From the IMG/VR virus record IMGVR_UViG_3300045974_001005, positions 1-57,366 of that record: a DNA stretch of 57,366 nucleotides; one strand, 5' to 3'. The position numbers were made by a program, and so were the translations under genes. Source of the stretch: a virus. Lineage: Duplodnaviria; Caudoviricetes. Positions 1 to 57,366 of this stretch are shown piece after piece. The notes beneath the pieces were generated by a model that worked only from the letters and a program-made list of their open reading frames with translations, had not been told where the DNA came from and made no database searches. Positions within the stretch are counted from its first letter, which is position 1. Every line of letters begins with the position of its first letter.

Positions 1-768
1 ATGTATTTTTTCATGCTTAAAAATCATAGTTGGCGGATACGCCTGCAAGCCGCTTTCGCAACCTGGCTGGGGCGTGCGTTACCCGCGCCAGCAAACAACC
101 TGCCACCAACCGTTTCACCCGCCACGCCCGTAGCGCCTGCAACCCCGCTACCCGTTGCTGCGCAAGCCAGCACATCCGCATCCATCACCCCAATCACATG
201 GTTCGCCGCGCTGTCACGCGATCTTTTGCCCGTGCTTTTCATCGACACAGCATCAGGCCAGCTTATTAAAATCAACGGCATGTCGCGCAAGCAGTTGGCG
301 GAATATCTGCGCTGCCCAATTTACACCGACCACACCACCCGCTGGACTTCGCTTGGCAATGAATTGCGCCGCGAAGGTTTCACGGTTGCCACGGCATTTC
401 AGGCGCAGGAAGATGCCTTGCTCGCCATGGAAGCGCTGGAAAGCGCAAGATGGTATGCCACTGCCCAACTGGCGCATCTGGACAACGAAATCCATCAAAC
501 CTTTGTGACGCTGATCGCACCGCTGATAGAACACGGCGATGATGCCACAGCCGTTACCCCACTGATGAGCAAAGCCGCGCTGGCCAACTTTGCGCAGTTG
601 CTGGTCTGCCGCAAAACCATGAGCGAGGAACTGGCCCGGATTGACGAAGAAGCCATCCCGACCCTGCAACGGATTGGCATGGCGCTACCTGCCGAAATGG
701 TGAGCGCCCTCACTGCCACCCGCAGCCAAGCGCCAGCTTACGCCCCCACCAGCGAGTGCGCAGCATGA
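1..768 (+). CDS. Hypothetical protein with Pro/Ala-rich N-terminal linker and C-terminal helical hairpin (start may be at 13)
   Basis: 255-aa ORF; its stop overlaps the next start (ATGA at 765-768). Confidence 0.7.
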   Translation: MYFFMLKNHSWRIRLQAAFATWLGRALPAPANNLPPTVSPATPVAPATPLPVAAQASTSASITPITWFAALSRDLLPVLFIDTASGQLIKINGMSRKQLAEYLRCPIYTDHTTRWTSLGNELRREGFTVATAFQAQEDALLAMEALESARWYATAQLAHLDNEIHQTFVTLIAPLIEHGDDATAVTPLMSKAALANFAQLLVCRKTMSEELARIDEEAIPTLQRIGMALPAEMVSALTATRSQAPAYAPTSECAA

Positions 769-1232
769 AGCCTGACATCCGCACCCGCACCGCGTACCCG
801 CCCCTGCGCACCCAATTTGCGCAACGGCTTTGGTGCCCCAGCCCCGGATGGACGCCATGCCACGCACTGCGCGCTGCACAAGTACGCCATGCAGGCGCAT
901 TGCAGCCAGTGCACACGCAGGATTGCCAACCGGATGGCCGCGCACTGGCCAAGCTGCGTGCGCTGACACGCACCCAACGCTATGCCCAAAATGAATTGGC
1001 CCAACTTGAAGCGGAATTGGCCGCGCTGCTGAAAACCATCGGCCCGCCACCGCAAGGCTTGGCTGCATGCGCAGCCTCCGCCACCACCGCAAAGGCCCGC
1101 GCCAAGCACCGCAGATTGAAGGGGTTGCAAATCGCCTGTCGGGATATCAGGGAAGAATTGGCATGGATTGATGCCGACCTGAAAGCCGCATGGGACGAGA
1201 TCGAAGCAAGCCAATCCGCCGCCCCGGCCTGA
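765..1232 (+). CDS. Hypothetical coiled-coil protein, apparent paralogue of the 1-768 C-terminus
   Basis: ATGA coupling at 765; segments RYAQNELAQLEAEL and CRDIREELAWIDAD resemble ORF1. Confidence 0.7.
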   Translation: MKPDIRTRTAYPPLRTQFAQRLWCPSPGWTPCHALRAAQVRHAGALQPVHTQDCQPDGRALAKLRALTRTQRYAQNELAQLEAELAALLKTIGPPPQGLAACAASATTAKARAKHRRLKGLQIACRDIREELAWIDADLKAAWDEIEASQSAAPA

Positions 1233-1287
1233 ACCGTTTTCCGTGTCGATCCTCAGTCGTAGCGGCATTCTGCCAAAGCAACTGTTC

Positions 1288-1335
1288 AGGGCGGGTGGGA
1301 AGGCTGATGTTGCCGTACCCGTTCGCCCTTTTTTT
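1288..1335 (+). terminator. Intrinsic terminator or attenuator upstream of the hsdM-like cluster
   Basis: Stem AGGGCGGGTGGG / CCCGTTCGCCCT (with G-U pairs) followed by a T-tract at 1329-1335. Confidence 0.7.
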
Positions 1336-1364
1336 ATTTCATTTTTCATGAAGCACAGCTACCC

Positions 1365-2636
1365 ATGATATCCACCTCACCGCTTACCGACCGCAGGCTG
1401 TTACCGCTGGAACAGGTGCGCTTGCGCATGCCACAATCATGGCAAACTCCCCTTGTCGCCGATGCCCTGCTGACCTTGCTGTTCTTCCGGCTCGTATCCT
1501 GCCATTGGACTGAGGAAGCCATGCGGTTTCAGGTCGCAGGCAAGGCGAGCGAAACGCTTTTGCAAGCCATGCTGGACAGCGGCCAATTCTTGATGAGTGC
1601 CAATGCGATGTTTGCGAACTGTCGGGCGGGCAACCCGGCGCACCTTGGTGCAGCGATTCAGGAAACCATGCAGACATGGATCAACTCGCAGGTGAGCGAT
1701 ACCGCGCATAAAAAGCTGGCCGCGATTCTCCGCCCGGAACGCTTTGGCAACCTGTTCGCCGATGCCAGTGAATTGGCCAAGGCGCTCGATCTGATCGACG
1801 CCATCACCATTGACCCTGCCACCCCTTCGCCGCAACTCGGTGCATTGTTTGCGCAGGCCATGCACTTGCTGGGCAGCGGCCCCGCGCCCGCCGTGCAGGA
1901 CGCCATGGTGCGGCTGGCGCAACTGGTGCAACCGCAAGCCAACGAGATCGTGTTTGATCCGGCTTGCGGCCAAGGCAACCTGTTGCAATCGTGCGCGGCA
2001 GCGCTGGCACTGCGTGCCCCCGCCAGCACGATGCACTTGTGCGGCATGCAAGCACTGCCAGACGATTGGGCACTGGCCTGCATGCTGCTGCACCTGTCCG
2101 GTCAGCACCATTTTTCGTTGACCCTTGGCGGGCCAACCCATACCCCGATTGCCGCGCAGATATTCCAGCAAGTGACGCCTGCCGATCTGGTGGTGACCAT
2201 GTTGGTACACAAGACACCCATGGCGCAAGCCGTGACCACCCTTCGCTATGCGCTGGCCTGCATGAAACCTGACACCGGGCGCATGGGCGTGCTGGTGCCG
2301 TTGTCCCTGCTGGCATCCATTGAGGGCAAGACCATCATCCGCTTGCTGCTGGAACAGGATTTTCTTGATGCCGCAGTTGGCCCGCTGACAGACGATGCGT
2401 CACCGCTGTTGATCCTGCTGCTACGCCAACAACGCACGCGTGTCCCGGTGGCTTTCATCAGCGCCGCCCCGGATGGCGATGCGGCAGACAATGCGGCAGC
2501 GGCGCTTGCAGCCTGGCAACAGGGGCAAAGCCATGCAGCCTTGCGCGAGCTTGACCCGCAGGCCATCGCAAATCGGCAGTACACACTTGTTGCCCACAAC
2601 GAAGGCCAATCCGGCGCTGACCGGGGTGGTGGGTAA
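1365..2636 (+). CDS. HsdM-like N6-adenine methyltransferase homologue 1, catalytic motif lost
   Basis: Motif I VFDPACGQGNLL; HsdM-type GRMGVLVP and FLDAAV segments; motif IV position reads ADLVVTMLVH rather than DxVxxNPPF. Confidence 0.8.
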   Translation: MISTSPLTDRRLLPLEQVRLRMPQSWQTPLVADALLTLLFFRLVSCHWTEEAMRFQVAGKASETLLQAMLDSGQFLMSANAMFANCRAGNPAHLGAAIQETMQTWINSQVSDTAHKKLAAILRPERFGNLFADASELAKALDLIDAITIDPATPSPQLGALFAQAMHLLGSGPAPAVQDAMVRLAQLVQPQANEIVFDPACGQGNLLQSCAAALALRAPASTMHLCGMQALPDDWALACMLLHLSGQHHFSLTLGGPTHTPIAAQIFQQVTPADLVVTMLVHKTPMAQAVTTLRYALACMKPDTGRMGVLVPLSLLASIEGKTIIRLLLEQDFLDAAVGPLTDDASPLLILLLRQQRTRVPVAFISAAPDGDAADNAAAALAAWQQGQSHAALRELDPQAIANRQYTLVAHNEGQSGADRGGG

Positions 2637-2857
2637 GTATCCATTTTGGCGGCAACGCCAATACCGAATCTGTTGCAAGTTGAGCCGACCATGACACGGT
2701 TCGATTTGTGGCAGATGTCTCCCGCGATGTTTGTCATTCATCGCGCTTCTTGGGCTGGTGTGTGCATTTAACCCCTGTTCACTCCAAGACGTGTGTTTCC
2801 CGCACCAGCCCTTGTTTTTAGCCAACCGAATTCAACCCGTTTTATTTTTCAAAGCGC

Positions 2858-4225
2858 ATGAACAACAATGCCGCACTCATGATCTACCGCGCCAAGGCGC
2901 TGATGCCCACCTCCATGGGCGCACACGAATGCGCAGACATGCTGGTGACCTTGTTATTTTGGAAGCTGGTTTCCGACTGGTGGCGCAGCGGCGCACCGCA
3001 CTGGTGGCAATCCTATTCCGGCAGAAACCCGGCCTGCGTCGCCATGGAACGGCAAAATGTCCTGCTGTGCGCTGACGCCGCCATTTACGAAGCCTGCCAG
3101 TGGCCGCATGGCGGCGAAACGAATGAAGCCATCGAGGCCGGCAAGGCAATTCGTGCATCGCTGTATGCCTTGGCACGGGCACAAACCAAACCCGCTGCGA
3201 TGATGGACATGTTGCGCCCGGAACGCTTTGGTGAATTGGGCGAGTTCGCCGCTTCATTCCGCTGCGCCAATACCTTGCCAAAGGTGATCGATATCATCGG
3301 TGGCATCAGCAACATCCCGCCCGAGCGAATGGGCAAGACCTTGATTGATCTGGTCGGCACGCTGGAAATGTACCCACCGTGGCCAACGGCCAGAAGCATC
3401 AGGCTGATGGCGAAGTTGCTCAATCCCTTGCGTGGTGAAACCGTGCTTGACCCGGCCTGCGGCAGCGGACAATTGTTGCTGGCCTTGGTGGCGGACATCG
3501 AAAGGCACGAGCGCGACCATGAACTGGTATTGCTTGGCCAAGAAAACCGCACCAGCCAATGGGCCATCACCAAAATGCAATTGCTGCTGCGGCCCCTGAT
3601 GCTGCATCGGGTGGACAAATCCGACGCGTTGGATTCGCCCTTGCTGGACAGCGCAACAGAGCAGTTGCAACAGGCCGACGTGGTGGTGCTGGCCGTCCCT
3701 GACGAAGCGCAGGAATGGAACCCGGCAAGCCATTCTCACGATGCGCGCTTCCCGCACGGCGTACCGGAAAGCGGCCGCATTGCCCTGATGTGGCATGCGC
3801 TGGCCTGCATGAAGGCGGACAGCGGGCGCTTGGGTCTGCTGGTGTCGGGCTCGCTCTTGGCCCTTGATGCCAGTTTGCCGCTGCGCCGCTATCTGGTGGA
3901 TAAGCAGTTGCTGGAAGCCATCATCCAGTTGCCGCGCATACGTCGCCAAACCGTGCAAAGCGCAGGGTGTTTGCTGCTGATTCGTCCGGCGCAAGCAACG
4001 ATTGCGCTCATCGGTAAGCCCTTGCCGCAAAGCGATGCGGACAAATCCAACTATTCCACCGACGACATCGAAGCGGCTTGGAACGACTTGCGCATGTGCC
4101 GTACTCACCCCTGCCTGCAAACGGTGTCGGGCGCAACCATTGCCGCGCAAGGCTACCCATTTGTTCCTCCTGCCATACCCGAACCTGCTGACCCTGCACC
4201 CCCTTGCCAGAAAGCCAAGCCATGA
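2858..4225 (+). CDS. HsdM-like N6-adenine methyltransferase homologue 2, catalytic motif lost
   Basis: LLFWKLVSD N-terminal motif, VLDPACGSGQLL, LLGQE, DARFPHGVP, LLEAIIQLP; motif IV position reads ADVVVLAVPD. Confidence 0.85.
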   Translation: MNNNAALMIYRAKALMPTSMGAHECADMLVTLLFWKLVSDWWRSGAPHWWQSYSGRNPACVAMERQNVLLCADAAIYEACQWPHGGETNEAIEAGKAIRASLYALARAQTKPAAMMDMLRPERFGELGEFAASFRCANTLPKVIDIIGGISNIPPERMGKTLIDLVGTLEMYPPWPTARSIRLMAKLLNPLRGETVLDPACGSGQLLLALVADIERHERDHELVLLGQENRTSQWAITKMQLLLRPLMLHRVDKSDALDSPLLDSATEQLQQADVVVLAVPDEAQEWNPASHSHDARFPHGVPESGRIALMWHALACMKADSGRLGLLVSGSLLALDASLPLRRYLVDKQLLEAIIQLPRIRRQTVQSAGCLLLIRPAQATIALIGKPLPQSDADKSNYSTDDIEAAWNDLRMCRTHPCLQTVSGATIAAQGYPFVPPAIPEPADPAPPCQKAKP

Positions 4226-5499
4226 CCTCTTTACTGTCCACCCTCGAATCCGCCCTCAGCCTGATGCCGCACGACGTTGCGGTTGGCACCCGTGCCAGCG
4301 TGTTGTTGCAATTGCTGTTGCTCAAGGCCCATTCTGACATTTGGCAACATCAGGTGACCCAGGCGGAAAAGGCAGGCACACCACTCTGCGCCTTCAACGC
4401 CAACCAAACCCAACGCAAGCAACTGTTGATGAACGACGCCTGCCTGTACGACAACTGCCTGTCCGCGCCACCCGAAGAGACGGGCAAGGCCATCCGCGAT
4501 GCCCTGCTTGCCTTTGTCACCTGTCAGGCGCACGGCGAACTCCATGGTGTATTCCAACCGGAACAGTTTTTGCGCCTTGATTCGCTATTGAGTCAGCATG
4601 GCAAAACCACGCATCTGGCCGACATGGTGCGGGCCTTGGGTGAATTGTCCTTTGCCGACATCCTGCCATCGCCTGATCTTGGGGAAGTCATTGCGCAGGC
4701 TTTCATAACGCTGGGCCTTGGCCCCGATCCGGCACAGTGCGAGGCCGCCCAATTGATGGTGCAATTATTAAAACTAAAAAACGGGCAACGGTTATTTGAT
4801 CCGGCGTGCAGTCAAGGTATGCTGCTGTATGCCGCCGCCAGCCATATGGCGCGCTTTGCCCCCGCCGAGGCAGTTGGCTTGTGTGGCATGACGGCAAACC
4901 GGAACGATTTTACGGTCGCCAGCATTTTGTTCATCCTGTGCGGCCAACCGCAAGCGCGCCTGCATCTGCGGGACTGCCTTGATGTCATGGCACAACAAAG
5001 CCCGCAATCTGATCTGGTGCAGGCCGACCGGGTTTTGACCATCATCCCCGATGCTGCCATTGCGTGGAACCATGCGCTGGCATTGCGCGATGCTGATCCG
5101 CGCTTTCCGGTACGGCCCCCGGCAGATAGCCGCGTGGCGCAGTTCTGGATTGCCTTGGCCAGTGTCAACCGCTCTGGACGCATGGCCGCATCGATTCCCG
5201 CACACCTGTTTGAGAGCGTGGACGGCAATGCCTTGCGCGCATATCTACTCAAGCACAACCTGCTGGAAGCGGTTATCGCATGGCCTGCGCCAGCCACGGA
5301 AGCAAGCCCTGTAATGAAAGGGCGCAATCTTGTTTTGCTGAATCGGCAAAACCCGCATGCCGGATCGGCTTGGATTGGCCCCGGATTGGGCAATCCGGCC
5401 AACGATAGCGGCGTACCTTATGACGCCAACAACGTTCTGTTGGCGTATGGCGCATGGCTACAGCAAAAACGCAATCCGCATTTGCTGGCCGGGTCATGA
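4222..5499 (+). CDS. HsdM-like N6-adenine methyltransferase homologue 3, catalytic motif lost
   Basis: ATGA coupling at 4222-4225; LFDPACSQGMLL, DPRFPVRPP, LLEAVIAWP; motif IV position reads ADRVLTIIPD. Confidence 0.8.
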   Translation: MTSLLSTLESALSLMPHDVAVGTRASVLLQLLLLKAHSDIWQHQVTQAEKAGTPLCAFNANQTQRKQLLMNDACLYDNCLSAPPEETGKAIRDALLAFVTCQAHGELHGVFQPEQFLRLDSLLSQHGKTTHLADMVRALGELSFADILPSPDLGEVIAQAFITLGLGPDPAQCEAAQLMVQLLKLKNGQRLFDPACSQGMLLYAAASHMARFAPAEAVGLCGMTANRNDFTVASILFILCGQPQARLHLRDCLDVMAQQSPQSDLVQADRVLTIIPDAAIAWNHALALRDADPRFPVRPPADSRVAQFWIALASVNRSGRMAASIPAHLFESVDGNALRAYLLKHNLLEAVIAWPAPATEASPVMKGRNLVLLNRQNPHAGSAWIGPGLGNPANDSGVPYDANNVLLAYGAWLQQKRNPHLLAGS

Positions 5500-5563
5500 T
5501 TGCGCCCGGTTCGTATTGCCAACTGGCTTGATCAACAAACCAAACCCCTACCGAAAGGAAACC

Positions 5564-5917
5564 ATGGAACTTTCAGATATGTCCCTCTCGCAATTGCGGG
5601 ACTTGCAAAACCAGTTGAGCGCCGAAATACAGCGGCGCAACCAAGCCGAAATTGAATGCGCCCGGCAACAGATTCTGGCCATTGCCGCCAGCGCAGGCAT
5701 GTCGCTTGCCGCTCTGCTTGCCATACCGAAACGGGCAGCATCACTAAAAGCCAAGTCCGTTCCCGTGCGCTACCGCCATCCGCACGATGCCACCCTGCAA
5801 TGGACTGGCCGTGGCCGTGCGCCCTTGTGGGTAGCCGAATGGGTCAACGAGCACGGCAACCGCGATGGACTGCGCATTGCCGACACCAATCAATCAGTGA
5901 ATGGAGGTCAAGCATGA
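5564..5917 (+). CDS. hns: H-NS family nucleoid-associated protein
   Basis: SD AAAGGA before ATG 5564; C-terminal RYRHP...QWTGRGRAPLW DNA-binding signature; N-terminal coiled coil. Confidence 0.93.
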   Translation: MELSDMSLSQLRDLQNQLSAEIQRRNQAEIECARQQILAIAASAGMSLAALLAIPKRAASLKAKSVPVRYRHPHDATLQWTGRGRAPLWVAEWVNEHGNRDGLRIADTNQSVNGGQA

Positions 5918-6507
5918 AAACAGAAGTCGAATTGCATCACCGCGCCGAATTACGTCAAGCCAGTGGCACGCCAATCGCTGGCGAAAAGAACCAAGGCTTG
6001 GTGGTGGTCTTCACGGGCAAGGGCAAAGGCAAGACCACTGCCGCCATCGGCATGGCATGGCGCATGATCGCTGCACAAAAACAGGTCGCGGTGCTGCAAT
6101 TTGTCAGCGCCATGGATAACAGCGCCGAATTGCAGACCTTGGGGCAAAACCCGCTGTGCACATTCAAAGTGTATGGCAGCGCTTGCCAATGGCAAGGCAC
6201 AAGCCACAAGGCGGATGTCGGCGCGGTCAATGCCATATGGCACGATGCAAAAAACCTGATGGCCAATCCGGCCATCAGCATGCTGATTCTGGACGACATC
6301 CTGCCCGTGATCGGCAACTCCTATTTGAATCTGGATGCATTGATACAGGCGTTGAAGAACCGCCGCCCCGATTTGCATGTGGTGCTCACCGGACGCAATG
6401 CCGTGTTTGAACTGACCGATTTTGCCGATCTGGTGACCGACATGCGCTGCATGAAACATCCGTACCCGGATAAAAAGATCGCGCCACAGCCAGGTATCGA
6501 GTTTTAA
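5914..6507 (+). CDS. cobO: ATP:corrinoid adenosyltransferase (CobA/CobO/BtuR family), atypical
   Basis: SD GGAGG and ATGA overlap with hns; GLVVVFTGKGKGKTTAA P-loop, HVVLTGR, ADLVTDM, KHPY, C-terminal GIEF. Confidence 0.88.
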   Translation: MKTEVELHHRAELRQASGTPIAGEKNQGLVVVFTGKGKGKTTAAIGMAWRMIAAQKQVAVLQFVSAMDNSAELQTLGQNPLCTFKVYGSACQWQGTSHKADVGAVNAIWHDAKNLMANPAISMLILDDILPVIGNSYLNLDALIQALKNRRPDLHVVLTGRNAVFELTDFADLVTDMRCMKHPYPDKKIAPQPGIEF

Positions 6508-6544
6508 AAACCTGCTGCCAACGGACAATGACAGGGGAAATGAC

Positions 6545-7702
6545 ATGACCGTTTTACATGTGCCACTGCTGGACGTGGTGCGCATCAATCCAGAGCCAGC
6601 CATGGATGGGCGAGTAGGCAAGGTGGCCTACATCAGCGCCGACCAGATCAAGCCCGATACGCTGGACGTACAAGCCGAAGTCCGGGCTGATATTGACCTG
6701 TCAGGCAAACCCGGCTGTTTTCAGGCAAACGATTTATTGCTGCCCGACCAATGGCGCAAACTGGCAGCGGGCGCGGTTTGCCAAGTTCATAGTGATCTGC
6801 CCCATGGCTACCATGACGGCGAGTTGCTGACACTGCGCGCCGATCCGCATCATTTGGACAATCGTCTTTTGTTGTACCTGTTACGCCAACCCGCGATGGC
6901 AGATCAAATCCGGGACTGGTATGCCAACCAGTCCAACAAAATAAGGAGGGTGGCGACATTTTTGCAGCAATTGCGCCTGCCGCTGCCACCGCTACGCACG
7001 CAAAGAGAGTGGCTGACGCAACTGAACCAGGCGTCAGAGCATTGCCAGCGGCAACAAGTGCAATGGCTGGCTTTGGATCAACGGCGTCGGCACCTGTTCA
7101 TGGATGTATTTGGCACAGCGGCACAGATGCAGCAACGGTGGCCTGCCGTGCCGCTGCCCAGCCTGCTGCATGGCTATCGGATGGGGGCGGAATCGACTTA
7201 TCGCGCCCTCTATCAAGGCCCGTTGATGATCCTGCCTGCCCACCTTGGTAGCCATCGTTTTAGCTGTGCCGATCCGGTTTTTCTGCACGAAGGGCGACCA
7301 CCACCCAGCAGCCTGCAAATATTCGCAGGGGACGTGCTGCTTGACACCGGCATCGGTACGGCGCATGCAACTGCGGTTCCCGCAGGGATACCAACCGCCT
7401 TTGCCGGGTCGGGCGTGGCCCTGATGCGGCCAAAACAGGTCGAGCCGGGTTTTCTGGCGGGCTACTTTTGCGCCGAGATCGCTGTCCAGGCGTTTGAAAA
7501 GCAAATCACGGATAAAAAACAGCAGGCGATCAAGCGTAGCAACCTGACGGCATTGTCGGTGCATTTGCCGCCTGCCGAATTGCAAAAGGTCTTTGTTGAA
7601 CAGAGCGCGGCCACTTTGCCCGAGATCGACGAAGCCGAGCGCCAATGGCGGCACGCCTGCAAACAGTTGGCGTTGCTGGCACGCCAGCTATTCGGCTCCT
7701 GA
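6545..7702 (+). CDS. Type I restriction-modification specificity subunit homologue (HsdS-like, diverged)
   Basis: Two TRD-like halves, each followed by a conserved-region motif (LPLPPLRTQ; HLPPAELQKVF); central FMDVFG...W linker; GDVLL. Confidence 0.8.
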   Translation: MTVLHVPLLDVVRINPEPAMDGRVGKVAYISADQIKPDTLDVQAEVRADIDLSGKPGCFQANDLLLPDQWRKLAAGAVCQVHSDLPHGYHDGELLTLRADPHHLDNRLLLYLLRQPAMADQIRDWYANQSNKIRRVATFLQQLRLPLPPLRTQREWLTQLNQASEHCQRQQVQWLALDQRRRHLFMDVFGTAAQMQQRWPAVPLPSLLHGYRMGAESTYRALYQGPLMILPAHLGSHRFSCADPVFLHEGRPPPSSLQIFAGDVLLDTGIGTAHATAVPAGIPTAFAGSGVALMRPKQVEPGFLAGYFCAEIAVQAFEKQITDKKQQAIKRSNLTALSVHLPPAELQKVFVEQSAATLPEIDEAERQWRHACKQLALLARQLFGS

Positions 7703-7766
7703 TTGGGTAATCCGTTTTTTTGCTTTCTGTCTTTTGCCCTTTTACTCTTTTTTATTGGAAATTACC

Positions 7767-8432
7767 ATGCGCGTTTCTTCGACCATTTTCCTGTTGACCT
7801 GTCTTTTGGCAAGCGCCATCCTTCCCGCGCACGCGGCAGAAAACGAAGTCAGGGTGCCCATCCCGGCCATCGGCCTGGGATCGCCCGCCGCCACCTTGGT
7901 CAAAATCATTTGGGATTCCACCAAACCCGCGCAAATTACCTTGAACCCCACGAACGCAAAACCCATGGCAGCGGCCAGCATGCCGCCCATGGTCGGCGAA
8001 TTGTTGCGCGTGGAGCCCAGCATACCGATAGCGGGCGCACGCGCCAGTTGGTTGGCTTTTGCCCAATCCGACATCAGTCTTTGCGCCGTCAAAGCCGATT
8101 CGCCCGATCTGGTTTGCGTGCGTCTGGCGGTGCCCAACCTTGGCGCAACCTGGGTCAGTGTCGAAGCGGATGCGCCAAGCGGGCATTTTGCCCTGCGTTA
8201 CCGCTTTCGCTACGACCAGCGCTTGAACGGCATGGTCATCCATACCCCCCTGCTGGGGACGGTCGCCATTGGCCTGGCACACGCGATTGCCGGGGCCAGC
8301 GCCGCAATGGGAGACTTTTTCGTGACGGGCAATCCCGATTCCATCGCCGTGACCGCTGATACCTGCATCGCCGGGGTGCGTGACGGCGTGGCGTGGGAAC
8401 GCGGTGAAGGGTGTAGTCCACTGCCAAAATGA
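7767..8432 (+). CDS. Secreted or periplasmic hypothetical protein
   Basis: Signal peptide MRVSSTIFLLTCLLASAILPAHA; paired cysteines. Confidence 0.7.
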   Translation: MRVSSTIFLLTCLLASAILPAHAAENEVRVPIPAIGLGSPAATLVKIIWDSTKPAQITLNPTNAKPMAAASMPPMVGELLRVEPSIPIAGARASWLAFAQSDISLCAVKADSPDLVCVRLAVPNLGATWVSVEADAPSGHFALRYRFRYDQRLNGMVIHTPLLGTVAIGLAHAIAGASAAMGDFFVTGNPDSIAVTADTCIAGVRDGVAWERGEGCSPLPK

Positions 8433-8614
8433 GCGCCTGATCAACTGCGCCACACTGTCCCCGCGTGCCCATTTTGAAAGGTACAGATACAAAAGTCACG
8501 ATGCAAGTGACTGTTTTTACGAAGCGGCACAGAGTGCATCATCAATGGGAGCGATTGGAAGCGCTTGTTTTGATATGCGATATTTACTTTAACTGTTATG
8601 CATGGAGCAGTCGT

Positions 8615-9055
8615 ATGAAATTGTTTAAAAATTCGTTATTGGGACTTGGTTTGATTGCAATGAGCCCGTTTTGCTTGGCGCAAACCCCGGTTACCGCCAA
8701 CATACAAGGGACGCAACAATGCGTCAAAGTATACGGGGCAAAAGTCACTTTGCCAGACGGCACCAATGCCCGCGTCAAAACACGCAATGGTGAAATGGCC
8801 ACCATCACCGTTACGCCGGATGGTCGGGGCATCGGCATCACGCCATCTACGTTGGATACCAAACCGGGCCTTGTCAGGCTGGAAATTTTCAATATCACCA
8901 CTGACGCAGACAAAAAGCCTGTTGCCGTACATGCTGCATTTGTGAAAGTGGCTGAACAGGGCGAAGCAACTTATGCGCAGGGTAACCTGAGCTTTAAAAT
9001 CGAAATGTTGCCCGCAGCGCCTGCGATCAGTGGTGACAAGCAATGCAAAATATGA
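8615..9055 (+). CDS. Secreted beta-rich hypothetical protein
   Basis: SD GGAG before ATG 8615; signal peptide MKLFKNSLLGLGLIAMSPFCLA; lower GC than flanks. Confidence 0.75.
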   Translation: MKLFKNSLLGLGLIAMSPFCLAQTPVTANIQGTQQCVKVYGAKVTLPDGTNARVKTRNGEMATITVTPDGRGIGITPSTLDTKPGLVRLEIFNITTDADKKPVAVHAAFVKVAEQGEATYAQGNLSFKIEMLPAAPAISGDKQCKI

Positions 9056-9092
9056 GTTATTTAAAATATACCGCCGTGGGACGATACTGACC

Positions 9093-12000
9093 TCACTGCG
9101 CCAACTCCTTCCTCACCGCCAGCTTCAACGCCTTCGGCGCGGTGTGCTGCGTGCGCAAAATCACATCCTCCCGCATCGCCCGTACCCGCTTGGCCACACC
9201 CGGCATGTCAATTTTGATCGGAGTTTCCGGGTTTTTCCGATTCCAGTCATCGCGCCATGCCCTCGCTTCCCGCTGCATCGCCACATCCCCGCTGGCAATC
9301 CCTTGCGCCAAATGCTCGGCAATTTCGGTTGATCGCATCCGGGTTTGCGCAATCATGTTCAGTGCTTGCCCTTTTGCGTCCTGAATATTGGCCGTGCTGT
9401 TTGGCTGAAAACCGACCATTTTCATGATGCCTTCCAATGGCGTCACATCGTTGACCTTGTAGCCGCGTGCATCCTTGTACTGGCCGCTGGCCATCATGTC
9501 GGCCCCCTTGGCGAGGTTGCGCACCGATTGCGGCGATACATCAAGCGCCGCTCCCACCAGATCACCATCGAGCAACTTGCCAACACCGCTAAAGGCGCGT
9601 TTGGCAATGTCACCCGCAGGCCCAGCCAATTCGCCCAGGTCTTGGGTGTAAGACATTTTCTTGGTCAACAAACCCGTGGCCGGAATCAAATTGCCCATCC
9701 CCAGCCGTCCGGCTACGTCAATCGGCATGCCAGGCAAGCTGGATATGCCCTTGATGGCGAAGTCGGCACCGCTGCTTCCCAGCACGTCCGTGAAGAAGGC
9801 TTGCTTTTGGCGTTTGGTCGAAAAGTTGTAGCCCAGCCGTTGCAGCAGACCATCCATCAAGTCTTCCAGGTTCTTTTCAAACGGCAGGCCATCCATGCCC
9901 GACATCAGGAACAGCACCGCCAACATATATAAAGCGCCGCGTCGGCCCGCTGCCCGCTGCGGTGAACCGGGGCTACCTGCAAAGGCCATGCGGGACAGCA
10001 ATTCCACGTAGGCGATGCTGTACTGCTTGAACGTCATCAACAAGCCGCCCAAACTGGAGCGCGCCCAGCGCGGCTTGTTGCCGCTGTTGTACACGCCTTG
10101 CGTTTGTGCCACCGCTTGCCGTGCAAACCCTGCCGGGTTGGCGAAGCCTTCGGCCACGGCAGTGCGCCATGCGGCAATAAAGGTAATGCGCCGATTCGAT
10201 AGCTCGGCAATGGCAAACAATTTGCCCCAGCCCACCATAACCTTGGCAATGGCATTGTTCAACTGCGCCCGCGCATCGCCCAGCGCGGTGCCATCCCCCG
10301 ATTGTAACGCGCCGCGCCCCGCTGCCTGTGCTTGCAGGTAATGCACTTCTTGCGGTGCCACGATGCCTTCATCGCTGGCCCACTGCAAGGCCGCATCGAG
10401 TTTGGCATCCCCGGTTTCGTCTTTGCGCGCATCACGCACCGCTGTCATCAAGCGTTCGCTGGCCTTGGTGATCCCGCCAAACTGGCTCAGATAAGGCAAA
10501 GTCATGGTCAGCGGTTGGGTCAGGTTGACCATGGCGGATGCCACCGAGCCACCCAAAAACTGTGCAAACATCAAGCCGCCCAGCATGGTGCCGCCCGATT
10601 CCGGGTTGCGGATGTGTTCGCGCAATTGCATCGCGGCATCAATCAGTTGCCCTTGTTCCTTCGGTATGCTGGTGACGGCTTCATCAATTTCGCCCAGGTG
10701 GACATTGCCCGCCGTTAACCGTGCATTCGAGTACACGAACGACGCCAACACGCGTCCGGCGTCTTCAGAAAACCCGGCAATCCCCTTGCGCGTGATCATC
10801 CGCTTCAAGGCGCTGCGGTTGCTCTTGGCCAGTTGCAGGTATTTCTGGTAGACCTTGGTGCTGGCGGCATCGGTCTGAGTATCGAGCCCGACCATGCTGC
10901 CGAACAATTCAATCGTTTCCGGCGAAATGCCTGCAAACAGTTTATAAGCGTCTTCCGACAAAGTGCCTTGCGAAATCTCGGCGTCGGGATGGCTGGCGCG
11001 CATAGTGCGCGCCATTTTGGCCGCTTCCATCGCGGTTTCAAACAAGCCGAAATACAGTTGCTCGCCGTTTTCCTGCACATAGACGGCAAATCGGCCAAAG
11101 CGCGACAAGGGCGCATAGCCGCGTTGCATCAATTCCTGCGCACGTCCGGCCAGATTGGCGATGGTTTGCGCGGTTTGCAGGTGTCGCTTGGCGGGGCCAC
11201 TGTTGTCAGGCCCACCGCTGGCCTCAGCCAATTGCTGAAAGTGTTCCAACAACAAGGTGGTTGCCTCTTGCAAATTGGCGGTTTTCATCGCGGCGTCCAA
11301 CAGTGGCTTGGCATCCTTGCCGCCCATTTTCACCATTTCACTGATCGTTAAATTGGTCAGGCTCTTGTCAATGGCGGCGCGAAATTCCCGATACATGCCG
11401 ATTTGGGCCTCATTCAGGCGGAACAGGTCGCGCAGTTCGGCGTTTGTCCACACGATACCCGGCACCAGTTGCGAGTCGGCGAACTTTTTTTCTATCAAGG
11501 CGGTATAGCCCGCCTCGTTCATGCGCTGCCACACCCGGTTTTGCTCGGCATCGATGACTTGCTTTTGCATCAGGATATGGAGTTTTTCTTGCAGGCTCAA
11601 GCCTTCAGCCCGGCTTTCAAGCTCACTGATCTTGATCGCCTGACCATTGTCATCCCGCGTCCACAGCAAGGTGCCCTCAAAAATCGGCGCGGCAATGGCT
11701 TGGGTGTCCGCTGCCGTTAGCGGCTTTTTGCGCTTGCTGCCCAGGATGTCGCGCATGTTTTCCAATTTGGGCAGCAAGGTTGGTGCCTCATCTGCGGCCA
11801 CAACCGCATAGCGGGACACGTCGCCCAAAAAGCGCTGGATGGTGTGGTACACACGGGCAAAGGCGGGTTGGCGGCGCGCCAGATTGTCCATGGTGCCTAT
11901 CGTCTTGTGCCACCAGTTGAGTTTGCCGGACTGATTGAACAAATCGCCCACCACAAACCCGGCGGGCAATTGCAACTCTTGCACATTGTTGGCGGCATTG

Positions 12001-15000
12001 GCCAACGATTGGGACAATGAGTGCGCCAAGCCCCGGCTATACAGAATGTGTTCGGCCTGACCTATATTGGCGTGTAGCTCTGTGCCAATACGTCCCAATA
12101 GCGCTCGCCCATCTTCGCGGCTCTCGCTGCGTAAAACGGTACCTGTGATAGCTGCTCTTTTAATCGTTGCGCTTCCAATCGCCGCAGTCGTTGCAGTTCC
12201 TGATAACGCGGATCGTTGTCGTAGTCTGTCCGTAGCTCTTGCAGCCAGTTTTTGGAAGTCAATGTCTCCGAGCAATTCGCCCCGTTCTCCGGTAAAGTCG
12301 GCATATTCGGTGAGGTGGACATGGTTAATCTCTGGCAACAAGGAAGAAACATAATCATAAGATGCCTTGAGCATTTGCGCAAGATTGTGCTGATCCAGTC
12401 CCACCGCCCAGCTCAACCCTTTCATGCCTAGCCGCTTGGCAATCGGGCCTTTGGGATCGCGTTGCAATGCGTGTGGCCGGATATGATCGGTAGTGCCGAA
12501 TTTCATGGCGGTAGAAATCATGTTTTCCAGACGACGCATTTGCGCAACCTCGCTGAACCCGGCACTGTCGCCTTCCAATACCTTGCCGGTATTGAAGGCA
12601 TAATTGGCGACAGCGGCGTACAGCGCTGACCCACGCGAACTGCCCGATAGCAGGCGCGATGCATCGATTTGCAAGTCACGGCCAAATTCATAGACAAAGG
12701 CTTGCTTGCCATCTTCCATGGTGACCACCCATTGCTTGCTGGCCGTGGTGCGGGCTTTGGCATCGGTTTCCGGCAATGGCTGTACCTTGAACTTTGGCAT
12801 GATGTCATGCATCACGGCAATCAAATTGCGGGCGTGGGATACCGGATATTGATAGGCGTCTTCGTGCCCGGCGATGGTTTTCCAAAGGGATATCAGCCAG
12901 CTTGCTTGCTCGGCCTGGCTGAATGCAACGGCTGGTGTGACGCTTTGGGTCGCGCTTTGCTTTGTCCCCGTGTCAGATTGGGCCGGATGCTGCGCCGCCA
13001 GTTTTTGCGGTGCCCGTTGCAATGCGCGCTGCGCCGCATACACCAGATCATGCGCCGACATCATGCCCACCGCACGGAACCAGCGGGCACGCGCCAGCAG
13101 CGGCAAGCTTTGGCCAAGACTGCGGATGATGGAACGGAACCAGGCAATGACTTTTTGTGCAAACGATAATTCGGGGTTCGCTTCCAGGTAATACCCGAGA
13201 GCTTCTTCATTCATCGATTCCTTGCTGCTGCCCACCTGTTCGGCACGGGCGAACGCGGCTTGTACTTTGGGATTGCCGTTTTTCATGAGCGCAAAATAGT
13301 TCAGCAATTGCTTGAATTCGCGCGTGGCCCGTCCCAGGTGCAGCGCATGGTTGGCCAACTCGTGCAGCATCAAGCCATGCAAGGCGCTGCTACTGGCTTG
13401 CCTGCTGATCGCGTCGGCAATCAGATAGGTGACGCCATCTTGCGGATTGAAGAAGGCCACCGGCGCATAGGGTGCGGCTTGCGGCGCTTGGGCACCGTCG
13501 TCATGGCCTTGCAGCAGCGTTGACGCTTGATCGCTGTCGATCAGGCGCAGCTTGCCCGTTGCCAGCAAATTGCCAAGGAAGTCAGCACCGTAAGCATGCA
13601 GGCTCGATGACAGGGCCGGAATTAGCGATTGCACGGTGTGGGTAAGCCCAGCTTGGGCCAGCTCTGGCCGCGCCGCTTGCGACAATTTTGGACTTTCTTC
13701 AACGGCAGCATCGCCACTGTTGGCGGCGTCATCGATCAATGCCGCATGTTTGCCGGTCGATAGTTCGCTGATGACTTGATTCAAGCGCGCAAACTTGGTG
13801 TCAATCTGGTCTTGCTCGGGAAAACCGCTGCCTTTCTTGGCCAGCAGTTGCGGCAATTCATCATTGGCCTGCTGTAAGCGCGACTGCATCCATGTGATGG
13901 TGGATTCACCGCGCAATCTTTCCAAGTCTCGCAGCAAATAATCCAGTGCCCCGCGCATAATCGAGGTGTGGAAGTCGCCCGCGTCACGCTGTTCCATCCT
14001 GGTACTGGCCAAGGTGGAGCCGTCAAGGCGAAGCAAGCTCAAACTGGCGTAGTAAGCAAATTCGCCGCGCTCAATGCTGATGTCGAGCGGCAAACCCAAC
14101 AATTGCCCGACGATGACACTTTCTGACGCCTGCTTATTCAGGTTGGGAATTCGGGGCTTGATGTCTTCCCACATGGCGCGTGCGGCATCCGTGCGCCCGC
14201 CAAAGCGGCGCTGCCCGATCTCGCTGGCAAACGGGTTGGCATCACCCAAGGCATCGGAAATGGCACGCATTGCGCCATCGTCCGAAGTCAGGCGACGTTT
14301 TTCGACCGAAACAGAAAACTTGGCCTTGTCGTTGCCATTTTGCTGGCGCGCAATCGAGGCCAATACCGCTTGCTGGGCGGCATGGTGCTGGTCATATTCC
14401 ACACCTTCCACCACCACCCGGCGTGACTGCACATCGGCGAGCATGGCATTGAATCCGTTGAGAAGGGACAGTCTATCTTGTTCGGCCTGTTCAATTTGGC
14501 CAGGCAGGCGAGCAATATCGCGCTCGGCCTGTTCGATTTTGTCGGTCACGCCGCGTTGCTTGCGCAAATACTGGCGTTTTAACAGTTCCAGTTTGTCCAA
14601 TTCGCTCATCAACTTGACCCGCTCCAGCAACAGCGGATCACCCGACGCCAGCGCCGCCAATTCGGCCATGCTGACCGATTCCTCATCTTCAAATTCCATC
14701 ACGAAGGCACCGTCATATTTGCGGATGCCGTTGATGGTTTTGAGTTTGGCCGCGTTCAGGCTCCACATTTTGGCGTCAATGGTGCGTTCGGTGGCATAGG
14801 CCAGAATTTCGACTTCAAATTGGTCAACGCCATATTTTTCCAGCAAGCGATTGCCTTGCCGGATAATCCGGCCTTCGCGCTGTTCGATATCGCTGGGTTT
14901 CCAGGTCACATCGACATGATGCAAGGCCACCAGCCGTTGTTGTACATTGGTACCCGCACCCATGCGCGGGGTTGAGCCGATCAGGACGCGTACCGCGCCA

Positions 15001-18000
15001 TCGTTGACCGCATCAAACAGGGCTTGCTTTTGTTCGTCGGTATTGGCTTCCTGCACAAAACGGATTTCATGCGCGGGAATGCCTCGCGCCAGCAAATTGT
15101 CCTTAATCTGCTGGTAGGCATTCCAGCCGCCGTTCTGCGCATTGCGCAGCGCTTCAATTTCAATGGCATCAAAGGCATCAAGTTTGTCGCCAATGCGGCG
15201 CAAGGTGGATTCATCGGCATGTGCTTGCAATGCTCTGGTTTGTTCCTTGCGCAAGGCATCGTATTCGCGTATCAATGCGTTGTCGCCTTTGGATTTGGCG
15301 ACGGATCGATCCAGAAACACCAATTGCGTGCCCCGGTCGTCGTCCCACTTTTTGTAAATACGCGCCACTTCATCGGCCACTCTGTCGAGTTTGCCGCCTG
15401 TCTCAAGGCTGGGGTTGGTCGGTGCAACGGCGCGCACATCAAGCGACACCTTGCGCGCCCGATCCATCAATTTCAAGCGTTCCTTATTGCGTTCATAGGG
15501 GTCTTCGATTTCCGGCAGGCTGTCAAAGCCGTTGATGATGGCTCCCAATAGCTCAATCTGGGCGTCGGTCGGTTGAATGATCACCGATTGGCGGTCGCCA
15601 TGCATGACGCGGGGAATCGGGAAGGCGGCACCGTGATTGTCTTCCGCATAGGCGCGTTTGATGGCGTCGTTGTCCACCGAATCGGTAAAACTGTAATACA
15701 AGTCCATCAGCGAGCGCATGTTCGACCAGGTGCGGCCAAGGCGCACCACTTCGGCCAGGCGTCCGGTTTCATTCGGCTCCCATCCTGCATCCGCGCTCAC
15801 ATATTGGGCACGCCAGGCGTCAAAGTGCTCCAGCCCCAATTCTTTCAATTCATTCGCCGCCAGATAGCGCATCATGGTGTACATTTCCACCGCCGAATTG
15901 GAAATTGGCGTACCGGTCATGAACATCACGCCGCCCGTGGGCGATTCGCGCAGCACGCGCACCTTGTTATACAAGTCGAGTGCTTTTTGCGAACCGAGCT
16001 TGTTGTTCATGCCGCGCACGCCCGTCAATCGACTGGAATAAAACAGGTTCTTGAATTCGTGCGCTTCGTCAATCGTCAAGTGGTCGATGCCCAATTGTTC
16101 AAAGGTCAGCAATTTGTCTTTGCGGGTTTTGACCTTTTCCAGCCGATTCGTGATTTTTTCCACCAGCCGTTCGGCTTCCTTGACGCCAAACGGCTTGCGA
16201 AAGCCGGTGTGGCCATTGGCTTGGGCCTCGTCTTCGGCTTCTTTCACCGCATCCAGCGCCTGTTTCAGTTCAACCTGCAAAAACCGCTCTTCCGTTTCCG
16301 GGGCGATGCCAATAAACCCGAATGACGAATGGGCCATGATGATCAAGTCAAAATCACCCGTGGCAATTTTGGCAAACAGGCGACGCCTGCGCTCTTTTGA
16401 CATATCGTCTTTGCTGGCGGCCAAGACCTTGGCCCCCGGATATAGCCGATAAGCATCGGCAGTAAATTGCTCAATCATGTGGTTCGGTACCACAATCAAG
16501 GGCTTTTGCGACAGCCCCATGCGGCGGCGCTCCATCGCAATCGCAATCGAGGTATAGGTTTTACCCGCTCCTACCGCATGATCGAGCATCAAAAAGCGTT
16601 CATACACCCCACGCCAAATCGCGTTTTTTTGGTGGCGGCGCATTTTGGTGACGCTATCGGGCACTTTGCCGGGTAATACCAAGTGGGAACCATCGTATTG
16701 GCGGTTGACGCGGGTGTTGAACTTGTCGTTGAACAATTCCACCAATTGATTGCGCCGCTCGCTGTTGGCAAAGGCCCATTCTTCAAATTCCTTGGCGATG
16801 GCGCGCGCCTTGAGGTTGGCCAAATCGGTTTTTTCCCGATCCAGCACTGTCGCGCCATTCGATGCTTTGTAGGTGACGCTGATCGTGTCATTGTCCAATA
16901 ATGCTTCGATCAATTCAACCGAGGAATAGCCATCCGCGCTCCATTCATCTTCGTTGGCATTCACCCGCTTATTCTGATTGTCCAGAATCCGCACATGAAA
17001 TTGATTGCTCAGTTGCGAGAATGTCACTTTGGCCGCAACGCCGGAAATGTGAAAAATGAAATCCTCATAGGTGCGTGTCGGCACCCAGGTCGAACCGAGC
17101 AAGACCGTCACATCTTCGCTAGTCCACGGTTCAGGCTGTACCGTTTCCAAGGCCGCGATATTGGATTGCAACCCGGCAGCGCGAGCGGCATTCAATTTGC
17201 GCCGCACTTCTCCCGACAGGTAATCGTTGCGTGTTTCCCAGCGCTCGCTCTCGGGATCTTGAAAAATCAACGGTTTTTCTTGCTCCTGCACACGCTGCGC
17301 CAATTCGGGCTCGGTCATGCCCAGCAATTCGGCCAGGCGCGCCATATCGACCTTGCCTTGTTCGGCCAGGGTAATCGACAAGGCGTCGGCGAACGATTGC
17401 GCCGATGCCGGGGCAATATAGGGCACGATCACCCGGCGCGACAGGATCGGGGCCGGGTTGGCGCTGGATGGGCGGGCTTGATCACCGATTTTGGCGGCGC
17501 GTGCGCTTGAGATTGCCGGGCGATAGCCAAATTCCAGCGCCAGAATCAAGGCACCATCGGGCATATCGTTCAGCAGCGCGGCATTGGCCGGATCATTGAT
17601 CAAACCATGGTCGCTGGTAAATGCCCGGTATTGGCGGGCCAGGGACTGGCGATTTTGTTCCAACACGTCAGCAGGCGAGTTATCGGCTTCACGATTGAGT
17701 TGTTCCACCAACAAATCGCGTAACCCGACCAGCTTTTGCAAGCGTTCAAAGCGCGATTGGCCCAGCAATAGCGAGGCCGGGATGTCCGCTTCGGTCGCAT
17801 ACACCTTGCGCGCCACCACATTGCGGTTGATGGTCTTGTCGCCGCGCTTTTCCTTGACTGGCTTGCCATCATCGTCCAGCACCACCTCATTGCTATACCA
17901 GCGGCCAAGGGCATCCTGAAACAGCCTGTCAGACCATGGCGAGGCGGGCGAGAGAGTACGCTTGCTCAGTTCATGCCCGCCTTCCGGGGTTTCCCGTTCG

Positions 18001-21000
18001 ATCACTTGCACCAGCACGTTACCCGGTTCCAGACGCAACGCCCCTTGTTCATCGCCCGCCAAGGCGATGTGCAAAGCGGCGCTCATGTCCTGGTGGCGAG
18101 CAACGGCGGCGGTGATGGCGTCCGGGGTGGGTACGATTACAGCTTCGGGTACGTGCTGTATGGTGGCCTGTAATTGTTCGGCTAGGTCATGATGGCTTTC
18201 CAGGCGGACTGTCACATCACTTCTGAAGCCGGTTGGGCCTGTGCGCTCCATGACGCCGATAATCATGTGAGGATTGATGGTGAAGTATTGGTTGATTTCA
18301 ATCGGCTCGCCCCCCAACGGGTCAGCGATGGTCGCCAGGTCGATCCATGCAGGTACTTGTGAAGCCAGTGTTTGCCGTTCCTGTTCTTTCTCCATATTGG
18401 GATTACGCTTGGAGGCCAACGCGGCAAACGCTGCTGCCATATCGCTTTCTTCCTGCGAGGTAAAACGCTGCAAAAACAGGATATCGGTCACCACTTCGGT
18501 GCGCGCATTTTCTTTGAAGGCGGTATCGGGCAAGCGGATTGCCGCCAGCAGACGGGCCTTTTTGGCCAGCATGGTGCGTGAACTGTTGTCTTTTTTGTCG
18601 AGCAAATAACGCGACACGACTTGCACCAGCAAGCCGCCCGGTTTCACCGCATCGAGTGAGGCCAAAAAGAATTGATTGTGGATCGAGTGGCCGTTGAGTT
18701 CCGGCTTGAACTGGAAGCGTAGCGACTGGTCGCCAAACGGGGGATTGCCAATCGCCAAATCAAACGCATCGTCCGGCAGCGGGACTTTTTGAAAGCCAGT
18801 ATTGAGAATGGTTTCTTGCGGATACAGCTTGGCAGCAATGCGCGCCGTCAGACTATCGAGTTCCACCCCGATGAAGCGGGTATGGCCGTGCAAGGCTTTG
18901 GGCAATAAACCAATAAAGTTGCCGCTGCCACTGGATGGTTCCAGTACCAGACCACCCGCAAAGCCCAAGCGCTGCACCGCTTGCCACATGGCGCTGACCA
19001 CCGTTTGCGAAGTGTAATGGGCGTCCAGTGTCGAGCGGCGCGCTTGGGCATATTCCTTGGGCGTCAACAGTTGCGCCAACTCTGGCCCGCGTGTGGCCCA
19101 GGCTGGTTTGTATTCTCCCGTTTCCGGTGCCGGAAATGCATTGGCCAAGCCACCCCAACCGACATAGCGCGCCAGTTGGGCTTGTTCCATCGGTGAGGCA
19201 CGGCGGTTTTCCAGTTCAATGGTGCGCAAGGCACGGATGGCATTCAAATTGTCATTGAATTTGGCGACTTCGCCGCCTTGACCAAGATGAATATCATCGG
19301 TAATGCGAAAATTGATGGCCGGGATGGTACTGGCAACACGCGTATCGGCTTGGGCTATTGCACTTGCTGACGTGGCTTGCTCAACCCCACCTCTTGACGC
19401 CACTTCTGAACTTCGGCTTGGCGTTCTTGCAACTCTTCCAAGTCTTCCTGTCTCCAGCGCGCCTCCATCGCTTCCTCCTCCCGGCACAGGGCTTGAAACT
19501 CGGCTTCCTTCTCGGCCATTTCGTCTTCCAGTTCTTGCTCCCACAGCGGCATGTCGTCGTAAGGCACTTTCTCCGGTTCCAGCAGGATGTACTGTTTCAA
19601 TGCCACTTCTTCCGCTTCGTGCGCCCGGTAGGACTGGTGTTGCATCAGTTCCAGAATCAGGCGATTGGCGTTCACTGCTGCCACTTGCAGCGCTTGCTCG
19701 AATTCCCCCGCTTGCTTGAGTTCGCGGGTCTTCCTGGGGAGCCAGGTCTCCCAATGGTGGCGTGCTTTGGCGCGGAACAGGGGTATGCTCATTGGTTTCT
19801 CCTTTTGCGGGTGGTTCAGGCGATATGGTAGCCGAATTGTCGGTGGGTTCCGTGGCGGCTTGGTTTTGACCGGGCAGCGCGGCTTCAATGACCTTGCGCG
19901 GGCGGTCTTGTTGAATATTGCTATACCAATCGCTAGTGCCATCGGTAAAATAAATACGGTGTTGATTCACCTCCTTGATTACGCGTGTTTTACCATTGGC
20001 TATCAGGGTATCTCCCTCATCAAAGCCAATGCGTTCAGCGGCGACAAGATCGGCCTCCGAAGTCATGCCCTTGGTATTGAAATCGGGGAAATGGCGCACG
20101 CCTTCATAAAAGCTGCGCAGGAACGGTTGCACTTCCGGCCCCAGGTCGGCCAGCATGGCACGCGAGTATTTGGCAAAGGTGCGGGCACCGGCTTCAATAT
20201 GAAACCCGGCCAGCGTAATGCCAGCGGCCAGCAATTCCGGGTCAAATACGGCCATGTTGATTTGGCGCAGCTTGGCTTTCAGAATGGCGCGGGCCTGTTC
20301 GGCAAGGTTGGCGGTAAACAGTTTGTTGTCTTGTCCCCATACAGTGGTGGCTTCGTTGGCGGGGGCGGCGGGTTCGGTTGTGGCTGGCGCTGCGGGCTCG
20401 CTGGCTACCGCTGGCGCTTCGACTATCTGGCTTTGCGCTTGTGTATTTGCGGCGAGACGGCGCAATGCGGCTTGCGCATAGGTTCTGCCGATCCTGTCCA
20501 GAACATAATATTGTTGGCTTGCCTCATTGGCAAGGACATATTTTGGCACTGCGGATTTCGAGATATTCCTGATTTCTGTAAAGCCTTCAGCGATGCGGGC
20601 ATCAATCACTTCTTTGCCGCTGATCAAGGTATCGTCCTGCTTGCTGCGCCGGAACAGTTGCCTTGCCGCTTCCCGCTCGGCCATCTCATCGTCTTCCTGC
20701 TGGCGCTTGGCGATTCTCGTCGCTTCGGCGCGGGCATTGGCTGCGGCATCGCTTGCTTCGCTGATGCCTGCCCATGTTTTAAGGGCGTTCCAGGTGCCGT
20801 TCTGGGTTCGGGGCAATTTGACGCCAGTTGCCCATTCAAACGCCTTTTTGCCCTTGTTGTTCAAGCCATTGGCCAACCACTTGAGGGCATAAGCATCCTT
20901 GGCCAGCACGGCATCGGCAAATTTTTGATAAAACGCGAGCGGATTGTTTTTGATGCCGTCCTGCGCCAGCAATTGGGCGTAGTGCGCCATGATTTGGTCA

Positions 21001-23909
21001 CGCGTTGGCATACTTGCCTCAAGCGGCGCATTGTCGGTGACGTTGGATTGGGCCGTTGGCTGGGCTGGAGCGGAATCGGTTGGGGTATTCGCTACCGATT
21101 CCGCTGCCAAATCTGCGGCTGAATCTGCTGCATTTTGGTCTGCTTCTGCCACCTCGTCCAGGCCGCGCCGCTTGATTTCTGCCTCAATCTTCGGGGCGCG
21201 GGCGTGATCCGCCAGCAAAACCCGTGCGCGCAGCAGGTCGTCATTGCTCATGTCCTTGACCGTTTTACGATTCAGCGACTGGCGTTCTTTGGTGGTATCG
21301 CTGTTGTTGGCCTGCGGCACGGGTACGGGCAGATTGAGCGCTTCGCGTGCGGCGCGAACTTCATCCTGAGTGCGAAATTCCACAACACGGTGCGCTTTGC
21401 GCTTGTTTGGCGACTCGGTAATGGCGGTGTCGCCTTCGATAACCCGGCGCTGGCCATCTTTCTCGAACAGGTCGTGACCATTCAGGTTTTGGCCCACCCA
21501 TTGCCATCCGTCCTGAGAATGGCCACGCGTTTTGATATCGTCCAGCATATGCCAATCATGGTCGATGTCGTGCGGGATCGTGATGACTGAATCGGGTTGC
21601 GCTACCTGTCCTTGTGGTGGTTCCGGTGGTGCTGGTTCAGGCTCGAATGACTTCTCAATTGCTGGTTTTACCTGCGCTTGCCCGTCGCTTTGCGGTGGAA
21701 GGTCGGATTGCGGCAAATCGGCCTGTGGCAATTCCGCTTGTGGCGCGGTTTCAAGCTGCGGGTCTGCCACTTCGGCGGCAGCAGGCTTTGCCATTTGCTT
21801 CAGGTAATAGGCTTTTTGCTCCTGACTCAGCCGAAAAATCTTGCTGCTGCCCTTTTTGTGCAACACCGCGCCATTCGTGGTACGCAAGCGCATGCCTGCG
21901 GCTATCGCATCATCCACGGCTTTCAGATTCGGAGCGCGGGCGTCGGGCTTGGGTGCTTCTTTGCGTTCCGGCACGGCATCAACCAGTTCATTCGGCAAAC
22001 CCTTGACCGGGGTAGTCGCCAGGTCGATTTCGTGATGGTCATCCGGCGTCAATTGCGGATTGATATAGCCATCGCGCCGCAAAGCAGCCAGAAAGGCGGG
22101 CTTTTTGCGCTCCGGGGCAATGGTTTGGTCGTTCAATACAGCGCTACGCAATGCGGCGCGGTTGGCTTCGGCGCGCTGGCGGTTGTCGTGTTCGACTATC
22201 GCATTGGTGATTTGCGCCTGCTGTGCTGCCTGCTGCTCTGCCTGTAGTTGTGCTTCATGTTCGGCCTGACGAGCTTGTGCGTCCCGTTGCGCCTGCTCTT
22301 CGGCCAGCATGGCGTTGAGTTGGGCATCTTCCTGCGCGGCGCGCTCTGCTGCTGCGGCTTGTTTGGCTTGTTGCCATTTTTGCTCTTGTGCGGCTTGCTC
22401 GTCCGACAGTAAAGCTTCGTATTCAGCTTGTTGCTCTGGCGGGATAGCGGTGCGGTCGGCGCGGGCCTGTTCCAACGCCTGGTATTCGGCGATTTCCTGT
22501 GGCGTCAGGCGGCGTGGGACAATCGCAGGCTGTTTGATCAGGTTGCCATCGGCATCCCAGGTCTTTTGCGCCTTTTTGCCGTGGCCGATGGCAACCAGTT
22601 CGGCCATGCGCGCATCGATTTGCGCCAGACTGAGCGGTGCCGGGGTATTTGTGGCTACGGCTGTCGTCGGCGGTATGGCGGGTGGTGTGGCTGGCGTGGC
22701 CTGCGCCTGAATCGCCGCTGCTGCCGCTTGTCCGGCGTTGGCCGCTTGCGACAAGGGGCCGCTGTTCTGCAATTGCACTGGTTCGGGCGCTGGTACGTGA
22801 ACCGGTTCGTGCGTTGGGCTGGCATGATGTGGTTGCATTACGCCCATGCCTGCACCCATTGCGCCGCCAACCAGCATGCCAGTAGCGGCAGCATTGGCGA
22901 CACCCTTGCCCAAATCCGCTTCGCCCTGTGCGATATTCGTAAAATACTGTTCCTGCGCCGATTGCGGCATTTCTTCCAGCACGCCTTCACTGAACGCTTC
23001 CTTGCCCAGCCGCGCCGCCATATTGCCCTTGACGCCGGTCGAGCGTGCGCCAGTTGCCAATCGGGTGGCCGAATCGCCCATCAGGCGTCCGGCACCGTAG
23101 CCGATGCCTGCGGTAAGAGTGCCCGCTGCCACGGCGGGCAATGCATAATCAGACCAGGCGCGGCCAGCGGCTTGCGCATCGTCGGCGATTTGCCCGGCGC
23201 TTTGTGCGCCTTCGGTGGCGGCACCGAGGCCCAGCAATTTGGCTCCGGCAGCTTCCACCGCATCGCTGGCGGCGGCTTTTCCGGCGTTGGTGCCCAAGGC
23301 GGCTTGGGTGGCGTGGGCTGCACTGCGGCCTGCGGCCAGTTCGGCGGCGCTGGCGGCAGCACCTTCGACTGTGGCCAGCGCGGCTTTGGCGGCGATGCCG
23401 CGTGCCACGGCGCTGGTGACGCCCATGCCCGCCAGCATGCCGGGGGCCGATTCTGCCACGCTGCCCAGAATCGCACGCGGGTTGTTGGCGGCAGCGGCCA
23501 GGGTATTCATGAAACCGTCGGCTTGCTGCACCTTGTCGTCGCTGGCTTTTTGGCTGTCACTCAGGTATTCGCCCAGCATGGCATTGGTGGTTTTGGGGTC
23601 ATAGCCGATGGCGCGCATGCCTTGGCCCAGCAAGCCGCCCGTGGCCAGACTGCCGAGCCCAACAGCGGATGCGCCAAGATCGACCGCGCCCTGTGCCAGC
23701 TTGATGCCGACATCGCCTGCTGTGCGCAGCAACCCGGCTTGCGGTACCGCTGGTGCGGGGGGCGCTACCGGGGTATAACCCAATCGGGAGGCCAACTGCG
23801 CCGCATCCATTTCGGGGTGATACACCTGATGATAGGTTTCAAATAAAGTTTGATCGTCCAGATTACTCAATTGCGGGAATTTGCTGCGGATGGTGCTTAA
23901 ATTTGGCAT
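9093..23909 (-). CDS. Giant DarB-like virion-internal polyvalent protein: N6-adenine methyltransferase, SNF2 helicase, zincin-like motif, PLxRFG domain (4938 aa)
   Basis: VLEPSSGSG and IGNPPFG (MTase); DHAVGAGKT, IDEAHEFKNL, GAGTNVQ, EQREGRIIRQGN (SNF2); HELANH; APLSRFG; last gene of the ejection module. Confidence 0.93.
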   Translation of the reverse strand: MPNLSTIRSKFPQLSNLDDQTLFETYHQVYHPEMDAAQLASRLGYTPVAPPAPAVPQAGLLRTAGDVGIKLAQGAVDLGASAVGLGSLATGGLLGQGMRAIGYDPKTTNAMLGEYLSDSQKASDDKVQQADGFMNTLAAAANNPRAILGSVAESAPGMLAGMGVTSAVARGIAAKAALATVEGAAASAAELAAGRSAAHATQAALGTNAGKAAASDAVEAAGAKLLGLGAATEGAQSAGQIADDAQAAGRAWSDYALPAVAAGTLTAGIGYGAGRLMGDSATRLATGARSTGVKGNMAARLGKEAFSEGVLEEMPQSAQEQYFTNIAQGEADLGKGVANAAATGMLVGGAMGAGMGVMQPHHASPTHEPVHVPAPEPVQLQNSGPLSQAANAGQAAAAAIQAQATPATPPAIPPTTAVATNTPAPLSLAQIDARMAELVAIGHGKKAQKTWDADGNLIKQPAIVPRRLTPQEIAEYQALEQARADRTAIPPEQQAEYEALLSDEQAAQEQKWQQAKQAAAAERAAQEDAQLNAMLAEEQAQRDAQARQAEHEAQLQAEQQAAQQAQITNAIVEHDNRQRAEANRAALRSAVLNDQTIAPERKKPAFLAALRRDGYINPQLTPDDHHEIDLATTPVKGLPNELVDAVPERKEAPKPDARAPNLKAVDDAIAAGMRLRTTNGAVLHKKGSSKIFRLSQEQKAYYLKQMAKPAAAEVADPQLETAPQAELPQADLPQSDLPPQSDGQAQVKPAIEKSFEPEPAPPEPPQGQVAQPDSVITIPHDIDHDWHMLDDIKTRGHSQDGWQWVGQNLNGHDLFEKDGQRRVIEGDTAITESPNKRKAHRVVEFRTQDEVRAAREALNLPVPVPQANNSDTTKERQSLNRKTVKDMSNDDLLRARVLLADHARAPKIEAEIKRRGLDEVAEADQNAADSAADLAAESVANTPTDSAPAQPTAQSNVTDNAPLEASMPTRDQIMAHYAQLLAQDGIKNNPLAFYQKFADAVLAKDAYALKWLANGLNNKGKKAFEWATGVKLPRTQNGTWNALKTWAGISEASDAAANARAEATRIAKRQQEDDEMAEREAARQLFRRSKQDDTLISGKEVIDARIAEGFTEIRNISKSAVPKYVLANEASQQYYVLDRIGRTYAQAALRRLAANTQAQSQIVEAPAVASEPAAPATTEPAAPANEATTVWGQDNKLFTANLAEQARAILKAKLRQINMAVFDPELLAAGITLAGFHIEAGARTFAKYSRAMLADLGPEVQPFLRSFYEGVRHFPDFNTKGMTSEADLVAAERIGFDEGDTLIANGKTRVIKEVNQHRIYFTDGTSDWYSNIQQDRPRKVIEAALPGQNQAATEPTDNSATISPEPPAKGETNEHTPVPRQSTPPLGDLAPQEDPRTQASGGIRASAASGSSERQSPDSGTDATPVLPGARSGRSGIETVHPAGTGESALRRHAAVGARTGRRNGREGSRVSSPVPGGGSDGGALETGRLGRVARTPSRSSEVASRGGVEQATSASAIAQADTRVASTIPAINFRITDDIHLGQGGEVAKFNDNLNAIRALRTIELENRRASPMEQAQLARYVGWGGLANAFPAPETGEYKPAWATRGPELAQLLTPKEYAQARRSTLDAHYTSQTVVSAMWQAVQRLGFAGGLVLEPSSGSGNFIGLLPKALHGHTRFIGVELDSLTARIAAKLYPQETILNTGFQKVPLPDDAFDLAIGNPPFGDQSLRFQFKPELNGHSIHNQFFLASLDAVKPGGLLVQVVSRYLLDKKDNSSRTMLAKKARLLAAIRLPDTAFKENARTEVVTDILFLQRFTSQEESDMAAAFAALASKRNPNMEKEQERQTLASQVPAWIDLATIADPLGGEPIEINQYFTINPHMIIGVMERTGPTGFRSDVTVRLESHHDLAEQLQATIQHVPEAVIVPTPDAITAAVARHQDMSAALHIALAGDEQGALRLEPGNVLVQVIERETPEGGHELSKRTLSPASPWSDRLFQDALGRWYSNEVVLDDDGKPVKEKRGDKTINRNVVARKVYATEADIPASLLLGQSRFERLQKLVGLRDLLVEQLNREADNSPADVLEQNRQSLARQYRAFTSDHGLINDPANAALLNDMPDGALILALEFGYRPAISSARAAKIGDQARPSSANPAPILSRRVIVPYIAPASAQSFADALSITLAEQGKVDMARLAELLGMTEPELAQRVQEQEKPLIFQDPESERWETRNDYLSGEVRRKLNAARAAGLQSNIAALETVQPEPWTSEDVTVLLGSTWVPTRTYEDFIFHISGVAAKVTFSQLSNQFHVRILDNQNKRVNANEDEWSADGYSSVELIEALLDNDTISVTYKASNGATVLDREKTDLANLKARAIAKEFEEWAFANSERRNQLVELFNDKFNTRVNRQYDGSHLVLPGKVPDSVTKMRRHQKNAIWRGVYERFLMLDHAVGAGKTYTSIAIAMERRRMGLSQKPLIVVPNHMIEQFTADAYRLYPGAKVLAASKDDMSKERRRRLFAKIATGDFDLIIMAHSSFGFIGIAPETEERFLQVELKQALDAVKEAEDEAQANGHTGFRKPFGVKEAERLVEKITNRLEKVKTRKDKLLTFEQLGIDHLTIDEAHEFKNLFYSSRLTGVRGMNNKLGSQKALDLYNKVRVLRESPTGGVMFMTGTPISNSAVEMYTMMRYLAANELKELGLEHFDAWRAQYVSADAGWEPNETGRLAEVVRLGRTWSNMRSLMDLYYSFTDSVDNDAIKRAYAEDNHGAAFPIPRVMHGDRQSVIIQPTDAQIELLGAIINGFDSLPEIEDPYERNKERLKLMDRARKVSLDVRAVAPTNPSLETGGKLDRVADEVARIYKKWDDDRGTQLVFLDRSVAKSKGDNALIREYDALRKEQTRALQAHADESTLRRIGDKLDAFDAIEIEALRNAQNGGWNAYQQIKDNLLARGIPAHEIRFVQEANTDEQKQALFDAVNDGAVRVLIGSTPRMGAGTNVQQRLVALHHVDVTWKPSDIEQREGRIIRQGNRLLEKYGVDQFEVEILAYATERTIDAKMWSLNAAKLKTINGIRKYDGAFVMEFEDEESVSMAELAALASGDPLLLERVKLMSELDKLELLKRQYLRKQRGVTDKIEQAERDIARLPGQIEQAEQDRLSLLNGFNAMLADVQSRRVVVEGVEYDQHHAAQQAVLASIARQQNGNDKAKFSVSVEKRRLTSDDGAMRAISDALGDANPFASEIGQRRFGGRTDAARAMWEDIKPRIPNLNKQASESVIVGQLLGLPLDISIERGEFAYYASLSLLRLDGSTLASTRMEQRDAGDFHTSIMRGALDYLLRDLERLRGESTITWMQSRLQQANDELPQLLAKKGSGFPEQDQIDTKFARLNQVISELSTGKHAALIDDAANSGDAAVEESPKLSQAARPELAQAGLTHTVQSLIPALSSSLHAYGADFLGNLLATGKLRLIDSDQASTLLQGHDDGAQAPQAAPYAPVAFFNPQDGVTYLIADAISRQASSSALHGLMLHELANHALHLGRATREFKQLLNYFALMKNGNPKVQAAFARAEQVGSSKESMNEEALGYYLEANPELSFAQKVIAWFRSIIRSLGQSLPLLARARWFRAVGMMSAHDLVYAAQRALQRAPQKLAAQHPAQSDTGTKQSATQSVTPAVAFSQAEQASWLISLWKTIAGHEDAYQYPVSHARNLIAVMHDIMPKFKVQPLPETDAKARTTASKQWVVTMEDGKQAFVYEFGRDLQIDASRLLSGSSRGSALYAAVANYAFNTGKVLEGDSAGFSEVAQMRRLENMISTAMKFGTTDHIRPHALQRDPKGPIAKRLGMKGLSWAVGLDQHNLAQMLKASYDYVSSLLPEINHVHLTEYADFTGERGELLGDIDFQKLAARATDRLRQRSALSGTATTAAIGSATIKRAAITGTVLRSESREDGRALLGRIGTELHANIGQAEHILYSRGLAHSLSQSLANAANNVQELQLPAGFVVGDLFNQSGKLNWWHKTIGTMDNLARRQPAFARVYHTIQRFLGDVSRYAVVAADEAPTLLPKLENMRDILGSKRKKPLTAADTQAIAAPIFEGTLLWTRDDNGQAIKISELESRAEGLSLQEKLHILMQKQVIDAEQNRVWQRMNEAGYTALIEKKFADSQLVPGIVWTNAELRDLFRLNEAQIGMYREFRAAIDKSLTNLTISEMVKMGGKDAKPLLDAAMKTANLQEATTLLLEHFQQLAEASGGPDNSGPAKRHLQTAQTIANLAGRAQELMQRGYAPLSRFGRFAVYVQENGEQLYFGLFETAMEAAKMARTMRASHPDAEISQGTLSEDAYKLFAGISPETIELFGSMVGLDTQTDAASTKVYQKYLQLAKSNRSALKRMITRKGIAGFSEDAGRVLASFVYSNARLTAGNVHLGEIDEAVTSIPKEQGQLIDAAMQLREHIRNPESGGTMLGGLMFAQFLGGSVASAMVNLTQPLTMTLPYLSQFGGITKASERLMTAVRDARKDETGDAKLDAALQWASDEGIVAPQEVHYLQAQAAGRGALQSGDGTALGDARAQLNNAIAKVMVGWGKLFAIAELSNRRITFIAAWRTAVAEGFANPAGFARQAVAQTQGVYNSGNKPRWARSSLGGLLMTFKQYSIAYVELLSRMAFAGSPGSPQRAAGRRGALYMLAVLFLMSGMDGLPFEKNLEDLMDGLLQRLGYNFSTKRQKQAFFTDVLGSSGADFAIKGISSLPGMPIDVAGRLGMGNLIPATGLLTKKMSYTQDLGELAGPAGDIAKRAFSGVGKLLDGDLVGAALDVSPQSVRNLAKGADMMASGQYKDARGYKVNDVTPLEGIMKMVGFQPNSTANIQDAKGQALNMIAQTRMRSTEIAEHLAQGIASGDVAMQREARAWRDDWNRKNPETPIKIDMPGVAKRVRAMREDVILRTQHTAPKALKLAVRKELAQ
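12062..12322 (-). CDS. Putative 86-aa overprinted gene nested in the DarB-like gene (alternative frame)
   Basis: MSTSPNMP...WLQELRTDYDNDPRYQELQRLRRLEAQRLKEQL...GERYWDVLAQSYTPI looks like a folded helical protein, while the DarB frame here is R/A/S/G/T-rich. SD is weak. Confidence 0.45.
   Translation of the reverse strand: MSTSPNMPTLPENGANCSETLTSKNWLQELRTDYDNDPRYQELQRLRRLEAQRLKEQLSQVPFYAARAAKMGERYWDVLAQSYTPI
19355..19792 (-). CDS. Overprinted 145-aa gene nested in the DarB-like gene; TnpV-like N-terminus and acidic helical tail
   Basis: Strong SD AAAAGGAGAAACCAATG; ARHHWETWLP...HEAEEVALKQYILLEPE motif; the DarB frame over the same span is a low-complexity S/G/R/P linker. Confidence 0.75.
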   Translation of the reverse strand: MSIPLFRAKARHHWETWLPRKTRELKQAGEFEQALQVAAVNANRLILELMQHQSYRAHEAEEVALKQYILLEPEKVPYDDMPLWEQELEDEMAEKEAEFQALCREEEAMEARWRQEDLEELQERQAEVQKWRQEVGLSKPRQQVQ

Positions 23910-23960
23910 GAATTGCGATCCTGTTTCAATATAGGGGGTGAACCTGGTGGTATGGTGCGA

Positions 23961-25676
23961 TTACAGGCCGTAGCGCGACTTTTTAAGGTCAACCAGTTTG
24001 GCCAAGGCGTTGTTGGCGGCAACTGCACGGCCAAGACGCAAGGACGTTTGATATTGCGATTGCAGGGCGATGAGTTCGGGATCGTTGTCTGCGCGGGATT
24101 CGGCCAGACGTTTGGCTTGATCCTCTGCATCCATTTTTGCGCGCAGTGCCTCGCGCCTTGCGCTCCAGCCTGCGCCATACACGGCATCATCTTTTGCCGC
24201 TTGGGCGGCATTGGCTTCCTGTCGTGCGGCGGTAATGCCTGCCTGAACTGGAAGCATTGCGGCAGGCGGCGCTGATGTGGGGATGCCACCGACGGCCAGC
24301 CGTTTTGCGACTGGCACGGGGACAGGCGGTGAGTTGGGCGCGGTTGCGGGTGCGGGTATGGACAATCCGGTGGCTTGTCCGCTGCCCGTGCCAGCCTGAG
24401 CGGGGCCATGCAGCGAATCGATGATCTTTGCCGCTTGCATCGTCAATACCGCATTGCGCACCGCCATCTGTTTGGCCCCCGGTGAATCGGGTATCCACGA
24501 TGGATCAGTTTGCGCTTTCGCCAAGGCTTGCGAGTTTTGATCCATCTCCTTGTAGATGCTGCTCAATTGCATCTTGATAGCTGGCGGCAAGCTGTCCAGG
24601 CCAACCATGTTGGTGACTTCATCCATGGTCAGCGACCGGCCCAATACCTTTTGCAATTCGGCAATCTTGCCCGAGGGGGTGGTCAAATCCATTTGTTTTT
24701 GTGCCAAGAGCAGGTGCTGGCGTTGTATGTCCCGATTGGCTGCGGCGTCGCTGGTTTGTTGTGCCAGACGTGCGCGCTCCAATGCCAGGGTTCCGGCAAA
24801 GTGATCGCGCTGCATATCGGTTTGGCGCGCTTTATCGACATGTTGCAATTGCCTGTCCATGTCCAGCATCTGGTATTGCGCTTTGGCGACATCCATCACC
24901 GTTTGCGAACCATCGGCATTTTGTACCGTGACAAAATGCGTCGGCACGTCTTGACCATTGATTTTGGTCATGCCTTCCTTGCCGGAAACCACGCGTGCGC
25001 CGCGCATCAGGCCGGTATTGTTGTATTGCGCTACACCTTCGTCATAGCGGCCCTGTCCCATCAATGCCAAGGCATCGTGAATCCCTTCCGACTTCATGCG
25101 GTTAATTTGGCTGACTGCATTGGTGTAGTCAGTAGCGGACAAGGTGCCGCGTGCCATCTTGCTATTGAGGAAGATCAGTTGTTGATCGAGGGCCGAATTG
25201 AAATTGTACGGTTTGGGTAAGCCGGATGGTGCAGCGGTCGCTGCGGTGGCCGTCGTTGCGGCACGCGTGGCCGTTGGCAGTGCCCCCGCTGCGTAGGCAG
25301 CATCAAGCTTCCTGACTGAAGCCACTTCGGCAGGCAAGGACGCGGGAATACCGCTCGGTGTGGCAATGGGTGGCGGGCTGGACGGCTCCGGGTTGGCTGG
25401 CACCGCGCCCGTTTGCGCCGATGGGGCAGGCGCTGCCGTGGCTGTCGTTGGATCAAACTGTTGTTGAATCGCCAGGCGGTCAGCCTCATCGTCGGACAAT
25501 ATTTTGTCCGTTCTGGCCCACTCCTTGCGCTGCCGTTGCCGCGTTTCATCCTGAAAGGCGGCGTCCTGGTCAAAGCGTTGATCCGCTTTTGTGCGGCGTG
25601 CTTCTTCGTCAAGGCGTTGCTTCTCATCCATGTAGCCTTGAAATCCGGCGGCAATCCCGCTCGCATTGATGTTCAT
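23961..25676 (-). CDS. Putative DNA ejection / internal virion protein
   Basis: SD GGAGG, ATGA overlap at 25673-25676; helical Q/A-rich composition; lies between the pilot-like gene and the DarB-like gene. Confidence 0.75.
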   Translation of the reverse strand: MNINASGIAAGFQGYMDEKQRLDEEARRTKADQRFDQDAAFQDETRQRQRKEWARTDKILSDDEADRLAIQQQFDPTTATAAPAPSAQTGAVPANPEPSSPPPIATPSGIPASLPAEVASVRKLDAAYAAGALPTATRAATTATAATAAPSGLPKPYNFNSALDQQLIFLNSKMARGTLSATDYTNAVSQINRMKSEGIHDALALMGQGRYDEGVAQYNNTGLMRGARVVSGKEGMTKINGQDVPTHFVTVQNADGSQTVMDVAKAQYQMLDMDRQLQHVDKARQTDMQRDHFAGTLALERARLAQQTSDAAANRDIQRQHLLLAQKQMDLTTPSGKIAELQKVLGRSLTMDEVTNMVGLDSLPPAIKMQLSSIYKEMDQNSQALAKAQTDPSWIPDSPGAKQMAVRNAVLTMQAAKIIDSLHGPAQAGTGSGQATGLSIPAPATAPNSPPVPVPVAKRLAVGGIPTSAPPAAMLPVQAGITAARQEANAAQAAKDDAVYGAGWSARREALRAKMDAEDQAKRLAESRADNDPELIALQSQYQTSLRLGRAVAANNALAKLVDLKKSRYGL

Positions 25677-26404
25677 ACGCCACCTCCTGCGCCATCCGGG
25701 TAGCCACTGGAACCAGCCAGGACTTGTGTCCACACCGGGCTACCCGTGTTATTGGTGGCCGCACCGCCACCTGTGCCGCTGCCAAAGCTGCCCCAATTGA
25801 CTTTGGATAAGCCATTGGCAACCCCACCGACCAAGGCACCGATGCCGCTGGCGGTTTGGGCGGCTTGCTGATTGCTGCTGCGGGCGATGGCTTCGGCCCC
25901 GGCGCTGGCGTTTGCCAAGCCGGAAGACGCACCGGCAATCAAACCCTTGCCCAAACCTGCCACATCAAGTGTTCGGGCAAAGGCTTTGTCTTTGACGCGC
26001 TCACGCGCCATGTTTTGTTCGACGGCACCCAAGGCTGCACCGCGCAATTCCAGATTAGTGTTGGCCGCATGCGCAGCCGCGCTGGAGGGATCAAGGCCCG
26101 GCGTGCGTGCCAGGCGTTCGCGTGCCAGGCCGATTTGATCCTGCACCGTGGCTTGCGCTTTGCCCGCTGCCTGTTCATAGGCTTGCGGGGTATCGTAGTC
26201 TTGCGCTTGCTTGACCAATTGATGTTCCAGTGGCCGATAGCTGTTTTTGTATTCGTCGTATTGATCCAGCGCGATTTGACCTTGCCAAGCATTGGCGTCA
26301 ATCGCTCGTTGGCTGGCGTCTGCCGCCTTGTTGGCGGCGCGGTTGGAGGCCACGCCCCCGATCACTGCCGCGCCTATTGTGGCTGCTGCTGCCCATGGTG
26401 GCAT
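25673..26404 (-). CDS. Putative DNA pilot / ejection protein
   Basis: N-terminal MPPWAAAATIGAAVIGGVASN and G/A-rich C-terminus typical of podovirus injection proteins; SD GGAG. Confidence 0.75.
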   Translation of the reverse strand: MPPWAAAATIGAAVIGGVASNRAANKAADASQRAIDANAWQGQIALDQYDEYKNSYRPLEHQLVKQAQDYDTPQAYEQAAGKAQATVQDQIGLARERLARTPGLDPSSAAAHAANTNLELRGAALGAVEQNMARERVKDKAFARTLDVAGLGKGLIAGASSGLANASAGAEAIARSSNQQAAQTASGIGALVGGVANGLSKVNWGSFGSGTGGGAATNNTGSPVWTQVLAGSSGYPDGAGGGV

Positions 26405-26406
26405 GG

Positions 26407-26715
26407 TTATTCTCCTTCAATCAAAGTGTGGTCGATCTGATCCGGGTCAGTCAGATCGGTGGCGTGAATGCAAAACCAAACGCTGTCGGTCAGTGCTGTA
26501 ATGGTGTGGACGGCATGGGCCTTGATCGTGATGCAACTGCCTGCGGCAACGTGGCTGGTGACGCCATCGACTTCCACCAGCGCGTCACCCACGGCCAAAA
26601 TGCTCAGGTGGTCAAACGTGTGCTTGTGCGTTTGCGCAAAGTGGCCAGCGGGCAAATGCATTTGCTTGGCATAGACTTTGTTGCCGAAGTGATGTTGAAT
26701 GCGTAAATCAAGCAT
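26407..26715 (-). CDS. Cupin-domain protein
   Basis: HHF...VYAKQMHLPAG...HKHTFDH...H...WFCIHAT cupin metal-binding pattern. Confidence 0.85.
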   Translation of the reverse strand: MLDLRIQHHFGNKVYAKQMHLPAGHFAQTHKHTFDHLSILAVGDALVEVDGVTSHVAAGSCITIKAHAVHTITALTDSVWFCIHATDLTDPDQIDHTLIEGE

Positions 26716-27274
26716 GGGATGCGCCCTTGAACAAGTCGGTTTTGATGCAAACAATCAGGGCAAGGCGCTCTTGCCCGGAATCGTTGATGACGCCATGCTG
26801 AACCGCGTTGGTGAACCAGAAGCAATCACCGTCCTTGGCGGTCAAGTCGCCTTGTGGAAACCGGAAGAGTGCACCAGGCGGGTTTTGGATGGCGATGGTG
26901 AATTTTTCGTAATAGGCGGCATGCCAACCCCGGTCGATGTGGGGATAGACTTTGCCGCCAGGGGGCAGTTTGGTAATCAGGATGCCGCCCAGGCGTTCGC
27001 CTTGAACATAGCGCATCAGGTCAAACACCAGGCCATGCAGTTCCGGCAGCGCATGCCAGGCCGGATACCAGACGGAATCATGGGCATCGGCGAAATGGGG
27101 GCCGATGTTTTGCGGGGCATTGTAGCGAAGCCAAATATCGGACACTTCCCGGTGGGGCGAGTCGGGCGACGTGGTGCGCTGTGGGTGTTGCCCGAATAAT
27201 TCAGGCTGGCGGGCGAGTGCTGCCCGGAGTGGTGCAACGTCGATGTGCTGCGCAATGTGCAAAAAGTCGGGCAT
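26708..27274 (-). CDS. Aspartyl/asparaginyl beta-hydroxylase-like 2OG-Fe(II) oxygenase
   Basis: SD AGGAG; LPPGGKVYPHID (HxD), GDCFWF, HGVIN, terminal RLALIVC. Confidence 0.85.
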   Translation of the reverse strand: MPDFLHIAQHIDVAPLRAALARQPELFGQHPQRTTSPDSPHREVSDIWLRYNAPQNIGPHFADAHDSVWYPAWHALPELHGLVFDLMRYVQGERLGGILITKLPPGGKVYPHIDRGWHAAYYEKFTIAIQNPPGALFRFPQGDLTAKDGDCFWFTNAVQHGVINDSGQERLALIVCIKTDLFKGASHA

Positions 27275-27589
27275 GGGATGCTCCTGTGTTGAAAACAGGC
27301 GCATCGTAAAATCGACTTGCAAAAAACTTGAAATTTTGTTGGTTTTTTGGATTTTTGTTGCGTTTTAGCCAGTCACAGAAGGTATGACTAAATCACCAAT
27401 TGGTTGTGGGAACCATTTATGGATTATCTCACTCCTTTTTTTGATATCAATTGTTTGCAGTTAAATGAACCTGATGGTAGAATGGTGTGAATGTTGCAAA
27501 TATGATGTTTTGTGCAAGCGCCCTTACTTTTCCTGTGTCCTATGCCGTCGGCCATGTCTATGGCTTGGCTTTTTAATATTTTGCAAGTC

Positions 27590-28282
27590 ATGACGGAAAA
27601 AACTAAACCCGCAAAATCGCCCCCGCTGACGCTCGCCGCCTACCAGCGCCTTCATAATGTCATTCAAAGCCTGTCAAATAACTTTGCGAATGGACCGGCA
27701 CACTCCTGCATCTTTTTCAGCATACTAGGAGCGGTGTTGATGCAAAAACACTACAATTTAAACGCGAAAGTTTTTTGTGGTGGTGCTGCTGTGATGCTTG
27801 ATGAGCAACACAAAACGACTCTTTCTTGGTTTGCCCTTGATCCAGACGGTTTTATAACCGTAGGGCCAACAGGCTTTCACGCGTGGATTTCCTGTGACGG
27901 TTGGCTGATTGATCTCACGGCTCCTAATTATCATGAAATGTTTGAGAGTCATACATCGAAAATATTAATGGAGGGATATCAATCAATCCCCTCCATTAAT
28001 GTACCGCGCATGATGTTACAAAAACCGATAGCAGAAACCGAAGGGCAATTTAACCAGATACGTAAAGTTGGGGACTGTATCTTTTTCCCCGACCAGGATT
28101 TAACAACGATGATAATTGATAATGCATTTGAACAAGTCAAGCTAACGGAACTCATTACTATTGCGAGCGCATGGCATCGCCCCCTTCCTCGCCAAATGGC
28201 ACCCACTTTTTCCATTGGTAACATTCGTGGTGAGATCGAAACAATCAGCCTCATAAACCGCGAATTGGAAGGAAAATGGTGA
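27590..28282 (+). CDS. DUF2026-like protein with Cys-His-Asp triad (moron)
   Basis: YQRL...SCIFFS...HY...FHAWISCDGWLIDLTAP; AT-rich; antisense to the late operon. Confidence 0.7.
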   Translation: MTEKTKPAKSPPLTLAAYQRLHNVIQSLSNNFANGPAHSCIFFSILGAVLMQKHYNLNAKVFCGGAAVMLDEQHKTTLSWFALDPDGFITVGPTGFHAWISCDGWLIDLTAPNYHEMFESHTSKILMEGYQSIPSINVPRMMLQKPIAETEGQFNQIRKVGDCIFFPDQDLTTMIIDNAFEQVKLTELITIASAWHRPLPRQMAPTFSIGNIRGEIETISLINRELEGKW

Positions 28283-28412
28283 TCGCTTTAGACTTTGTCG
28301 TAAAGCCCCAAGAGCGCAGGGGGAATTTTCATGTTTCCATCATAAATTCTGCAACGTTGTGTTATGGGCCGTTTTAATGTCATTTTTAAATATAGACGAA
28401 TTACAAAGCGAT

Positions 28413-29018
28413 TTACTTACCCCAATCATCGGCCGGCATATATCTATTGGTGACATTATTCATGAAAAGTTCCTCTTTGGTAACCTTGGCATTTCTGGAC
28501 TTGTATTTGCTTTCTCTGATCGCCAATTGACGAGAATATGACAATGCCTCATCGAAGGGCTTGTCACAACAATAAATAAGTGCCTGCTCGACAGTGCGAA
28601 TGTCACGTATTCCACCTTGAAACCCGCTTGTTACCTCAACGAATTCAATTCCAAGTTCTGCAACTGATTCCTTGAGGGTGGGGAATACTTTTTCAGCGGT
28701 TTTTGGAATGGCTATGGCATCAGGTATTCCGCCAAAAACATAGTCTGACTTTTCATCCCATGCCCGCTTTAGAAAGTGTGTTGCAGAAATCATTTCCTTT
28801 GATGTCCCCAATTCGTAATAAAATAGGCCAGAAAAATGATCTCGAATAATATAATGAATTATATGCGTTCGATCAGCATCATGAACAACCTCCAAACTAA
28901 CATCCATATCCTTCTGTTGATATTTAAGTCGCCGATCCTTCGTTACATAATAATGTCTTGAAACACTAATTGTCAGTTGGTGGACTTGATTTGGATATTC
29001 TGTTCTGTAATTTAACAT
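28413..29018 (-). CDS. Stand-alone degenerate Mu-type transposase / rve catalytic-core homologue (start may be 29057)
   Basis: YPNQVHQLTIS, HYYV, YIIRDHFSGLFY, GIPDAIAI, LGIEFV mirror Mu-like transposase core motifs, but the catalytic Asp positions are substituted; AT-rich. Confidence 0.6.
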   Translation of the reverse strand: MLNYRTEYPNQVHQLTISVSRHYYVTKDRRLKYQQKDMDVSLEVVHDADRTHIIHYIIRDHFSGLFYYELGTSKEMISATHFLKRAWDEKSDYVFGGIPDAIAIPKTAEKVFPTLKESVAELGIEFVEVTSGFQGGIRDIRTVEQALIYCCDKPFDEALSYSRQLAIRESKYKSRNAKVTKEELFMNNVTNRYMPADDWGK

Positions 29019-29128
29019 GATGAAGGTCAACAGGATGGAGGTTATGGGGAACATCATCGCAAGAACGATTTAAAAAAACTAGAAACGCTGTTGAATGGCC
29101 GGATTTTGTTTTCAGTAAGAAATCTTGC

Positions 29129-30124
29129 TTAGATTATGTCGTTAGATTTCGCTTCTGTTGTGCAATGTGGTACGTAAGCTGGATGGCTAATGAGTGTTTG
29201 CCAGTGTGGTGAGGCTTGGTCAGGTTGTGCCCCTGTCCCGGATTTCATCCAAATTTCGTTCGGAGGCTTGCCAAAAGCCAAGGCCGCAACACATACCCGA
29301 ACCTCGCGCGATCCACTTCCGGCAAATGCGCGCACTTTTGCCCCTTCATTGAAGATGGTGCCGGGAAATACAGCGTGAACCAAAGCGGGAAGTGTTTGGA
29401 AGCATCCTTCGGCATCCATTTTGCGCAATGTTTGGGAAGCGGCACTATTGGTTTTCTTGGTCTGTGCCCGGCGCTGTTCGGCGGCAAGTCGCTCGCTCTC
29501 GGCAGCGGCTTTGTAGGCTTTAAGCGTGGCTCGGTGTTCCTGCTCGCGCTGTTTTCTTTCTTTGAGGTATGGTTCGCGCCATTCAATCATTGCTGTACCG
29601 ACGTAATGGTGTCCTGCGATGTATTCGCCCCAGCGTTCAGCAGTTTTTTCAAGACTGGCTACCTGTTTTTGCGACAGCCGCCCCTTGGTGATCCAATGAT
29701 CTTTCAAGTCCTGAATAAACTTTCTTTCGCGATATTTCCCTTCTGGAATTAATTTTAGCAGTCGGTCAAATATCGGGGCAGGATTGGCGTTAGCCTCATG
29801 ACTTAGTTCTCCATCCCTTTTTTCTTTGCAATCGAGCTTACCTTGCGGTAATTCAATATCTTCCAATTCTTGCACGCCTTGGCGGGAAACTTTAAACCCA
29901 GGGCCACCACGGGGGCCGGGTGCGGATTGCAAAAGACCCTTTTCTTTAGCATCGGCCAAAATCGCCACCACTGTGTTCACAGTCTTGACCGTTAACTTCT
30001 CTTGAAATAAACCACACAGGTGCGATGTCAGTTTTGATGCATCAAAGCGATCATAACCAAATTGGGCGAAAGCCAGTGCAATTGCTTCCTCAATCGTTAT
30101 TTCATTGATTTTAATATATGTCAT
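29129..30124 (-). CDS. Hypothetical protein with N-terminal winged-helix (Rrf2-like wing) and central coiled coil
   Basis: KEKGLLQSAPGPRGGPGFKV wing motif; GRLSQKQ motif; charged helical segment. Confidence 0.7.
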   Translation of the reverse strand: MTYIKINEITIEEAIALAFAQFGYDRFDASKLTSHLCGLFQEKLTVKTVNTVVAILADAKEKGLLQSAPGPRGGPGFKVSRQGVQELEDIELPQGKLDCKEKRDGELSHEANANPAPIFDRLLKLIPEGKYRERKFIQDLKDHWITKGRLSQKQVASLEKTAERWGEYIAGHHYVGTAMIEWREPYLKERKQREQEHRATLKAYKAAAESERLAAEQRRAQTKKTNSAASQTLRKMDAEGCFQTLPALVHAVFPGTIFNEGAKVRAFAGSGSREVRVCVAALAFGKPPNEIWMKSGTGAQPDQASPHWQTLISHPAYVPHCTTEAKSNDII

Positions 30125-30159
30125 GGATGAATTTTAAAAAAGCACAAGAACAGAGTCAA
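30125..30159 (-). promoter_or_regulatory. Sigma70 promoter giving a probably leaderless mRNA for the 29129-30124 gene
   Basis: TTGACT, 17 bp, TAAAAT, 6 nt, ATG; no SD. Confidence 0.7.
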
Positions 30160-30432
30160 TATAGCATTAAACAACTTAAAAACATTGATTCAATTTTTGT
30201 TTTTATAAATATATGGCCTGAAAGTATATCTGTGCTGACTTACAGTTGTATGGCTCTCAGTAGCTATCGTATCACACCATAGGAAGCGCGACTGAAAACG
30301 AAGATGAAACCGCTTGCCGCGCATGTTGGCTTGATGAACTCGAAGAATTTTGTTCGGTTGCGCATGGCTGGCGTTCGTTATGTCAGCTATGATGTCGGAT
30401 ACTCAGCCCGCTGTAGATGAATTCTTGTTTCA

Positions 30433-30816
30433 TTACCCAACCAGCTTTGATTTCGGATTTTTCCGCTTGACCTCGGCACAGCGCGCCATATATTCCCGCA
30501 TTTTTGATTCATCCCCCTGCATTTGCCAGTACAAGGCATCGGCTAAGTCCGCCAATGGCGGGTACGCCACACGCCTTGCCGCCGCCAGGTCTTCGATTGC
30601 CTGCAACTGGCGCTCTTCATCGCTTCGGGTATCGACCCAACATTGGTTGGCAACATGCCACTTGGCCCCGGCATTGGGCGCGGCTTGCCCATCAAACCCC
30701 GGCACAGTGCCGAGCACCACGGTTTGCCCATCCCCCGCCTGCAAGTGTTCGCAGCCATCCGGCGCAAAGCCATGCGACACCAAGAAACCCTTCTGCACCA
30801 CAAAAAATGCTGCCAT
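30433..30816 (-). CDS. Tail fibre assembly / chaperone-like protein
   Basis: Follows the fibre gene with TAATG-type overlap; C-terminal RRVAYPPLADLADALYW...CAEVKRKNPK. Confidence 0.75.
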   Translation of the reverse strand: MAAFFVVQKGFLVSHGFAPDGCEHLQAGDGQTVVLGTVPGFDGQAAPNAGAKWHVANQCWVDTRSDEERQLQAIEDLAAARRVAYPPLADLADALYWQMQGDESKMREYMARCAEVKRKNPKSKLVG

Positions 30817-32609
30817 CAGCGTTTTGCTCCCATAATAAAAAGCGTAGGATTGATAATACGGGCCTTGGGTTCGGCCATGAAATTCAATTCCACCCTGACC
30901 GTGCGTGGAAACGGGCCGATATCAATATTCTTGCCACCCGAGTGGCAGGCATTGACCCATGCTTCATCGCCGCCCCCAAAACACACCTGTGTGCCATCAA
31001 TCACCAGACTGGAATTGGCCACTGTCCAGCCCGTGCCATAGGCAATCAAACCCGTGGTGGAGGCAAACACCATGCCGGGCGCATCGAGCATGATCACGCC
31101 ACTGGCAACAAGAATTGGTGTGCCGACACCGCGCCCGACCGTTTCCCCCGGAAAAGTTTGGGTGAACGGGACGGTAACGGCGTTGGCTCCGATTTTGAGA
31201 GTGTTCACCGCTGCATCGGCAATCATGGCGTTGTTGATTTGCGCATTGCCGATTTTGGCGGTGGTCACAAATAAATCATTCAAATACACACCGGGCGGCT
31301 GGCTGTATCCCCGGCTGTCTGTCCAGGTGCTGGTTTTGACGATAAACGGCACGGCTGCGGTTGGTGCGTTGGTTTGGGCCGCGTCCCCCGGCGCGGCGAT
31401 CCAGAATTGATCAGCACGCACGCCAAACGCGAATTGTGGGCCGTTCTGACTGGCGGAGCCGGTGATGCCAAACCCGGCTTGCCGATAACCGATAGCATTG
31501 CCGCCGGAATCCAGATTGAGCACCCATTTGGCTTCGATTTGTCCTTGCTTGTCCACCAGCACATCGGTACTTTGCTTGATGGCAGATGACGCAATCAGGT
31601 TGCCGTTGGCATCCTTGAGTGCGGCTTGCACCTGATTCCATTTTTGCGCTGCCGCACCGGACAGGTTCACCGAAATGCTTGAGCCGCCCTGTATCAATCC
31701 GGCATTGCCACCGAGTGCCGCCCACATGGTTTGAATCGCGCTGGCAATCGCATTGTCCTGTGACAGCCGGGTATTTTGTTCCGATGCGACACTGGCTTCG
31801 ATATTGCCCGCACGGGTGGACAGCAAGGATAGCGCCGAACCCTGTTGCGCGCTGGTGCTGCCAAGCGTGGTGAGGTTGGTTTCCACATTGCCCACGCGTG
31901 AGGTGAGCACGCTGGACGAATTGGCCATGTTGGCCGTGACCGAATTCAATTGCACAATCCCGGATTCGGCAGTCCCGACCCGTGCCGCCAGAGTGGTGCG
32001 GGCCAGCGCTTCGGCGGATATCGCATCGCTGCGGGCCGTGACTTCGGTTTGAATCGCGGCGGCATTTTGATTCGTCACTGCCGACCAGGTGGTAATCAAT
32101 TGCGCCAGCGCCGCTTCTGCGGCCATGCGCACGGTGCGTTCCTCTGTAATTGCAGTACCGCGTGCAGTTGCCTCAGCCAGCAAGGCATCGATGCGCGCAC
32201 GGGCTTCTGCGGTCACGGCAGCGGTACGGTTTTCGATTTCATGCGTGACGGCATCATCGATCAGGGCAACGTGACTGCCCAACGCCTTGAATAACGGCGA
32301 TTCGATCACCAGTGCTTGCAATTCGTTGACGATGCGGGCGATATCAAGCCGACTGATGCCTGCGCCACTGTTCCCCGCATGGGATTGGCCTTGTGCGGCC
32401 AGTCGTGCCGGGAGGCTGGAATAGCCATTCACCAGTCCCGCTTCCTTGGCCGTGATAAAGCGTTCGTCACCGCTACCTGCTTGCCCGTTGCGAACATGAT
32501 GCGCATCGACCAGGGCGCGCAGCACTTCGCGGGCATTCGGATCGCTGATCGCTTCAAGTGCAGCCAAGGGAATGCCCGGTACCGCTTTTTTGCTTTGGCT
32601 GGACGCCAT
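30816..32609 (-). CDS. Tail fibre / tip protein with coiled-coil shaft and DUF1983-like region
   Basis: Heptad E..AR repeats, AGFGI, FGVRADQFWI, VPFIV, AKIGNAQI, KIGANAVTVP. Confidence 0.8.
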   Translation of the reverse strand: MASSQSKKAVPGIPLAALEAISDPNAREVLRALVDAHHVRNGQAGSGDERFITAKEAGLVNGYSSLPARLAAQGQSHAGNSGAGISRLDIARIVNELQALVIESPLFKALGSHVALIDDAVTHEIENRTAAVTAEARARIDALLAEATARGTAITEERTVRMAAEAALAQLITTWSAVTNQNAAAIQTEVTARSDAISAEALARTTLAARVGTAESGIVQLNSVTANMANSSSVLTSRVGNVETNLTTLGSTSAQQGSALSLLSTRAGNIEASVASEQNTRLSQDNAIASAIQTMWAALGGNAGLIQGGSSISVNLSGAAAQKWNQVQAALKDANGNLIASSAIKQSTDVLVDKQGQIEAKWVLNLDSGGNAIGYRQAGFGITGSASQNGPQFAFGVRADQFWIAAPGDAAQTNAPTAAVPFIVKTSTWTDSRGYSQPPGVYLNDLFVTTAKIGNAQINNAMIADAAVNTLKIGANAVTVPFTQTFPGETVGRGVGTPILVASGVIMLDAPGMVFASTTGLIAYGTGWTVANSSLVIDGTQVCFGGGDEAWVNACHSGGKNIDIGPFPRTVRVELNFMAEPKARIINPTLFIMGAKR

Positions 32610-32611
32610 GC

Positions 32612-34606
32612 TCAAATCTCCTTCAATTCGCGTGTGGTTTCAGCGATGCGCAATTCCCGCACCGTGCCCGTGCCTTGCAGGGTGATTTTCCAGCGACTGG
32701 CTTGATAGCCACCGGGCAAACGGAAGGTAATGGAACCGCTGAGATTGGCCTGGGTATGGCGCAATACGCCGTCGGCAAATACCTTGACCGTCCATAAGCC
32801 ACTGCACACGATTTGCACGATGGCGTAGTTCAAGGGGCGCGGCAGAACAAATTCACGCGATGTCCAAGTGCATACCGCCTCGTCGCCGCCGTAAAACTGG
32901 AACAGACCATTGCCACGGGCGATATAGCATTGATCAATCAAGGGCGAGATGAACGAGCAATTGGCAAGCAAACCCGGTAATTCCGTCATCGCCCCTTGCG
33001 ATTCATCCAGCCCCAACAGAAACGCGGTGAAGGCATTGGTGGACGAATACACGATCAAGCGGCCATCCCATACCGCAAAGCGCATCGAATTCAAGGCATG
33101 GCCATAGCGTGCGCGCCAGGTGTCACGCGTAAAATAGCGTTCGGACAAGCTCAAATTGGGTTGTCCGCCGTCAAATGCCACCAGCCCGTCATGACTGGCG
33201 TACACAATCACCCCGCCCAAATCAGCAATGGCCCACTTGGAAACCCCGGCTTGCAACACATTCAAACCCGATTGGGTCATCGCATCGGGCGACACGCCCG
33301 AAATACGGCACGGTTTACCAGTGGTGGTTATCAATGCGCCCGCCCCGGCAGCAATCGCTCCCACGATATTGGCGTCGCCAAAGGTCAGCACATAGTCAGG
33401 AGGCCATGACCACGGCTTATAAGCATCCGAAAAATGCAGTTCATTGCCGCGCCAGGCCATCAGGATGCCATTGGGCAAGGCGGTCAAGCCGACCAAGGCC
33501 GGATTGGGGGGATACGCGTTGCTGGATGACAGGGGTTCATTCAACCCTGCCGCCGTCACGTCATCATTGAATTGAAACTGCGTGCCGTTCTGTGACAATA
33601 CCGGAATTGCCCCGACATAAAAATAGTCGGCCACATCCGAACCGCTCGGGGTGCGGTAAATGCGAATTTCCTTGATGGGCGCATAGTCTGCCGTTTGGCT
33701 ATCCCGCGTGACCTGCACCGCCACATCGAGCAATAGCGGAATCGTGATGGTGGCCGGAGGACTGGCCGGGCCTTCCTCATTCCAGGTATTGGCATAGGTA
33801 TACACATAGCTGCGGGTATCCTTGTCCGCTTCGTTGTTGCTGTTTGATAAGACCACGGTGTAATCATTGGCGCTGCCGGTTTTACTGATCGCCAATCGCC
33901 ATGCCGACTCGGTATTCAGCGTCGAATTATCGCTATACAGGTCAAGCGCCACGCTGTTATCCACCGCACGCTTGGCCGTCAATCGAATCACCGGCACCGC
34001 CTGCGCCGGGGTTTCCGCGACGCGTGGCGGGGGATATTCCTTGGTGTCAGGGTCGCGCACCGGCACCGTATACGCTTTGGCTGGTGGCGTGAATGTCCAT
34101 TTTTCCAATGCGCTGACCGTGGTCAGGGTCAACACCTGTTCCTGATACTTGATGCCGCCTGATTCATAGTGAAAGGTGGCGGTAAGGGTATTGCCGACCA
34201 GCGGCGACACGGTGGAGACCGACAACACCGGCGCGAGCTGGGGACGCGGCACACCGACCCGATAGCTTGACGCCGGTTCGCCGCCGTTGGCGCGCATCCC
34301 GTCACGCGATGTCACCCGAAAATCCTGTGGCGTGGTGAAATACAGGCGGTTGTACGGATCATTGGCCAGTGGCGAGCGCAGGGCATTGACATCGTCTGGC
34401 CAGGTATAAAATACCAGGCCGTTATCGGTGTAGCCGCTGCCAACCGCATTGGCCATGGTGCGGATCAGGAAATCAAGCTTGCTGCTGCGCAGTTCCCCAT
34501 ACGCAAAATCACAGTTTTGCGCGCCGGAGGCATTGTTTGGCGGCAGCAACGCATCGGGAATGCGCGGGATGATGCCGGAAAAGCGGTCGAGTTTGATCGG
34601 GTTCAT
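32612..34606 (-). CDS. Podovirus tail nozzle / tail tubular protein
   Basis: FSGIIPRI..LLP..A..AQNCD N-terminus, RSYVYT...EEGPASP, RIYRT, FSDAYKPWSWP, FRLPGG. Confidence 0.8.
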   Translation of the reverse strand: MNPIKLDRFSGIIPRIPDALLPPNNASGAQNCDFAYGELRSSKLDFLIRTMANAVGSGYTDNGLVFYTWPDDVNALRSPLANDPYNRLYFTTPQDFRVTSRDGMRANGGEPASSYRVGVPRPQLAPVLSVSTVSPLVGNTLTATFHYESGGIKYQEQVLTLTTVSALEKWTFTPPAKAYTVPVRDPDTKEYPPPRVAETPAQAVPVIRLTAKRAVDNSVALDLYSDNSTLNTESAWRLAISKTGSANDYTVVLSNSNNEADKDTRSYVYTYANTWNEEGPASPPATITIPLLLDVAVQVTRDSQTADYAPIKEIRIYRTPSGSDVADYFYVGAIPVLSQNGTQFQFNDDVTAAGLNEPLSSSNAYPPNPALVGLTALPNGILMAWRGNELHFSDAYKPWSWPPDYVLTFGDANIVGAIAAGAGALITTTGKPCRISGVSPDAMTQSGLNVLQAGVSKWAIADLGGVIVYASHDGLVAFDGGQPNLSLSERYFTRDTWRARYGHALNSMRFAVWDGRLIVYSSTNAFTAFLLGLDESQGAMTELPGLLANCSFISPLIDQCYIARGNGLFQFYGGDEAVCTWTSREFVLPRPLNYAIVQIVCSGLWTVKVFADGVLRHTQANLSGSITFRLPGGYQASRWKITLQGTGTVRELRIAETTRELKEI

Positions 34607-34725
34607 GGCGTGTTGCCTGCCTTGCTCCCCATGGGCGCACCGGTTTGCAACTGGCGAAGACAATTGGCGGTGGCGACGGGCGGGGTCGATGCGAGCAGGC
34701 TGGTGGTATCATTGGGTAGTGTCAT
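34603..34725 (-). CDS. 40-aa ORF, possible remnant of a deleted lysis cassette
   Basis: Strong SD AAAAGGAGG; MTLPNDTTSLLASTPPVATANCLRQLQTGAPMGSKAGNTP; its stop overlaps the nozzle start (ATGA). Confidence 0.55.
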   Translation of the reverse strand: MTLPNDTTSLLASTPPVATANCLRQLQTGAPMGSKAGNTP

Positions 34726-34784
34726 GGGCCTCCTTTTGATGGCGAAAATGGCTGTAGGACAACAATTAACAAGAGTCATTGCAT

Positions 34785-35465
34785 ATGAGTGTAGAAAGCA
34801 ACAATGCCCGCATGCGGGCGCAATTTGAAGACCATTTCACCGAGCGAGGGTGGGACGCCGCATTGTTTGTGCGAACCGACAAGGGTTATCGGAATGAATC
34901 CGTGCAAGTGCTTTGGACAGGGTGGCTTGCGCATGCCGTTTGCCAGCCGTTGCATGAGGCGGGCGCGTTGGAGGTGGCCACGCGCCTGCAAAATGGCGAA
35001 ATCCTTGACCTGAACACCCAGGCAGGACTGCGTGAATGGCTGTTGTCGCTGCCGTTATCGGCGCAGGCCGGGGCGCAGGTTGAACCGGAAAACATCCGTC
35101 AGCATCAACTTCTTGCAAAGTCGATTCTCTGGGTGATGGCTGTCATGGTAATGACGGTGAGCCTTTTATCATTTATGAATTCACGTCAAATGACGACCAC
35201 CGATCATTGGCAAGCCCATGCGCGTACCCGCACGCATTACCCCGATCTAAAAAATGAGTTTGAGCAATTTGATCAGTGTTACGACCACCCGGAACTCAGT
35301 GCCATTTTTGAAAACACTTTTCTCAACGCCCAATGGGAAGATTGCATGGGCAAAGTCGTGCCGAAAGATCCTGCCCGGTTTCAGGCATTTCGTGCCGAGA
35401 CTGCACGCGTTTTTGACGAAATGGAGAAACGCCACGATGGCCCACCGCCGCCCATGCAGCAATAG
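34785..35465 (+). CDS. Antisense moron, single-pass membrane protein
   Basis: Hydrophobic segment ILWVMAVMVMTVSLLSFM; C-terminal domain with two Cys. Confidence 0.7.
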   Translation: MSVESNNARMRAQFEDHFTERGWDAALFVRTDKGYRNESVQVLWTGWLAHAVCQPLHEAGALEVATRLQNGEILDLNTQAGLREWLLSLPLSAQAGAQVEPENIRQHQLLAKSILWVMAVMVMTVSLLSFMNSRQMTTTDHWQAHARTRTHYPDLKNEFEQFDQCYDHPELSAIFENTFLNAQWEDCMGKVVPKDPARFQAFRAETARVFDEMEKRHDGPPPPMQQ

Positions 35466-35490
35466 CCGGAATCTGAACCATTGAGCTGCA

Positions 35491-35829
35491 TTATCGTTTT
35501 GCGGCCTCCATAAACAATTGATCGGTTTGCAGCTCGCTCAAGTCCAGTTTGCTGCATAGAACGATCACCAGCGGATCGTAGCGATTGACGTTTTGCGCAA
35601 ATTCCCAATAGGTTCGGGCGCTGTCGCCGTCGTTGCCGGGCAGGGCCGCAATCAGGGCATTGGCGCGGTCAAGCAATCCGGCTGCAAGCAGTTGCAGGCG
35701 CGCTTGCAGCATGGTGACCGATTGCGGCACCAACGACGGTTCACGGAATTTCTGACGCGCTTCGATTTCGGCAACTTCAGCAGGATTTGCATCGCGGAGG
35801 AAACCGTTTTCCAGGACTTTGATGTTCAT
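35491..35829 (-). CDS. Tail fibre chaperone-like protein
   Basis: PQSVTMLQARLQL...WEFA...R..PLV...DQLFMEAA motif; directly follows a fibre gene. Confidence 0.75.
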   Translation of the reverse strand: MNIKVLENGFLRDANPAEVAEIEARQKFREPSLVPQSVTMLQARLQLLAAGLLDRANALIAALPGNDGDSARTYWEFAQNVNRYDPLVIVLCSKLDLSELQTDQLFMEAAKR

Positions 35830-35837
35830 AGGCACCC

Positions 35838-36656
35838 TTATGTGTTTTTGTAGCCGTAAACGCGTATCGCCCCGCTAACGAAATTACTCCCGCCACCAAG
35901 GTACAAGCGAAATCCTGACAAGGTATTGGCGGCGGTGTACACAAATCGATAATTGTTGAAGCCGAATATCGCGTTGAATTGAAACGTGCCATCAAAAAAT
36001 ACCGGTTTCGTGTTGCTCGAATCGTTTGCGTTATGTACGTCGATAAAACAATGCCCTGCAAATCCGGGAGAGGCTCCTGTGGTTAGTACAATTCCATTGT
36101 TCAGGGTTGATGTGTTAAGGGCGGATGTGTAGTTATTACCCGCATCAACCACCCCGCCATTGGCAAAACGCAAATTGAGGGAATCCGTGGCGGATACTTT
36201 GAAAGCCGTGAAATTGATTCTGTACCAGTCATATGCATTGCTAAAAATCGCCAGAAAATCGATCATGGCCACGGGAGTGCCAATGGTGGCGCTGGCCAGC
36301 AGCACCGTGGTGCTGGTCGGCGCATTGGCATCCATTGCCCCCAGCGCCGCAGGCGTCAATGCGCCAGCGGTCAAGCGCATCGATACCGGGTCGGCACTGG
36401 CGAAGGCGCGGGCTGTAGTGCCTTCTTGAGCACGCACAATGGTCAGTACATCGCCCGCACGCGCCGTGCATTTCACAATCTCATGGTTGATTTCGATGTT
36501 GCCCGCCATTTGGTACAAGGTCAGCACAAAGTAATTGCCGCCTGCCGGGCTGGGAAACTTGCTGCCGCTGCCACTGGCAAGCGTGATGGTGGTACTGGCG
36601 GGGGTGATCGCCCCGGCCAGCACCGAGGCGACGTTATTGGCAAACAGTTGCGGCAT
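35838..36656 (-). CDS. Short tail or head fibre protein
   Basis: Conserved anchor FANN...EIVKCTARAGDVLTIVRAQEGT..RAF...RLTAG; lower-GC variable C-terminus. Confidence 0.8.
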   Translation of the reverse strand: MPQLFANNVASVLAGAITPASTTITLASGSGSKFPSPAGGNYFVLTLYQMAGNIEINHEIVKCTARAGDVLTIVRAQEGTTARAFASADPVSMRLTAGALTPAALGAMDANAPTSTTVLLASATIGTPVAMIDFLAIFSNAYDWYRINFTAFKVSATDSLNLRFANGGVVDAGNNYTSALNTSTLNNGIVLTTGASPGFAGHCFIDVHNANDSSNTKPVFFDGTFQFNAIFGFNNYRFVYTAANTLSGFRLYLGGGSNFVSGAIRVYGYKNT

Positions 36657-36934
36657 TATGTCTCCTTGATTTTTAGAAAAAAGTGATCTACCAGCACGCG
36701 CCCGTCTTCGGTTTGGGCGGTGACGATGATTTTGTAGGTGCTACCAACTGTCCCGCCTTTGAGCCAAAGCCGGATGCGCGGATCAAACAAGAACAGGCCA
36801 TCAAGGATCAAATCCGGCGGTTCTATGGTGGCGCTGCCGCTTTTGAGGTTGTCGCCAGGCGTTAAATCATCTTCATAGGTAATCGTGTAGGATTCGCGCT
36901 CGGTGGCTTGTTGGGAATAGGTGCCTAATTTCAT
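36656..36934 (-). CDS. Fibre-tail adaptor protein
   Basis: QQATERESYTI...L..GD...WLKGGTVG.TYKI...T.DGR pattern. Confidence 0.75.
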   Translation of the reverse strand: MKLGTYSQQATERESYTITYEDDLTPGDNLKSGSATIEPPDLILDGLFLFDPRIRLWLKGGTVGSTYKIIVTAQTEDGRVLVDHFFLKIKET

Positions 36935-38106
36935 GGAATTCGCCTCATGGTTCGATCGACAAAGCCGCGCCGCATCGTGCGTTCCAGATAGGCACGGCGC
37001 ATTGTGCGTTCAGGTGGATCGAATGCGGCGATATTGGACAGGGCAAAACCTTGCACCTTGGTACCGCTGGCGACCACCGCTTGCGCAAATTGGGTGCGCA
37101 TGGCGTTGCCATTGGCAGACGCCATGCCATTGCTGATCCCGCTGCCTGAACGGATGACAATGGCATTGCCGCTGACGGTCGTACTCACTGCCAATGTTGC
37201 GCTGGCACTGGCCCAGGCTTGTGCCGCCCCGGTCACACTGGTTTGACTGGTCGTGGTAGCACTGGCAAAACGGCTTGCCACCGCCCAAGCCGAAACGGCC
37301 ATAGAGGTGCTACTGCTGCCATTGGCCACTTGCCAGCGCACCGCATTGCCGTCCAGATTGGCCGCACCATTCACCGTTGCCGCCATCGACAAGCTGCGCG
37401 TTGCATTGCCCGCTGCCGATACCATGGCGCTGCTGGCACCCGTCCCAAACCGGATAATCACCGGATTGGCGCTGATACTGACGCTGCTGTTCACCATGGC
37501 ATCAGCGCGTTGAAGCACTTGCGCATTGCCAAGCAACGATGATGGCGCGCTGACTGTGCCGTTGCCGGATTGCCGGATTTGGGCGCTGCCATTGATACCC
37601 ACCGTCACCACCGTCATACCGCTCGGGATATTGGTTTGCGCGCTGCCTGTGACAATGCTGGTCACCATCACGCTGGCACTGGCTGACTGGCGCACGGTGG
37701 CGTTGCCATCGGGATTGCTGATGGCGGGCGCGCTGCCACTTGCCGAGACCACGCGGCTGGCGCTGCCCTGCACGCTGGCCACGCCGGACACGCTGCCTGA
37801 TGCTATCTTGACGAGGGTGGCAACGCCATTGAAGCCAGTAGACGCGCTGCTTTGGCCGCTGGCGCTTTGATTGATGACGCCCGATAGCGCGGCGCTGGCC
37901 GAACCATTGACGCTGCCGCCCGCGCTACGTAGGCAAACTCCATTGCCGCTGACCGTGGTTTGGCCCTGCACGCTGCCTGTTGCGCCCACCAGGATCACGG
38001 CAGAACCGGCGAGATTGGCGGCAACCGTGATCGTTCCCGCTGCTTCGGCAACGGGAACGCCGGTATTGCCGTTCAGGGTGTCGGCGTTGAGGGCAAACAG
38101 GTTCAC
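36931..38106 (-). CDS. Ala/Ser/Gly-rich repetitive structural protein (beta-solenoid or fibre-like)
   Basis: Degenerate repeats of roughly 19 aa; C-terminal triple (E/D)RTMRR. Confidence 0.75.
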   Translation of the reverse strand: MNLFALNADTLNGNTGVPVAEAAGTITVAANLAGSAVILVGATGSVQGQTTVSGNGVCLRSAGGSVNGSASAALSGVINQSASGQSSASTGFNGVATLVKIASGSVSGVASVQGSASRVVSASGSAPAISNPDGNATVRQSASASVMVTSIVTGSAQTNIPSGMTVVTVGINGSAQIRQSGNGTVSAPSSLLGNAQVLQRADAMVNSSVSISANPVIIRFGTGASSAMVSAAGNATRSLSMAATVNGAANLDGNAVRWQVANGSSSTSMAVSAWAVASRFASATTTSQTSVTGAAQAWASASATLAVSTTVSGNAIVIRSGSGISNGMASANGNAMRTQFAQAVVASGTKVQGFALSNIAAFDPPERTMRRAYLERTMRRGFVDRTMRRIP

Positions 38107-38116
38107 GGAACGCGCC

Positions 38117-38551
38117 TCAGTCGATCATGACCGTCAGCGAACCGACTGGCAAGGTCAGGACATCGGTTTGATTCAAGGTCTTGGCGACCGTGAGCGAAGC
38201 CCAATACAGCAAATTGCCATTGGTGGCCGCATCGTACAGGCCAAAGTGCGTGACCGTTACCGGGGTGGCCCCGGCTTGCGCCGGAAAGGTCAGAATCAAG
38301 GCGTTGCTGGTACTGCCTGCACCGTTTGCCGGTACCGTCCAACCGGTAGCGACCGCGCCACCATTCGCCGTATTTTGCCGCGCATAACCCGGCCATGCGG
38401 CGGTGGTCACTTCGGTAGAGGTGACATTGCTGTCCTGCGGGCTGGCGGTATGCAGCGACGCCCAAACGCCGGTGGGTACCGGAAACGCCACCCCGCGCAA
38501 ACTCGAATTCAATACACTGACTTCCAAAAAATCGGACATGCTGCCTGGCAT
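38117..38551 (-). CDS. Minor virion / tail fibre-associated protein
   Basis: MSDFLE...LHTASP...GYARQ...FPA...VTHFGLYDAATNGNLLYW motif. Confidence 0.8.
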   Translation of the reverse strand: MPGSMSDFLEVSVLNSSLRGVAFPVPTGVWASLHTASPQDSNVTSTEVTTAAWPGYARQNTANGGAVATGWTVPANGAGSTSNALILTFPAQAGATPVTVTHFGLYDAATNGNLLYWASLTVAKTLNQTDVLTLPVGSLTVMID

Positions 38552-38627
38552 AGATAGACTCCTGTAGGATCAACATCGAAAGAAAAGACAAAAGCGAACA
38601 GAAACGGCATATCAGGACGGGATGGCG

Positions 38628-39290
38628 TCAAGGTGGATGGCGCAGCACGTTGGGATTGCCAACCGCCATCTGGTTGGGCGAGGTACCCATTTCAGACTGC
38701 ACCTTGAGGCCCAGCGCATTGGCAAAGGCGAGGTAATACGCATTGGCGCGTGCCGGGTCGGCGGCGTATTCGGCATCCTTGCTAAAGGCCCGGTACAGGA
38801 TGTAATCCAGCAACGCTGATTGATACAGGTCATCAAGCGAAATCACACCGCCTTGCGCAGCATTGACGGGGGCGGCGCTATAGATCACTTCCACATTGCC
38901 CGTGCCGGTATTGGGCGGATACACATAGAAATGGCGCAAATCCAGTTCCGAATAACAGTAGTGCTGTACCACGGTTTGCGCCGCAGCACCATGCCAGTTG
39001 GGTAATTGCGCATCGAGGATTTCACGGGCAACGATGCGTACCACGCTGCCGGGTACGTTGCGTACCACGTCAATCAATTGCACGGCATCCGCTGGCAAGG
39101 TTTGTTTGGTGCCGCTGGCCAAGGCAAATGCGACATTCTTGACACTGGCATTGGGCTTTTTGAGGACGATGTCACGCTGGCCATCGTTGAGCCAGTCGAG
39201 TAATTCCGATAATGGCCAGCGCACATTGGTGATGTCTTGCAGCAAGACGCCAGCGCGGGCAAGGATACTGTCAACCGTGATCGTGGGCAT
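38628..39290 (-). CDS. Head-tail adaptor protein (DUF6682-like)
   Basis: SD AAGGA; LLQD...RWP..ELLDWLNDGQR, GTKQTLP, FYVYPP, YRAFSKDAE. Confidence 0.8.
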   Translation of the reverse strand: MPTITVDSILARAGVLLQDITNVRWPLSELLDWLNDGQRDIVLKKPNASVKNVAFALASGTKQTLPADAVQLIDVVRNVPGSVVRIVAREILDAQLPNWHGAAAQTVVQHYCYSELDLRHFYVYPPNTGTGNVEVIYSAAPVNAAQGGVISLDDLYQSALLDYILYRAFSKDAEYAADPARANAYYLAFANALGLKVQSEMGTSPNQMAVGNPNVLRHPP

Positions 39291-39378
39291 GGGTTCCTTG
39301 AAAAGTGAATGCACCTTTGGGTGCGTTGGGGGAAAAATGGAAATGCAATGCGGTGGCATTGCCGATTGCTTGCTGCAC

Positions 39379-40008
39379 CTACCTGAAAGGCCGGGGCTGT
39401 ACCCGGCTGCTGCCTGCTGCAAACCCTTTGCTGGCACGGATTCTGGCGTTGGTGCGCTCGCGTTCATACAACAGGGTGTAATTGGCCGACAGCGCCGGAT
39501 TGCTAAAGGCGTGGCCCGGTATGCGCATCAGTTGCGCCACCGTGCCGTAGCCAATCGCCATCGGGTAATCCCTGAGCAGCACATCGGCCAGCATGGTGGT
39601 GTTGCGGCTAGGTTTGGTGGCAACCTGACAAACCAACCCTTGTGGAAAGTCGCGCCAGGGTGCGCGATTGAGCACAATCCGGTTGTCGGGGTTTTCCAGC
39701 AACAGCGACGGGGTGCCCGCTGGTGTGTCGGGCAACCATACTTGCCCGCTGGGCTCATGGCTGATGGCAAGCGGCTGGCCGTCGAACCAGGCTTGCAAAA
39801 TGAACGTTTTTTCCTGACCGGGTGGCGTATCGAGGTCGTATTCCCGTTGATTCATCACTGCATCCATCGGGTCAAGCATCGTTTGCACCACAGCGGCATG
39901 GCTACAAAAGTCGATGGCGCATTGACGAATGTGCAGTTCGGCCAAGGGGGTTGAACAGCCAGTGACATACGGCAGCACATATGGCAAAAAATCGGTCAAG
40001 GTCGCCAT
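39379..40008 (-). CDS. Head-tail adaptor / completion protein
   Basis: DFLPYVLPYVTGC...AIDFC...LMRIPG..FSNP; position after the capsid gene. Confidence 0.75.
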   Translation of the reverse strand: MATLTDFLPYVLPYVTGCSTPLAELHIRQCAIDFCSHAAVVQTMLDPMDAVMNQREYDLDTPPGQEKTFILQAWFDGQPLAISHEPSGQVWLPDTPAGTPSLLLENPDNRIVLNRAPWRDFPQGLVCQVATKPSRNTTMLADVLLRDYPMAIGYGTVAQLMRIPGHAFSNPALSANYTLLYERERTNARIRASKGFAAGSSRVQPRPFR

Positions 40009-40475
40009 CAGCTTTTCCCCTTGGCGCGGGCGCGTGCCAGCGAGCGCGCATTGTAGGCAAAACGTTTGACATCGCGGGGCACCATTTTGTCGCCGACGCG
40101 TTCGTACACGGTCATGGTCGCGTTATCGAGGATTTCAATCACTTCCTCGGGCACAATCACCGGGATTGAACGCGGAATATTGAAGCCGTGCCCGTTGATG
40201 CTCAAAAACACCGCTTGCCGCCCGATATCGCCTTCGCCCGCATGAAGTGTCAACTCCATCTTGTCGCCACTCATGTGGTTGCCGTGATCGGCGACACGCA
40301 AGGTTTCAGCACGCGGCTTGTCGGTGTCAAGTTCATCGGGTTCATCGTCAAGCGTGGTGACGCTGCTGTCTTGCCGTGGCTTGGCTTGTTTGCGGGGCGC
40401 GGCTTTGCTGCTTGCGCCGTCCTGTTGCTCGTCGTCAAGCGTGGTCACAGTGGTTTCGTTGTTGGACATAGGCAT
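40008..40475 (-). CDS. Conserved phage protein downstream of the capsid gene
   Basis: VFLSING...IPR...VPEEVIEILDNA motif; internal VTTLDDE repeat. Confidence 0.75.
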   Translation of the reverse strand: MPMSNNETTVTTLDDEQQDGASSKAAPRKQAKPRQDSSVTTLDDEPDELDTDKPRAETLRVADHGNHMSGDKMELTLHAGEGDIGRQAVFLSINGHGFNIPRSIPVIVPEEVIEILDNATMTVYERVGDKMVPRDVKRFAYNARSLARARAKGKS

Positions 40476-40508
40476 TTTTCCTGTAAAAAGTGGGAGAGAA
40501 TTCAATCC

Positions 40509-40552
40509 AAAAATGCAAAGCGGCCCGCATGGTTTGCCATGGGGCCGCTTGC
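40509..40552 (-). terminator. Terminator after the major capsid gene
   Basis: Inverted repeat AAGCGGCCC.CATGG / CCATG.GGGCCGCTT followed by a T-rich tract on the minus strand. Confidence 0.7.
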
Positions 40553-40584
40553 TTGACTGCTTGCTTAATTGCTTGAATGGCTGG

Positions 40585-41586
40585 TTACGCGGTCACGGCA
40601 AATTCACCGCGTGCCATCCAGGCATCGTTCAAAATCACCGCGCCCTGCATGGCTTTCCAGCCGATGCGCCCGCGCTGGGCCAGTGGATCGGAGTCGGATG
40701 GCTTGGGATTGACCACCATCGGCGTCAAGGCAAACATGCCCCGCAATGCCACGATGGCATAGGCGTTGGCGGCGATGTACAAGGCGGGATAGACATCGGC
40801 ATTCGTGCCCGAAGTCGAGGTCATCACGCCTTTTGCGCCACCGGCATCAAGAAACGGTGCAAAAATGGTGGACGACAAATAGCGCACGTCTTCCACCTTG
40901 CCGATTTCGTTTTCGTAGGGAACCATCGCACCATACTTTTCCACTGGCACAAAGCAGGATTTGCCATCGGCCCCGACCATGTTGCGGATGTCCGCTTCCA
41001 TGTCAGGGTGAATCAGGCCGATATAGCTTTTGGCCACCGCTTCCGTACCCCATGCCGGGGTGGATTTGATCACCTTGGTGATTTGCATGGCGTTTTGCCG
41101 CTTCAATGCCTTGGTAATGCGGCGCTGCGCGGTCAGCGTGATCGGCGTATTGACTGCCGACCGGCTGGCCCCGTTGGCATACAGGACATTGGTACCGGCA
41201 CGCAGGATGCCAAAGCGCATCCGTTCAATCATTTGCGCCGCCTGTTCACCCAGGACTTCAATCCCTTCATTCAAAACATCGTCTTCGTGGGTGTCAAGCA
41301 CGATATCGGTAATCGTGATCAGGGAACCGTATTGCGAGAGCACACAGGAGACATCGGTGGAGGTCATGGTTTGCGAACCCGGTGTCACGCCTTCCGTCAA
41401 CACGGTCGGGGTGGGGTCAAGCGCGCTATAGCGCCGGAACGTGATGGTTTTGCTATTGCTGGCCGGGAGCGGCTTGCTTTGGCCAAAGCGCTCCAGCACC
41501 AGAAACGGGATGGCGCGTTTTAACAGTTCTTTTTCTGCATAAGCAGCGGTACGTGGGGAGATATCGCCGTAGTTGGTATTGCCCAT
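40585..41586 (-). CDS. Major capsid protein, N4-gp56 family
   Basis: YGDISPRTAAY, FRRY, LTEGVTP, EIGKVEDVRY, SDPLAQRG.IGWK, ILNDAWMAR. Confidence 0.93.
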   Translation of the reverse strand: MGNTNYGDISPRTAAYAEKELLKRAIPFLVLERFGQSKPLPASNSKTITFRRYSALDPTPTVLTEGVTPGSQTMTSTDVSCVLSQYGSLITITDIVLDTHEDDVLNEGIEVLGEQAAQMIERMRFGILRAGTNVLYANGASRSAVNTPITLTAQRRITKALKRQNAMQITKVIKSTPAWGTEAVAKSYIGLIHPDMEADIRNMVGADGKSCFVPVEKYGAMVPYENEIGKVEDVRYLSSTIFAPFLDAGGAKGVMTSTSGTNADVYPALYIAANAYAIVALRGMFALTPMVVNPKPSDSDPLAQRGRIGWKAMQGAVILNDAWMARGEFAVTA

Positions 41587-41641
41587 GGTGTTTTTCCTTT
41601 GCGTTGAACGTGAAGAAAATCAAACCAGCCGCGTCACCGCA

Positions 41642-41698
41642 CCTTGTCGGTGTGGCACGGGCCGGGGGAATGTGCCGGGGAGGCACGGCATGACAAGG
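41642..41698 (-). promoter_or_regulatory. Structured leader upstream of the capsid gene
   Basis: Outer stem CCTTGTC/GACAAGG enclosing the hairpin GTGCC-N5-GGCAC. Confidence 0.4.
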
Positions 41699-41772
41699 AC
41701 TATCAGCCGGGATGCAAAACGGGAAGTTGAGAAAAAGAAAAGTGCAAAATCGGATTGAAAACAGAATTGAAT

Positions 41773-42690
41773 TTACGCAGCGTGCCAGGCGGCGGCAAAG
41801 TCATCCAGGGCGGGGGCCGGTTTGGGAAGCTGGATGCGCGACGAACGTACCCCTTCCGCCGCATCAAGGGAATCATCCATGCCGCCACCATGGCCGGATG
41901 TCGTATTCTGTGGGCGGGATTGTTTGAATTGGGTCAGCAAGGCAATGATTTCCTCGGCACTACCCGCTTCAATGACACGGGCGATGTCGGTTTGCTTTGC
42001 TGTCGGCTGTTGTGCGCGCCATGCCATGAATTCGGGCGATTGCACCACTTGCTCAAAATCGGCATGTGCGGCGGCAATCGCTTTGAAATGATGCTGCTGG
42101 CGTTCGCTGGTCAGTTGTTCAATCAACTGATCAACCTGAGCGGCAACCCCGTTGACACGCTGGCCCACCATTTGCTCGCATAGCTGTTCACACTGCTGCG
42201 TGACCAGAATCTTGACCAGGCGCACAAAATCCTCGCCGAAATCCTCGGCCAAGGATTTGGCCGGGTCACTCTCGCCCGCATTGGCCAAATCATCGCGGTT
42301 GGTGTTTGGGTCGGTGTCACCGTTCCCGGTTTGCGTTTCATTGGTGTTGGAACGCGCCATGGCCGCTTCGCGTGCGTCCAGATCACGTTGCCGTGTCTGC
42401 AATTGGGCTTCCAGATCGCTTAACCGTTGCAGTGCGTCGTGCATGGCCTTGGGGTCGGGTTCGCTGCCCGCGCCATCGTTTTCCTTGGACGCTGGCATGG
42501 TGTCGTTCTTCGCGGGCTTGGCCTTGTCGCTCATGCTGTCCGTGGTGTCGCCGGGGCCAGAGGTGGTACTCGTACCGTCGTCTGCATCGGCGCTCCCCAT
42601 GTCACCATCGGCAGGGAGGGAGTCATCACGATTGAATTCAGCGGCAAATTCATCTTCGCGGTCGGGAATGTCGGTGTCGTCTGTTTGCAT
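41773..42690 (-). CDS. Capsid scaffolding protein
   Basis: Acidic disordered N-terminus, coiled coil, IAAAHADFEQVV.SPEF..W motif; lies between portal and capsid genes. Confidence 0.75.
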   Translation of the reverse strand: MQTDDTDIPDREDEFAAEFNRDDSLPADGDMGSADADDGTSTTSGPGDTTDSMSDKAKPAKNDTMPASKENDGAGSEPDPKAMHDALQRLSDLEAQLQTRQRDLDAREAAMARSNTNETQTGNGDTDPNTNRDDLANAGESDPAKSLAEDFGEDFVRLVKILVTQQCEQLCEQMVGQRVNGVAAQVDQLIEQLTSERQQHHFKAIAAAHADFEQVVQSPEFMAWRAQQPTAKQTDIARVIEAGSAEEIIALLTQFKQSRPQNTTSGHGGGMDDSLDAAEGVRSSRIQLPKPAPALDDFAAAWHAA

Positions 42691-42778
42691 AGGCAAAGCC
42701 TTTCAGGTAGTGGAAAAGGTGATGGCAACCGCCAGCGGCGGGCCAGAAAAACGGAAAGTGGGAAATGGGTGCAGGCGA

Positions 42779-43027
42779 TTACACCAGCGGCGACAAGTGC
42801 GGATTGTCTTGGCACAGCAGGTTGCGCAGTGCCAGCACTTGCGCCAGTGCGCCTTGGACATAGCCAAGCCGTTCGGGCTTGACGGTTGCCAGATCCGCGT
42901 AATACTGTGCCGTCAGGGCATCCAGCAGGCACAGCAGTTCCCTTGTTTGGCTGCTGCCCCGGTAGGCCAGAAATTCATGGGTTGCCGCATGCAATCGTGC
43001 GCGGCGTTCGTCGTTGGGTTCTGTCAT
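42779..43027 (-). CDS. Small conserved post-portal protein
   Basis: ATGA overlap with the portal stop; 82-aa helical protein with a QG motif. Confidence 0.7.
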   Translation of the reverse strand: MTEPNDERRARLHAATHEFLAYRGSSQTRELLCLLDALTAQYYADLATVKPERLGYVQGALAQVLALRNLLCQDNPHLSPLV

Positions 43028-45348
43028 CCATCCATCTCCGCTGTTTCAATCCCGCGTCGCTCGCCCACATTGGCCCCAACTTGCCCACCGACCGGATCGC
43101 GTTGCCGGGTATCCGGGAAAACCGGGGGCGGGGTGGCACTAATTGCTGGTTCAATGGTGGTCGGGGTGGTCGCCGTGGGCAAGTTATCAGGCGGGGCCGG
43201 ATTGACGGGGGGCGTGTTGCCTGAGACACCTTTGCCGCCCGTTTTATCGATCCAGCCAGCCGATTTCAGGATGGCATCACCAGCGGGGGCGATTTCGGGG
43301 CGCTCGGTGGCCACGCCACCGGCTTGCATCCCGGCATAAGCGGCATCGACATTGGTTTTAAGGGCAATCGCACGAATACGCTCCACCTCGGCCAGCGCTT
43401 TATCGAGTTCCGCTTGCGTTTTTTGCAGATTCAACTGTGCCGCTTGTTGCTGAAGGTCTTGCATCTGCGCCTGCATTTGCTGTTGTCGCTTATTGGACTC
43501 GGTGTTTTGTTCGGCGCTGACTTCTTCTTCGGTCTTGACGATGGAAGACAGGTCGTGTGCTTCCGCTCGTTGCCGTAGCAATTCTTCCCGCTTGATATAC
43601 GGCGCATCGTCGGGTTGAATGGTGGCGGCAAATTGATCGAGTTGTTGCGCCCGGATTTCCTTGGCCATCAAGGAAGCCGTACCGCGTGCCTTGATATCAA
43701 AATCGCCCTTGCAGCCGTTATCCGGGTTGAACTGCATATTCCAGCGGTACAGCGATTCGATGAAGGTGCGGGTCACGCCTTCATCGTAGTTGGTAATCAA
43801 ATCCTTCATCACGATACTGGCGTTGGCCATCAGCATTGACATGCCGGACGCGGTACCCGCTGCGCCCTGGGTGGCGTTTTCTCCTTGCATGTAGCGCGGG
43901 ATGGCGGTGACATCATCCGAATTGCGCTTGAACATTTCAATCAGGGGCATCAATTCTTCCAGGCCATTGGGTAAGGTGATCACGCGCACGGCGGGGCTGG
44001 CCGGGTCTTCGCCGTTTCTGGCCCAAATCTTGAACGGAAACATGTCATCGGCCTTTTCGGCGCTGGAGAGTAGCCGCATGTTGACTTCAAGCTGGGGGCC
44101 AGCGGTGAGTGCCGCGTTATCCAGTACCATGCGTGTCCCGGCGTTGATCATGGTTTGATCGTCGCGCATGATGGCGGCAAAGCCATCGCCGAACAGGCTG
44201 GTTTCATCCTTGTCGCAGTAGTACAGGTGATACGGCCAAGTCACGCCATTGATCGGTTGCAAGGCCACTTTGATAACATCACCATTGGGCAGCAACCAGA
44301 CATTGGCGAAAAAGGTTTCATGCATGCGCGCCATCGGCACCTCCACCCCGCTGCTGGCCAGCAATTCCCCATCGATCCAACCCCAGCGCTCCAGCACTTC
44401 ATAGCGGCCATCGTCTTTGCTTTGGCTGCTTGATCGTTCCCCAATGGAACGGATTTCGGCATCAAAGTGCAGCGGCGTTTGTGCGCCTCTGGGGTTGGCA
44501 AGAATATAGTCCTTGATTTTTTGCCCATTGAATGAGCGTTTCTTTGCAAGTTCCGACATATCCGAACGCGTCATCAGGTGGCGCTCAAACACATAGCGGC
44601 ACTGTGACAGTTCGGTTGCCGACATATCCGGGTAAAAGCGCCAGATTGGCACGTAATCGACAAAGGGCACCACATAGGACTCGGTTTTCATGCGCCACGC
44701 CCGGTTTTCCATGACAAACTTGACACGGGTTTTGCGTTCGACCAAGGGCGCTTTCAGGATGCCGGTACCGTACAGGTGGCCCGAATGCAAGACTTTGCGT
44801 GCCGCATCCTTGTAGCGCGATTCGTTAAGCTGGTCATCGATCACCTTGGTCATTTTCTTGGCCGCATCCTTGACCAGCTTGGCTACAGCCGCTTCCATTT
44901 CGGCGGGCGTGGGCTGGCGCGCAAGCTGCTCCGTCATGGCGTTCGCAATTTCCTGCAAGGTATCAATATCAATCGATGGTACTGGCGTGGGTTCGGCTGT
45001 CCAATTCCGGTCGGAATTGCTGGGGAACAGCAAATCGGCAACGCGGGCGTCCACCGTCTTGACTTTGACACGGGTCGCACGAACAAAGGCTTTGGAGCGG
45101 TTTTTGCCGATCAAGGATTCAATCTCGGGCTCATAGATACCGCGATACTGGCGCAAATCGGTCAGCCATCGCTCTTCTGTTTCGCGTCGATCCACTACCG
45201 CACGGGTAAATTCAGCCAGCAGCGTAGTACCAAGCGCATCCAAAGCCACATACGCGCTGTTGCCATCCTCAGTCATGCCTTGAAGGGCGGCGGCGATGTA
45301 TTCCTGTTCGGCTGCTCGAATGATGTTGTGTTCTGGATCGTCATTCAT
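43024..45348 (-). CDS. Portal protein (podovirus type with C-terminal barrel)
   Basis: 774 aa; W..DLRQYRG.Y, YGTGILK, FYPDMSA, DNAAL, TASGMSML, KGDFDIKARG; Q-rich coiled-coil tail. Confidence 0.92.
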   Translation of the reverse strand: MNDDPEHNIIRAAEQEYIAAALQGMTEDGNSAYVALDALGTTLLAEFTRAVVDRRETEERWLTDLRQYRGIYEPEIESLIGKNRSKAFVRATRVKVKTVDARVADLLFPSNSDRNWTAEPTPVPSIDIDTLQEIANAMTEQLARQPTPAEMEAAVAKLVKDAAKKMTKVIDDQLNESRYKDAARKVLHSGHLYGTGILKAPLVERKTRVKFVMENRAWRMKTESYVVPFVDYVPIWRFYPDMSATELSQCRYVFERHLMTRSDMSELAKKRSFNGQKIKDYILANPRGAQTPLHFDAEIRSIGERSSSQSKDDGRYEVLERWGWIDGELLASSGVEVPMARMHETFFANVWLLPNGDVIKVALQPINGVTWPYHLYYCDKDETSLFGDGFAAIMRDDQTMINAGTRMVLDNAALTAGPQLEVNMRLLSSAEKADDMFPFKIWARNGEDPASPAVRVITLPNGLEELMPLIEMFKRNSDDVTAIPRYMQGENATQGAAGTASGMSMLMANASIVMKDLITNYDEGVTRTFIESLYRWNMQFNPDNGCKGDFDIKARGTASLMAKEIRAQQLDQFAATIQPDDAPYIKREELLRQRAEAHDLSSIVKTEEEVSAEQNTESNKRQQQMQAQMQDLQQQAAQLNLQKTQAELDKALAEVERIRAIALKTNVDAAYAGMQAGGVATERPEIAPAGDAILKSAGWIDKTGGKGVSGNTPPVNPAPPDNLPTATTPTTIEPAISATPPPVFPDTRQRDPVGGQVGANVGERRGIETAEMDG

Positions 45349-45423
45349 AATAGTGTGAGAGGTTCAAAAAATGATAGGAAGAAGATCAAGGGATAGTTCA
45401 ATAATTTCCACAAGGGAATTATT

Positions 45424-46002
45424 GTGTCGATGAATTCATTTGCGCAAAGGAAGATTGAAATGATGTTAAATAATTTAGAAATAGTGACGAAGTTTCTGGC
45501 CGTTTTAATTGCTTTAATTGCCCTTGTAGTGAATGCATATTATTCACGCCTCAGATTCCAACATGACCAGGCATCAAGAAGCATTTCTGCGTCCGAAGGA
45601 TTGCTTAATCAATGGACTTCAGAGGAAATGAGAATTGCAAAGACGTTTATTCTGGAAGAGCTAAGGCAAAAGTTTGCCCCTGAATTAGGCTTTTCCAAAC
45701 TCCCTGTCGATGCGCAAAATATGGTTGTTCCGGTAAGCCACCTTTGTGATCGCATTGCAATGCGCATGATTTTCGGCGAGGCAAATGAAGCCTTGTTGAT
45801 TACGATGCTTGGAGAGCGATTGGTCCATTTGTGGGATACTTTACAGCCATACATTGAACACGAACGGAAACATAGAGAGGGTAATTCGCCTGGGGAATAT
45901 CAAGTATTTTTTGAGGCAATGGCTCAAAAGATTAAAAAAATGAATATAAGCAAATTGCGGCATGATTACGTTAAAAAATATTTGAAGACACGTATTGCAT
46001 AG
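45424..46002 (+). CDS. DUF4760-like membrane-anchored moron protein
   Basis: AT-rich; antisense between terL and portal; N-terminal TM helix; W..LQPYI..ER...FFE motif. Confidence 0.7.
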   Translation: MSMNSFAQRKIEMMLNNLEIVTKFLAVLIALIALVVNAYYSRLRFQHDQASRSISASEGLLNQWTSEEMRIAKTFILEELRQKFAPELGFSKLPVDAQNMVVPVSHLCDRIAMRMIFGEANEALLITMLGERLVHLWDTLQPYIEHERKHREGNSPGEYQVFFEAMAQKIKKMNISKLRHDYVKKYLKTRIA

Positions 46003-46048
46003 GGGAATTTAGCCCCATTTGTTCAAATGGGGGGCTTGACAGCCAACT

Positions 46049-47602
46049 CTAATAACCCGCCTTGCTCGGTGCCTGTTTTGGTGCACTGCTGGCGCGGTGT
46101 TCTTCGCGCTGGTCGCGTGGTATCACGGGCTCGGCAAAGGTCAAGGCGAGTGCATCGGCACCGTCAGGGGAGCGGATGCCACGTTTTTTCATATCCTCCT
46201 TGGCTTCGACCAGGCGGGTACCGTTGGAGCGGTATTTGTAGCTCGGTGCGGACAGGTCGGCAATCAACGATGGATCGTTAGGCAATCGATTTGGCGTGTC
46301 TTCCAGCCATTCCTTCATCGTCCACCACATTTCTGCACGCCGATTGGCGTAGCGCTCAAAATCATGAGCACGTTCGGCAGAGTTGACACCGATTACTGGA
46401 ATATGGAGTTCCTTCAATCGATCCACGATGCCCGAACCAATGCCGATCTTGTCCACAAACAGCGCATCAGGGCGATGCTCGTGCCAATAGTTCGCCAGTA
46501 ACCCGGCAATCTCCATCGGCCCTTTCTTTTCGTGGTATTCCACCCGGAACACGGTGCGCCCTTGGCGGAAGACGATGGCGGTGCGGTCATCGCCATACTC
46601 GGCGGGATCGCAACCGATGACCAGGGCACCGGTTTGTGTCCGGTAGGCCGAATTGACTGCCGCCATGACCGTGGTCGGGCTGATCAACGGGTTGCTGGTG
46701 GCCGAACGGAACGCCAATGCCGGGGTGGCCGGGTATTCCTGATCAAACAGCCATTCAAACCCTGGCCCGTAGGTGATGATTTTATTGTTGCGCCACGCCA
46801 TTTGTTCCAGGTCAAGCCCGTAGGCGTTCTGGTACTTGATATCCTCGGCAGACAACGTTAAATCGCTCGGTACGGGCGTGCGGTATTCGTCCTGCCAGAA
46901 CCACGGGACAAAGATGGCGATGTATTCACCGCGTCCGGCCTCGGCGTCTTGCCACAGCGCGTGAAAGGCACCACCCACGCCGTTGGCAGTCGATTCGATG
47001 ATGACTTCCGTGCCCGGCAAATCCGATACCGTATTCCCCAAACCCGCCAGATGAAGCTGGGCGTTATCCCAAAAGGCAAATTCAGAGGCATGCAGCAGTT
47101 GCGCCGTGTTGGAGCGGCCTACGTCTTTTGTGCCCGCCGTCGCCAGCTTGTAGCCACCGTCAAGTTTGTCAAACACCAATTCCTTGGCATTGGTCGCACT
47201 GGTGGACGGGGCCAAGGGATTGTGTTCATGGTAGCGCTTGACCATCTTGAACAGGTTATCGGTGGCTTTTTGCTCATGGGCCACGATAAAGGCATTGTGT
47301 CCAAAGCGCATGCTGGTGCGGCAGTAGTAGCGCGCACCAATATAGGTACTGGCTCCTTGCTGCCGCCCTTTTAAAATCAAGGCCCGCACTTTCCCCCGCT
47401 TCTTGCGTTGGGCCTCGATTTGGCGGTGAATGTGGCGCTGGGCACGATTGAAGATAAACGGAATGCGCTTGCCTTGTTTGTCCAGCACCACCATGCAGGT
47501 TTCGCAGTGCAGTTCCATGTCACGCTGCAACGCGGCAATCGTGCGTTCCAGCTCGGCATCGCGTTCTTGCTTGGACTTGGGGCGCGCTTTACTCTTCGCC
47601 AT
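46049..47602 (-). CDS. terL: Terminase large subunit
   Basis: LKGRQQGAST, LLHASEFAFW, IIESTANG, IGCDPA, SPDGADALALTFA. Confidence 0.95.
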   Translation of the reverse strand: MAKSKARPKSKQERDAELERTIAALQRDMELHCETCMVVLDKQGKRIPFIFNRAQRHIHRQIEAQRKKRGKVRALILKGRQQGASTYIGARYYCRTSMRFGHNAFIVAHEQKATDNLFKMVKRYHEHNPLAPSTSATNAKELVFDKLDGGYKLATAGTKDVGRSNTAQLLHASEFAFWDNAQLHLAGLGNTVSDLPGTEVIIESTANGVGGAFHALWQDAEAGRGEYIAIFVPWFWQDEYRTPVPSDLTLSAEDIKYQNAYGLDLEQMAWRNNKIITYGPGFEWLFDQEYPATPALAFRSATSNPLISPTTVMAAVNSAYRTQTGALVIGCDPAEYGDDRTAIVFRQGRTVFRVEYHEKKGPMEIAGLLANYWHEHRPDALFVDKIGIGSGIVDRLKELHIPVIGVNSAERAHDFERYANRRAEMWWTMKEWLEDTPNRLPNDPSLIADLSAPSYKYRSNGTRLVEAKEDMKKRGIRSPDGADALALTFAEPVIPRDQREEHRASSAPKQAPSKAGY

Positions 47603-48206
47603 GCTTTTCCATCACGCGGGCAATCACCGATTCCACACCGGTGTTGTTGTTTTCTTCCAGGGTGTCCAGGCCAAAGGCTTGCCGCTCCAGGCCAATCAGG
47701 GTCTTCAAGGCGTCGGCCATGGTTTTCATGGACGATGCGCGGGAAGGCAGGCTGATGATCTTGCGGTAGAGTTCGTTGCGCCTGTCTTGACCCTTTTCAT
47801 CCGGGTCGGCCATGATGGTGGCGAACTGTTCCAGCAATTCAATCTGATCGGTTTGCCATTCGAGTTCCCGCATGAGCGTCATCGCCAGCTTGCGGCTACG
47901 CTGGATGTCGGTGCGATGCGCCAGCACGATATCGGTTTGCACTTGCGCGTTCACCTCAACTAGTACGCGCTCCGAAACCGCACTTTCCGTGCGTACCACC
48001 GTGCGTACCGTGGCTTTGCGTACCAGCTCATCGGCACGGGCTTTGATGCGTTCTGCCAGATCGCGTTCCCAACCATCGCGCTTGGCACGTTTGCGAATCG
48101 CGCCTTCTGTAACCAAGTTTTTCGCCGCAATCGAACGCAAGGATTTCAGTCCGGCGCGATAGTCTTTTTCTATTGCGGCCCAATCGATCACTTTTTCTTC
48201 TGTCAT
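47589..48206 (-). CDS. terS: Terminase small subunit
   Basis: SD GGAGG; DWAAIEKDYRAG...GAIRKRAKRDGWER HTH; GLERQAFGL; overlaps the terL start. Confidence 0.85.
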   Translation of the reverse strand: MTEEKVIDWAAIEKDYRAGLKSLRSIAAKNLVTEGAIRKRAKRDGWERDLAERIKARADELVRKATVRTVVRTESAVSERVLVEVNAQVQTDIVLAHRTDIQRSRKLAMTLMRELEWQTDQIELLEQFATIMADPDEKGQDRRNELYRKIISLPSRASSMKTMADALKTLIGLERQAFGLDTLEENNNTGVESVIARVMEKHGEE

Positions 48207-48445
48207 TCGTTCCTCCGCACGGCATCCGGCTGTAAATCCGATCTTGCATCCCAAAGTGCATCCCATTTTTCCTGCAACGCCTCGATCATTTCCAGATCGG
48301 GGTTGGGTGGTGGGGATTCAATGCGGTAGGATTGGGACAGGCCAATGGTGCTACAGCTAAACTGTTGCAGGCGATGGCTATCCCGTTGCAGCAAGGCCAA
48401 TTGAATAGCCATCCGCAACCATAGGGTGTGGGCTTGTTCCGTCAT
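48203..48445 (-). CDS. Small hypothetical protein, first gene of the late operon
   Basis: 80-aa ORF whose stop overlaps the terS start (ATGA). Confidence 0.5.
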   Translation of the reverse strand: MTEQAHTLWLRMAIQLALLQRDSHRLQQFSCSTIGLSQSYRIESPPPNPDLEMIEALQEKWDALWDARSDLQPDAVRRNE

Positions 48446-48503
48446 GGGATTATTGGGTAGCAGGTACCGGGCAGGTACAGCATTGCCCGGTGCGGCACAA
48501 CGC

Positions 48504-48540
48504 AAAAAGCCCGCCTTGACGTGAATCAGGCGGGCTTTTT
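48504..48540. terminator. Bidirectional intrinsic terminator between Q and the late genes (tR'-like)
   Basis: AAAAAGCCCGCCTTGA-cgtgaa-TCAGGCGGGCTTTTT. Confidence 0.85.
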
Positions 48541-48628
48541 GGGGTGCGCGGGTGATGCGCAAACATCGCGCAAAAAAGGGTGTTTTTTAAAGTGACAGTT
48601 TTCGACACTATCAAATTAAGCGCAATTT

Positions 48629-48716
48629 TAGCCCATTTTGTACGGGCTATTCCAGTGCTATTTTGTACGGGTTTTTCCGTACACGGGGGGTGCGGTTGTA
48701 CGGGTTTTTCCGTACA
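48629..48716. repeat. Repeated palindromic elements at the 3' end of Q (late promoter / Q-binding region)
   Basis: TTGTACGGGTTTTTCCGTACA at 48663-48683 and 48696-48716; partial copy ATTTTGTACGGG at 48635-48646. Confidence 0.75.
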
Positions 48717-49203
48717 GTGTCGGCATGACAAGGTTGCGCGGCTGGCCCCATGCGGCCAATCCGGCCTTTGGCCCATAGTTGGCGCACGGCGTTGGCTCAG
48801 TGGATTTGGCTGGTTCGTCGGTGCCGTCTGGCTGCGCTGCGCGCTTCAAGGTTTTGCTCAACGCATACGCCTCTTGCGCAAACTTGTTTTTGCGGTCATA
48901 CAGCGTTTGCCGCCCAATACCAAGCCGATCCGCAACGCGCTTGGTGACTTCATCATCGCCCAGGTAAAAAGCAACGAATGCGGCGTAGCGGGTTTCATGT
49001 TCGGGCATATCGCCCAAGGCGTGGATCGCCATATTGAAATAAGTCATGTCAGGGTGGTTGCGCGCATTCGGTTCGCGTCCGCCCTTTCCGGGCAACAAGC
49101 GCGCCAGAATGTTTTTGGCGGGCGCATCGGTGTAGTAGCGCCGTGTTCGACTCCACTGCACCCATTCACGGCAATATTCATCCAGAAAATCATTTTTCTT
49201 CAT
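48658..49203 (-). CDS. Q-like late antiterminator
   Basis: C..WVQW N-terminus; C-terminal HTH KRVADRLGIGRQTLYDR; positioned before a terminator and terS. Confidence 0.7.
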   Translation of the reverse strand: MKKNDFLDEYCREWVQWSRTRRYYTDAPAKNILARLLPGKGGREPNARNHPDMTYFNMAIHALGDMPEHETRYAAFVAFYLGDDEVTKRVADRLGIGRQTLYDRKNKFAQEAYALSKTLKRAAQPDGTDEPAKSTEPTPCANYGPKAGLAAWGQPRNLVMPTLYGKTRTTAPPVYGKTRTK

Positions 49204-49225
49204 CGTTCGTACCTTGTAAAAAGGG

Positions 49226-49612
49226 TCATACGCCAGTGTTCAAATGCGCTGGCACCAGTTTGAAATTGAGTTGGCGGTAGCGCCCGGTGCGCTCGTGCGG
49301 ATGGGCGGACGATTTGGGGGAATCGGCTTCACGCCGCGTGGCGGTCGAAGTGCCTGTCGGTGGATTGTCCAGCATCGCCAGCCGATGCGCGGCGGCAAAA
49401 GTGAGCCGATAGCGAATGCCATCGCGCACCATGCAACCGCGATCAATCAATTGGCAATACAGGTACAACACGTCCTCAAACGCCAGCCCCTCGGGCCGGG
49501 CGGGCGTCGCAAGGTTGCCATGCCGCTCGATGCCCTGCCAGATCGTCAGTGCCCCGGCGCGTAAGGTTTGCAAAATCAGCCTGCCGCGTGAATTTTTCTG
49601 CGGGAATTTCAT
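49226..49612 (-). CDS. Hypothetical protein, possible winged helix
   Basis: SD AGGAGA; LIDRGCMVRDGIRYRLT. Confidence 0.65.
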   Translation of the reverse strand: MKFPQKNSRGRLILQTLRAGALTIWQGIERHGNLATPARPEGLAFEDVLYLYCQLIDRGCMVRDGIRYRLTFAAAHRLAMLDNPPTGTSTATRREADSPKSSAHPHERTGRYRQLNFKLVPAHLNTGV

Positions 49613-49642
49613 GATGGTTTCTCCTGTGGTTGGATTCGGTAC

Positions 49643-49906
49643 TTACGCTGCCAATATTTCTCTGGCCAATTCCAGTGCGGTTTGGCCCAATTGCTGGCGC
49701 TGTTCGCGCCTGATTTTTGCCAGCCGGGCTTTTTCCTGCGCGAGGGCGACCTTGAACGCCTGGGTGGCTTGCCACCCTTCGCGCATGACTCTGGACTCCG
49801 CCGCGAACACGACGTGGGGCGGTGCGTTGGCCAAAAAACGCAATTCGCAGCAGGCCAGCCCCTTGGTCATTCGTCCGGCATTGATTTGGCAGTGCGCGCA
49901 TTTCAC
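49643..49906 (-). CDS. Small Cys-rich hypothetical protein
   Basis: GTGA overlap with the upstream gene; CAHC...CC.LR..AN motif. Confidence 0.65.
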   Translation of the reverse strand: MKCAHCQINAGRMTKGLACCELRFLANAPPHVVFAAESRVMREGWQATQAFKVALAQEKARLAKIRREQRQQLGQTALELAREILAA

Positions 49907-50613
49907 AGCGGCATCCCCAGCGCGGCTTTGGCCATTTCGACCACGGCCAAGGTGGTGTAGGCATCACCGCCTTGTTTCACGCGCTCCAAAATCTTGTGTG
50001 CCCAGCGGCGCTCGTCACGCGGTGCGCTGGCATGGGGCGAGCGGGTAATGCCCTGCGCACCCAATGCCTGCAACATGCGTGCGGCGTGGGCGTTGGTCTG
50101 GGGCGGTTTGGTTTCATGCGCGAGCGCCAATGCCGGTGTTGGAATCGGTTCCCACCGTTCTTGCGCCAACTGATGCGTCAGTTGCGCCTGCCAGCGCGGT
50201 TGCACTTGCGCCCAGGTCTGCGATTCCAGATCAAATGCCATCGGCGTTGCGGCCCAAAAGATGGCCGGATGCGACCATTGCCCCAGCTTGCCTTGCCGCC
50301 GTGCCTGCAAACCGCGAATGGCTTCGTAGTACGCGCTCAAGGCATTGAGCGGTGGTCGGCACATTTTTTTGAATTCCGGCAGAGAAGGAGGCCAGTCCCT
50401 GCCGGACAACCCCGTCACCCCGGTTTGAATTTCGCTTGGCGTGAATTCGCCCAGTTGGGTTGCCCAATGGGTGACCATGGTGCGGGCATCGACCTGGTCC
50501 CATTGGTCTACAAACTTCTTGCCATATTCCAATAACATCAAATCAAATAGTTCCTGTACCCACTTGTGTTTTTGTGGTGTGTCAATGCGCATTGCTGACG
50601 AATTGAAAGTCAT
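49903..50613 (-). CDS. Replication protein P-like (helicase loader)
   Basis: LF..M...YGKKF..QW, WPPSLPEFKKMCRP, AYYEA, WSHPAIFWAA; follows the initiator gene. Confidence 0.8.
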   Translation of the reverse strand: MTFNSSAMRIDTPQKHKWVQELFDLMLLEYGKKFVDQWDQVDARTMVTHWATQLGEFTPSEIQTGVTGLSGRDWPPSLPEFKKMCRPPLNALSAYYEAIRGLQARRQGKLGQWSHPAIFWAATPMAFDLESQTWAQVQPRWQAQLTHQLAQERWEPIPTPALALAHETKPPQTNAHAARMLQALGAQGITRSPHASAPRDERRWAHKILERVKQGGDAYTTLAVVEMAKAALGMPL

Positions 50614-51205
50614 GGTGTGGTTCTCGCATTCATGGCTGGGTTAGTCGTGGCAAACCAATGGCCGCATCAATCGCTGCATCCGTCTTGCTTGGCAGCGAGA
50701 GGTCAGGCAATCGCTGTGCGATTGCATCTCTGCTCTATGCTGGTTATTGGTTTACCGTTCTTGGTTCTTGGTTCTTGGTTGGCATTGCGTTCGCATTGCG
50801 GGCGCATTGCGTCGGCATTGCGTTGGCATTGCGTCCGCATTGTCAGCACCTTGCGCCAGGGTGGTACGGTAGTAAGTCAATCAACATCGAATCGAACCGT
50901 ACTCATTTGGCTTATGGTGGTGCGTCGATACGCTTTGCTGGCAGGTTGAGGGGCATGGTGTGGTTCTCGCATTCATGGCTGGGTCAGTCGTGGCAAATCA
51001 ATGGGCGCATTAATCGGTGCGCACCGTGGTGTCGGACAACGAGAGGTCAGGCAATCGCGGTGCGATTGCATCTCTGCTCTTTGCTGGTTCTTGGTTTACC
51101 GTTCTTGGTTCCTGGTTCCTGGTTGGCATTGCTGGTGCATTGCGTTGGCATTGCGTTGGCATTGCGTTCGCATTGCGACCGCATGGTCAGCGCGTTGCGC
51201 TAGTG
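50530..51205. repeat. Imperfect tandem duplication (about 343-344 bp period) with 11-bp and 7-bp iteron-like arrays; candidate replication origin
   Basis: CATGGTGTGGTTCTCGCATTCATGGCTGGG at 50611 and 50954; six GCATTGCG-type units at 11-bp spacing at 50782-50842 and 51126-51186; (GGTTCTT)n arrays. Boundaries approximate. Confidence 0.85.
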
Positions 51206-52081
51206 CGGCATGTCATTTAAGTCAATCATCGTTGGCGTGGGGGCGTGCTGATTTCTGCCGGTCAGCGCATCAGCAAAGGCTTGCCGCCTCTCTTGATTGC
51301 TTTGGTACGCAGAAGGTGTGCGTACCGGTGGCGTACCGCGCTCGTTGCGTACCCAATTGCGCCAGGTGGCCGACCAATCGGCCTTTTTGCCAGTGACGCC
51401 AGGTTGAGCAATCCAATAGTCGCGGAATTGGCTGGCAACGGCCATCGGCTGCAAGTCCGGGCGGTGCGTGCGACAAAATGCGATATCGACATCGCTTGGT
51501 TGCCAGTCCGCTGGCAAGCGCGTGGCCTGTGATGCGTTGGCATCGGCATTCCTTTCTGACCGGGATGCGGATACAGCGCGCTTGCCTGGTTTGCTGGCCG
51601 CATCGGTGGCCGCATCGGTGGCCGCATCGGCGGCAGCGTTGGTGGCCGAGCCGCTGGCAGATTTGGTAGCGCGGGGCGAAACGCCTTCCCGGATCGGTTC
51701 GGACTGGCGTGGTGCGTCTGGTTTGGATGGGCGGCGGCGGGGTGCGGCATCCTGCTGATCGGTTTTTTGCCAGCGCCGATTGGCCGCTTCGGTCGATTTC
51801 GCGCTTTTTTCTTTGAATGCCGTGATGTCTTGCTCACAGCGGGTATGTCGCCATCCGCTATCCGAGCGGGTGAAGAACTCGTTCAGCATGGTACGCACTG
51901 CATTGCGCTCATCGTCGGTATGCACCCGCATGACGCGAAACAGCATGGCTTCATCCAGGCACAACGGTAATTCGGTCGCATAGTAGCGATCCATCAAGCG
52001 CCGATAAATGCCGTCTTCGAGGGCCGATAAATGGGCGGTGGCAATCAGGTGGTCGCCAATATGGTGTTGGTAGTAGTTCAT
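51200..52081 (-). CDS. DUF1376/YdaU-family replication initiator
   Basis: MNYYQHHIGD...TAHLSALEDGIYRRLMDRYY..E.PL, L.EFF, RC; C-terminal TRLPADWQP, FRDYW, DW.ATWRNWVR. Confidence 0.88.
   Translation of the reverse strand: MNYYQHHIGDHLIATAHLSALEDGIYRRLMDRYYATELPLCLDEAMLFRVMRVHTDDERNAVRTMLNEFFTRSDSGWRHTRCEQDITAFKEKSAKSTEAANRRWQKTDQQDAAPRRRPSKPDAPRQSEPIREGVSPRATKSASGSATNAAADAATDAATDAASKPGKRAVSASRSERNADANASQATRLPADWQPSDVDIAFCRTHRPDLQPMAVASQFRDYWIAQPGVTGKKADWSATWRNWVRNERGTPPVRTPSAYQSNQERRQAFADALTGRNQHAPTPTMIDLNDMPH
51595..51630. repeat. Three perfect 12-bp tandem repeats inside the initiator gene
   Basis: (TGGCCGCATCGG)x3, encoding DAATDAATDAA. Confidence 0.85.
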
Positions 52082-52140
52082 GCAGTCGTTCTTTCCTTCG
52101 GTAAAACAAATTGATTCAAAAAAGCAAATAGGTGATCAGG

Positions 52141-53106
52141 TCATTCGCATAAGCCATAGCTGGATGAGCAAGCGCTGGCATCATGCAAGGCGGTGAGTAA
52201 AGAAAATTGCCTGCCGCCATGCGCGGTTTGCGACCAGCGCACCATTTGATGGATATTGGCTTTGGCAAAAATGGCTTGATCGGTGTCGCCATCGCGGGTT
52301 TCGCCCGGCCCTTTGTGCAACATGGTGGAATAGCCGCGCTTGGCGGCGCTGGAGACAAGACGTTCCCAGGCCGCAATGCGGGCAATGTGCTCTGGAAAGC
52401 GCAACCCGATTTCCTTGAGTTCGCCTTTGCTGACATTGACGCAGGGCATACAACCGACCCGCGACATGCCTTGCCGATAAAGTGGATTGGGTTCAATTCC
52501 ACACGTCTTGCACCAAGCGAACACCTCCTGCGCCGACCAATCAACCAGTGGCCGATAGACATGCAAGCCCGCGCCCAGGTATTCATAGCGCTTGGCGGCG
52601 CGGCGGCTAATGGATTCATCGCGGCGCACCCCTTGCCAACTGACCACCGTATAACCGGCATCAACCAGGGACAATTGATACTGGACGGCCAAATCGCGTT
52701 TCAGGTGCTGGGTACAGAATTGCGCCATGCGACTTGGGAAGCGGCCTTTCCATAAACAGACATCCAGAAATGGAATCCCGGTGGGGTGCAAGATTGCCAA
52801 TGCGCGCCGCTTCGCTTTGTTGCTCCAGCGCAGGCGACGGCCATTGACGCGCTGGTGGCGGTTATCGCGTGCGATGAACATCCGCTTGGCGGCGATCTCT
52901 GCCGAAAAGTCGGCCTTTAATCGGACAATCGTGATGCCTGTCGCCGCTTCAAGATAGTCGAGGTAGTCGTACACCGCCACATGTTCATTGCCAGTGTCGC
53001 AAAAGATGGCGCGTACCCGGTGCTTGCCAAAGCGGGCAATCGCCAGCAACAAGGTGGCGGCGCTGTCTTTGCCGCCAGAAACCGATACAACGTGAACAAT
53101 ACTCAA
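52141..53106 (-). CDS. PAPS reductase family (PP-loop) protein
   Basis: SVSGGKDS, DTGNEH, CT..LK, GVRRDES..R, NPLY..G.SRVGCMPC, terminal CSSSYGLCE; TTG start with SD GGGAG. Confidence 0.9.
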   Translation of the reverse strand: MSIVHVVSVSGGKDSAATLLLAIARFGKHRVRAIFCDTGNEHVAVYDYLDYLEAATGITIVRLKADFSAEIAAKRMFIARDNRHQRVNGRRLRWSNKAKRRALAILHPTGIPFLDVCLWKGRFPSRMAQFCTQHLKRDLAVQYQLSLVDAGYTVVSWQGVRRDESISRRAAKRYEYLGAGLHVYRPLVDWSAQEVFAWCKTCGIEPNPLYRQGMSRVGCMPCVNVSKGELKEIGLRFPEHIARIAAWERLVSSAAKRGYSTMLHKGPGETRDGDTDQAIFAKANIHQMVRWSQTAHGGRQFSLLTALHDASACSSSYGLCE

Positions 53107-53249
53107 AGCGACTCCCAAATTTTGGGTAATGGAATCCCCTTGGCAATCGGGTTGCCAATCTCATGTCAAACAAGGGGAGGTAAAAAGTCAGTGCAAGACT
53201 GACTCAGGCATCAAGTGCCTTCAGGAAGAATTGAGCGTGCTCATTTTGT

Positions 53250-53471
53250 TCACCTCGTTGAACGAATGAATTGCCAGTCAGCGAGCGGGCAAAGCGTTTC
53301 ACAAAGCAGCACGCCGCCCGATTCGCGTTCAAGATTAATGGCCATGTCGATTTTGCAAGTGCGGTTGTGGTAGCCGATTTGGCGCAGGTAGGCAAAGCTG
53401 GTGCCGCAGCGTTCTCCAAAGGCTTGCCGCTCATGGGGCGGCAGAGAATTGAGGTATGTTTTGAGATTCAT
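53250..53471 (-). CDS. cro: Cro/YdaS-family HTH regulator
   Basis: 73 aa; FGERCGTSFAYLRQI...R...AINLERESGG...L.P..DW; divergent from the repressor. Confidence 0.85.
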   Translation of the reverse strand: MNLKTYLNSLPPHERQAFGERCGTSFAYLRQIGYHNRTCKIDMAINLERESGGVLLCETLCPLADWQFIRSTR

Positions 53472-53566
53472 ACGTAAGACTATATCAAATGATACGTGTT
53501 GCGTCAACCTAACGCCGCAATTAAAATATGTTTACATCAAATGATAAAGTGTGATTTAATAGCGGC
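53472..53566. promoter_or_regulatory. Lysis-lysogeny switch: PR (minus strand), PRM (plus strand) and two operators
   Basis: PR: TTGACG-17-TATAGT-7 nt-ATG(cro). PRM: TTTACA-18-TTTAAT-6 nt-ATG(cI). ATCAAATGATA at 53484-53494 and 53536-53546, one in each spacer. Confidence 0.85.
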
Positions 53567-54328
53567 ATGGATATGCACTCACATCGGCGACAACGCCTAC
53601 ACAATTTAATCAACCGCGATTTTGGCGGTAGTACTGCGGCCATGGGCCGGGCAATTGACTTCAGCAGTGCCCGCATGGGGCAGTTGCTTTCGCCAACTTT
53701 TCGGGATGGCCAGAATTTTGGCGAGAAGGTGGCGCGCAAGATCGAGGGCTTACTGGGGCTCGATCACCTTTACCTCGACCAGAATACCCCTGTTCAACTT
53801 GATGAATCTGGCGCGCAAGCGCCTGATAATGCAAAACCGACAACGCCCAGCACCAAATCGGCGGCGCTGGACGAGCATGAAATGAACATCATTCAAACCT
53901 ATCGGCATGCTGATCCTGCTACCCAGGCGGCAATTCGCAAGATATTGCGCGTGCTGAATGTCGCTGACGAGGCATTGATTGCCGAACAGGCGCATACGTT
54001 TTGTCGCGCCGTGAATGATCAGGTGCAGTTGCGCCTGGTGGTTACGCCATCTATCAATGCGGCAGCTTTCAATGAATTGGAAACCATGTTGCTGGGTAGT
54101 TTTCGGGCCAGCGACCCACGTAGCAGGCGGCTCATTCTCACCGGGGGCGATTGCATTGAGCCGCGTGACGATGACGAAGAGCTCGACCCCGAAACGGGTT
54201 GCACCTTGCTTGAATTGCGACTTGTCAAAAATTTTCGTGATGGATCGCTACCTTTCCGGCGCACACTCTTGCGTTTGGCTGAGGTTGAGACTGAGAGAAA
54301 TACCACAGAACAACATCAAGCCATTTGA
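53567..54328 (+). CDS. CI-like phage repressor without a recognisable S24 peptidase domain
   Basis: RRQRL..LI...FGG...GEKVARKIE..LGL...YLD N-terminal HTH; no GDSM-P motif in the C-terminus. Confidence 0.85.
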   Translation: MDMHSHRRQRLHNLINRDFGGSTAAMGRAIDFSSARMGQLLSPTFRDGQNFGEKVARKIEGLLGLDHLYLDQNTPVQLDESGAQAPDNAKPTTPSTKSAALDEHEMNIIQTYRHADPATQAAIRKILRVLNVADEALIAEQAHTFCRAVNDQVQLRLVVTPSINAAAFNELETMLLGSFRASDPRSRRLILTGGDCIEPRDDDEELDPETGCTLLELRLVKNFRDGSLPFRRTLLRLAEVETERNTTEQHQAI

Positions 54329-54352
54329 CAAACACGGGTCATTCGGTATAAT
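54325..54352 (+). promoter_or_regulatory. Consensus sigma70 promoter (PL-equivalent)
   Basis: TTGACA-16 bp-TATAAT; the spacer resembles the PR operator. Confidence 0.85.
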
Positions 54353-54382
54353 CCACTTCCCTTTGTTGATTTGGAGCAATTT

Positions 54383-54541
54383 ATGCCCTTTTTGAATGAC
54401 CTTTCCCCCGCTGCCGGGGTTTTGCCTGTTTACGCTGAGTCCGTGCATTCGCCTGCAATCCATGCTGACTATGTCATGCTGGCTTCAGGCATTGCAGCAC
54501 CGCCGCCGCCGCCGCCCATGAAAAAGCCGGTTATCGAGTAG
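54383..54541 (+). CDS. 52-aa peptide with a hexa-proline run
   Basis: SD GGAG; MPFLNDLSPAAGVLPVYAESVHSPAIHADYVMLASGIAAPPPPPPMKKPVIE; first ORF after the consensus promoter; below the ORF-track cutoff. Confidence 0.65.
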   Translation: MPFLNDLSPAAGVLPVYAESVHSPAIHADYVMLASGIAAPPPPPPMKKPVIE

Positions 54542-54581
54542 TCATTTTAAGTAGTCGTACTTTTGAAGTCGTTTTTCATTC

Positions 54582-55538
54582 ATGTCCAGTAATAAGATTT
54601 TATCAAGCAAATCCGCCATTGCCATTGAAGCGTTTTACAGGCTATTGGTTTGGGGTTTGTTTTTGGCGGTTGGCGAAAGCTTTTGTGAGGCTTACGTTGG
54701 GCGGTATGCCGCCGGAAGTTGCTGGTATTACATCTTGTTGTTTTTGTTCTCTGTCTTGCTTTTTGTGACATTGAAGCGTTTCAGGAATAATGACCTGACG
54801 CGTGACATGCGTGAACTCTACTTCTATGATGGCCTGGTTCAGCTTGTGGGGCTTGGCCTGTATTTTGCAAGACAAACCGCGTTCATTTGGATCGTGCTGA
54901 ATCTGGCCATCCTGTTGGTCAAGACCTTGCGCCTTCTATGGCCTGGGAAAAAACCGGATGGCACGGCGTTTGCCGGTTGGCCTGTGTTTGGCGTGCTTGG
55001 CATCATTGCGGCGCTGCGGGGTAAGACGGACTTACGAACAGTCCCGGCCAGCATGCGTCATGACCTGAGCGTTTATGCCGGTTGTGCTGCAACCTTGCCT
55101 GCTGCCTACCTGTTAGCGTCGTATGGGCCGGATGATGCGGCGCTACGCCTGATTTACCTGCCGTTTTCATTTGTGCTGCTGTATGGCAAGCTGCTGGTTG
55201 ACCACGTCATCCGTTTTTTCAGGAAATATGCCGAACTGAAAAGGATGGTGGCGGCAAACAGGCAAGCACCACACCCGCCACAACTTGAGGCCCGGATTCT
55301 TCATAAGGAAAATGAATTGGCATCGCTACTGACGCCTGAAATCATTGGCATTTTGCACCTGGTGACACGTTTGAATCCAGACATGCGGGCCATGTTCAAG
55401 CGCTTGATGGAGCAGGCGCATGCCGACCAGAAGGAAGATGAGCAGAATGCGAGCGCCCCCAAGCGCCAGCGCCCCAATCTGACCATCGTACCCAATCAAG
55501 TCAGGGGTGAGTCGCCGGATTCACATCAAGGCAAGTAG
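54582..55538 (+). CDS. Polytopic membrane protein (about 6-7 TM) with a soluble helical C-terminal tail
   Basis: Multiple hydrophobic segments in the first ~210 aa; charged C-terminus. Confidence 0.8.
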   Translation: MSSNKILSSKSAIAIEAFYRLLVWGLFLAVGESFCEAYVGRYAAGSCWYYILLFLFSVLLFVTLKRFRNNDLTRDMRELYFYDGLVQLVGLGLYFARQTAFIWIVLNLAILLVKTLRLLWPGKKPDGTAFAGWPVFGVLGIIAALRGKTDLRTVPASMRHDLSVYAGCAATLPAAYLLASYGPDDAALRLIYLPFSFVLLYGKLLVDHVIRFFRKYAELKRMVAANRQAPHPPQLEARILHKENELASLLTPEIIGILHLVTRLNPDMRAMFKRLMEQAHADQKEDEQNASAPKRQRPNLTIVPNQVRGESPDSHQGK

Positions 55539-55726
55539 TGGCTTGGCCCCGCCCGAGGGTAAAAAGGCGTCCGTAGCAGGTGAAATGCTGGAATTATCGT
55601 TTGTTTGATCATTGATCAAACAGGTGATATAATCCGGTTTTTCGTCCATACGCCCTTTGCGGCGACCAATATGACCCATTCCGTTACTGGCTCCACATCC
55701 ATGATTTCGCACAAGGCGGTGTCCTG

Positions 55727-55996
55727 ATGGTGAAACCCTTATACATTGAATTGAACGAATTGCCGGAAATAATCAAACTGGCTCCGGCCACGGTGCAGCG
55801 TCTGGTGCGTTTGGGGCAATTCCCGGCACCACGTCAATTATCACCCCACCGCGTCGCCTGGCTCTTCCGGGAACTGGAAGACTGGAGCGAATCGCGCCCG
55901 GTATCGAACTTGCCACCGCCACCCAATACCGGCAAAGGCAAAGGCAGCAAGGTTGCTACCGCACTGCCAATGGCTCAAGACGAGCATCCAGTTTAG
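55727..55996 (+). CDS. alpA: AlpA-family excisionase / recombination directionality factor
   Basis: L...TVQRLVR.GQFPAPRQLSPHRVAWL..ELEDW. Confidence 0.9.
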   Translation: MVKPLYIELNELPEIIKLAPATVQRLVRLGQFPAPRQLSPHRVAWLFRELEDWSESRPVSNLPPPPNTGKGKGSKVATALPMAQDEHPV

Positions 55997-56001
55997 CCCA
56001 T

Positions 56002-56052
56002 TCCCGGCCTGCCTCCAATTTGCCCTTGCCACCCAATACGAGGGGGCAAGGG
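56002..56052 (+). pseudogene. Relic 3' end of a second alpA homologue
   Basis: Translates SRPASNLPLPPNTRGQG, versus SRPVSNLPPPPNTGKGKG in alpA (55892-55945). Confidence 0.6.
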
Positions 56053-56061
56053 ACAAAATCC

Positions 56062-57366
56062 TTACTCTGTCAAACCGGATTGGGCAATAGCCTCCAACTT
56101 GTTACTGAGCTTCTCAAGCCATTCCGAGCGCTCCTTGTCATAGCCGTACAGGTTGTAGACACCAGTCAATCCGGGTTGCATGTGCCCCAGCAACGCCTCT
56201 GCCACTTCCGCTACGCACCCGATGGAGGGCAACAAGGTGCGTGAAGATCGGCGCAGGTCATGCGGTGCCCAATACGTTACTGGCAGGCGCTCACGCTCGC
56301 GGGTAGGGTCTTTTTTGCAATAGGGCTGATGATAGTTCACAGCGTCACAAATGCTTGATTGAGCAAAACAACCGGTCTTGGTACGCTTGGATGGGAACAG
56401 GTAGCCGTTCGGAAAGCGCGCCAATCGGCGCAGAATAACCTCTTGCGCACGACCAAAAAGCGGGACTCGTAAATCCGTTGCGTCGGCGTGCCGGACATTT
56501 TTGGTTTTGACTTTCGGAATTGTCCACCACCACCTACCGTTCTCCTGCGTAATTTCCTTCGCTTCAATTGCGACAATTTCAGCCCCGCGTGTGCAAGTCC
56601 ACAGATACATCGTCAACAGGTCAGAAATGGCTTCGGATTGAAAGTTGGGCAACCACGCCAGCAAGGTGGCGATTTCCTTTTCTGATAAAACCCGCTTTTG
56701 TGCGCCAATGTTCTTGCCATTGATCTTCTTGCCTTTGCTTTTGAGTTTGCCCTTCAGGACTCGTTGCCACCAGTTGGGCGTTGTCTCAGGAATCAATGCC
56801 GCATCCAGTGCGTAGTTCCACGCCGCTGCCAATTCCTGGCGCAGGGTCTGCGCGTAAACCGGGGTCTCGATGCGCTCGGCAATCAAGTCAAATGCCTGCT
56901 TGCGCGTCAAGGTCGCTGCCGCGAGCTTGGCGGTCTTGTCTGGAATGGATTCCAGCAGGTACCGCATGTTCTTGGCATTGTTCTTGTTGCGGTTGCGCTC
57001 GACATGGCCCGTCAAATAGTCTTGAACCAATTCCCCCACTGTATAGGTAGCAAGTTGGTGCTCAAGCTGTTGCTTCTTTTGCTTCGCCTTGGTTTCGGTA
57101 CGCTGCTCACGTCGTTCTTTGCCCGGATCGCGCTTCATTTGCCGTTGGTCTCGCAATTTTTCCCACTCAACAATCGCGGCATTCCATGACGTGGCTGGCC
57201 AAGCGCCGATCTTGGTTTGCTTCATCAATCCAGTAAGCGGGCTTTTGTAGCGGTAAATCCAGCTTCGGGATTTCTTGCCAGCTTCAAAACGCAATCCTGG
57301 GTAAGCATCAAAAATCATGAATTCACCAGCAGGCAAGGTCTTTGCGGTTCGTGCGTCAAAAGTCAT
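56062..57366 (-). CDS. int: Tyrosine integrase with N-terminal arm-binding domain
   Basis: PGLRF...SWIYRYK...IG.WP; catalytic R (CTRGAE), HDLRR, LGH, Y (GVYN). Confidence 0.96.
   Translation of the reverse strand: MTFDARTAKTLPAGEFMIFDAYPGLRFEAGKKSRSWIYRYKSPLTGLMKQTKIGAWPATSWNAAIVEWEKLRDQRQMKRDPGKERREQRTETKAKQKKQQLEHQLATYTVGELVQDYLTGHVERNRNKNNAKNMRYLLESIPDKTAKLAAATLTRKQAFDLIAERIETPVYAQTLRQELAAAWNYALDAALIPETTPNWWQRVLKGKLKSKGKKINGKNIGAQKRVLSEKEIATLLAWLPNFQSEAISDLLTMYLWTCTRGAEIVAIEAKEITQENGRWWWTIPKVKTKNVRHADATDLRVPLFGRAQEVILRRLARFPNGYLFPSKRTKTGCFAQSSICDAVNYHQPYCKKDPTRERERLPVTYWAPHDLRRSSRTLLPSIGCVAEVAEALLGHMQPGLTGVYNLYGYDKERSEWLEKLSNKLEAIAQSGLTE

Follow-up and report, generated by a model that had tools for sequence, protein, structure and literature searches.

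The window analysed here, a stretch of 57,366 nucleotides, is a whole provirus record, with the host flank lying outside it. The host of the prophage is a freshwater Burkholderiaceae bacterium, and the provirus carries an integrase at its far end, SU10-like structural genes and a polyvalent protein of 4938 aa. At the prophage end opposite the integrase lies the following set of genes (coordinates are those of the window):

1..768, + strand: up255, the leader gene of the module, encoding a helical protein of 255 aa from no known family
765..1232, + strand: orf155, a coiled-coil protein, translationally coupled to up255 via an ATGA at 765-768
1365..2636, + strand: M1, an HsdM-derived pseudo-methyltransferase of 423 aa (Pfam N6_Mtase, E=1.2e-5)
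2858..4225, + strand: M2, an HsdM-derived pseudo-methyltransferase of 455 aa, in clade A (N6_Mtase, 2.3e-24)
4222..5499, + strand: M3, an HsdM-derived pseudo-methyltransferase of 425 aa (N6_Mtase, 5.8e-11), in ATGA overlap with the M2 stop
5564..5917, + strand: H-NS-like protein of 117 aa (PF00816 C-terminal domain, 3.6e-10; 39.9 bits against a cut-off of 25.6)
5914..6507, + strand: CobA/CobO-family P-loop protein of 197 aa (PF02572, 4.9e-46)
6545..7702, + strand: HsdS-like protein of 385 aa with two TRDs (PADLOC Specificity_I, 8.1e-21; Pfam Methylase_S, just 1.4e-4)
7767..8432, + strand: sec1, with a signal-peptide-like hydrophobic N-terminus MRVSSTIFLLTCLLASAILPAHA
8615..9055, + strand: sec2, with a signal-peptide-like N-terminus MKLFKNSLLGLGLIAMSPFCLAQ
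9093..23909, - strand: the giant polyvalent protein of 4938 aa (LPD37, 8.9e-57, with SNF2, ResIII and Helicase_C), convergent with the module and given as context

The initial annotation had described an operon of six intact, co-directional ORFs at 1365-7702, and all six are indeed present, intact and on the + strand. The unit is longer in both directions, with partner genes upstream of the reported start (1-768 and 765-1232) and two signal-peptide genes downstream (7767-8432 and 8615-9055); its start is at base 1 or beyond the left edge of the record, where up255 begins. The two ATGA-coupled junctions reported previously are real (4222-4225 between M2 and M3, 5914-5917 between the H-NS-like and CobO-like genes), and a third joins up255 to orf155. 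For M3 we take the ATG at 4222 as the start, an alternative TTG at 4204 being less likely. The record also lacks a recognizable hsdR, as had been stated: the TIGR00348 profile gave 0 matches, and the sole ResIII match falls inside the 4938-aa ORF.

Module-type neighbourhoods, for which a synteny search had been proposed, are found at several other loci (L002, L003, L004, L013, L017 and L052), and the gene content between their conserved flanks varies. Two partners recur: up255 and a CobO-like gene that has diverged yet stays intact. No match to up255 was found in Pfam, NCBIfam, PADLOC or PHROG; its homologues immediately precede the first M-like gene in L003 (34%), L004 (39%), L052 (24%), L002 (20%) and, as a short form, L049, and its C-terminal domain resembles the N-terminal part of the protein encoded ahead of CobO in L013 (hhalign 97%, E 4e-11). 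The single match of orf155, to the Acb2/Tad1 hairpin, is sub-threshold (E 0.026; 15.2 bits against a cut-off of 27) and serves as a lead only. Homologues of sec1 immediately follow CobO in L017 (tblastn 1e-6), and a family match is absent for sec2. Judged by eye only, the ORF after CobO in L004 resembles sec1.

The HsdS-like protein has, as had been proposed, the layout of a diverged two-TRD specificity subunit: its match to Specificity_I is near full length (residues 24-375 against profile positions 23-371 of 387), and it belongs to a small family whose relatives are 89%, 44%, 43% and 30% identical, with the TRDs aligned too. It is missing between CobO and the sec1 position in L004 and L017, and the H-NS-like gene is absent at the equivalent position in L004. 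Because they are missing there, these two genes, previously counted among the system's components, are optional parts and not its core. L013 has a leader-domain gene, CobO and half an HsdS gene without an M-like gene; L049 and L050 carry intact solitary M-like genes amid host-type genes; and in L003 host signalling genes lie upstream of the leader gene.

The three M-like proteins had been described as catalytically dead with HsdM motifs, and their sequences agree with this: motif I is retained in all three and NPPF/Y in none. M1 reads DPACGQG at motif I and TMLVH at the motif IV position, and has lost the motif II acid (LCGMQAL). M2 retains motifs I (DPACGSG) and II (LLGQE), with LAVPD at the motif IV position and YPPWPTA in place of GEFYTP. 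M3 has DPACSQG at motif I and TIIPD at motif IV, and its orthologues (88%, 37% and 39%) retain 'LTIIPD..W.HALALR..DPRFPVRPP.DSRVA'. The AF2 model of M2 (pLDDT 89.6, pTM 0.90) has PacII M1/M2 (TM about 0.71) and other HsdM chains (TM about 0.7) as its top PDB matches, and its fold is confidently predicted to be that of HsdM.

A phmmer search against 1.84 billion representatives yielded 20 matches at 1e-30 or better and about 35 relatives of full length (417-471 aa); canonical HsdM proteins match the M-like query only over residues 180-378. Across 35 members, motif I is largely kept (D in 32, P in 30, C in 32, the two G in 29 and 32), as are motif II (G in 34; E in 23 plus D in 3) and motif III (D in 32). 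At motif IV, the N, the first P and the F/Y are each found in 0/35, in the same alignment in which 16/16 canonical NPPF/Y proteins retain the motif residues. A replacement motif (hydrophobic-hydrophobic-P-D/E) is itself conserved there, with P in 29/35 and D or E in 21/35. Set beside the canonical HsdM proteins of the host (508 and 512 aa), the family is without the GEFYTP segment and the final ~40-aa coiled-coil tail, and 26 of the 27 members of the A2 set are no longer than 471 aa. What it retains is the HsdM N-terminal domain together with motifs I-III, the adenosine-binding half of the Rossmann fold. In the tree the 35 members group together on a long branch apart from canonical HsdM, and the closest canonical relatives belong to hsdM-hsdS-hsdR systems from Burkholderiaceae. 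In the sampled genomes, M-like genes occur in only one genus, in all three of its species. All three loci with at least two M-like genes (the window, L004 and L051) have one or more of these in clade A (support 0.93) and one or more outside it, where M1 is placed and where structure is poorly supported (0.19-0.27).

These M-like proteins are thus a distinct HsdM-derived family and no recent wrecks. In PacII, the C-terminal tail of HsdM forms a four-helix bundle with HsdS, and deleting the tail abolishes M-S assembly (PMC9613975). GEFYTP and NPPF, for their part, are the motifs by which the target base is held and activated. Given the loss of GEFYTP, NPPF and this tail, the family should therefore neither methylate DNA nor join M2S in the normal way. 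The earlier view that this is not a working restriction-modification system is borne out, motifs IV and X being gone from all three M-like proteins and hsdR absent from the record; the picture of M-M-S complexes or R2M2S1 subunits is weakened, since the whole family is without the ~40-residue HsdS-bundle tail.

Two explanations that keep the module close to an ordinary type I system seem to us very improbable. One is a decaying or cryptic system of neutrally drifting hsdM-hsdS remnants, possibly with hsdR just outside the record, to which the loss of catalytic motifs, the absence of hsdR, the coincidence of the record's left edge with the up255 start (the flank lying beyond view) and an M1 variant among metagenome contigs with a 1-nt deletion at 2437 (among the 12 of 95 indels listed) would all be congenial. 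However, the same three losses are common to 35 family members grouped away from canonical HsdM, M-like ORFs are intact at 30-40% identity (L002, L003, L004 with two genes, L049, L050, L051 and L052), and the genes upstream of the leader in L003 are the host signalling genes, not hsdR. Between the G002 copies, dN/dS was 0.075 and 0.096 (68 codons each), 0.35 (143 codons) and 0.29 (364 codons, dS saturated), and the other coding indels (+6, -3 and a -1/+1 pair 5 nt apart; again among the 12 of 95 listed) all preserve the frame. With dN/dS of 0.08-0.35 for comparable pairs and ORFs intact family-wide, the module genes are under purifying selection, in agreement with the earlier suggestion of a retained set, and neutral decay is largely refuted. 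No more credible is a working but unconventional DNA methyltransferase, in which the replacement motif would be catalytic and the HsdS-like subunit would direct it. The conservation of motifs I-III and of the replacement motif, and the HsdS-like partner in the window, would suit such an enzyme; yet the N/D/S position of motif IV is polar in 0/35 members, an aromatic residue for stacking the flipped base is likewise present in 0/35, and GEFYTP and the HsdS-binding tail are lost.

The CobO-like protein, linked to the module in L004, L013, L014 and L017 besides the window, appears from its sequence to be an intact, ATP-binding protein of the corrinoid adenosyltransferase family and to descend from host CobO. 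It had been called atypical, which is only modestly so: it scores under the NCBIfam cut-offs (168.1 against 185; 150 against 167.75), but retains the P-loop and every family-invariant residue. Its resemblance to CobA/CobO/BtuR (Salmonella CobA, 1.4e-30; PDB 1g5r, 4hut) extends over the full length of PF02572; it differs in that its gene belongs to a prophage accessory module instead of a cob operon, and in its long branch, which arises from the host-type CobO clade with 100/100 support. The protein might make adenosylcobalamin, as an auxiliary metabolic gene product or a signal, with the M-like proteins serving as regulators or buffers that bind an adenosyl ligand (SAM, SAH or adenosylcobalamin), possibly with H-NS. 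We consider this rather unlikely. The retention of motifs I-III alongside loss of the methionine and target-base motifs, the conserved residues and ancestry of the CobO-like protein and its standing as the most constant partner all favour it; against it, a B12-dependent enzyme was not detected among the window ORFs scanned with Pfam, 0/7 module-linked CobO proteins reach the TIGR00708 equivalog cut-off (2/2 host-type proteins do), which with their long branches suggests relaxed or altered function, the CobO gene of P0277 is a remnant fused to an HsdS-like protein, and ligand binding is read from motifs only.

The combination of dead HsdM-like, H-NS, CobO-like and HsdS-like genes was not found described in the literature searched, as the initial annotation had supposed; its decoy idea does have a precedent, in Ronin. 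According to the Ronin preprint (bioRxiv 10.1101/2023.04.06.535777), hsdM and hsdS can provide decoy immunity in the absence of hsdR and independently of methyltransferase catalysis (F287G mutant), and the likeness lies in type I M and S homologues without hsdR, dispensable catalysis and a conflict over anti-restriction. Ronin (hsdM, hsdS and ronA), as described there, is chromosomal in E. coli and has an HsdM with NPPF that forms HsdMS, and a 61-aa membrane effector. The window's M-like proteins, in contrast, come as up to three paralogues without motifs IV and X or the HsdS-binding tail; the HsdS-like gene may be missing, up255 and the CobO-like gene are the constant companions, and a RonA-like small membrane ORF was not seen by eye in the gap at 2636-2858, the only gap inspected. 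PacII M1M2S (PMC9613975; PDB 7vru, 7vs4) is the closest solved structure both by sequence (E 3e-17) and by fold (TM about 0.71) and also has distinct M paralogues encoded side by side, but there the motifs are NPPF and NPPY, A and C are both methylated and the C-terminal tails hold S, and the window's proteins show no such feature. Canonical Burkholderiaceae type I systems (L053-L055; hsdM with 'NPPFSLE', hsdS, hsdR near glmS) give full-length profile matches of about 230-246 bits with homologous N-terminal and catalytic domains; their HsdM has NPPF, GEFYTP and the C-terminal tail, it is accompanied by an hsdR encoding about 1100 aa, and the M-like module has none of these. The phage P1 Dar system, with DarB, offers a further parallel, in that a temperate phage encodes a very large protein with a helicase domain beside accessory genes, and type I restriction is the presumed target; the window's giant protein differs in having LPD37 and SNF2 without a methyltransferase domain (Pfam).

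It is possible, though we doubt it, that the module is a prophage-borne guard expressed as lysogeny cargo, in which M-like proteins, with or without the HsdS-like protein, would be bait or sensor for incoming-phage proteins, as HsdMS is in Ronin, and the effector would be the ATP-using CobO-like enzyme, orf155 or a secreted protein. The cargo-end position beside H-NS-like and signal-peptide genes points this way, since the prophage end opposite the integrase is typical of lysogeny-expressed cargo or defence genes and not of early anti-restriction genes. Variable gene content between conserved flanks, as at defence hotspots, the intact solitary copies in L049 and L050 and the Ronin precedent are also consistent with a guard. 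However, Ocr and similar DNA mimics bind assembled M2S at its DNA clamp (PMC2647291), and the family lacks the assembly tail; the HsdS-like gene is missing in L004 and L017, the inspected gap shows nothing like RonA, and PADLOC matches only generic MTase_I and Specificity_I.

Our best reading, offered tentatively, is that the module counters host type I restriction as a decoy, without catalysis. The M-like proteins would capture partners of genuine HsdM, namely HsdR of the host, the N-terminal domain of its HsdM, or both, and so would blunt type I restriction, abundant in the host genus, alongside the giant polyvalent protein. All 3 host-genus genomes carry 2-4 hsdR genes above cut-off, and the nearest canonical relatives of the family are complete systems of the same bacterial family. 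In EcoKI the N-terminal domain, retained here, mediates the M-M contact, and surface r- mutations in it hint at contact with HsdR (PMC2647291), a suggestion from mutant phenotypes and, in the texts consulted, not a solved interface. The giant protein is convergent with the module in both the window and L013, where the giant ORF, convergent with CobO and half-HsdS, shares 35% identity with its C-terminal 858 aa. Since paralogues of two old lineages are retained together, a hetero-oligomer is suggested, although the clade structure outside clade A is poorly supported. Against a decoy stand the cargo-end position, the solitary genes of L049 and L050, which a purely offensive phage function does not explain, the L013 module, which does without M-like proteins and so marks them as dispensable, and the lack of any role for the CobO-like protein. 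While the gene anatomy, the losses, the conservation, the synteny and the purifying selection are established, we infer the binding, its target and the side served, phage offence or host defence. Overall, the cluster forms an accessory module, conserved in temperate SU10-like phages that infect a single genus of freshwater Burkholderiaceae, and its M-like proteins probably act by binding, not catalysis, in the contest between phage and host restriction.

Three HsdM-derived pseudo-methyltransferases (M1, M2 and M3) sit within a run of ten plus-strand genes, arranged head to tail at the end of the record opposite the integrase. The window comprises an entire IMG/VR provirus record (57,366 bp), which also carries SU10-type portal, adaptor, and capsid genes. 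The run, the giant gene that follows it, and the integrase are laid out as follows.

1-768, plus strand: up255, leader gene
765-1232, plus strand: orf155, coiled-coil gene
1365-2636, plus strand: M1 (N6_Mtase, E 1.2e-5)
2858-4225, plus strand: M2 (N6_Mtase, E 2.3e-24)
4222-5499, plus strand: M3 (N6_Mtase, E 5.8e-11)
5564-5917, plus strand: H-NS-like gene (H-NS C-terminal domain, PF00816, 3.6e-10)
5914-6507, plus strand: CobO-like gene (CobA_CobO_BtuR, PF02572, 4.9e-46)
6545-7702, plus strand: HsdS-like gene (PADLOC Specificity_I, 8.1e-21, full length)
7767-8432, plus strand: sec1, signal-peptide-type gene
8615-9055, plus strand: sec2, signal-peptide-type gene
9093-23909, minus strand: 4938-aa polyvalent protein with LPD37 (8.9e-57) and a SNF2/ResIII/Helicase_C core
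56062-57366, minus strand: tyrosine integrase, right end of the record

Stop and start codons overlap as ATGA at 765-768, 4222-4225, and 5914-5917. The hsdR model TIGR00348 has no match within the record, whose sole ResIII match falls inside the 4938-aa polyvalent ORF; LPD37/SNF2 polyvalent proteins are of a kind known from phages and conjugative elements. The initial annotation had described a six-gene set without hsdR at 1365-7702. Family matches, the ATGA overlaps, and the zero hsdR matches bear out that set, and its genes are present, but the unit reaches further at both ends, to up255 and orf155 on one side and to sec1 and sec2 on the other. The H-NS-like protein scores 39.9 bits against PF00816 (cut-off 25.6) and 16.9 against the NCBIfam H-NS equivalog (cut-off 211), and is therefore a distant member of the H-NS family. 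For up255, nothing usable was found in the ESM Atlas (TM ≤0.38) or PHROGs, and a promoter and terminator scan gave counts not above those of shuffles (5 vs. 4.3; 14 vs. 11.9). The product of orf155 has a sub-threshold match, too weak to claim, to the Acb2/Tad1 hairpin domain (E 0.026, 15.2 bits vs. a cut-off of 27), which is a domain of anti-defence sponges.

Elsewhere in the prophage, an AT-rich island at 26700-31000 (GC 0.41-0.49 vs. ~0.57 elsewhere) holds a DUF2026 protein (27512-28282, 2.2e-44) with an Asp/Arg-hydroxylase-like ORF beside it (26708-27322), and may have been inserted more recently. A further patch of low GC (0.443), at 45000-46000, contains an oppositely oriented DUF4760 ORF (45424-46002) flanked by the portal gene and a 517-aa ORF. 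On the minus strand at 51200-53118, a PAPS-reductase-domain protein (6.1e-25) adjoins a DUF1376 protein (5.4e-28).

Searched with phmmer against 1.84 billion representatives, M2 returned 1635 matches at ≤1e-3 and 20 at ≤1e-30. The best ~35 matches, 417-471 aa in length, align over the full protein; ordinary HsdM match residues 180-378 only. When 35 members of this family (M-like proteins) were compared in one alignment with 16 NPPF/Y-bearing HsdM, motif I was largely kept (D in 32/35, P in 30, C in 32, G in 29 and 32), as were motif II (G in 34, E in 23 plus D in 3) and the D of motif III (32/35). Motif IV is gone, with N, the first P, and F/Y each at 0/35, and its position is now hydrophobic-hydrophobic-P-(D/E/H). 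In the window it reads TMLVH, LAVPD, and TIIPD, with no (N/D/S)PP(F/Y), so the earlier proposal that all three proteins are catalytically dead is upheld as a prediction from these motifs. Compared with canonical HsdM (508 and 512 aa) from the same bacterial family, a segment of ~13 residues around GEFYTP is missing, its T surviving in 4/35 members and its P in 11/35. The last ~40 residues, a coiled-coil tail, are also missing in all seven members aligned (alignment A6), and 26 of the 27 members of alignment A2 are no longer than 471 aa. M2 gives a confident AlphaFold2 model (pLDDT 89.6, pTM 0.90), whose top PDB hits, at TM ~0.7, are PacII M1/M2 and further HsdM chains. A fold search of BFVD reached TMq ≤0.60 and met only larger M or M-S proteins, none of them a close viral analogue.

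What these losses would mean can be read from studied enzymes. In PacII, the tail forms a four-helix bundle with the conserved regions of HsdS, and its deletion abolishes M-S assembly (PMC9613975). In M.EcoKI, the contact with the HsdS coiled coil lies in the C-terminal domain of HsdM and the M-M interface in the N-terminal domain, where surface r- mutations suggest contact with HsdR (PMC2647291). Together, the comparisons show that M-like proteins should be unable to methylate, or to dock on HsdS, in the known way. Several longer HsdM-like proteins (P0035-P0070, about 480-520 aa) outside the family also have an altered motif IV (HPPF, EPPF, APPF, QPPS, DLPF, SLPF), and therefore partially degenerate HsdM variants may be more widespread than one family.

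Functional type I R-M systems combine hsdR with hsdM and hsdS, and their HsdM has motif IV and an HsdS-binding tail; the window has an HsdS-like protein with the usual two TRDs and helical regions, but no hsdR was found in the record and M-like proteins have neither motif IV nor the tail. We thus agree with the initial annotation that this is not a working type I R-M system. PacII, a type I system with two M subunits (M1M2S), also has paralogous M subunits, but there they carry NPPF/NPPY and S-binding C-terminal tails, both absent here. The decoy-immunity system Ronin (hsdM, hsdS, and ronA) resembles the window in having hsdM and hsdS without hsdR, but the HsdS-like gene is absent at the equivalent place in two related loci, L004 and L017. 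By eye, among ORFs of at least 20 aa in the 2636-2858 gap, there was no candidate for a ronA-like small membrane gene. Full-text searches gave no account of HsdM-like proteins without motif IV, nor of any R-M-like or phage accessory module with a CobO homologue, and to our knowledge a corrinoid adenosyltransferase homologue is listed in no defence or anti-defence catalogue. The claim that no described system has this gene combination therefore agrees with these searches, but the concept of non-catalytic use of R-M subunits is already known from Ronin.

The M-like genes are nonetheless conserved despite the loss of methylation and HsdS docking. ORFs of 400-460 aa remain open at 30-40% identity in loci L002, L003, L004 (two genes), L049, L050, L051, and L052, and in M3 orthologues of 37-39% identity a long stretch surrounding the replaced motif IV is preserved. 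Nei-Gojobori dN/dS between copies in one MAG (G002), small samples of relatives rather than the window's own genes, was 0.075 for L052 vs. L014 (68 codons), 0.096 for L052 vs. L051 (68 codons), 0.35 for L014 vs. L051 (143 codons), and 0.29 for L052 vs. L003 (364 codons, dS saturated). In a FastTree phylogeny rooted on canonical HsdM, the family lies on a single long branch, and by sequence it is a distinct family, not a set of recent wrecks. Clade A (support 0.93) holds M2, L004_b, L051_mid, the third L051 gene, L049, and L050; M1, M3, and the first M-like genes of L002, L003, L004, L052, and L051 fall outside it, in a poorly resolved part of the tree. In each of the three loci with at least two M-like genes, at least one belongs to clade A and at least one does not. 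One riverine metagenome contig (run X3) joins 1063 to 2643, skipping 1579 bases, a junction that would remove M1 and suggests that natural variants differ in M-like copy number. A contig in X1 lacks 2906-3678, within M2, and has 17 other letters in their place.

Among 401 sampled Burkholderiaceae genomes, three (G001, G002, and G053), which are all three species of one genus, had full-length, NPPF-less matches to the family profile above 330 bits, and the next tier (about 230-246 bits) consisted of canonical hsdM-hsdS-hsdR loci. An order-level sample gave one matching genome in 401, G001 itself; the single genus in the genomes sampled limits generality. Each of the three genomes has 2-4 hsdR genes above cut-off. 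Pond and riverine metagenome contigs cover the operon at 85-100% identity, and a riverine contig of 1880 nt runs from the CobO end through HsdS into sec1 at ~93%.

The search for synteny suggested by the initial annotation found related clusters in L003, L004, L014, L017, L051, and L052. The 4.3-kb metagenome contig L004 has up255-like, M3-like, M2-like, and CobO-like genes and then a signal-peptide protein, without H-NS or HsdS. In G002, an up255-like gene precedes an M-like gene in L003 and L052, an M-like gene precedes a CobO-like gene in L014, a CobO-like gene is followed by a sec1-like gene in L017 with no HsdS-like gene at the equivalent place, and three M-like genes stand in tandem in L051. 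Between the first and second of these lies a 112-aa ORF of no known family (2229-2567, minus strand), to which nothing in the window corresponds. In six of the seven loci where the region is visible, the first M-like gene follows an up255-type gene, the exception being L050, and upstream of the leader gene in L003 there is no hsdR, the genes there being host GGDEF/EAL, response-regulator, and histidine-kinase genes. L049 and L050 have a single intact M-like gene among host-type genes. The M-like gene is absent from L013 (G001), where the N-terminus of the first gene matches the C-terminal domain of up255 (hhalign 97%), a CobO-like gene comes next, and then a 196-aa protein that by eye looks like half an HsdS but has no family match; the three genes face a convergent giant ORF that is 35% identical to the window's 4938-aa protein over the C-terminal 858 aa of the latter.

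In the HsdS-like protein, Specificity_I covers residues 24-375 with two TRDs, and the central and C-terminal helical stretches are conserved (alignment A7). A recent capture of host HsdS was rejected, as the close relatives are four metagenomic proteins only and ordinary HsdS are ~25% identical. A 427-aa HsdS-like relative (P0277, 44%) has at its N-terminus remnants of the CobO-like start and P-loop. A deletion seems to have joined a degraded CobO gene with the HsdS-like gene here; the remnants confirm the CobO-HsdS adjacency elsewhere, and show that CobO can be lost.

The CobO-like protein matches Salmonella CobA at 1.4e-30. Measured against CobA/CobO/BtuR adenosyltransferases, it passes PF02572 (157.5 bits vs. 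a gathering cut-off of 25.7), with an intact P-loop (GKGKGKTT) and with D127, T159-G-R161, D172, T175, Q192, G194, and E196, residues invariant across 107 canonical sequences, but fails TIGR00708 (150 bits, under the cut-off of 167.75). That cut-off is reached by none of seven module-linked CobO-like proteins (150-164.5) vs. both host-type ones (168 and 169). A maximum-likelihood tree places it in a 21-row clade (100/100) with module-linked proteins of other loci and the host-type CobO of G001 and G002, whose genes adjoin a histidine kinase gene; terminal branches are 0.15-0.51 for module-linked vs. 0.014-0.02 for host-type proteins. Because of the kept residues, the shared clade, the long branches, and the sub-cut-off scores, it is apparently a diverged but intact copy of the host enzyme. 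An F-to-C change, at F91 of Salmonella CobA, was rejected as a defect mark of module-linked CobO, host-type CobO of the same genus sharing the C. A distant viral CobO-like locus (L018) has 32% identity.

Given these features, M-like proteins would act by binding, and we tentatively favour subunit mimicry, in which they serve as decoys against host type I restriction. The regions that remain are those through which HsdM meets a second HsdM and, as mutant genetics suggests, HsdR, and the tail they have lost would normally serve to assemble complexes on DNA. Type I systems of the parent family abound in the hosts, and at two loci a giant polyvalent protein lies beside the module. Against this stand the cargo-like position opposite the integrase with adjoining H-NS-like and secreted-protein genes, the solitary M-like copies among host-type genes, and the M-less variant in L013. 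The main rival, which we consider less probable, would be a prophage-borne guard by analogy with Ronin (bioRxiv 10.1101/2023.04.06.535777), a reading weakened by the missing HsdS anchor.

Subunit mimicry also leaves the CobO partner unexplained. A cobalamin or adenosyl-ligand role, third in our ranking and doubtful, has to be set beside both the kept CobO residues and the loss of CobO in P0277. It is improbable, but conceivable, that the module is a phage conflict system in which the corrinoid-type adenosyltransferase makes or consumes an adenosyl molecule that is read by a pseudo-methyltransferase hetero-oligomer, whose ligand state decides whether restriction is neutralised or defence is triggered; the pseudo-methyltransferases would keep only the adenosine pocket and protein-protein surfaces. 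Neutral decay is very hard to credit with intact ORFs and dN/dS of 0.075-0.35 between the G002 relatives, not near 1 as the initial annotation expected for decay, and we give as little weight to unconventional catalysis, favoured by the largely kept motifs I-III but opposed by the loss of motif IV.

Reuse of type I R-M subunits beyond modification has been recognised only recently, with Ronin as an example, and the M-like family goes past it: catalysis and the HsdS anchor are shed, the contact surfaces for R-M subunits are kept, and the family, held under purifying selection, is accompanied by a corrinoid adenosyltransferase homologue. If true, the ligand-gated reading would make this the first pseudoenzyme family of methyltransferase fold to serve as a decoy or sensor under ligand control, and would give a CobA-family enzyme a part in conflict for the first time. 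Subunit mimicry, if correct, would be a new protein-mimic route to anti-restriction, mimicking subunits instead of DNA, and a handle for easier transformation of type-I-rich environmental bacteria, while a defence role would amount to a new guard architecture. On either reading, the annotation “type I methyltransferase subunit M” can hide pseudoenzymes.

Follow-up and report, generated by a model that had tools for sequence, protein, structure and literature searches.

Tandem HsdM-like genes of a temperate phage, apparently members of an unnamed clade of pseudo-methyltransferases

Type I restriction systems are familiar from textbooks, where the M subunit is defined by its NPPF motif and by its docking on S. 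Ocr and ArdA are anti-restriction proteins that mimic DNA. The Dar system of the temperate phage P1 includes a giant injected methylase-helicase protein with accessory genes adjoining. PacII-type enzymes have been used to dissect the M subunit itself. Changing NPPF or NPPY to APPA abolishes or greatly reduces the methylation carried out by that subunit (PMC5100572), and the C-terminal tail anchors the M subunits to HsdS, its deletion disrupting or abolishing M1M2S assembly (PMC9613975). The Ronin system has been linked to a different use of Type I genes. According to the preprint, its HsdM and HsdS act without an R subunit in a suicide response that is independent of methylase activity, and the substitution F287G in NPPF was without effect (bioRxiv 10.1101/2023.04.06.535777).

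The window analysed here is the whole 57,366-nucleotide stretch of a Caudoviricetes record (IMGVR_UViG_3300045974_001005). At the prophage end of this temperate phage lies an operon with the gene order Up1, Up2, M1, M2, M3, H-NS-like, CobA/CobO-like and HsdS-like, convergent with a giant DarB-like gene. ATGA overlaps are found at 765, 4222 and 5914, from which the operon is translationally coupled. M1 (1365..2636, plus strand, 423 aa) is the most degenerate of the three HsdM-like pseudo-methylases and M2 (2858..4225, plus strand, 455 aa) the best preserved. M3 (4222..5499, plus strand) was called as 425 aa; its open reading frame, 4204-5499, would encode 431 aa, and the ATG at 4222, in an ATGA overlap with the M2 stop, is the likelier start. 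The three genes share one strand and are stop-free over 420-455 aa, as the original prediction stated. Small open reading frames in the gap 2637-2857 are unconvincing.

All three proteins pass the 20.4-bit cut-off of Pfam N6_Mtase (PF02384), M1 with 25.2 bits in a match confined to residues 184-256, M2 with 86.8 and M3 with 42.7. A domain-based annotation would thus label them DNA methylases. With the TIGR00497 equivalog (cut-off 242.75), M2 scored only 34 bits, below the cut-off, and the search gave no match for M1 or M3. The family profile was shown to match PacII M1 and M2 over their full length (1e-38 and 5.6e-34). Assignment to HsdM was borne out by Foldseek, run with the AF2 model of M2 (pLDDT 76.5, pTM 0.79), for which the best match was PacII M1/M2 (7vs4/7vru, TM 0.72-0.73). 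M1, M2 and M3 are full-length HsdM-fold proteins that retain the helical domain at the N terminus as well as a Rossmann core carrying motif I.

The catalytic motifs have fared differently from one another. The SAM-binding motif I is retained as predicted, reading DPACGQG in M1, DPACGSG in M2 and DPACSQG in M3. The reported lack of NPPF at motif IV also held in the aligned column, which reads MLVH (M1), AVPD (M2) and IIPD (M3). In HMMER alignments, LAVPDE of M2 pairs with ANPPYS of 7vru_B and ANPPFS of 7vru_A, and the family profile agrees. IIPD of M3 falls in the same column, and MLVH of M1 is followed by a gap where about 24 residues are deleted. A whole-protein scan for [NDS]PP[YFW] found none anywhere in M1, M2 or M3. 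Motif X (G-E/Q-F/Y-Y/F-T-P) is not present in the three copies, which show EMYPPWP, GSGPAPA and GLGPDPA instead, with a gap against canonical sequences. Selection for cofactor binding had also been proposed, and this part of the prediction fits M2, which keeps motifs I, II (GQE) and III (DAL). It fits M1 and M3 less well: both lack the motif II acid (GMQ in M1, GMT in M3), M1 has no motif III acid (M3 reads DCL), and motif X is gone throughout the clade to which they belong.

This clade comprises about 45 clusters at 50% identity scoring >200 bits among 1.84 billion representatives. Its limits were set on score and motif within a single HMMER list, and the ambiguous rows P0052, P0102, P0110 and P0121 were excluded from the counts. 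It is apparently a distinct, unnamed clade of HsdM-derived pseudo-methyltransferases, and full-text searches of the literature, paper supplements aside, returned no description of such a clade. The pattern [NDS]PP[YFW] occurs anywhere in 0 of 47 clade sequences. Among 40 aligned members, the N position of motif IV is most often A (8) or V (8), followed by R (5), I (3), H (3), a gap (3) and M (2), and N, D and S are not among the seven commonest residues. The first P is replaced by V, L or I in 37/40 and by a gap in 3/40, with P in 0/40; the second proline is kept in 32/40. The former F/Y position is acidic in 21/40 (D 11, E 10), and the remaining 19 carry some other residue there (H, V, L and A among them) or a gap, so that there is no conserved catalytic residue. 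The other 109 hits have N in 53, P in 85 and F in 73. There is free variation at the motif IV positions throughout the clade, as expected of a non-catalytic site. For motif I, each position is conserved in 31-37 of 40 members, whereas the acid of motif II is retained in 28/40 and D or N of motif III in 24/40; GEFYTP of motif X is missing clade-wide. Two sets of motifs had been called private to the copies. PERFG/PEQF is real and marks the entire clade (LRPERFG; P121 is invariant in 15/15 rows). ALACMK..GR.G, assigned to copies 1 and 2, proved to be an ordinary HsdM region, the non-clade HsdMs having G in 109/109 and R in 100/109.

The C terminus is also reduced. Beyond the N-D-Y column, the median tail length is 22 aa for 33 clade members versus 51.5 aa for 86 canonical sequences. 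M2 has 22 residues after this column and is without the C-terminal tail helix; M1 has 17, and M3 has 0, its C terminus falling short of the N-D-Y motif. Since the clade is without NPPF/Y, GEFYTP and the C-terminal tail, assembly of a canonical M2S methylase is unlikely, and on established Type I enzymology the M-like proteins would build no such enzyme. The view of these proteins as ordinary HsdM paralogues working with the HsdS-like subunit is contradicted by the missing tail, which PacII assembly needs (PMC9613975), and by a related module, in provirus L004, that has no HsdS. By the same enzymology, they would not be expected to methylate DNA amino groups. It is likely that M1, M2 and M3 are pseudoenzymes that have lost catalysis.

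The age of the three copies has been examined by phylogeny. The clade is monophyletic with support of 100/100; M2 belongs to one sub-clade, and M1 and M3 sit on separate branches of another. A single clade of the three copies is rejected by the AU test (delta lnL 180.5, p-AU 9e-63). The high divergence noted from the sequence was confirmed at 28-31% identity (M1 and M2 28%, M1 and M3 31%). Each copy has orthologues elsewhere, at 42-47% and at 85-88% identity. For M1, the homologues P0011-13 are 86-87% identical, and P0014, at 45%, retains the segment deleted in M1 (VVPE...). The catalytic losses are more than chance because they are common to orthologues at 42-47% and to the whole clade. The prediction of old duplications, maintained by selection although the catalytic motif is gone, is supported by the 100/100 clade, the separate branches of the three copies and the AU rejection. 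M1, M2 and M3 are ancient paralogues, not decaying copies.

The other genes of the operon have been characterized to different degrees. Up1 (open reading frame 1..768, plus strand, 255 aa) has no family assigned: nothing was returned from Pfam, NCBIfam, PHROG or PADLOC, and there was no significant fold match to its AF2 model (pLDDT 55), which is confident only for a long helical hairpin (about residues 128-225). Homologues of Up1 lie directly 5' of M-like genes in L019 (34%, 2e-39), L020, L026 and L008 (short form), and Up1 is on the upstream side in 5/7 loci with that side visible. This gene order suggests that Up1 is a conserved partner of the M-like genes. Up2 (765..1232, plus strand, 155 aa), whose ATG overlaps the Up1 stop, had no family match in database searches and no homologue in the other loci. 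The H-NS-like DNA-binding protein (5564..5917, plus strand, 117 aa; PF00816, 3.6e-10) is 49.5% identical to the L004 copy. Its stop is overlapped by the start of the CobA/CobO/BtuR-like gene (5914..6507, plus strand, 197 aa), encoding an ATP:corrinoid adenosyltransferase homologue (PF02572, 1.8e-46, 159 bits) that matches PDB 1g5r/4hut over its full length (1.4e-30), has an intact P-loop (GKGKGKTT) and narrowly misses the NCBIfam cut-offs (169.6 against 185; 151.6 against 167.75). The HsdS-like specificity protein (6545..7702, plus strand, 385 aa) has two target-recognition domains (PADLOC Specificity_I, 8.1e-21 over residues 24-375; Pfam Methylase_S, 22.6 bits) and no PDB match by sequence; a metagenome contig about 93% alike (X4 record 31) covers its gene. 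Membership of sp1 in the module is uncertain (7767..8432, plus strand, 221 aa, with a signal-peptide-like N terminus in its translation). Family searches with sp1 were without match, and a homologue (28%) comes after the CobA-like gene in G003:C582.

The convergent neighbour (9093..23909, minus strand) encodes a polyvalent DarB-like protein of 4,938 aa with a methylase region and an SNF2/ResIII helicase (LPD37 8.9e-57, SNF2-rel, ResIII, Helicase_C). Its methylase region had been singled out for an intact NPPF, and GNPPFG is present in the translation. The cluster has no separate HsdR gene, its only ResIII/SNF2 domain being in this opposite-strand protein. The giant protein would be an injected one of an anti-restriction type.

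Two further proviruses and three MAGs, the latter from a single bacterial family, contain parts of the module, with 0-3 M-like genes. HsdS is part of it only in this window and a near variant. In L004, a giant gene is accompanied by two M-like genes together with one CobA-like and one H-NS-like gene, and L009 has three M-like genes in tandem. L035 has Up1-like, small-protein and CobA-like genes beside a giant gene and no M-like gene; M-like genes are thus dispensable for the Up1/CobA-like backbone. The giants flanking the module in L004 (64% over 1,545 aa) and L035 (35-43%) are homologous to that of the window. These three being related phages, their common layout is not independent evidence. 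Between the window and L004, divergence is faster for the M-like genes (about 31%) than it is for the giant protein (64%).

Because the parts for methylation and docking are lost, the M-like proteins are probably non-enzymatic binding proteins in phage-host conflict. The reading preferred here, at a probability of about 40%, is that they may be non-catalytic mimics of Type I methylases serving the phage in restriction conflicts. They would bind partners or DNA-like surfaces and leave the DNA unmodified, acting as dominant-negative or decoy subunits alongside the DarB-like protein. Three paralogues could provide breadth or form hetero-oligomers, and the S-like and H-NS-like proteins could contribute DNA targeting in this phage. 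The counter-restriction role is based on analogy and gene neighbourhood: the polyvalent giant neighbour, the fast M-like divergence and the copy number of 0-3 point to a conflict setting. The HsdS-like gene appears to count against mimicry, as it is not obvious how its product could attach to M-like proteins without a tail. Counter-defence on behalf of the phage alone also fits poorly with the solo, apparently chromosomal M-like genes of L008, L018 and L019, which stand beside homologous histidine kinases and response regulators.

Those solo copies would suit a decoy defence borne by a prophage or island, in which M-like proteins are bait for incoming anti-restriction proteins, such as Ocr or ArdA, or for other phage factors, and free or activate a nearby effector. 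The module also occupies a prophage end, a usual site of defence cargo, and the clade conserves the loop that follows motif IV (RFP.GVP). Ronin offers a precedent (bioRxiv 10.1101/2023.04.06.535777); its HsdM has NPPF and works as HsdMS, whereas the clade is without the S-docking tail. With HsdS missing from L004 and no recognisable effector, PADLOC giving only generic MTase and S models, such a defence is unlikely, if still worth entertaining.

The CobA-like gene has suggested a further role, in which the M-like and CobA/CobO-like proteins would sense or handle SAM, SAH or adenosylcobalamin, in an auxiliary-metabolic or sensory capacity. It lies within two genes downstream of an M-like gene in 4/6 loci with that side visible (the window, L004, L021 and L037, overlapping the end of the M-like gene in L037; L008 and L018 are the exceptions), and module-linked homologues are found in L004, L021, L037, L038 and L035. 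Motifs I-III, the half of the SAM pocket that binds adenosine, are kept in most members, with motif X gone. However, the motif II acid is missing from M1 and M3, and the CobA-like protein resembles the host housekeeping copy (46%) about as much as other module copies (41-47%). Since L035 has the CobA-like and Up1 genes without any M-like gene, the link may be positional. This cofactor role is distinctly unlikely. In an extended form, a long shot, Up1, 0-3 M-like proteins, the small protein and the CobA-like protein would be a new phage-borne conflict module, its pseudoenzymes being adenosyl-compound sensors or carriers supplied or drained by a captured corrinoid adenosyltransferase. If true, restriction or anti-restriction would be tied to the chemistry of the B12 and SAM cofactors.

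The proteins could instead still be enzymes, transferring methyl or another group from a non-canonical active site ([VLI]-P-[DE]) or acting on a different atom or substrate. The acid at the former F/Y position may leave room for another chemistry, and the second proline and motif I are conserved. That position is not acidic in 19/40, the region is deleted in M1 and motif X is absent; changes at N and F/Y of motif IV abolish or greatly reduce methylation in PacII-type enzymes (PMC5100572). Retained catalysis is improbable. Functionless, decaying Type I remnants, suggested by the lineage-specific deletion in M1 and a single metagenome contig that may skip M1 (joint 1063 to 2643; shorter side 46 letters), are hardly credible given the open frames of all three genes, orthologues at 42-47% with the same features, a clade of some 45 clusters and the coupled translation signals.

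The M-like genes are easily mistaken for DNA methylases; in the source annotation, one relative is named a type I methylase subunit and others "hypothetical protein". A diversified clade has kept the fold while losing catalysis along with motif X and the docking tail, with old paralogues carried in tandem as phage cargo. It would be a natural case of restriction-enzyme subunits put to non-enzymatic use. The three M-like proteins, Up1 and the CobA-like gene provide handles toward a new counter-restriction or decoy mechanism.

Like P1 Dar, the window has a giant methylase-helicase gene beside accessory genes in a temperate phage. As in Ronin, Type I-like M and S genes occur with no HsdR gene in the cluster and with a probable role independent of methyl transfer; the Ronin HsdM has NPPF and acts with HsdS and the 61-aa membrane effector RonA, and no such effector was identified here. 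Canonical HsdM (EcoKI, EcoR124I; PF02384, TIGR00497) has in common with the clade the helical domain (TLLFWKxxSD), the Rossmann core, motif I and the G-R motif; it has NPPF, GEFYTP and the tail, and the clade is without all three. In PacII-type systems, M1 has NPPF (m6A) and M2 NPPY (m4C), neither found among M1-M3 of the window; both PacII subunits carry motif X and a tail that joins S in a four-helix bundle, and their genes are followed by one for HsdR, with none in this cluster (PMC5100572, PMC9613975). PacII M1/M2 (PDB 7VRU, 7VS4) are nonetheless the best sequence and fold match to the M-like proteins, and they share with this locus an arrangement of several different M genes in tandem 5' of an S gene.

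The three HsdM-like genes M1 (1365-2636, + strand), M2 (2858-4225, +) and M3 (4222-5499, +) encode proteins that are most probably pseudoenzymes, a well-supported reading (probability about 0.8) that extends to their closest relatives. All three score above the Pfam N6_Mtase cut-off of 20.4 bits (M1 25.2, M2 86.8, M3 42.7), and M1 shares 28% identity with M2 and 31% with M3. In agreement with the original prediction, the SAM-binding motif I is kept in every copy (DPACGQG in M1, DPACGSG in M2, DPACSQG in M3) and the catalytic NPPF is gone from the motif IV column, which reads MLVH, AVPD and IIPD, respectively; [NDS]PP[YFW] is absent anywhere in all three. LAVPDE of M2 was aligned by HMMER opposite ANPPYS and ANPPFS of the two PacII methylase subunits (PDB 7VRU/7VS4), and the family profile matched these subunits over their full length (1e-38 and 5.6e-34) with the same placement of the motif IV column. 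About 24 residues are missing from M1 after MLVH; this deletion is lineage-specific, since the 45% homologue P0014 retains those residues. The fold was checked with Foldseek, using an AF2 model of M2 (pLDDT 76.5, pTM 0.79), and the PacII M1 and M2 subunits were the best matches (TM 0.72-0.73); further HsdM structures ranked next. When M2 was searched with tblastn, plasmids returned nothing but ordinary HsdMs at <30% identity, and phages returned two Liberibacter phage HsdMs.

The relatives form a clade of HsdM-like proteins that lack NPPF/Y, the GEFYTP motif X and the canonical C-terminal tail. Pattern scans with the first queries over viral, genome and metagenome contigs found no relative. 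A word-based search found eight relatives of M2 besides itself (at 85-86%, 41-47% and 26% identity), four of M1 and one of M3. Homologues of M1 (P0012) and M2 (P0003) each came from a 3,943-base contig, and homologues of M2 (P0002) and M3 (P0016) each from a 5,630-base contig; these equal sizes suggest that the adjacency of the M genes is repeated in a relative of about 86% similarity. When a 15-row profile was searched exhaustively with HMMER, 7,098 matches reached E <= 0.001 and 237 of them E <= 1e-30. Among the aligned best 150 of the 7,098, the rows P0001-P0046 except P0042 scored above about 200 bits and have neither NPPF nor GEFYTP, and canonical HsdMs begin at about 213 bits. One candidate member at 199 bits (G002:C63) was ruled out as a canonical HsdM with GEFYTP, NPPF and tail. 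The clade is rare among the order- and family-level genomes sampled: at E <= 1e-60 and with four to five candidates scored per genome, the 401 genomes from the order of the MAG G002 yielded one carrier, G002 itself, and the 301 from the family of the MAG G003 yielded three (G002, G003 and G447).

Residues were counted in 40 clade rows against 109 others, with seven near-identical rows dropped and the ambiguous P0052, P0102, P0110 and P0121 in neither set. At the N position of motif IV, the seven commonest states in the clade were A (8), V (8), R (5), I (3), H (3), gap (3) and M (2), N not being among them, whereas the others had N in 53 and H in 20. The first P was replaced by V (15), L (15), I (7) or a gap (3) in the clade, with P in none of the 40 rows against 85 of the 109; the second P was present in 32 and 103, respectively. 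The F/Y position was most often D (11), E (10), gap (4), H (3), V (3), L (2) or A (2), against F in 73 and Y in 10 of the others. The D, C and last G of motif I were kept in 36, 37 and 37 clade rows, the motif II acid in 28 and the motif III D or N in 24. Within the non-clade set (P0047-P0160 of the best-150 list), strict [NDS]PP[YFW] was found in just 47 of 109 proteins; beside those that have H in place of N, others carry LPF, PPE and similar. Judging from these sequences, HsdM relatives may be more diverse in motif IV than commonly supposed.

The C-terminal tail is a third feature that is lost. Beyond the N-D-Y column, the median length is 22 residues in 33 clade members (<=39 in 32 of 33) and 51.5 in 86 canonical proteins of 450-560 aa (>=47 in 81 of 86). 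The tail of M2 is 22 residues long and proline-rich, that of M1 is 17 residues, and M3 stops before the motif. The second M-like protein of the related provirus L004 (7469-9139) has a Ser/Gly-rich low-complexity end of about 100 residues in place of the canonical tail helix. According to the PacII structure paper (PMC9613975), the tail joins the S coiled coil in a four-helix bundle, and deleting it "completely disrupts" assembly. The pseudoenzyme reading is favoured because a diversified clade has kept the fold and lost motif IV, motif X and the tail, and because residues at the once-catalytic positions are free to vary.

The original prediction also held that the duplications are old, and this was borne out. 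In a careful IQ-TREE analysis, which took 42 rows from the clade and 10 canonical ones (those <330 aa excluded), the clade was monophyletic (support 100/100). M2 was placed within a 14-row sub-clade (94/86), and M1 and M3 within another of 17 rows (97/97), where they occupy different branches, each with a partner from outside the window (M3 with P0025, 100/98; M1 with P0014, 100/100). Monophyly of the three copies, which had been put forward for checking, was rejected: forcing the window lineages together, a group chosen after the tree was seen, cost 180.5 log-likelihood units (p-AU 9e-63). The separate branches and this rejection indicate that M1-M3 are ancient paralogues and not a recent local triplication.

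The window record (57,366 bases) is a provirus with an estimated completeness of 86%. Its structural genes form a podovirus-like block that encodes the portal, terminase, and internal virion and ejection proteins; an integrase runs off the right end. The provirus also carries a PAPS-reductase-like gene (52141-53118, -; phrog_424, 3.2e-73), of a kind frequent in phages and of unsettled role. At the left end, ten ORFs on one strand converge on an opposite-strand ORF of 4,938 aa. Up1 (1-768, +), Up2 (765-1232, +) and M1-M3 are followed by an H-NS-like gene (5564-5917, +), a CobA/CobO/BtuR-like gene (5914-6507, +), an HsdS-like gene (6545-7702, +) and, between the S-like and giant genes, two ORFs whose N termini resemble signal peptides and which match no family (sp1, 7767-8432, +; and 8615-9055, +). 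ATGA overlaps at three junctions (Up1/Up2, M2/M3 and H-NS/CobA) favour a single operon with coupled translation; consensus promoter and terminator scans were at background level. Small ORFs in the gap between M1 and M2 were unconvincing. Up1 gave no usable match in the Atlas search and no Foldseek match in the PDB at E <= 0.001, with generic coiled coils only; its AF2 model is poor except for a hairpin. Complex prediction of M1 with Up1 scored 0.00 in two runs without controls, which speaks neither for nor against interaction. DNA searches with 1365-7702 gave zero matches in plasmid and phage collections. Pond and river metagenome contigs, 80-99% alike, cover the module stretch, and one of 1,880 nt, with about 93% similarity, covers the end of the CobA-like gene, the S-like gene and sp1. 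A single river contig (run X4) joins 1063 to 2643, with 46 letters on the shorter side, and weakly hints that M1 is skipped there.

Similar modules were compared in about six short MAG contigs from one bacterial family and three related proviruses. L004 (57,983 b) carries a tandem pair of M-like genes, whose motif IV columns read AIGP and QLPE, along with a CobA-like gene (PF02572, 1.7e-34), a 238-aa gene, an H-NS-like gene and then an opposite-strand giant ORF. The 238-aa protein belongs to no recognised family and is not S-like. Identity to the window is 64% for the giant protein, 49.5% for H-NS, 41% for CobA and about 31% for the M-like proteins. Three tandem M-like genes occur on a 3.1-kb contig of G003 (L009), with additional copies on four contigs of that MAG. 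In L019, L020 and L026 an Up1 homologue immediately precedes an M-like gene, as does a shortened version in L008. Two paralogous XRE-type HTH genes and a protein of about 285 aa (no known family) are divergent from the Up1/M-like operon in L004 (2047-4468), L026 (1135-3401) and in part L020 (3-976), and may be its regulators; the window begins at Up1, and this side falls outside it. Solo M-like genes in L008, L018 and L019 adjoin histidine kinases that are homologous to one another (29-34% identity) and response regulators (L008 2-718; L018 6544-8175, 5470-6150; L019 7193-8692, 4663-5310), a recurrent tie to two-component signalling. In L035 (G447:C850, 7358-10080), a giant gene 35-43% identical to that of the window faces an Up1-like gene (344 aa), a 104-aa gene, a CobA-like gene and a 196-aa gene; M-like genes are absent.

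What role could such proteins serve? Use as non-catalytic HsdM mimics in restriction conflicts is proposed tentatively, at somewhat below even odds, because of the giant neighbour, the fast divergence and variable copy number of the M-like proteins, and their apparent control by divergent HTH genes. Confidence is modest mainly because the apparently chromosomal, kinase-linked M-like copies and the M-less module of L035 count against it. An unlikely alternative is a defence decoy like Ronin, an immunity that its preprint describes as based on HsdM/HsdS without R; the window has an HsdS-like gene in the cluster with M1-M3, whereas the clade-wide loss of the tail that binds S in PacII counts against this reading.

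A joint adenosyl-cofactor role with the CobA-like protein is more doubtful still. The latter is a full-length homologue of Salmonella CobA (1.4e-30) with an intact P-loop, scores slightly under the NCBIfam cut-offs and has no PHROG family. CobA-like genes also follow M-like genes in L021 and L037, and in G003:C582 one is followed by a 28% homologue of sp1. The window protein is 46% identical to housekeeping-type MAG copies, located among gloB-like, methyltransferase and RNase T genes, and 41-47% to other module copies; being about equally near to both, it looks like a captured host gene. Two cysteines considered as the mark of a module-specific variant were dropped because the housekeeping-type copies of the same MAGs share both. 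The gene may be a functional partner of the M-like proteins or a mere fellow traveller.

Altered chemistry, by which the proteins would still be enzymes, is less probable again. The conserved motif I speaks for it; against it, the catalytic columns vary freely, and in PacII-type enzymes changing NPPF/NPPY to APPA abolished or strongly lowered methylation by the mutated subunit (Morgan et al., PMC5100572). Decay is hardly credible.

The giant ORF (9093-23909, -) encodes a polyvalent protein of LPD37, SNF2/ResIII helicase and Helicase_C regions and sits among internal-virion and ejection genes; as predicted, its methylase region carries an intact NPPF (GNPPFG). Next to this protein, the M-like proteins would serve restriction conflicts as non-catalytic mimics, and the giant neighbour itself is termed DarB-like here, after the Dar system of phage P1.
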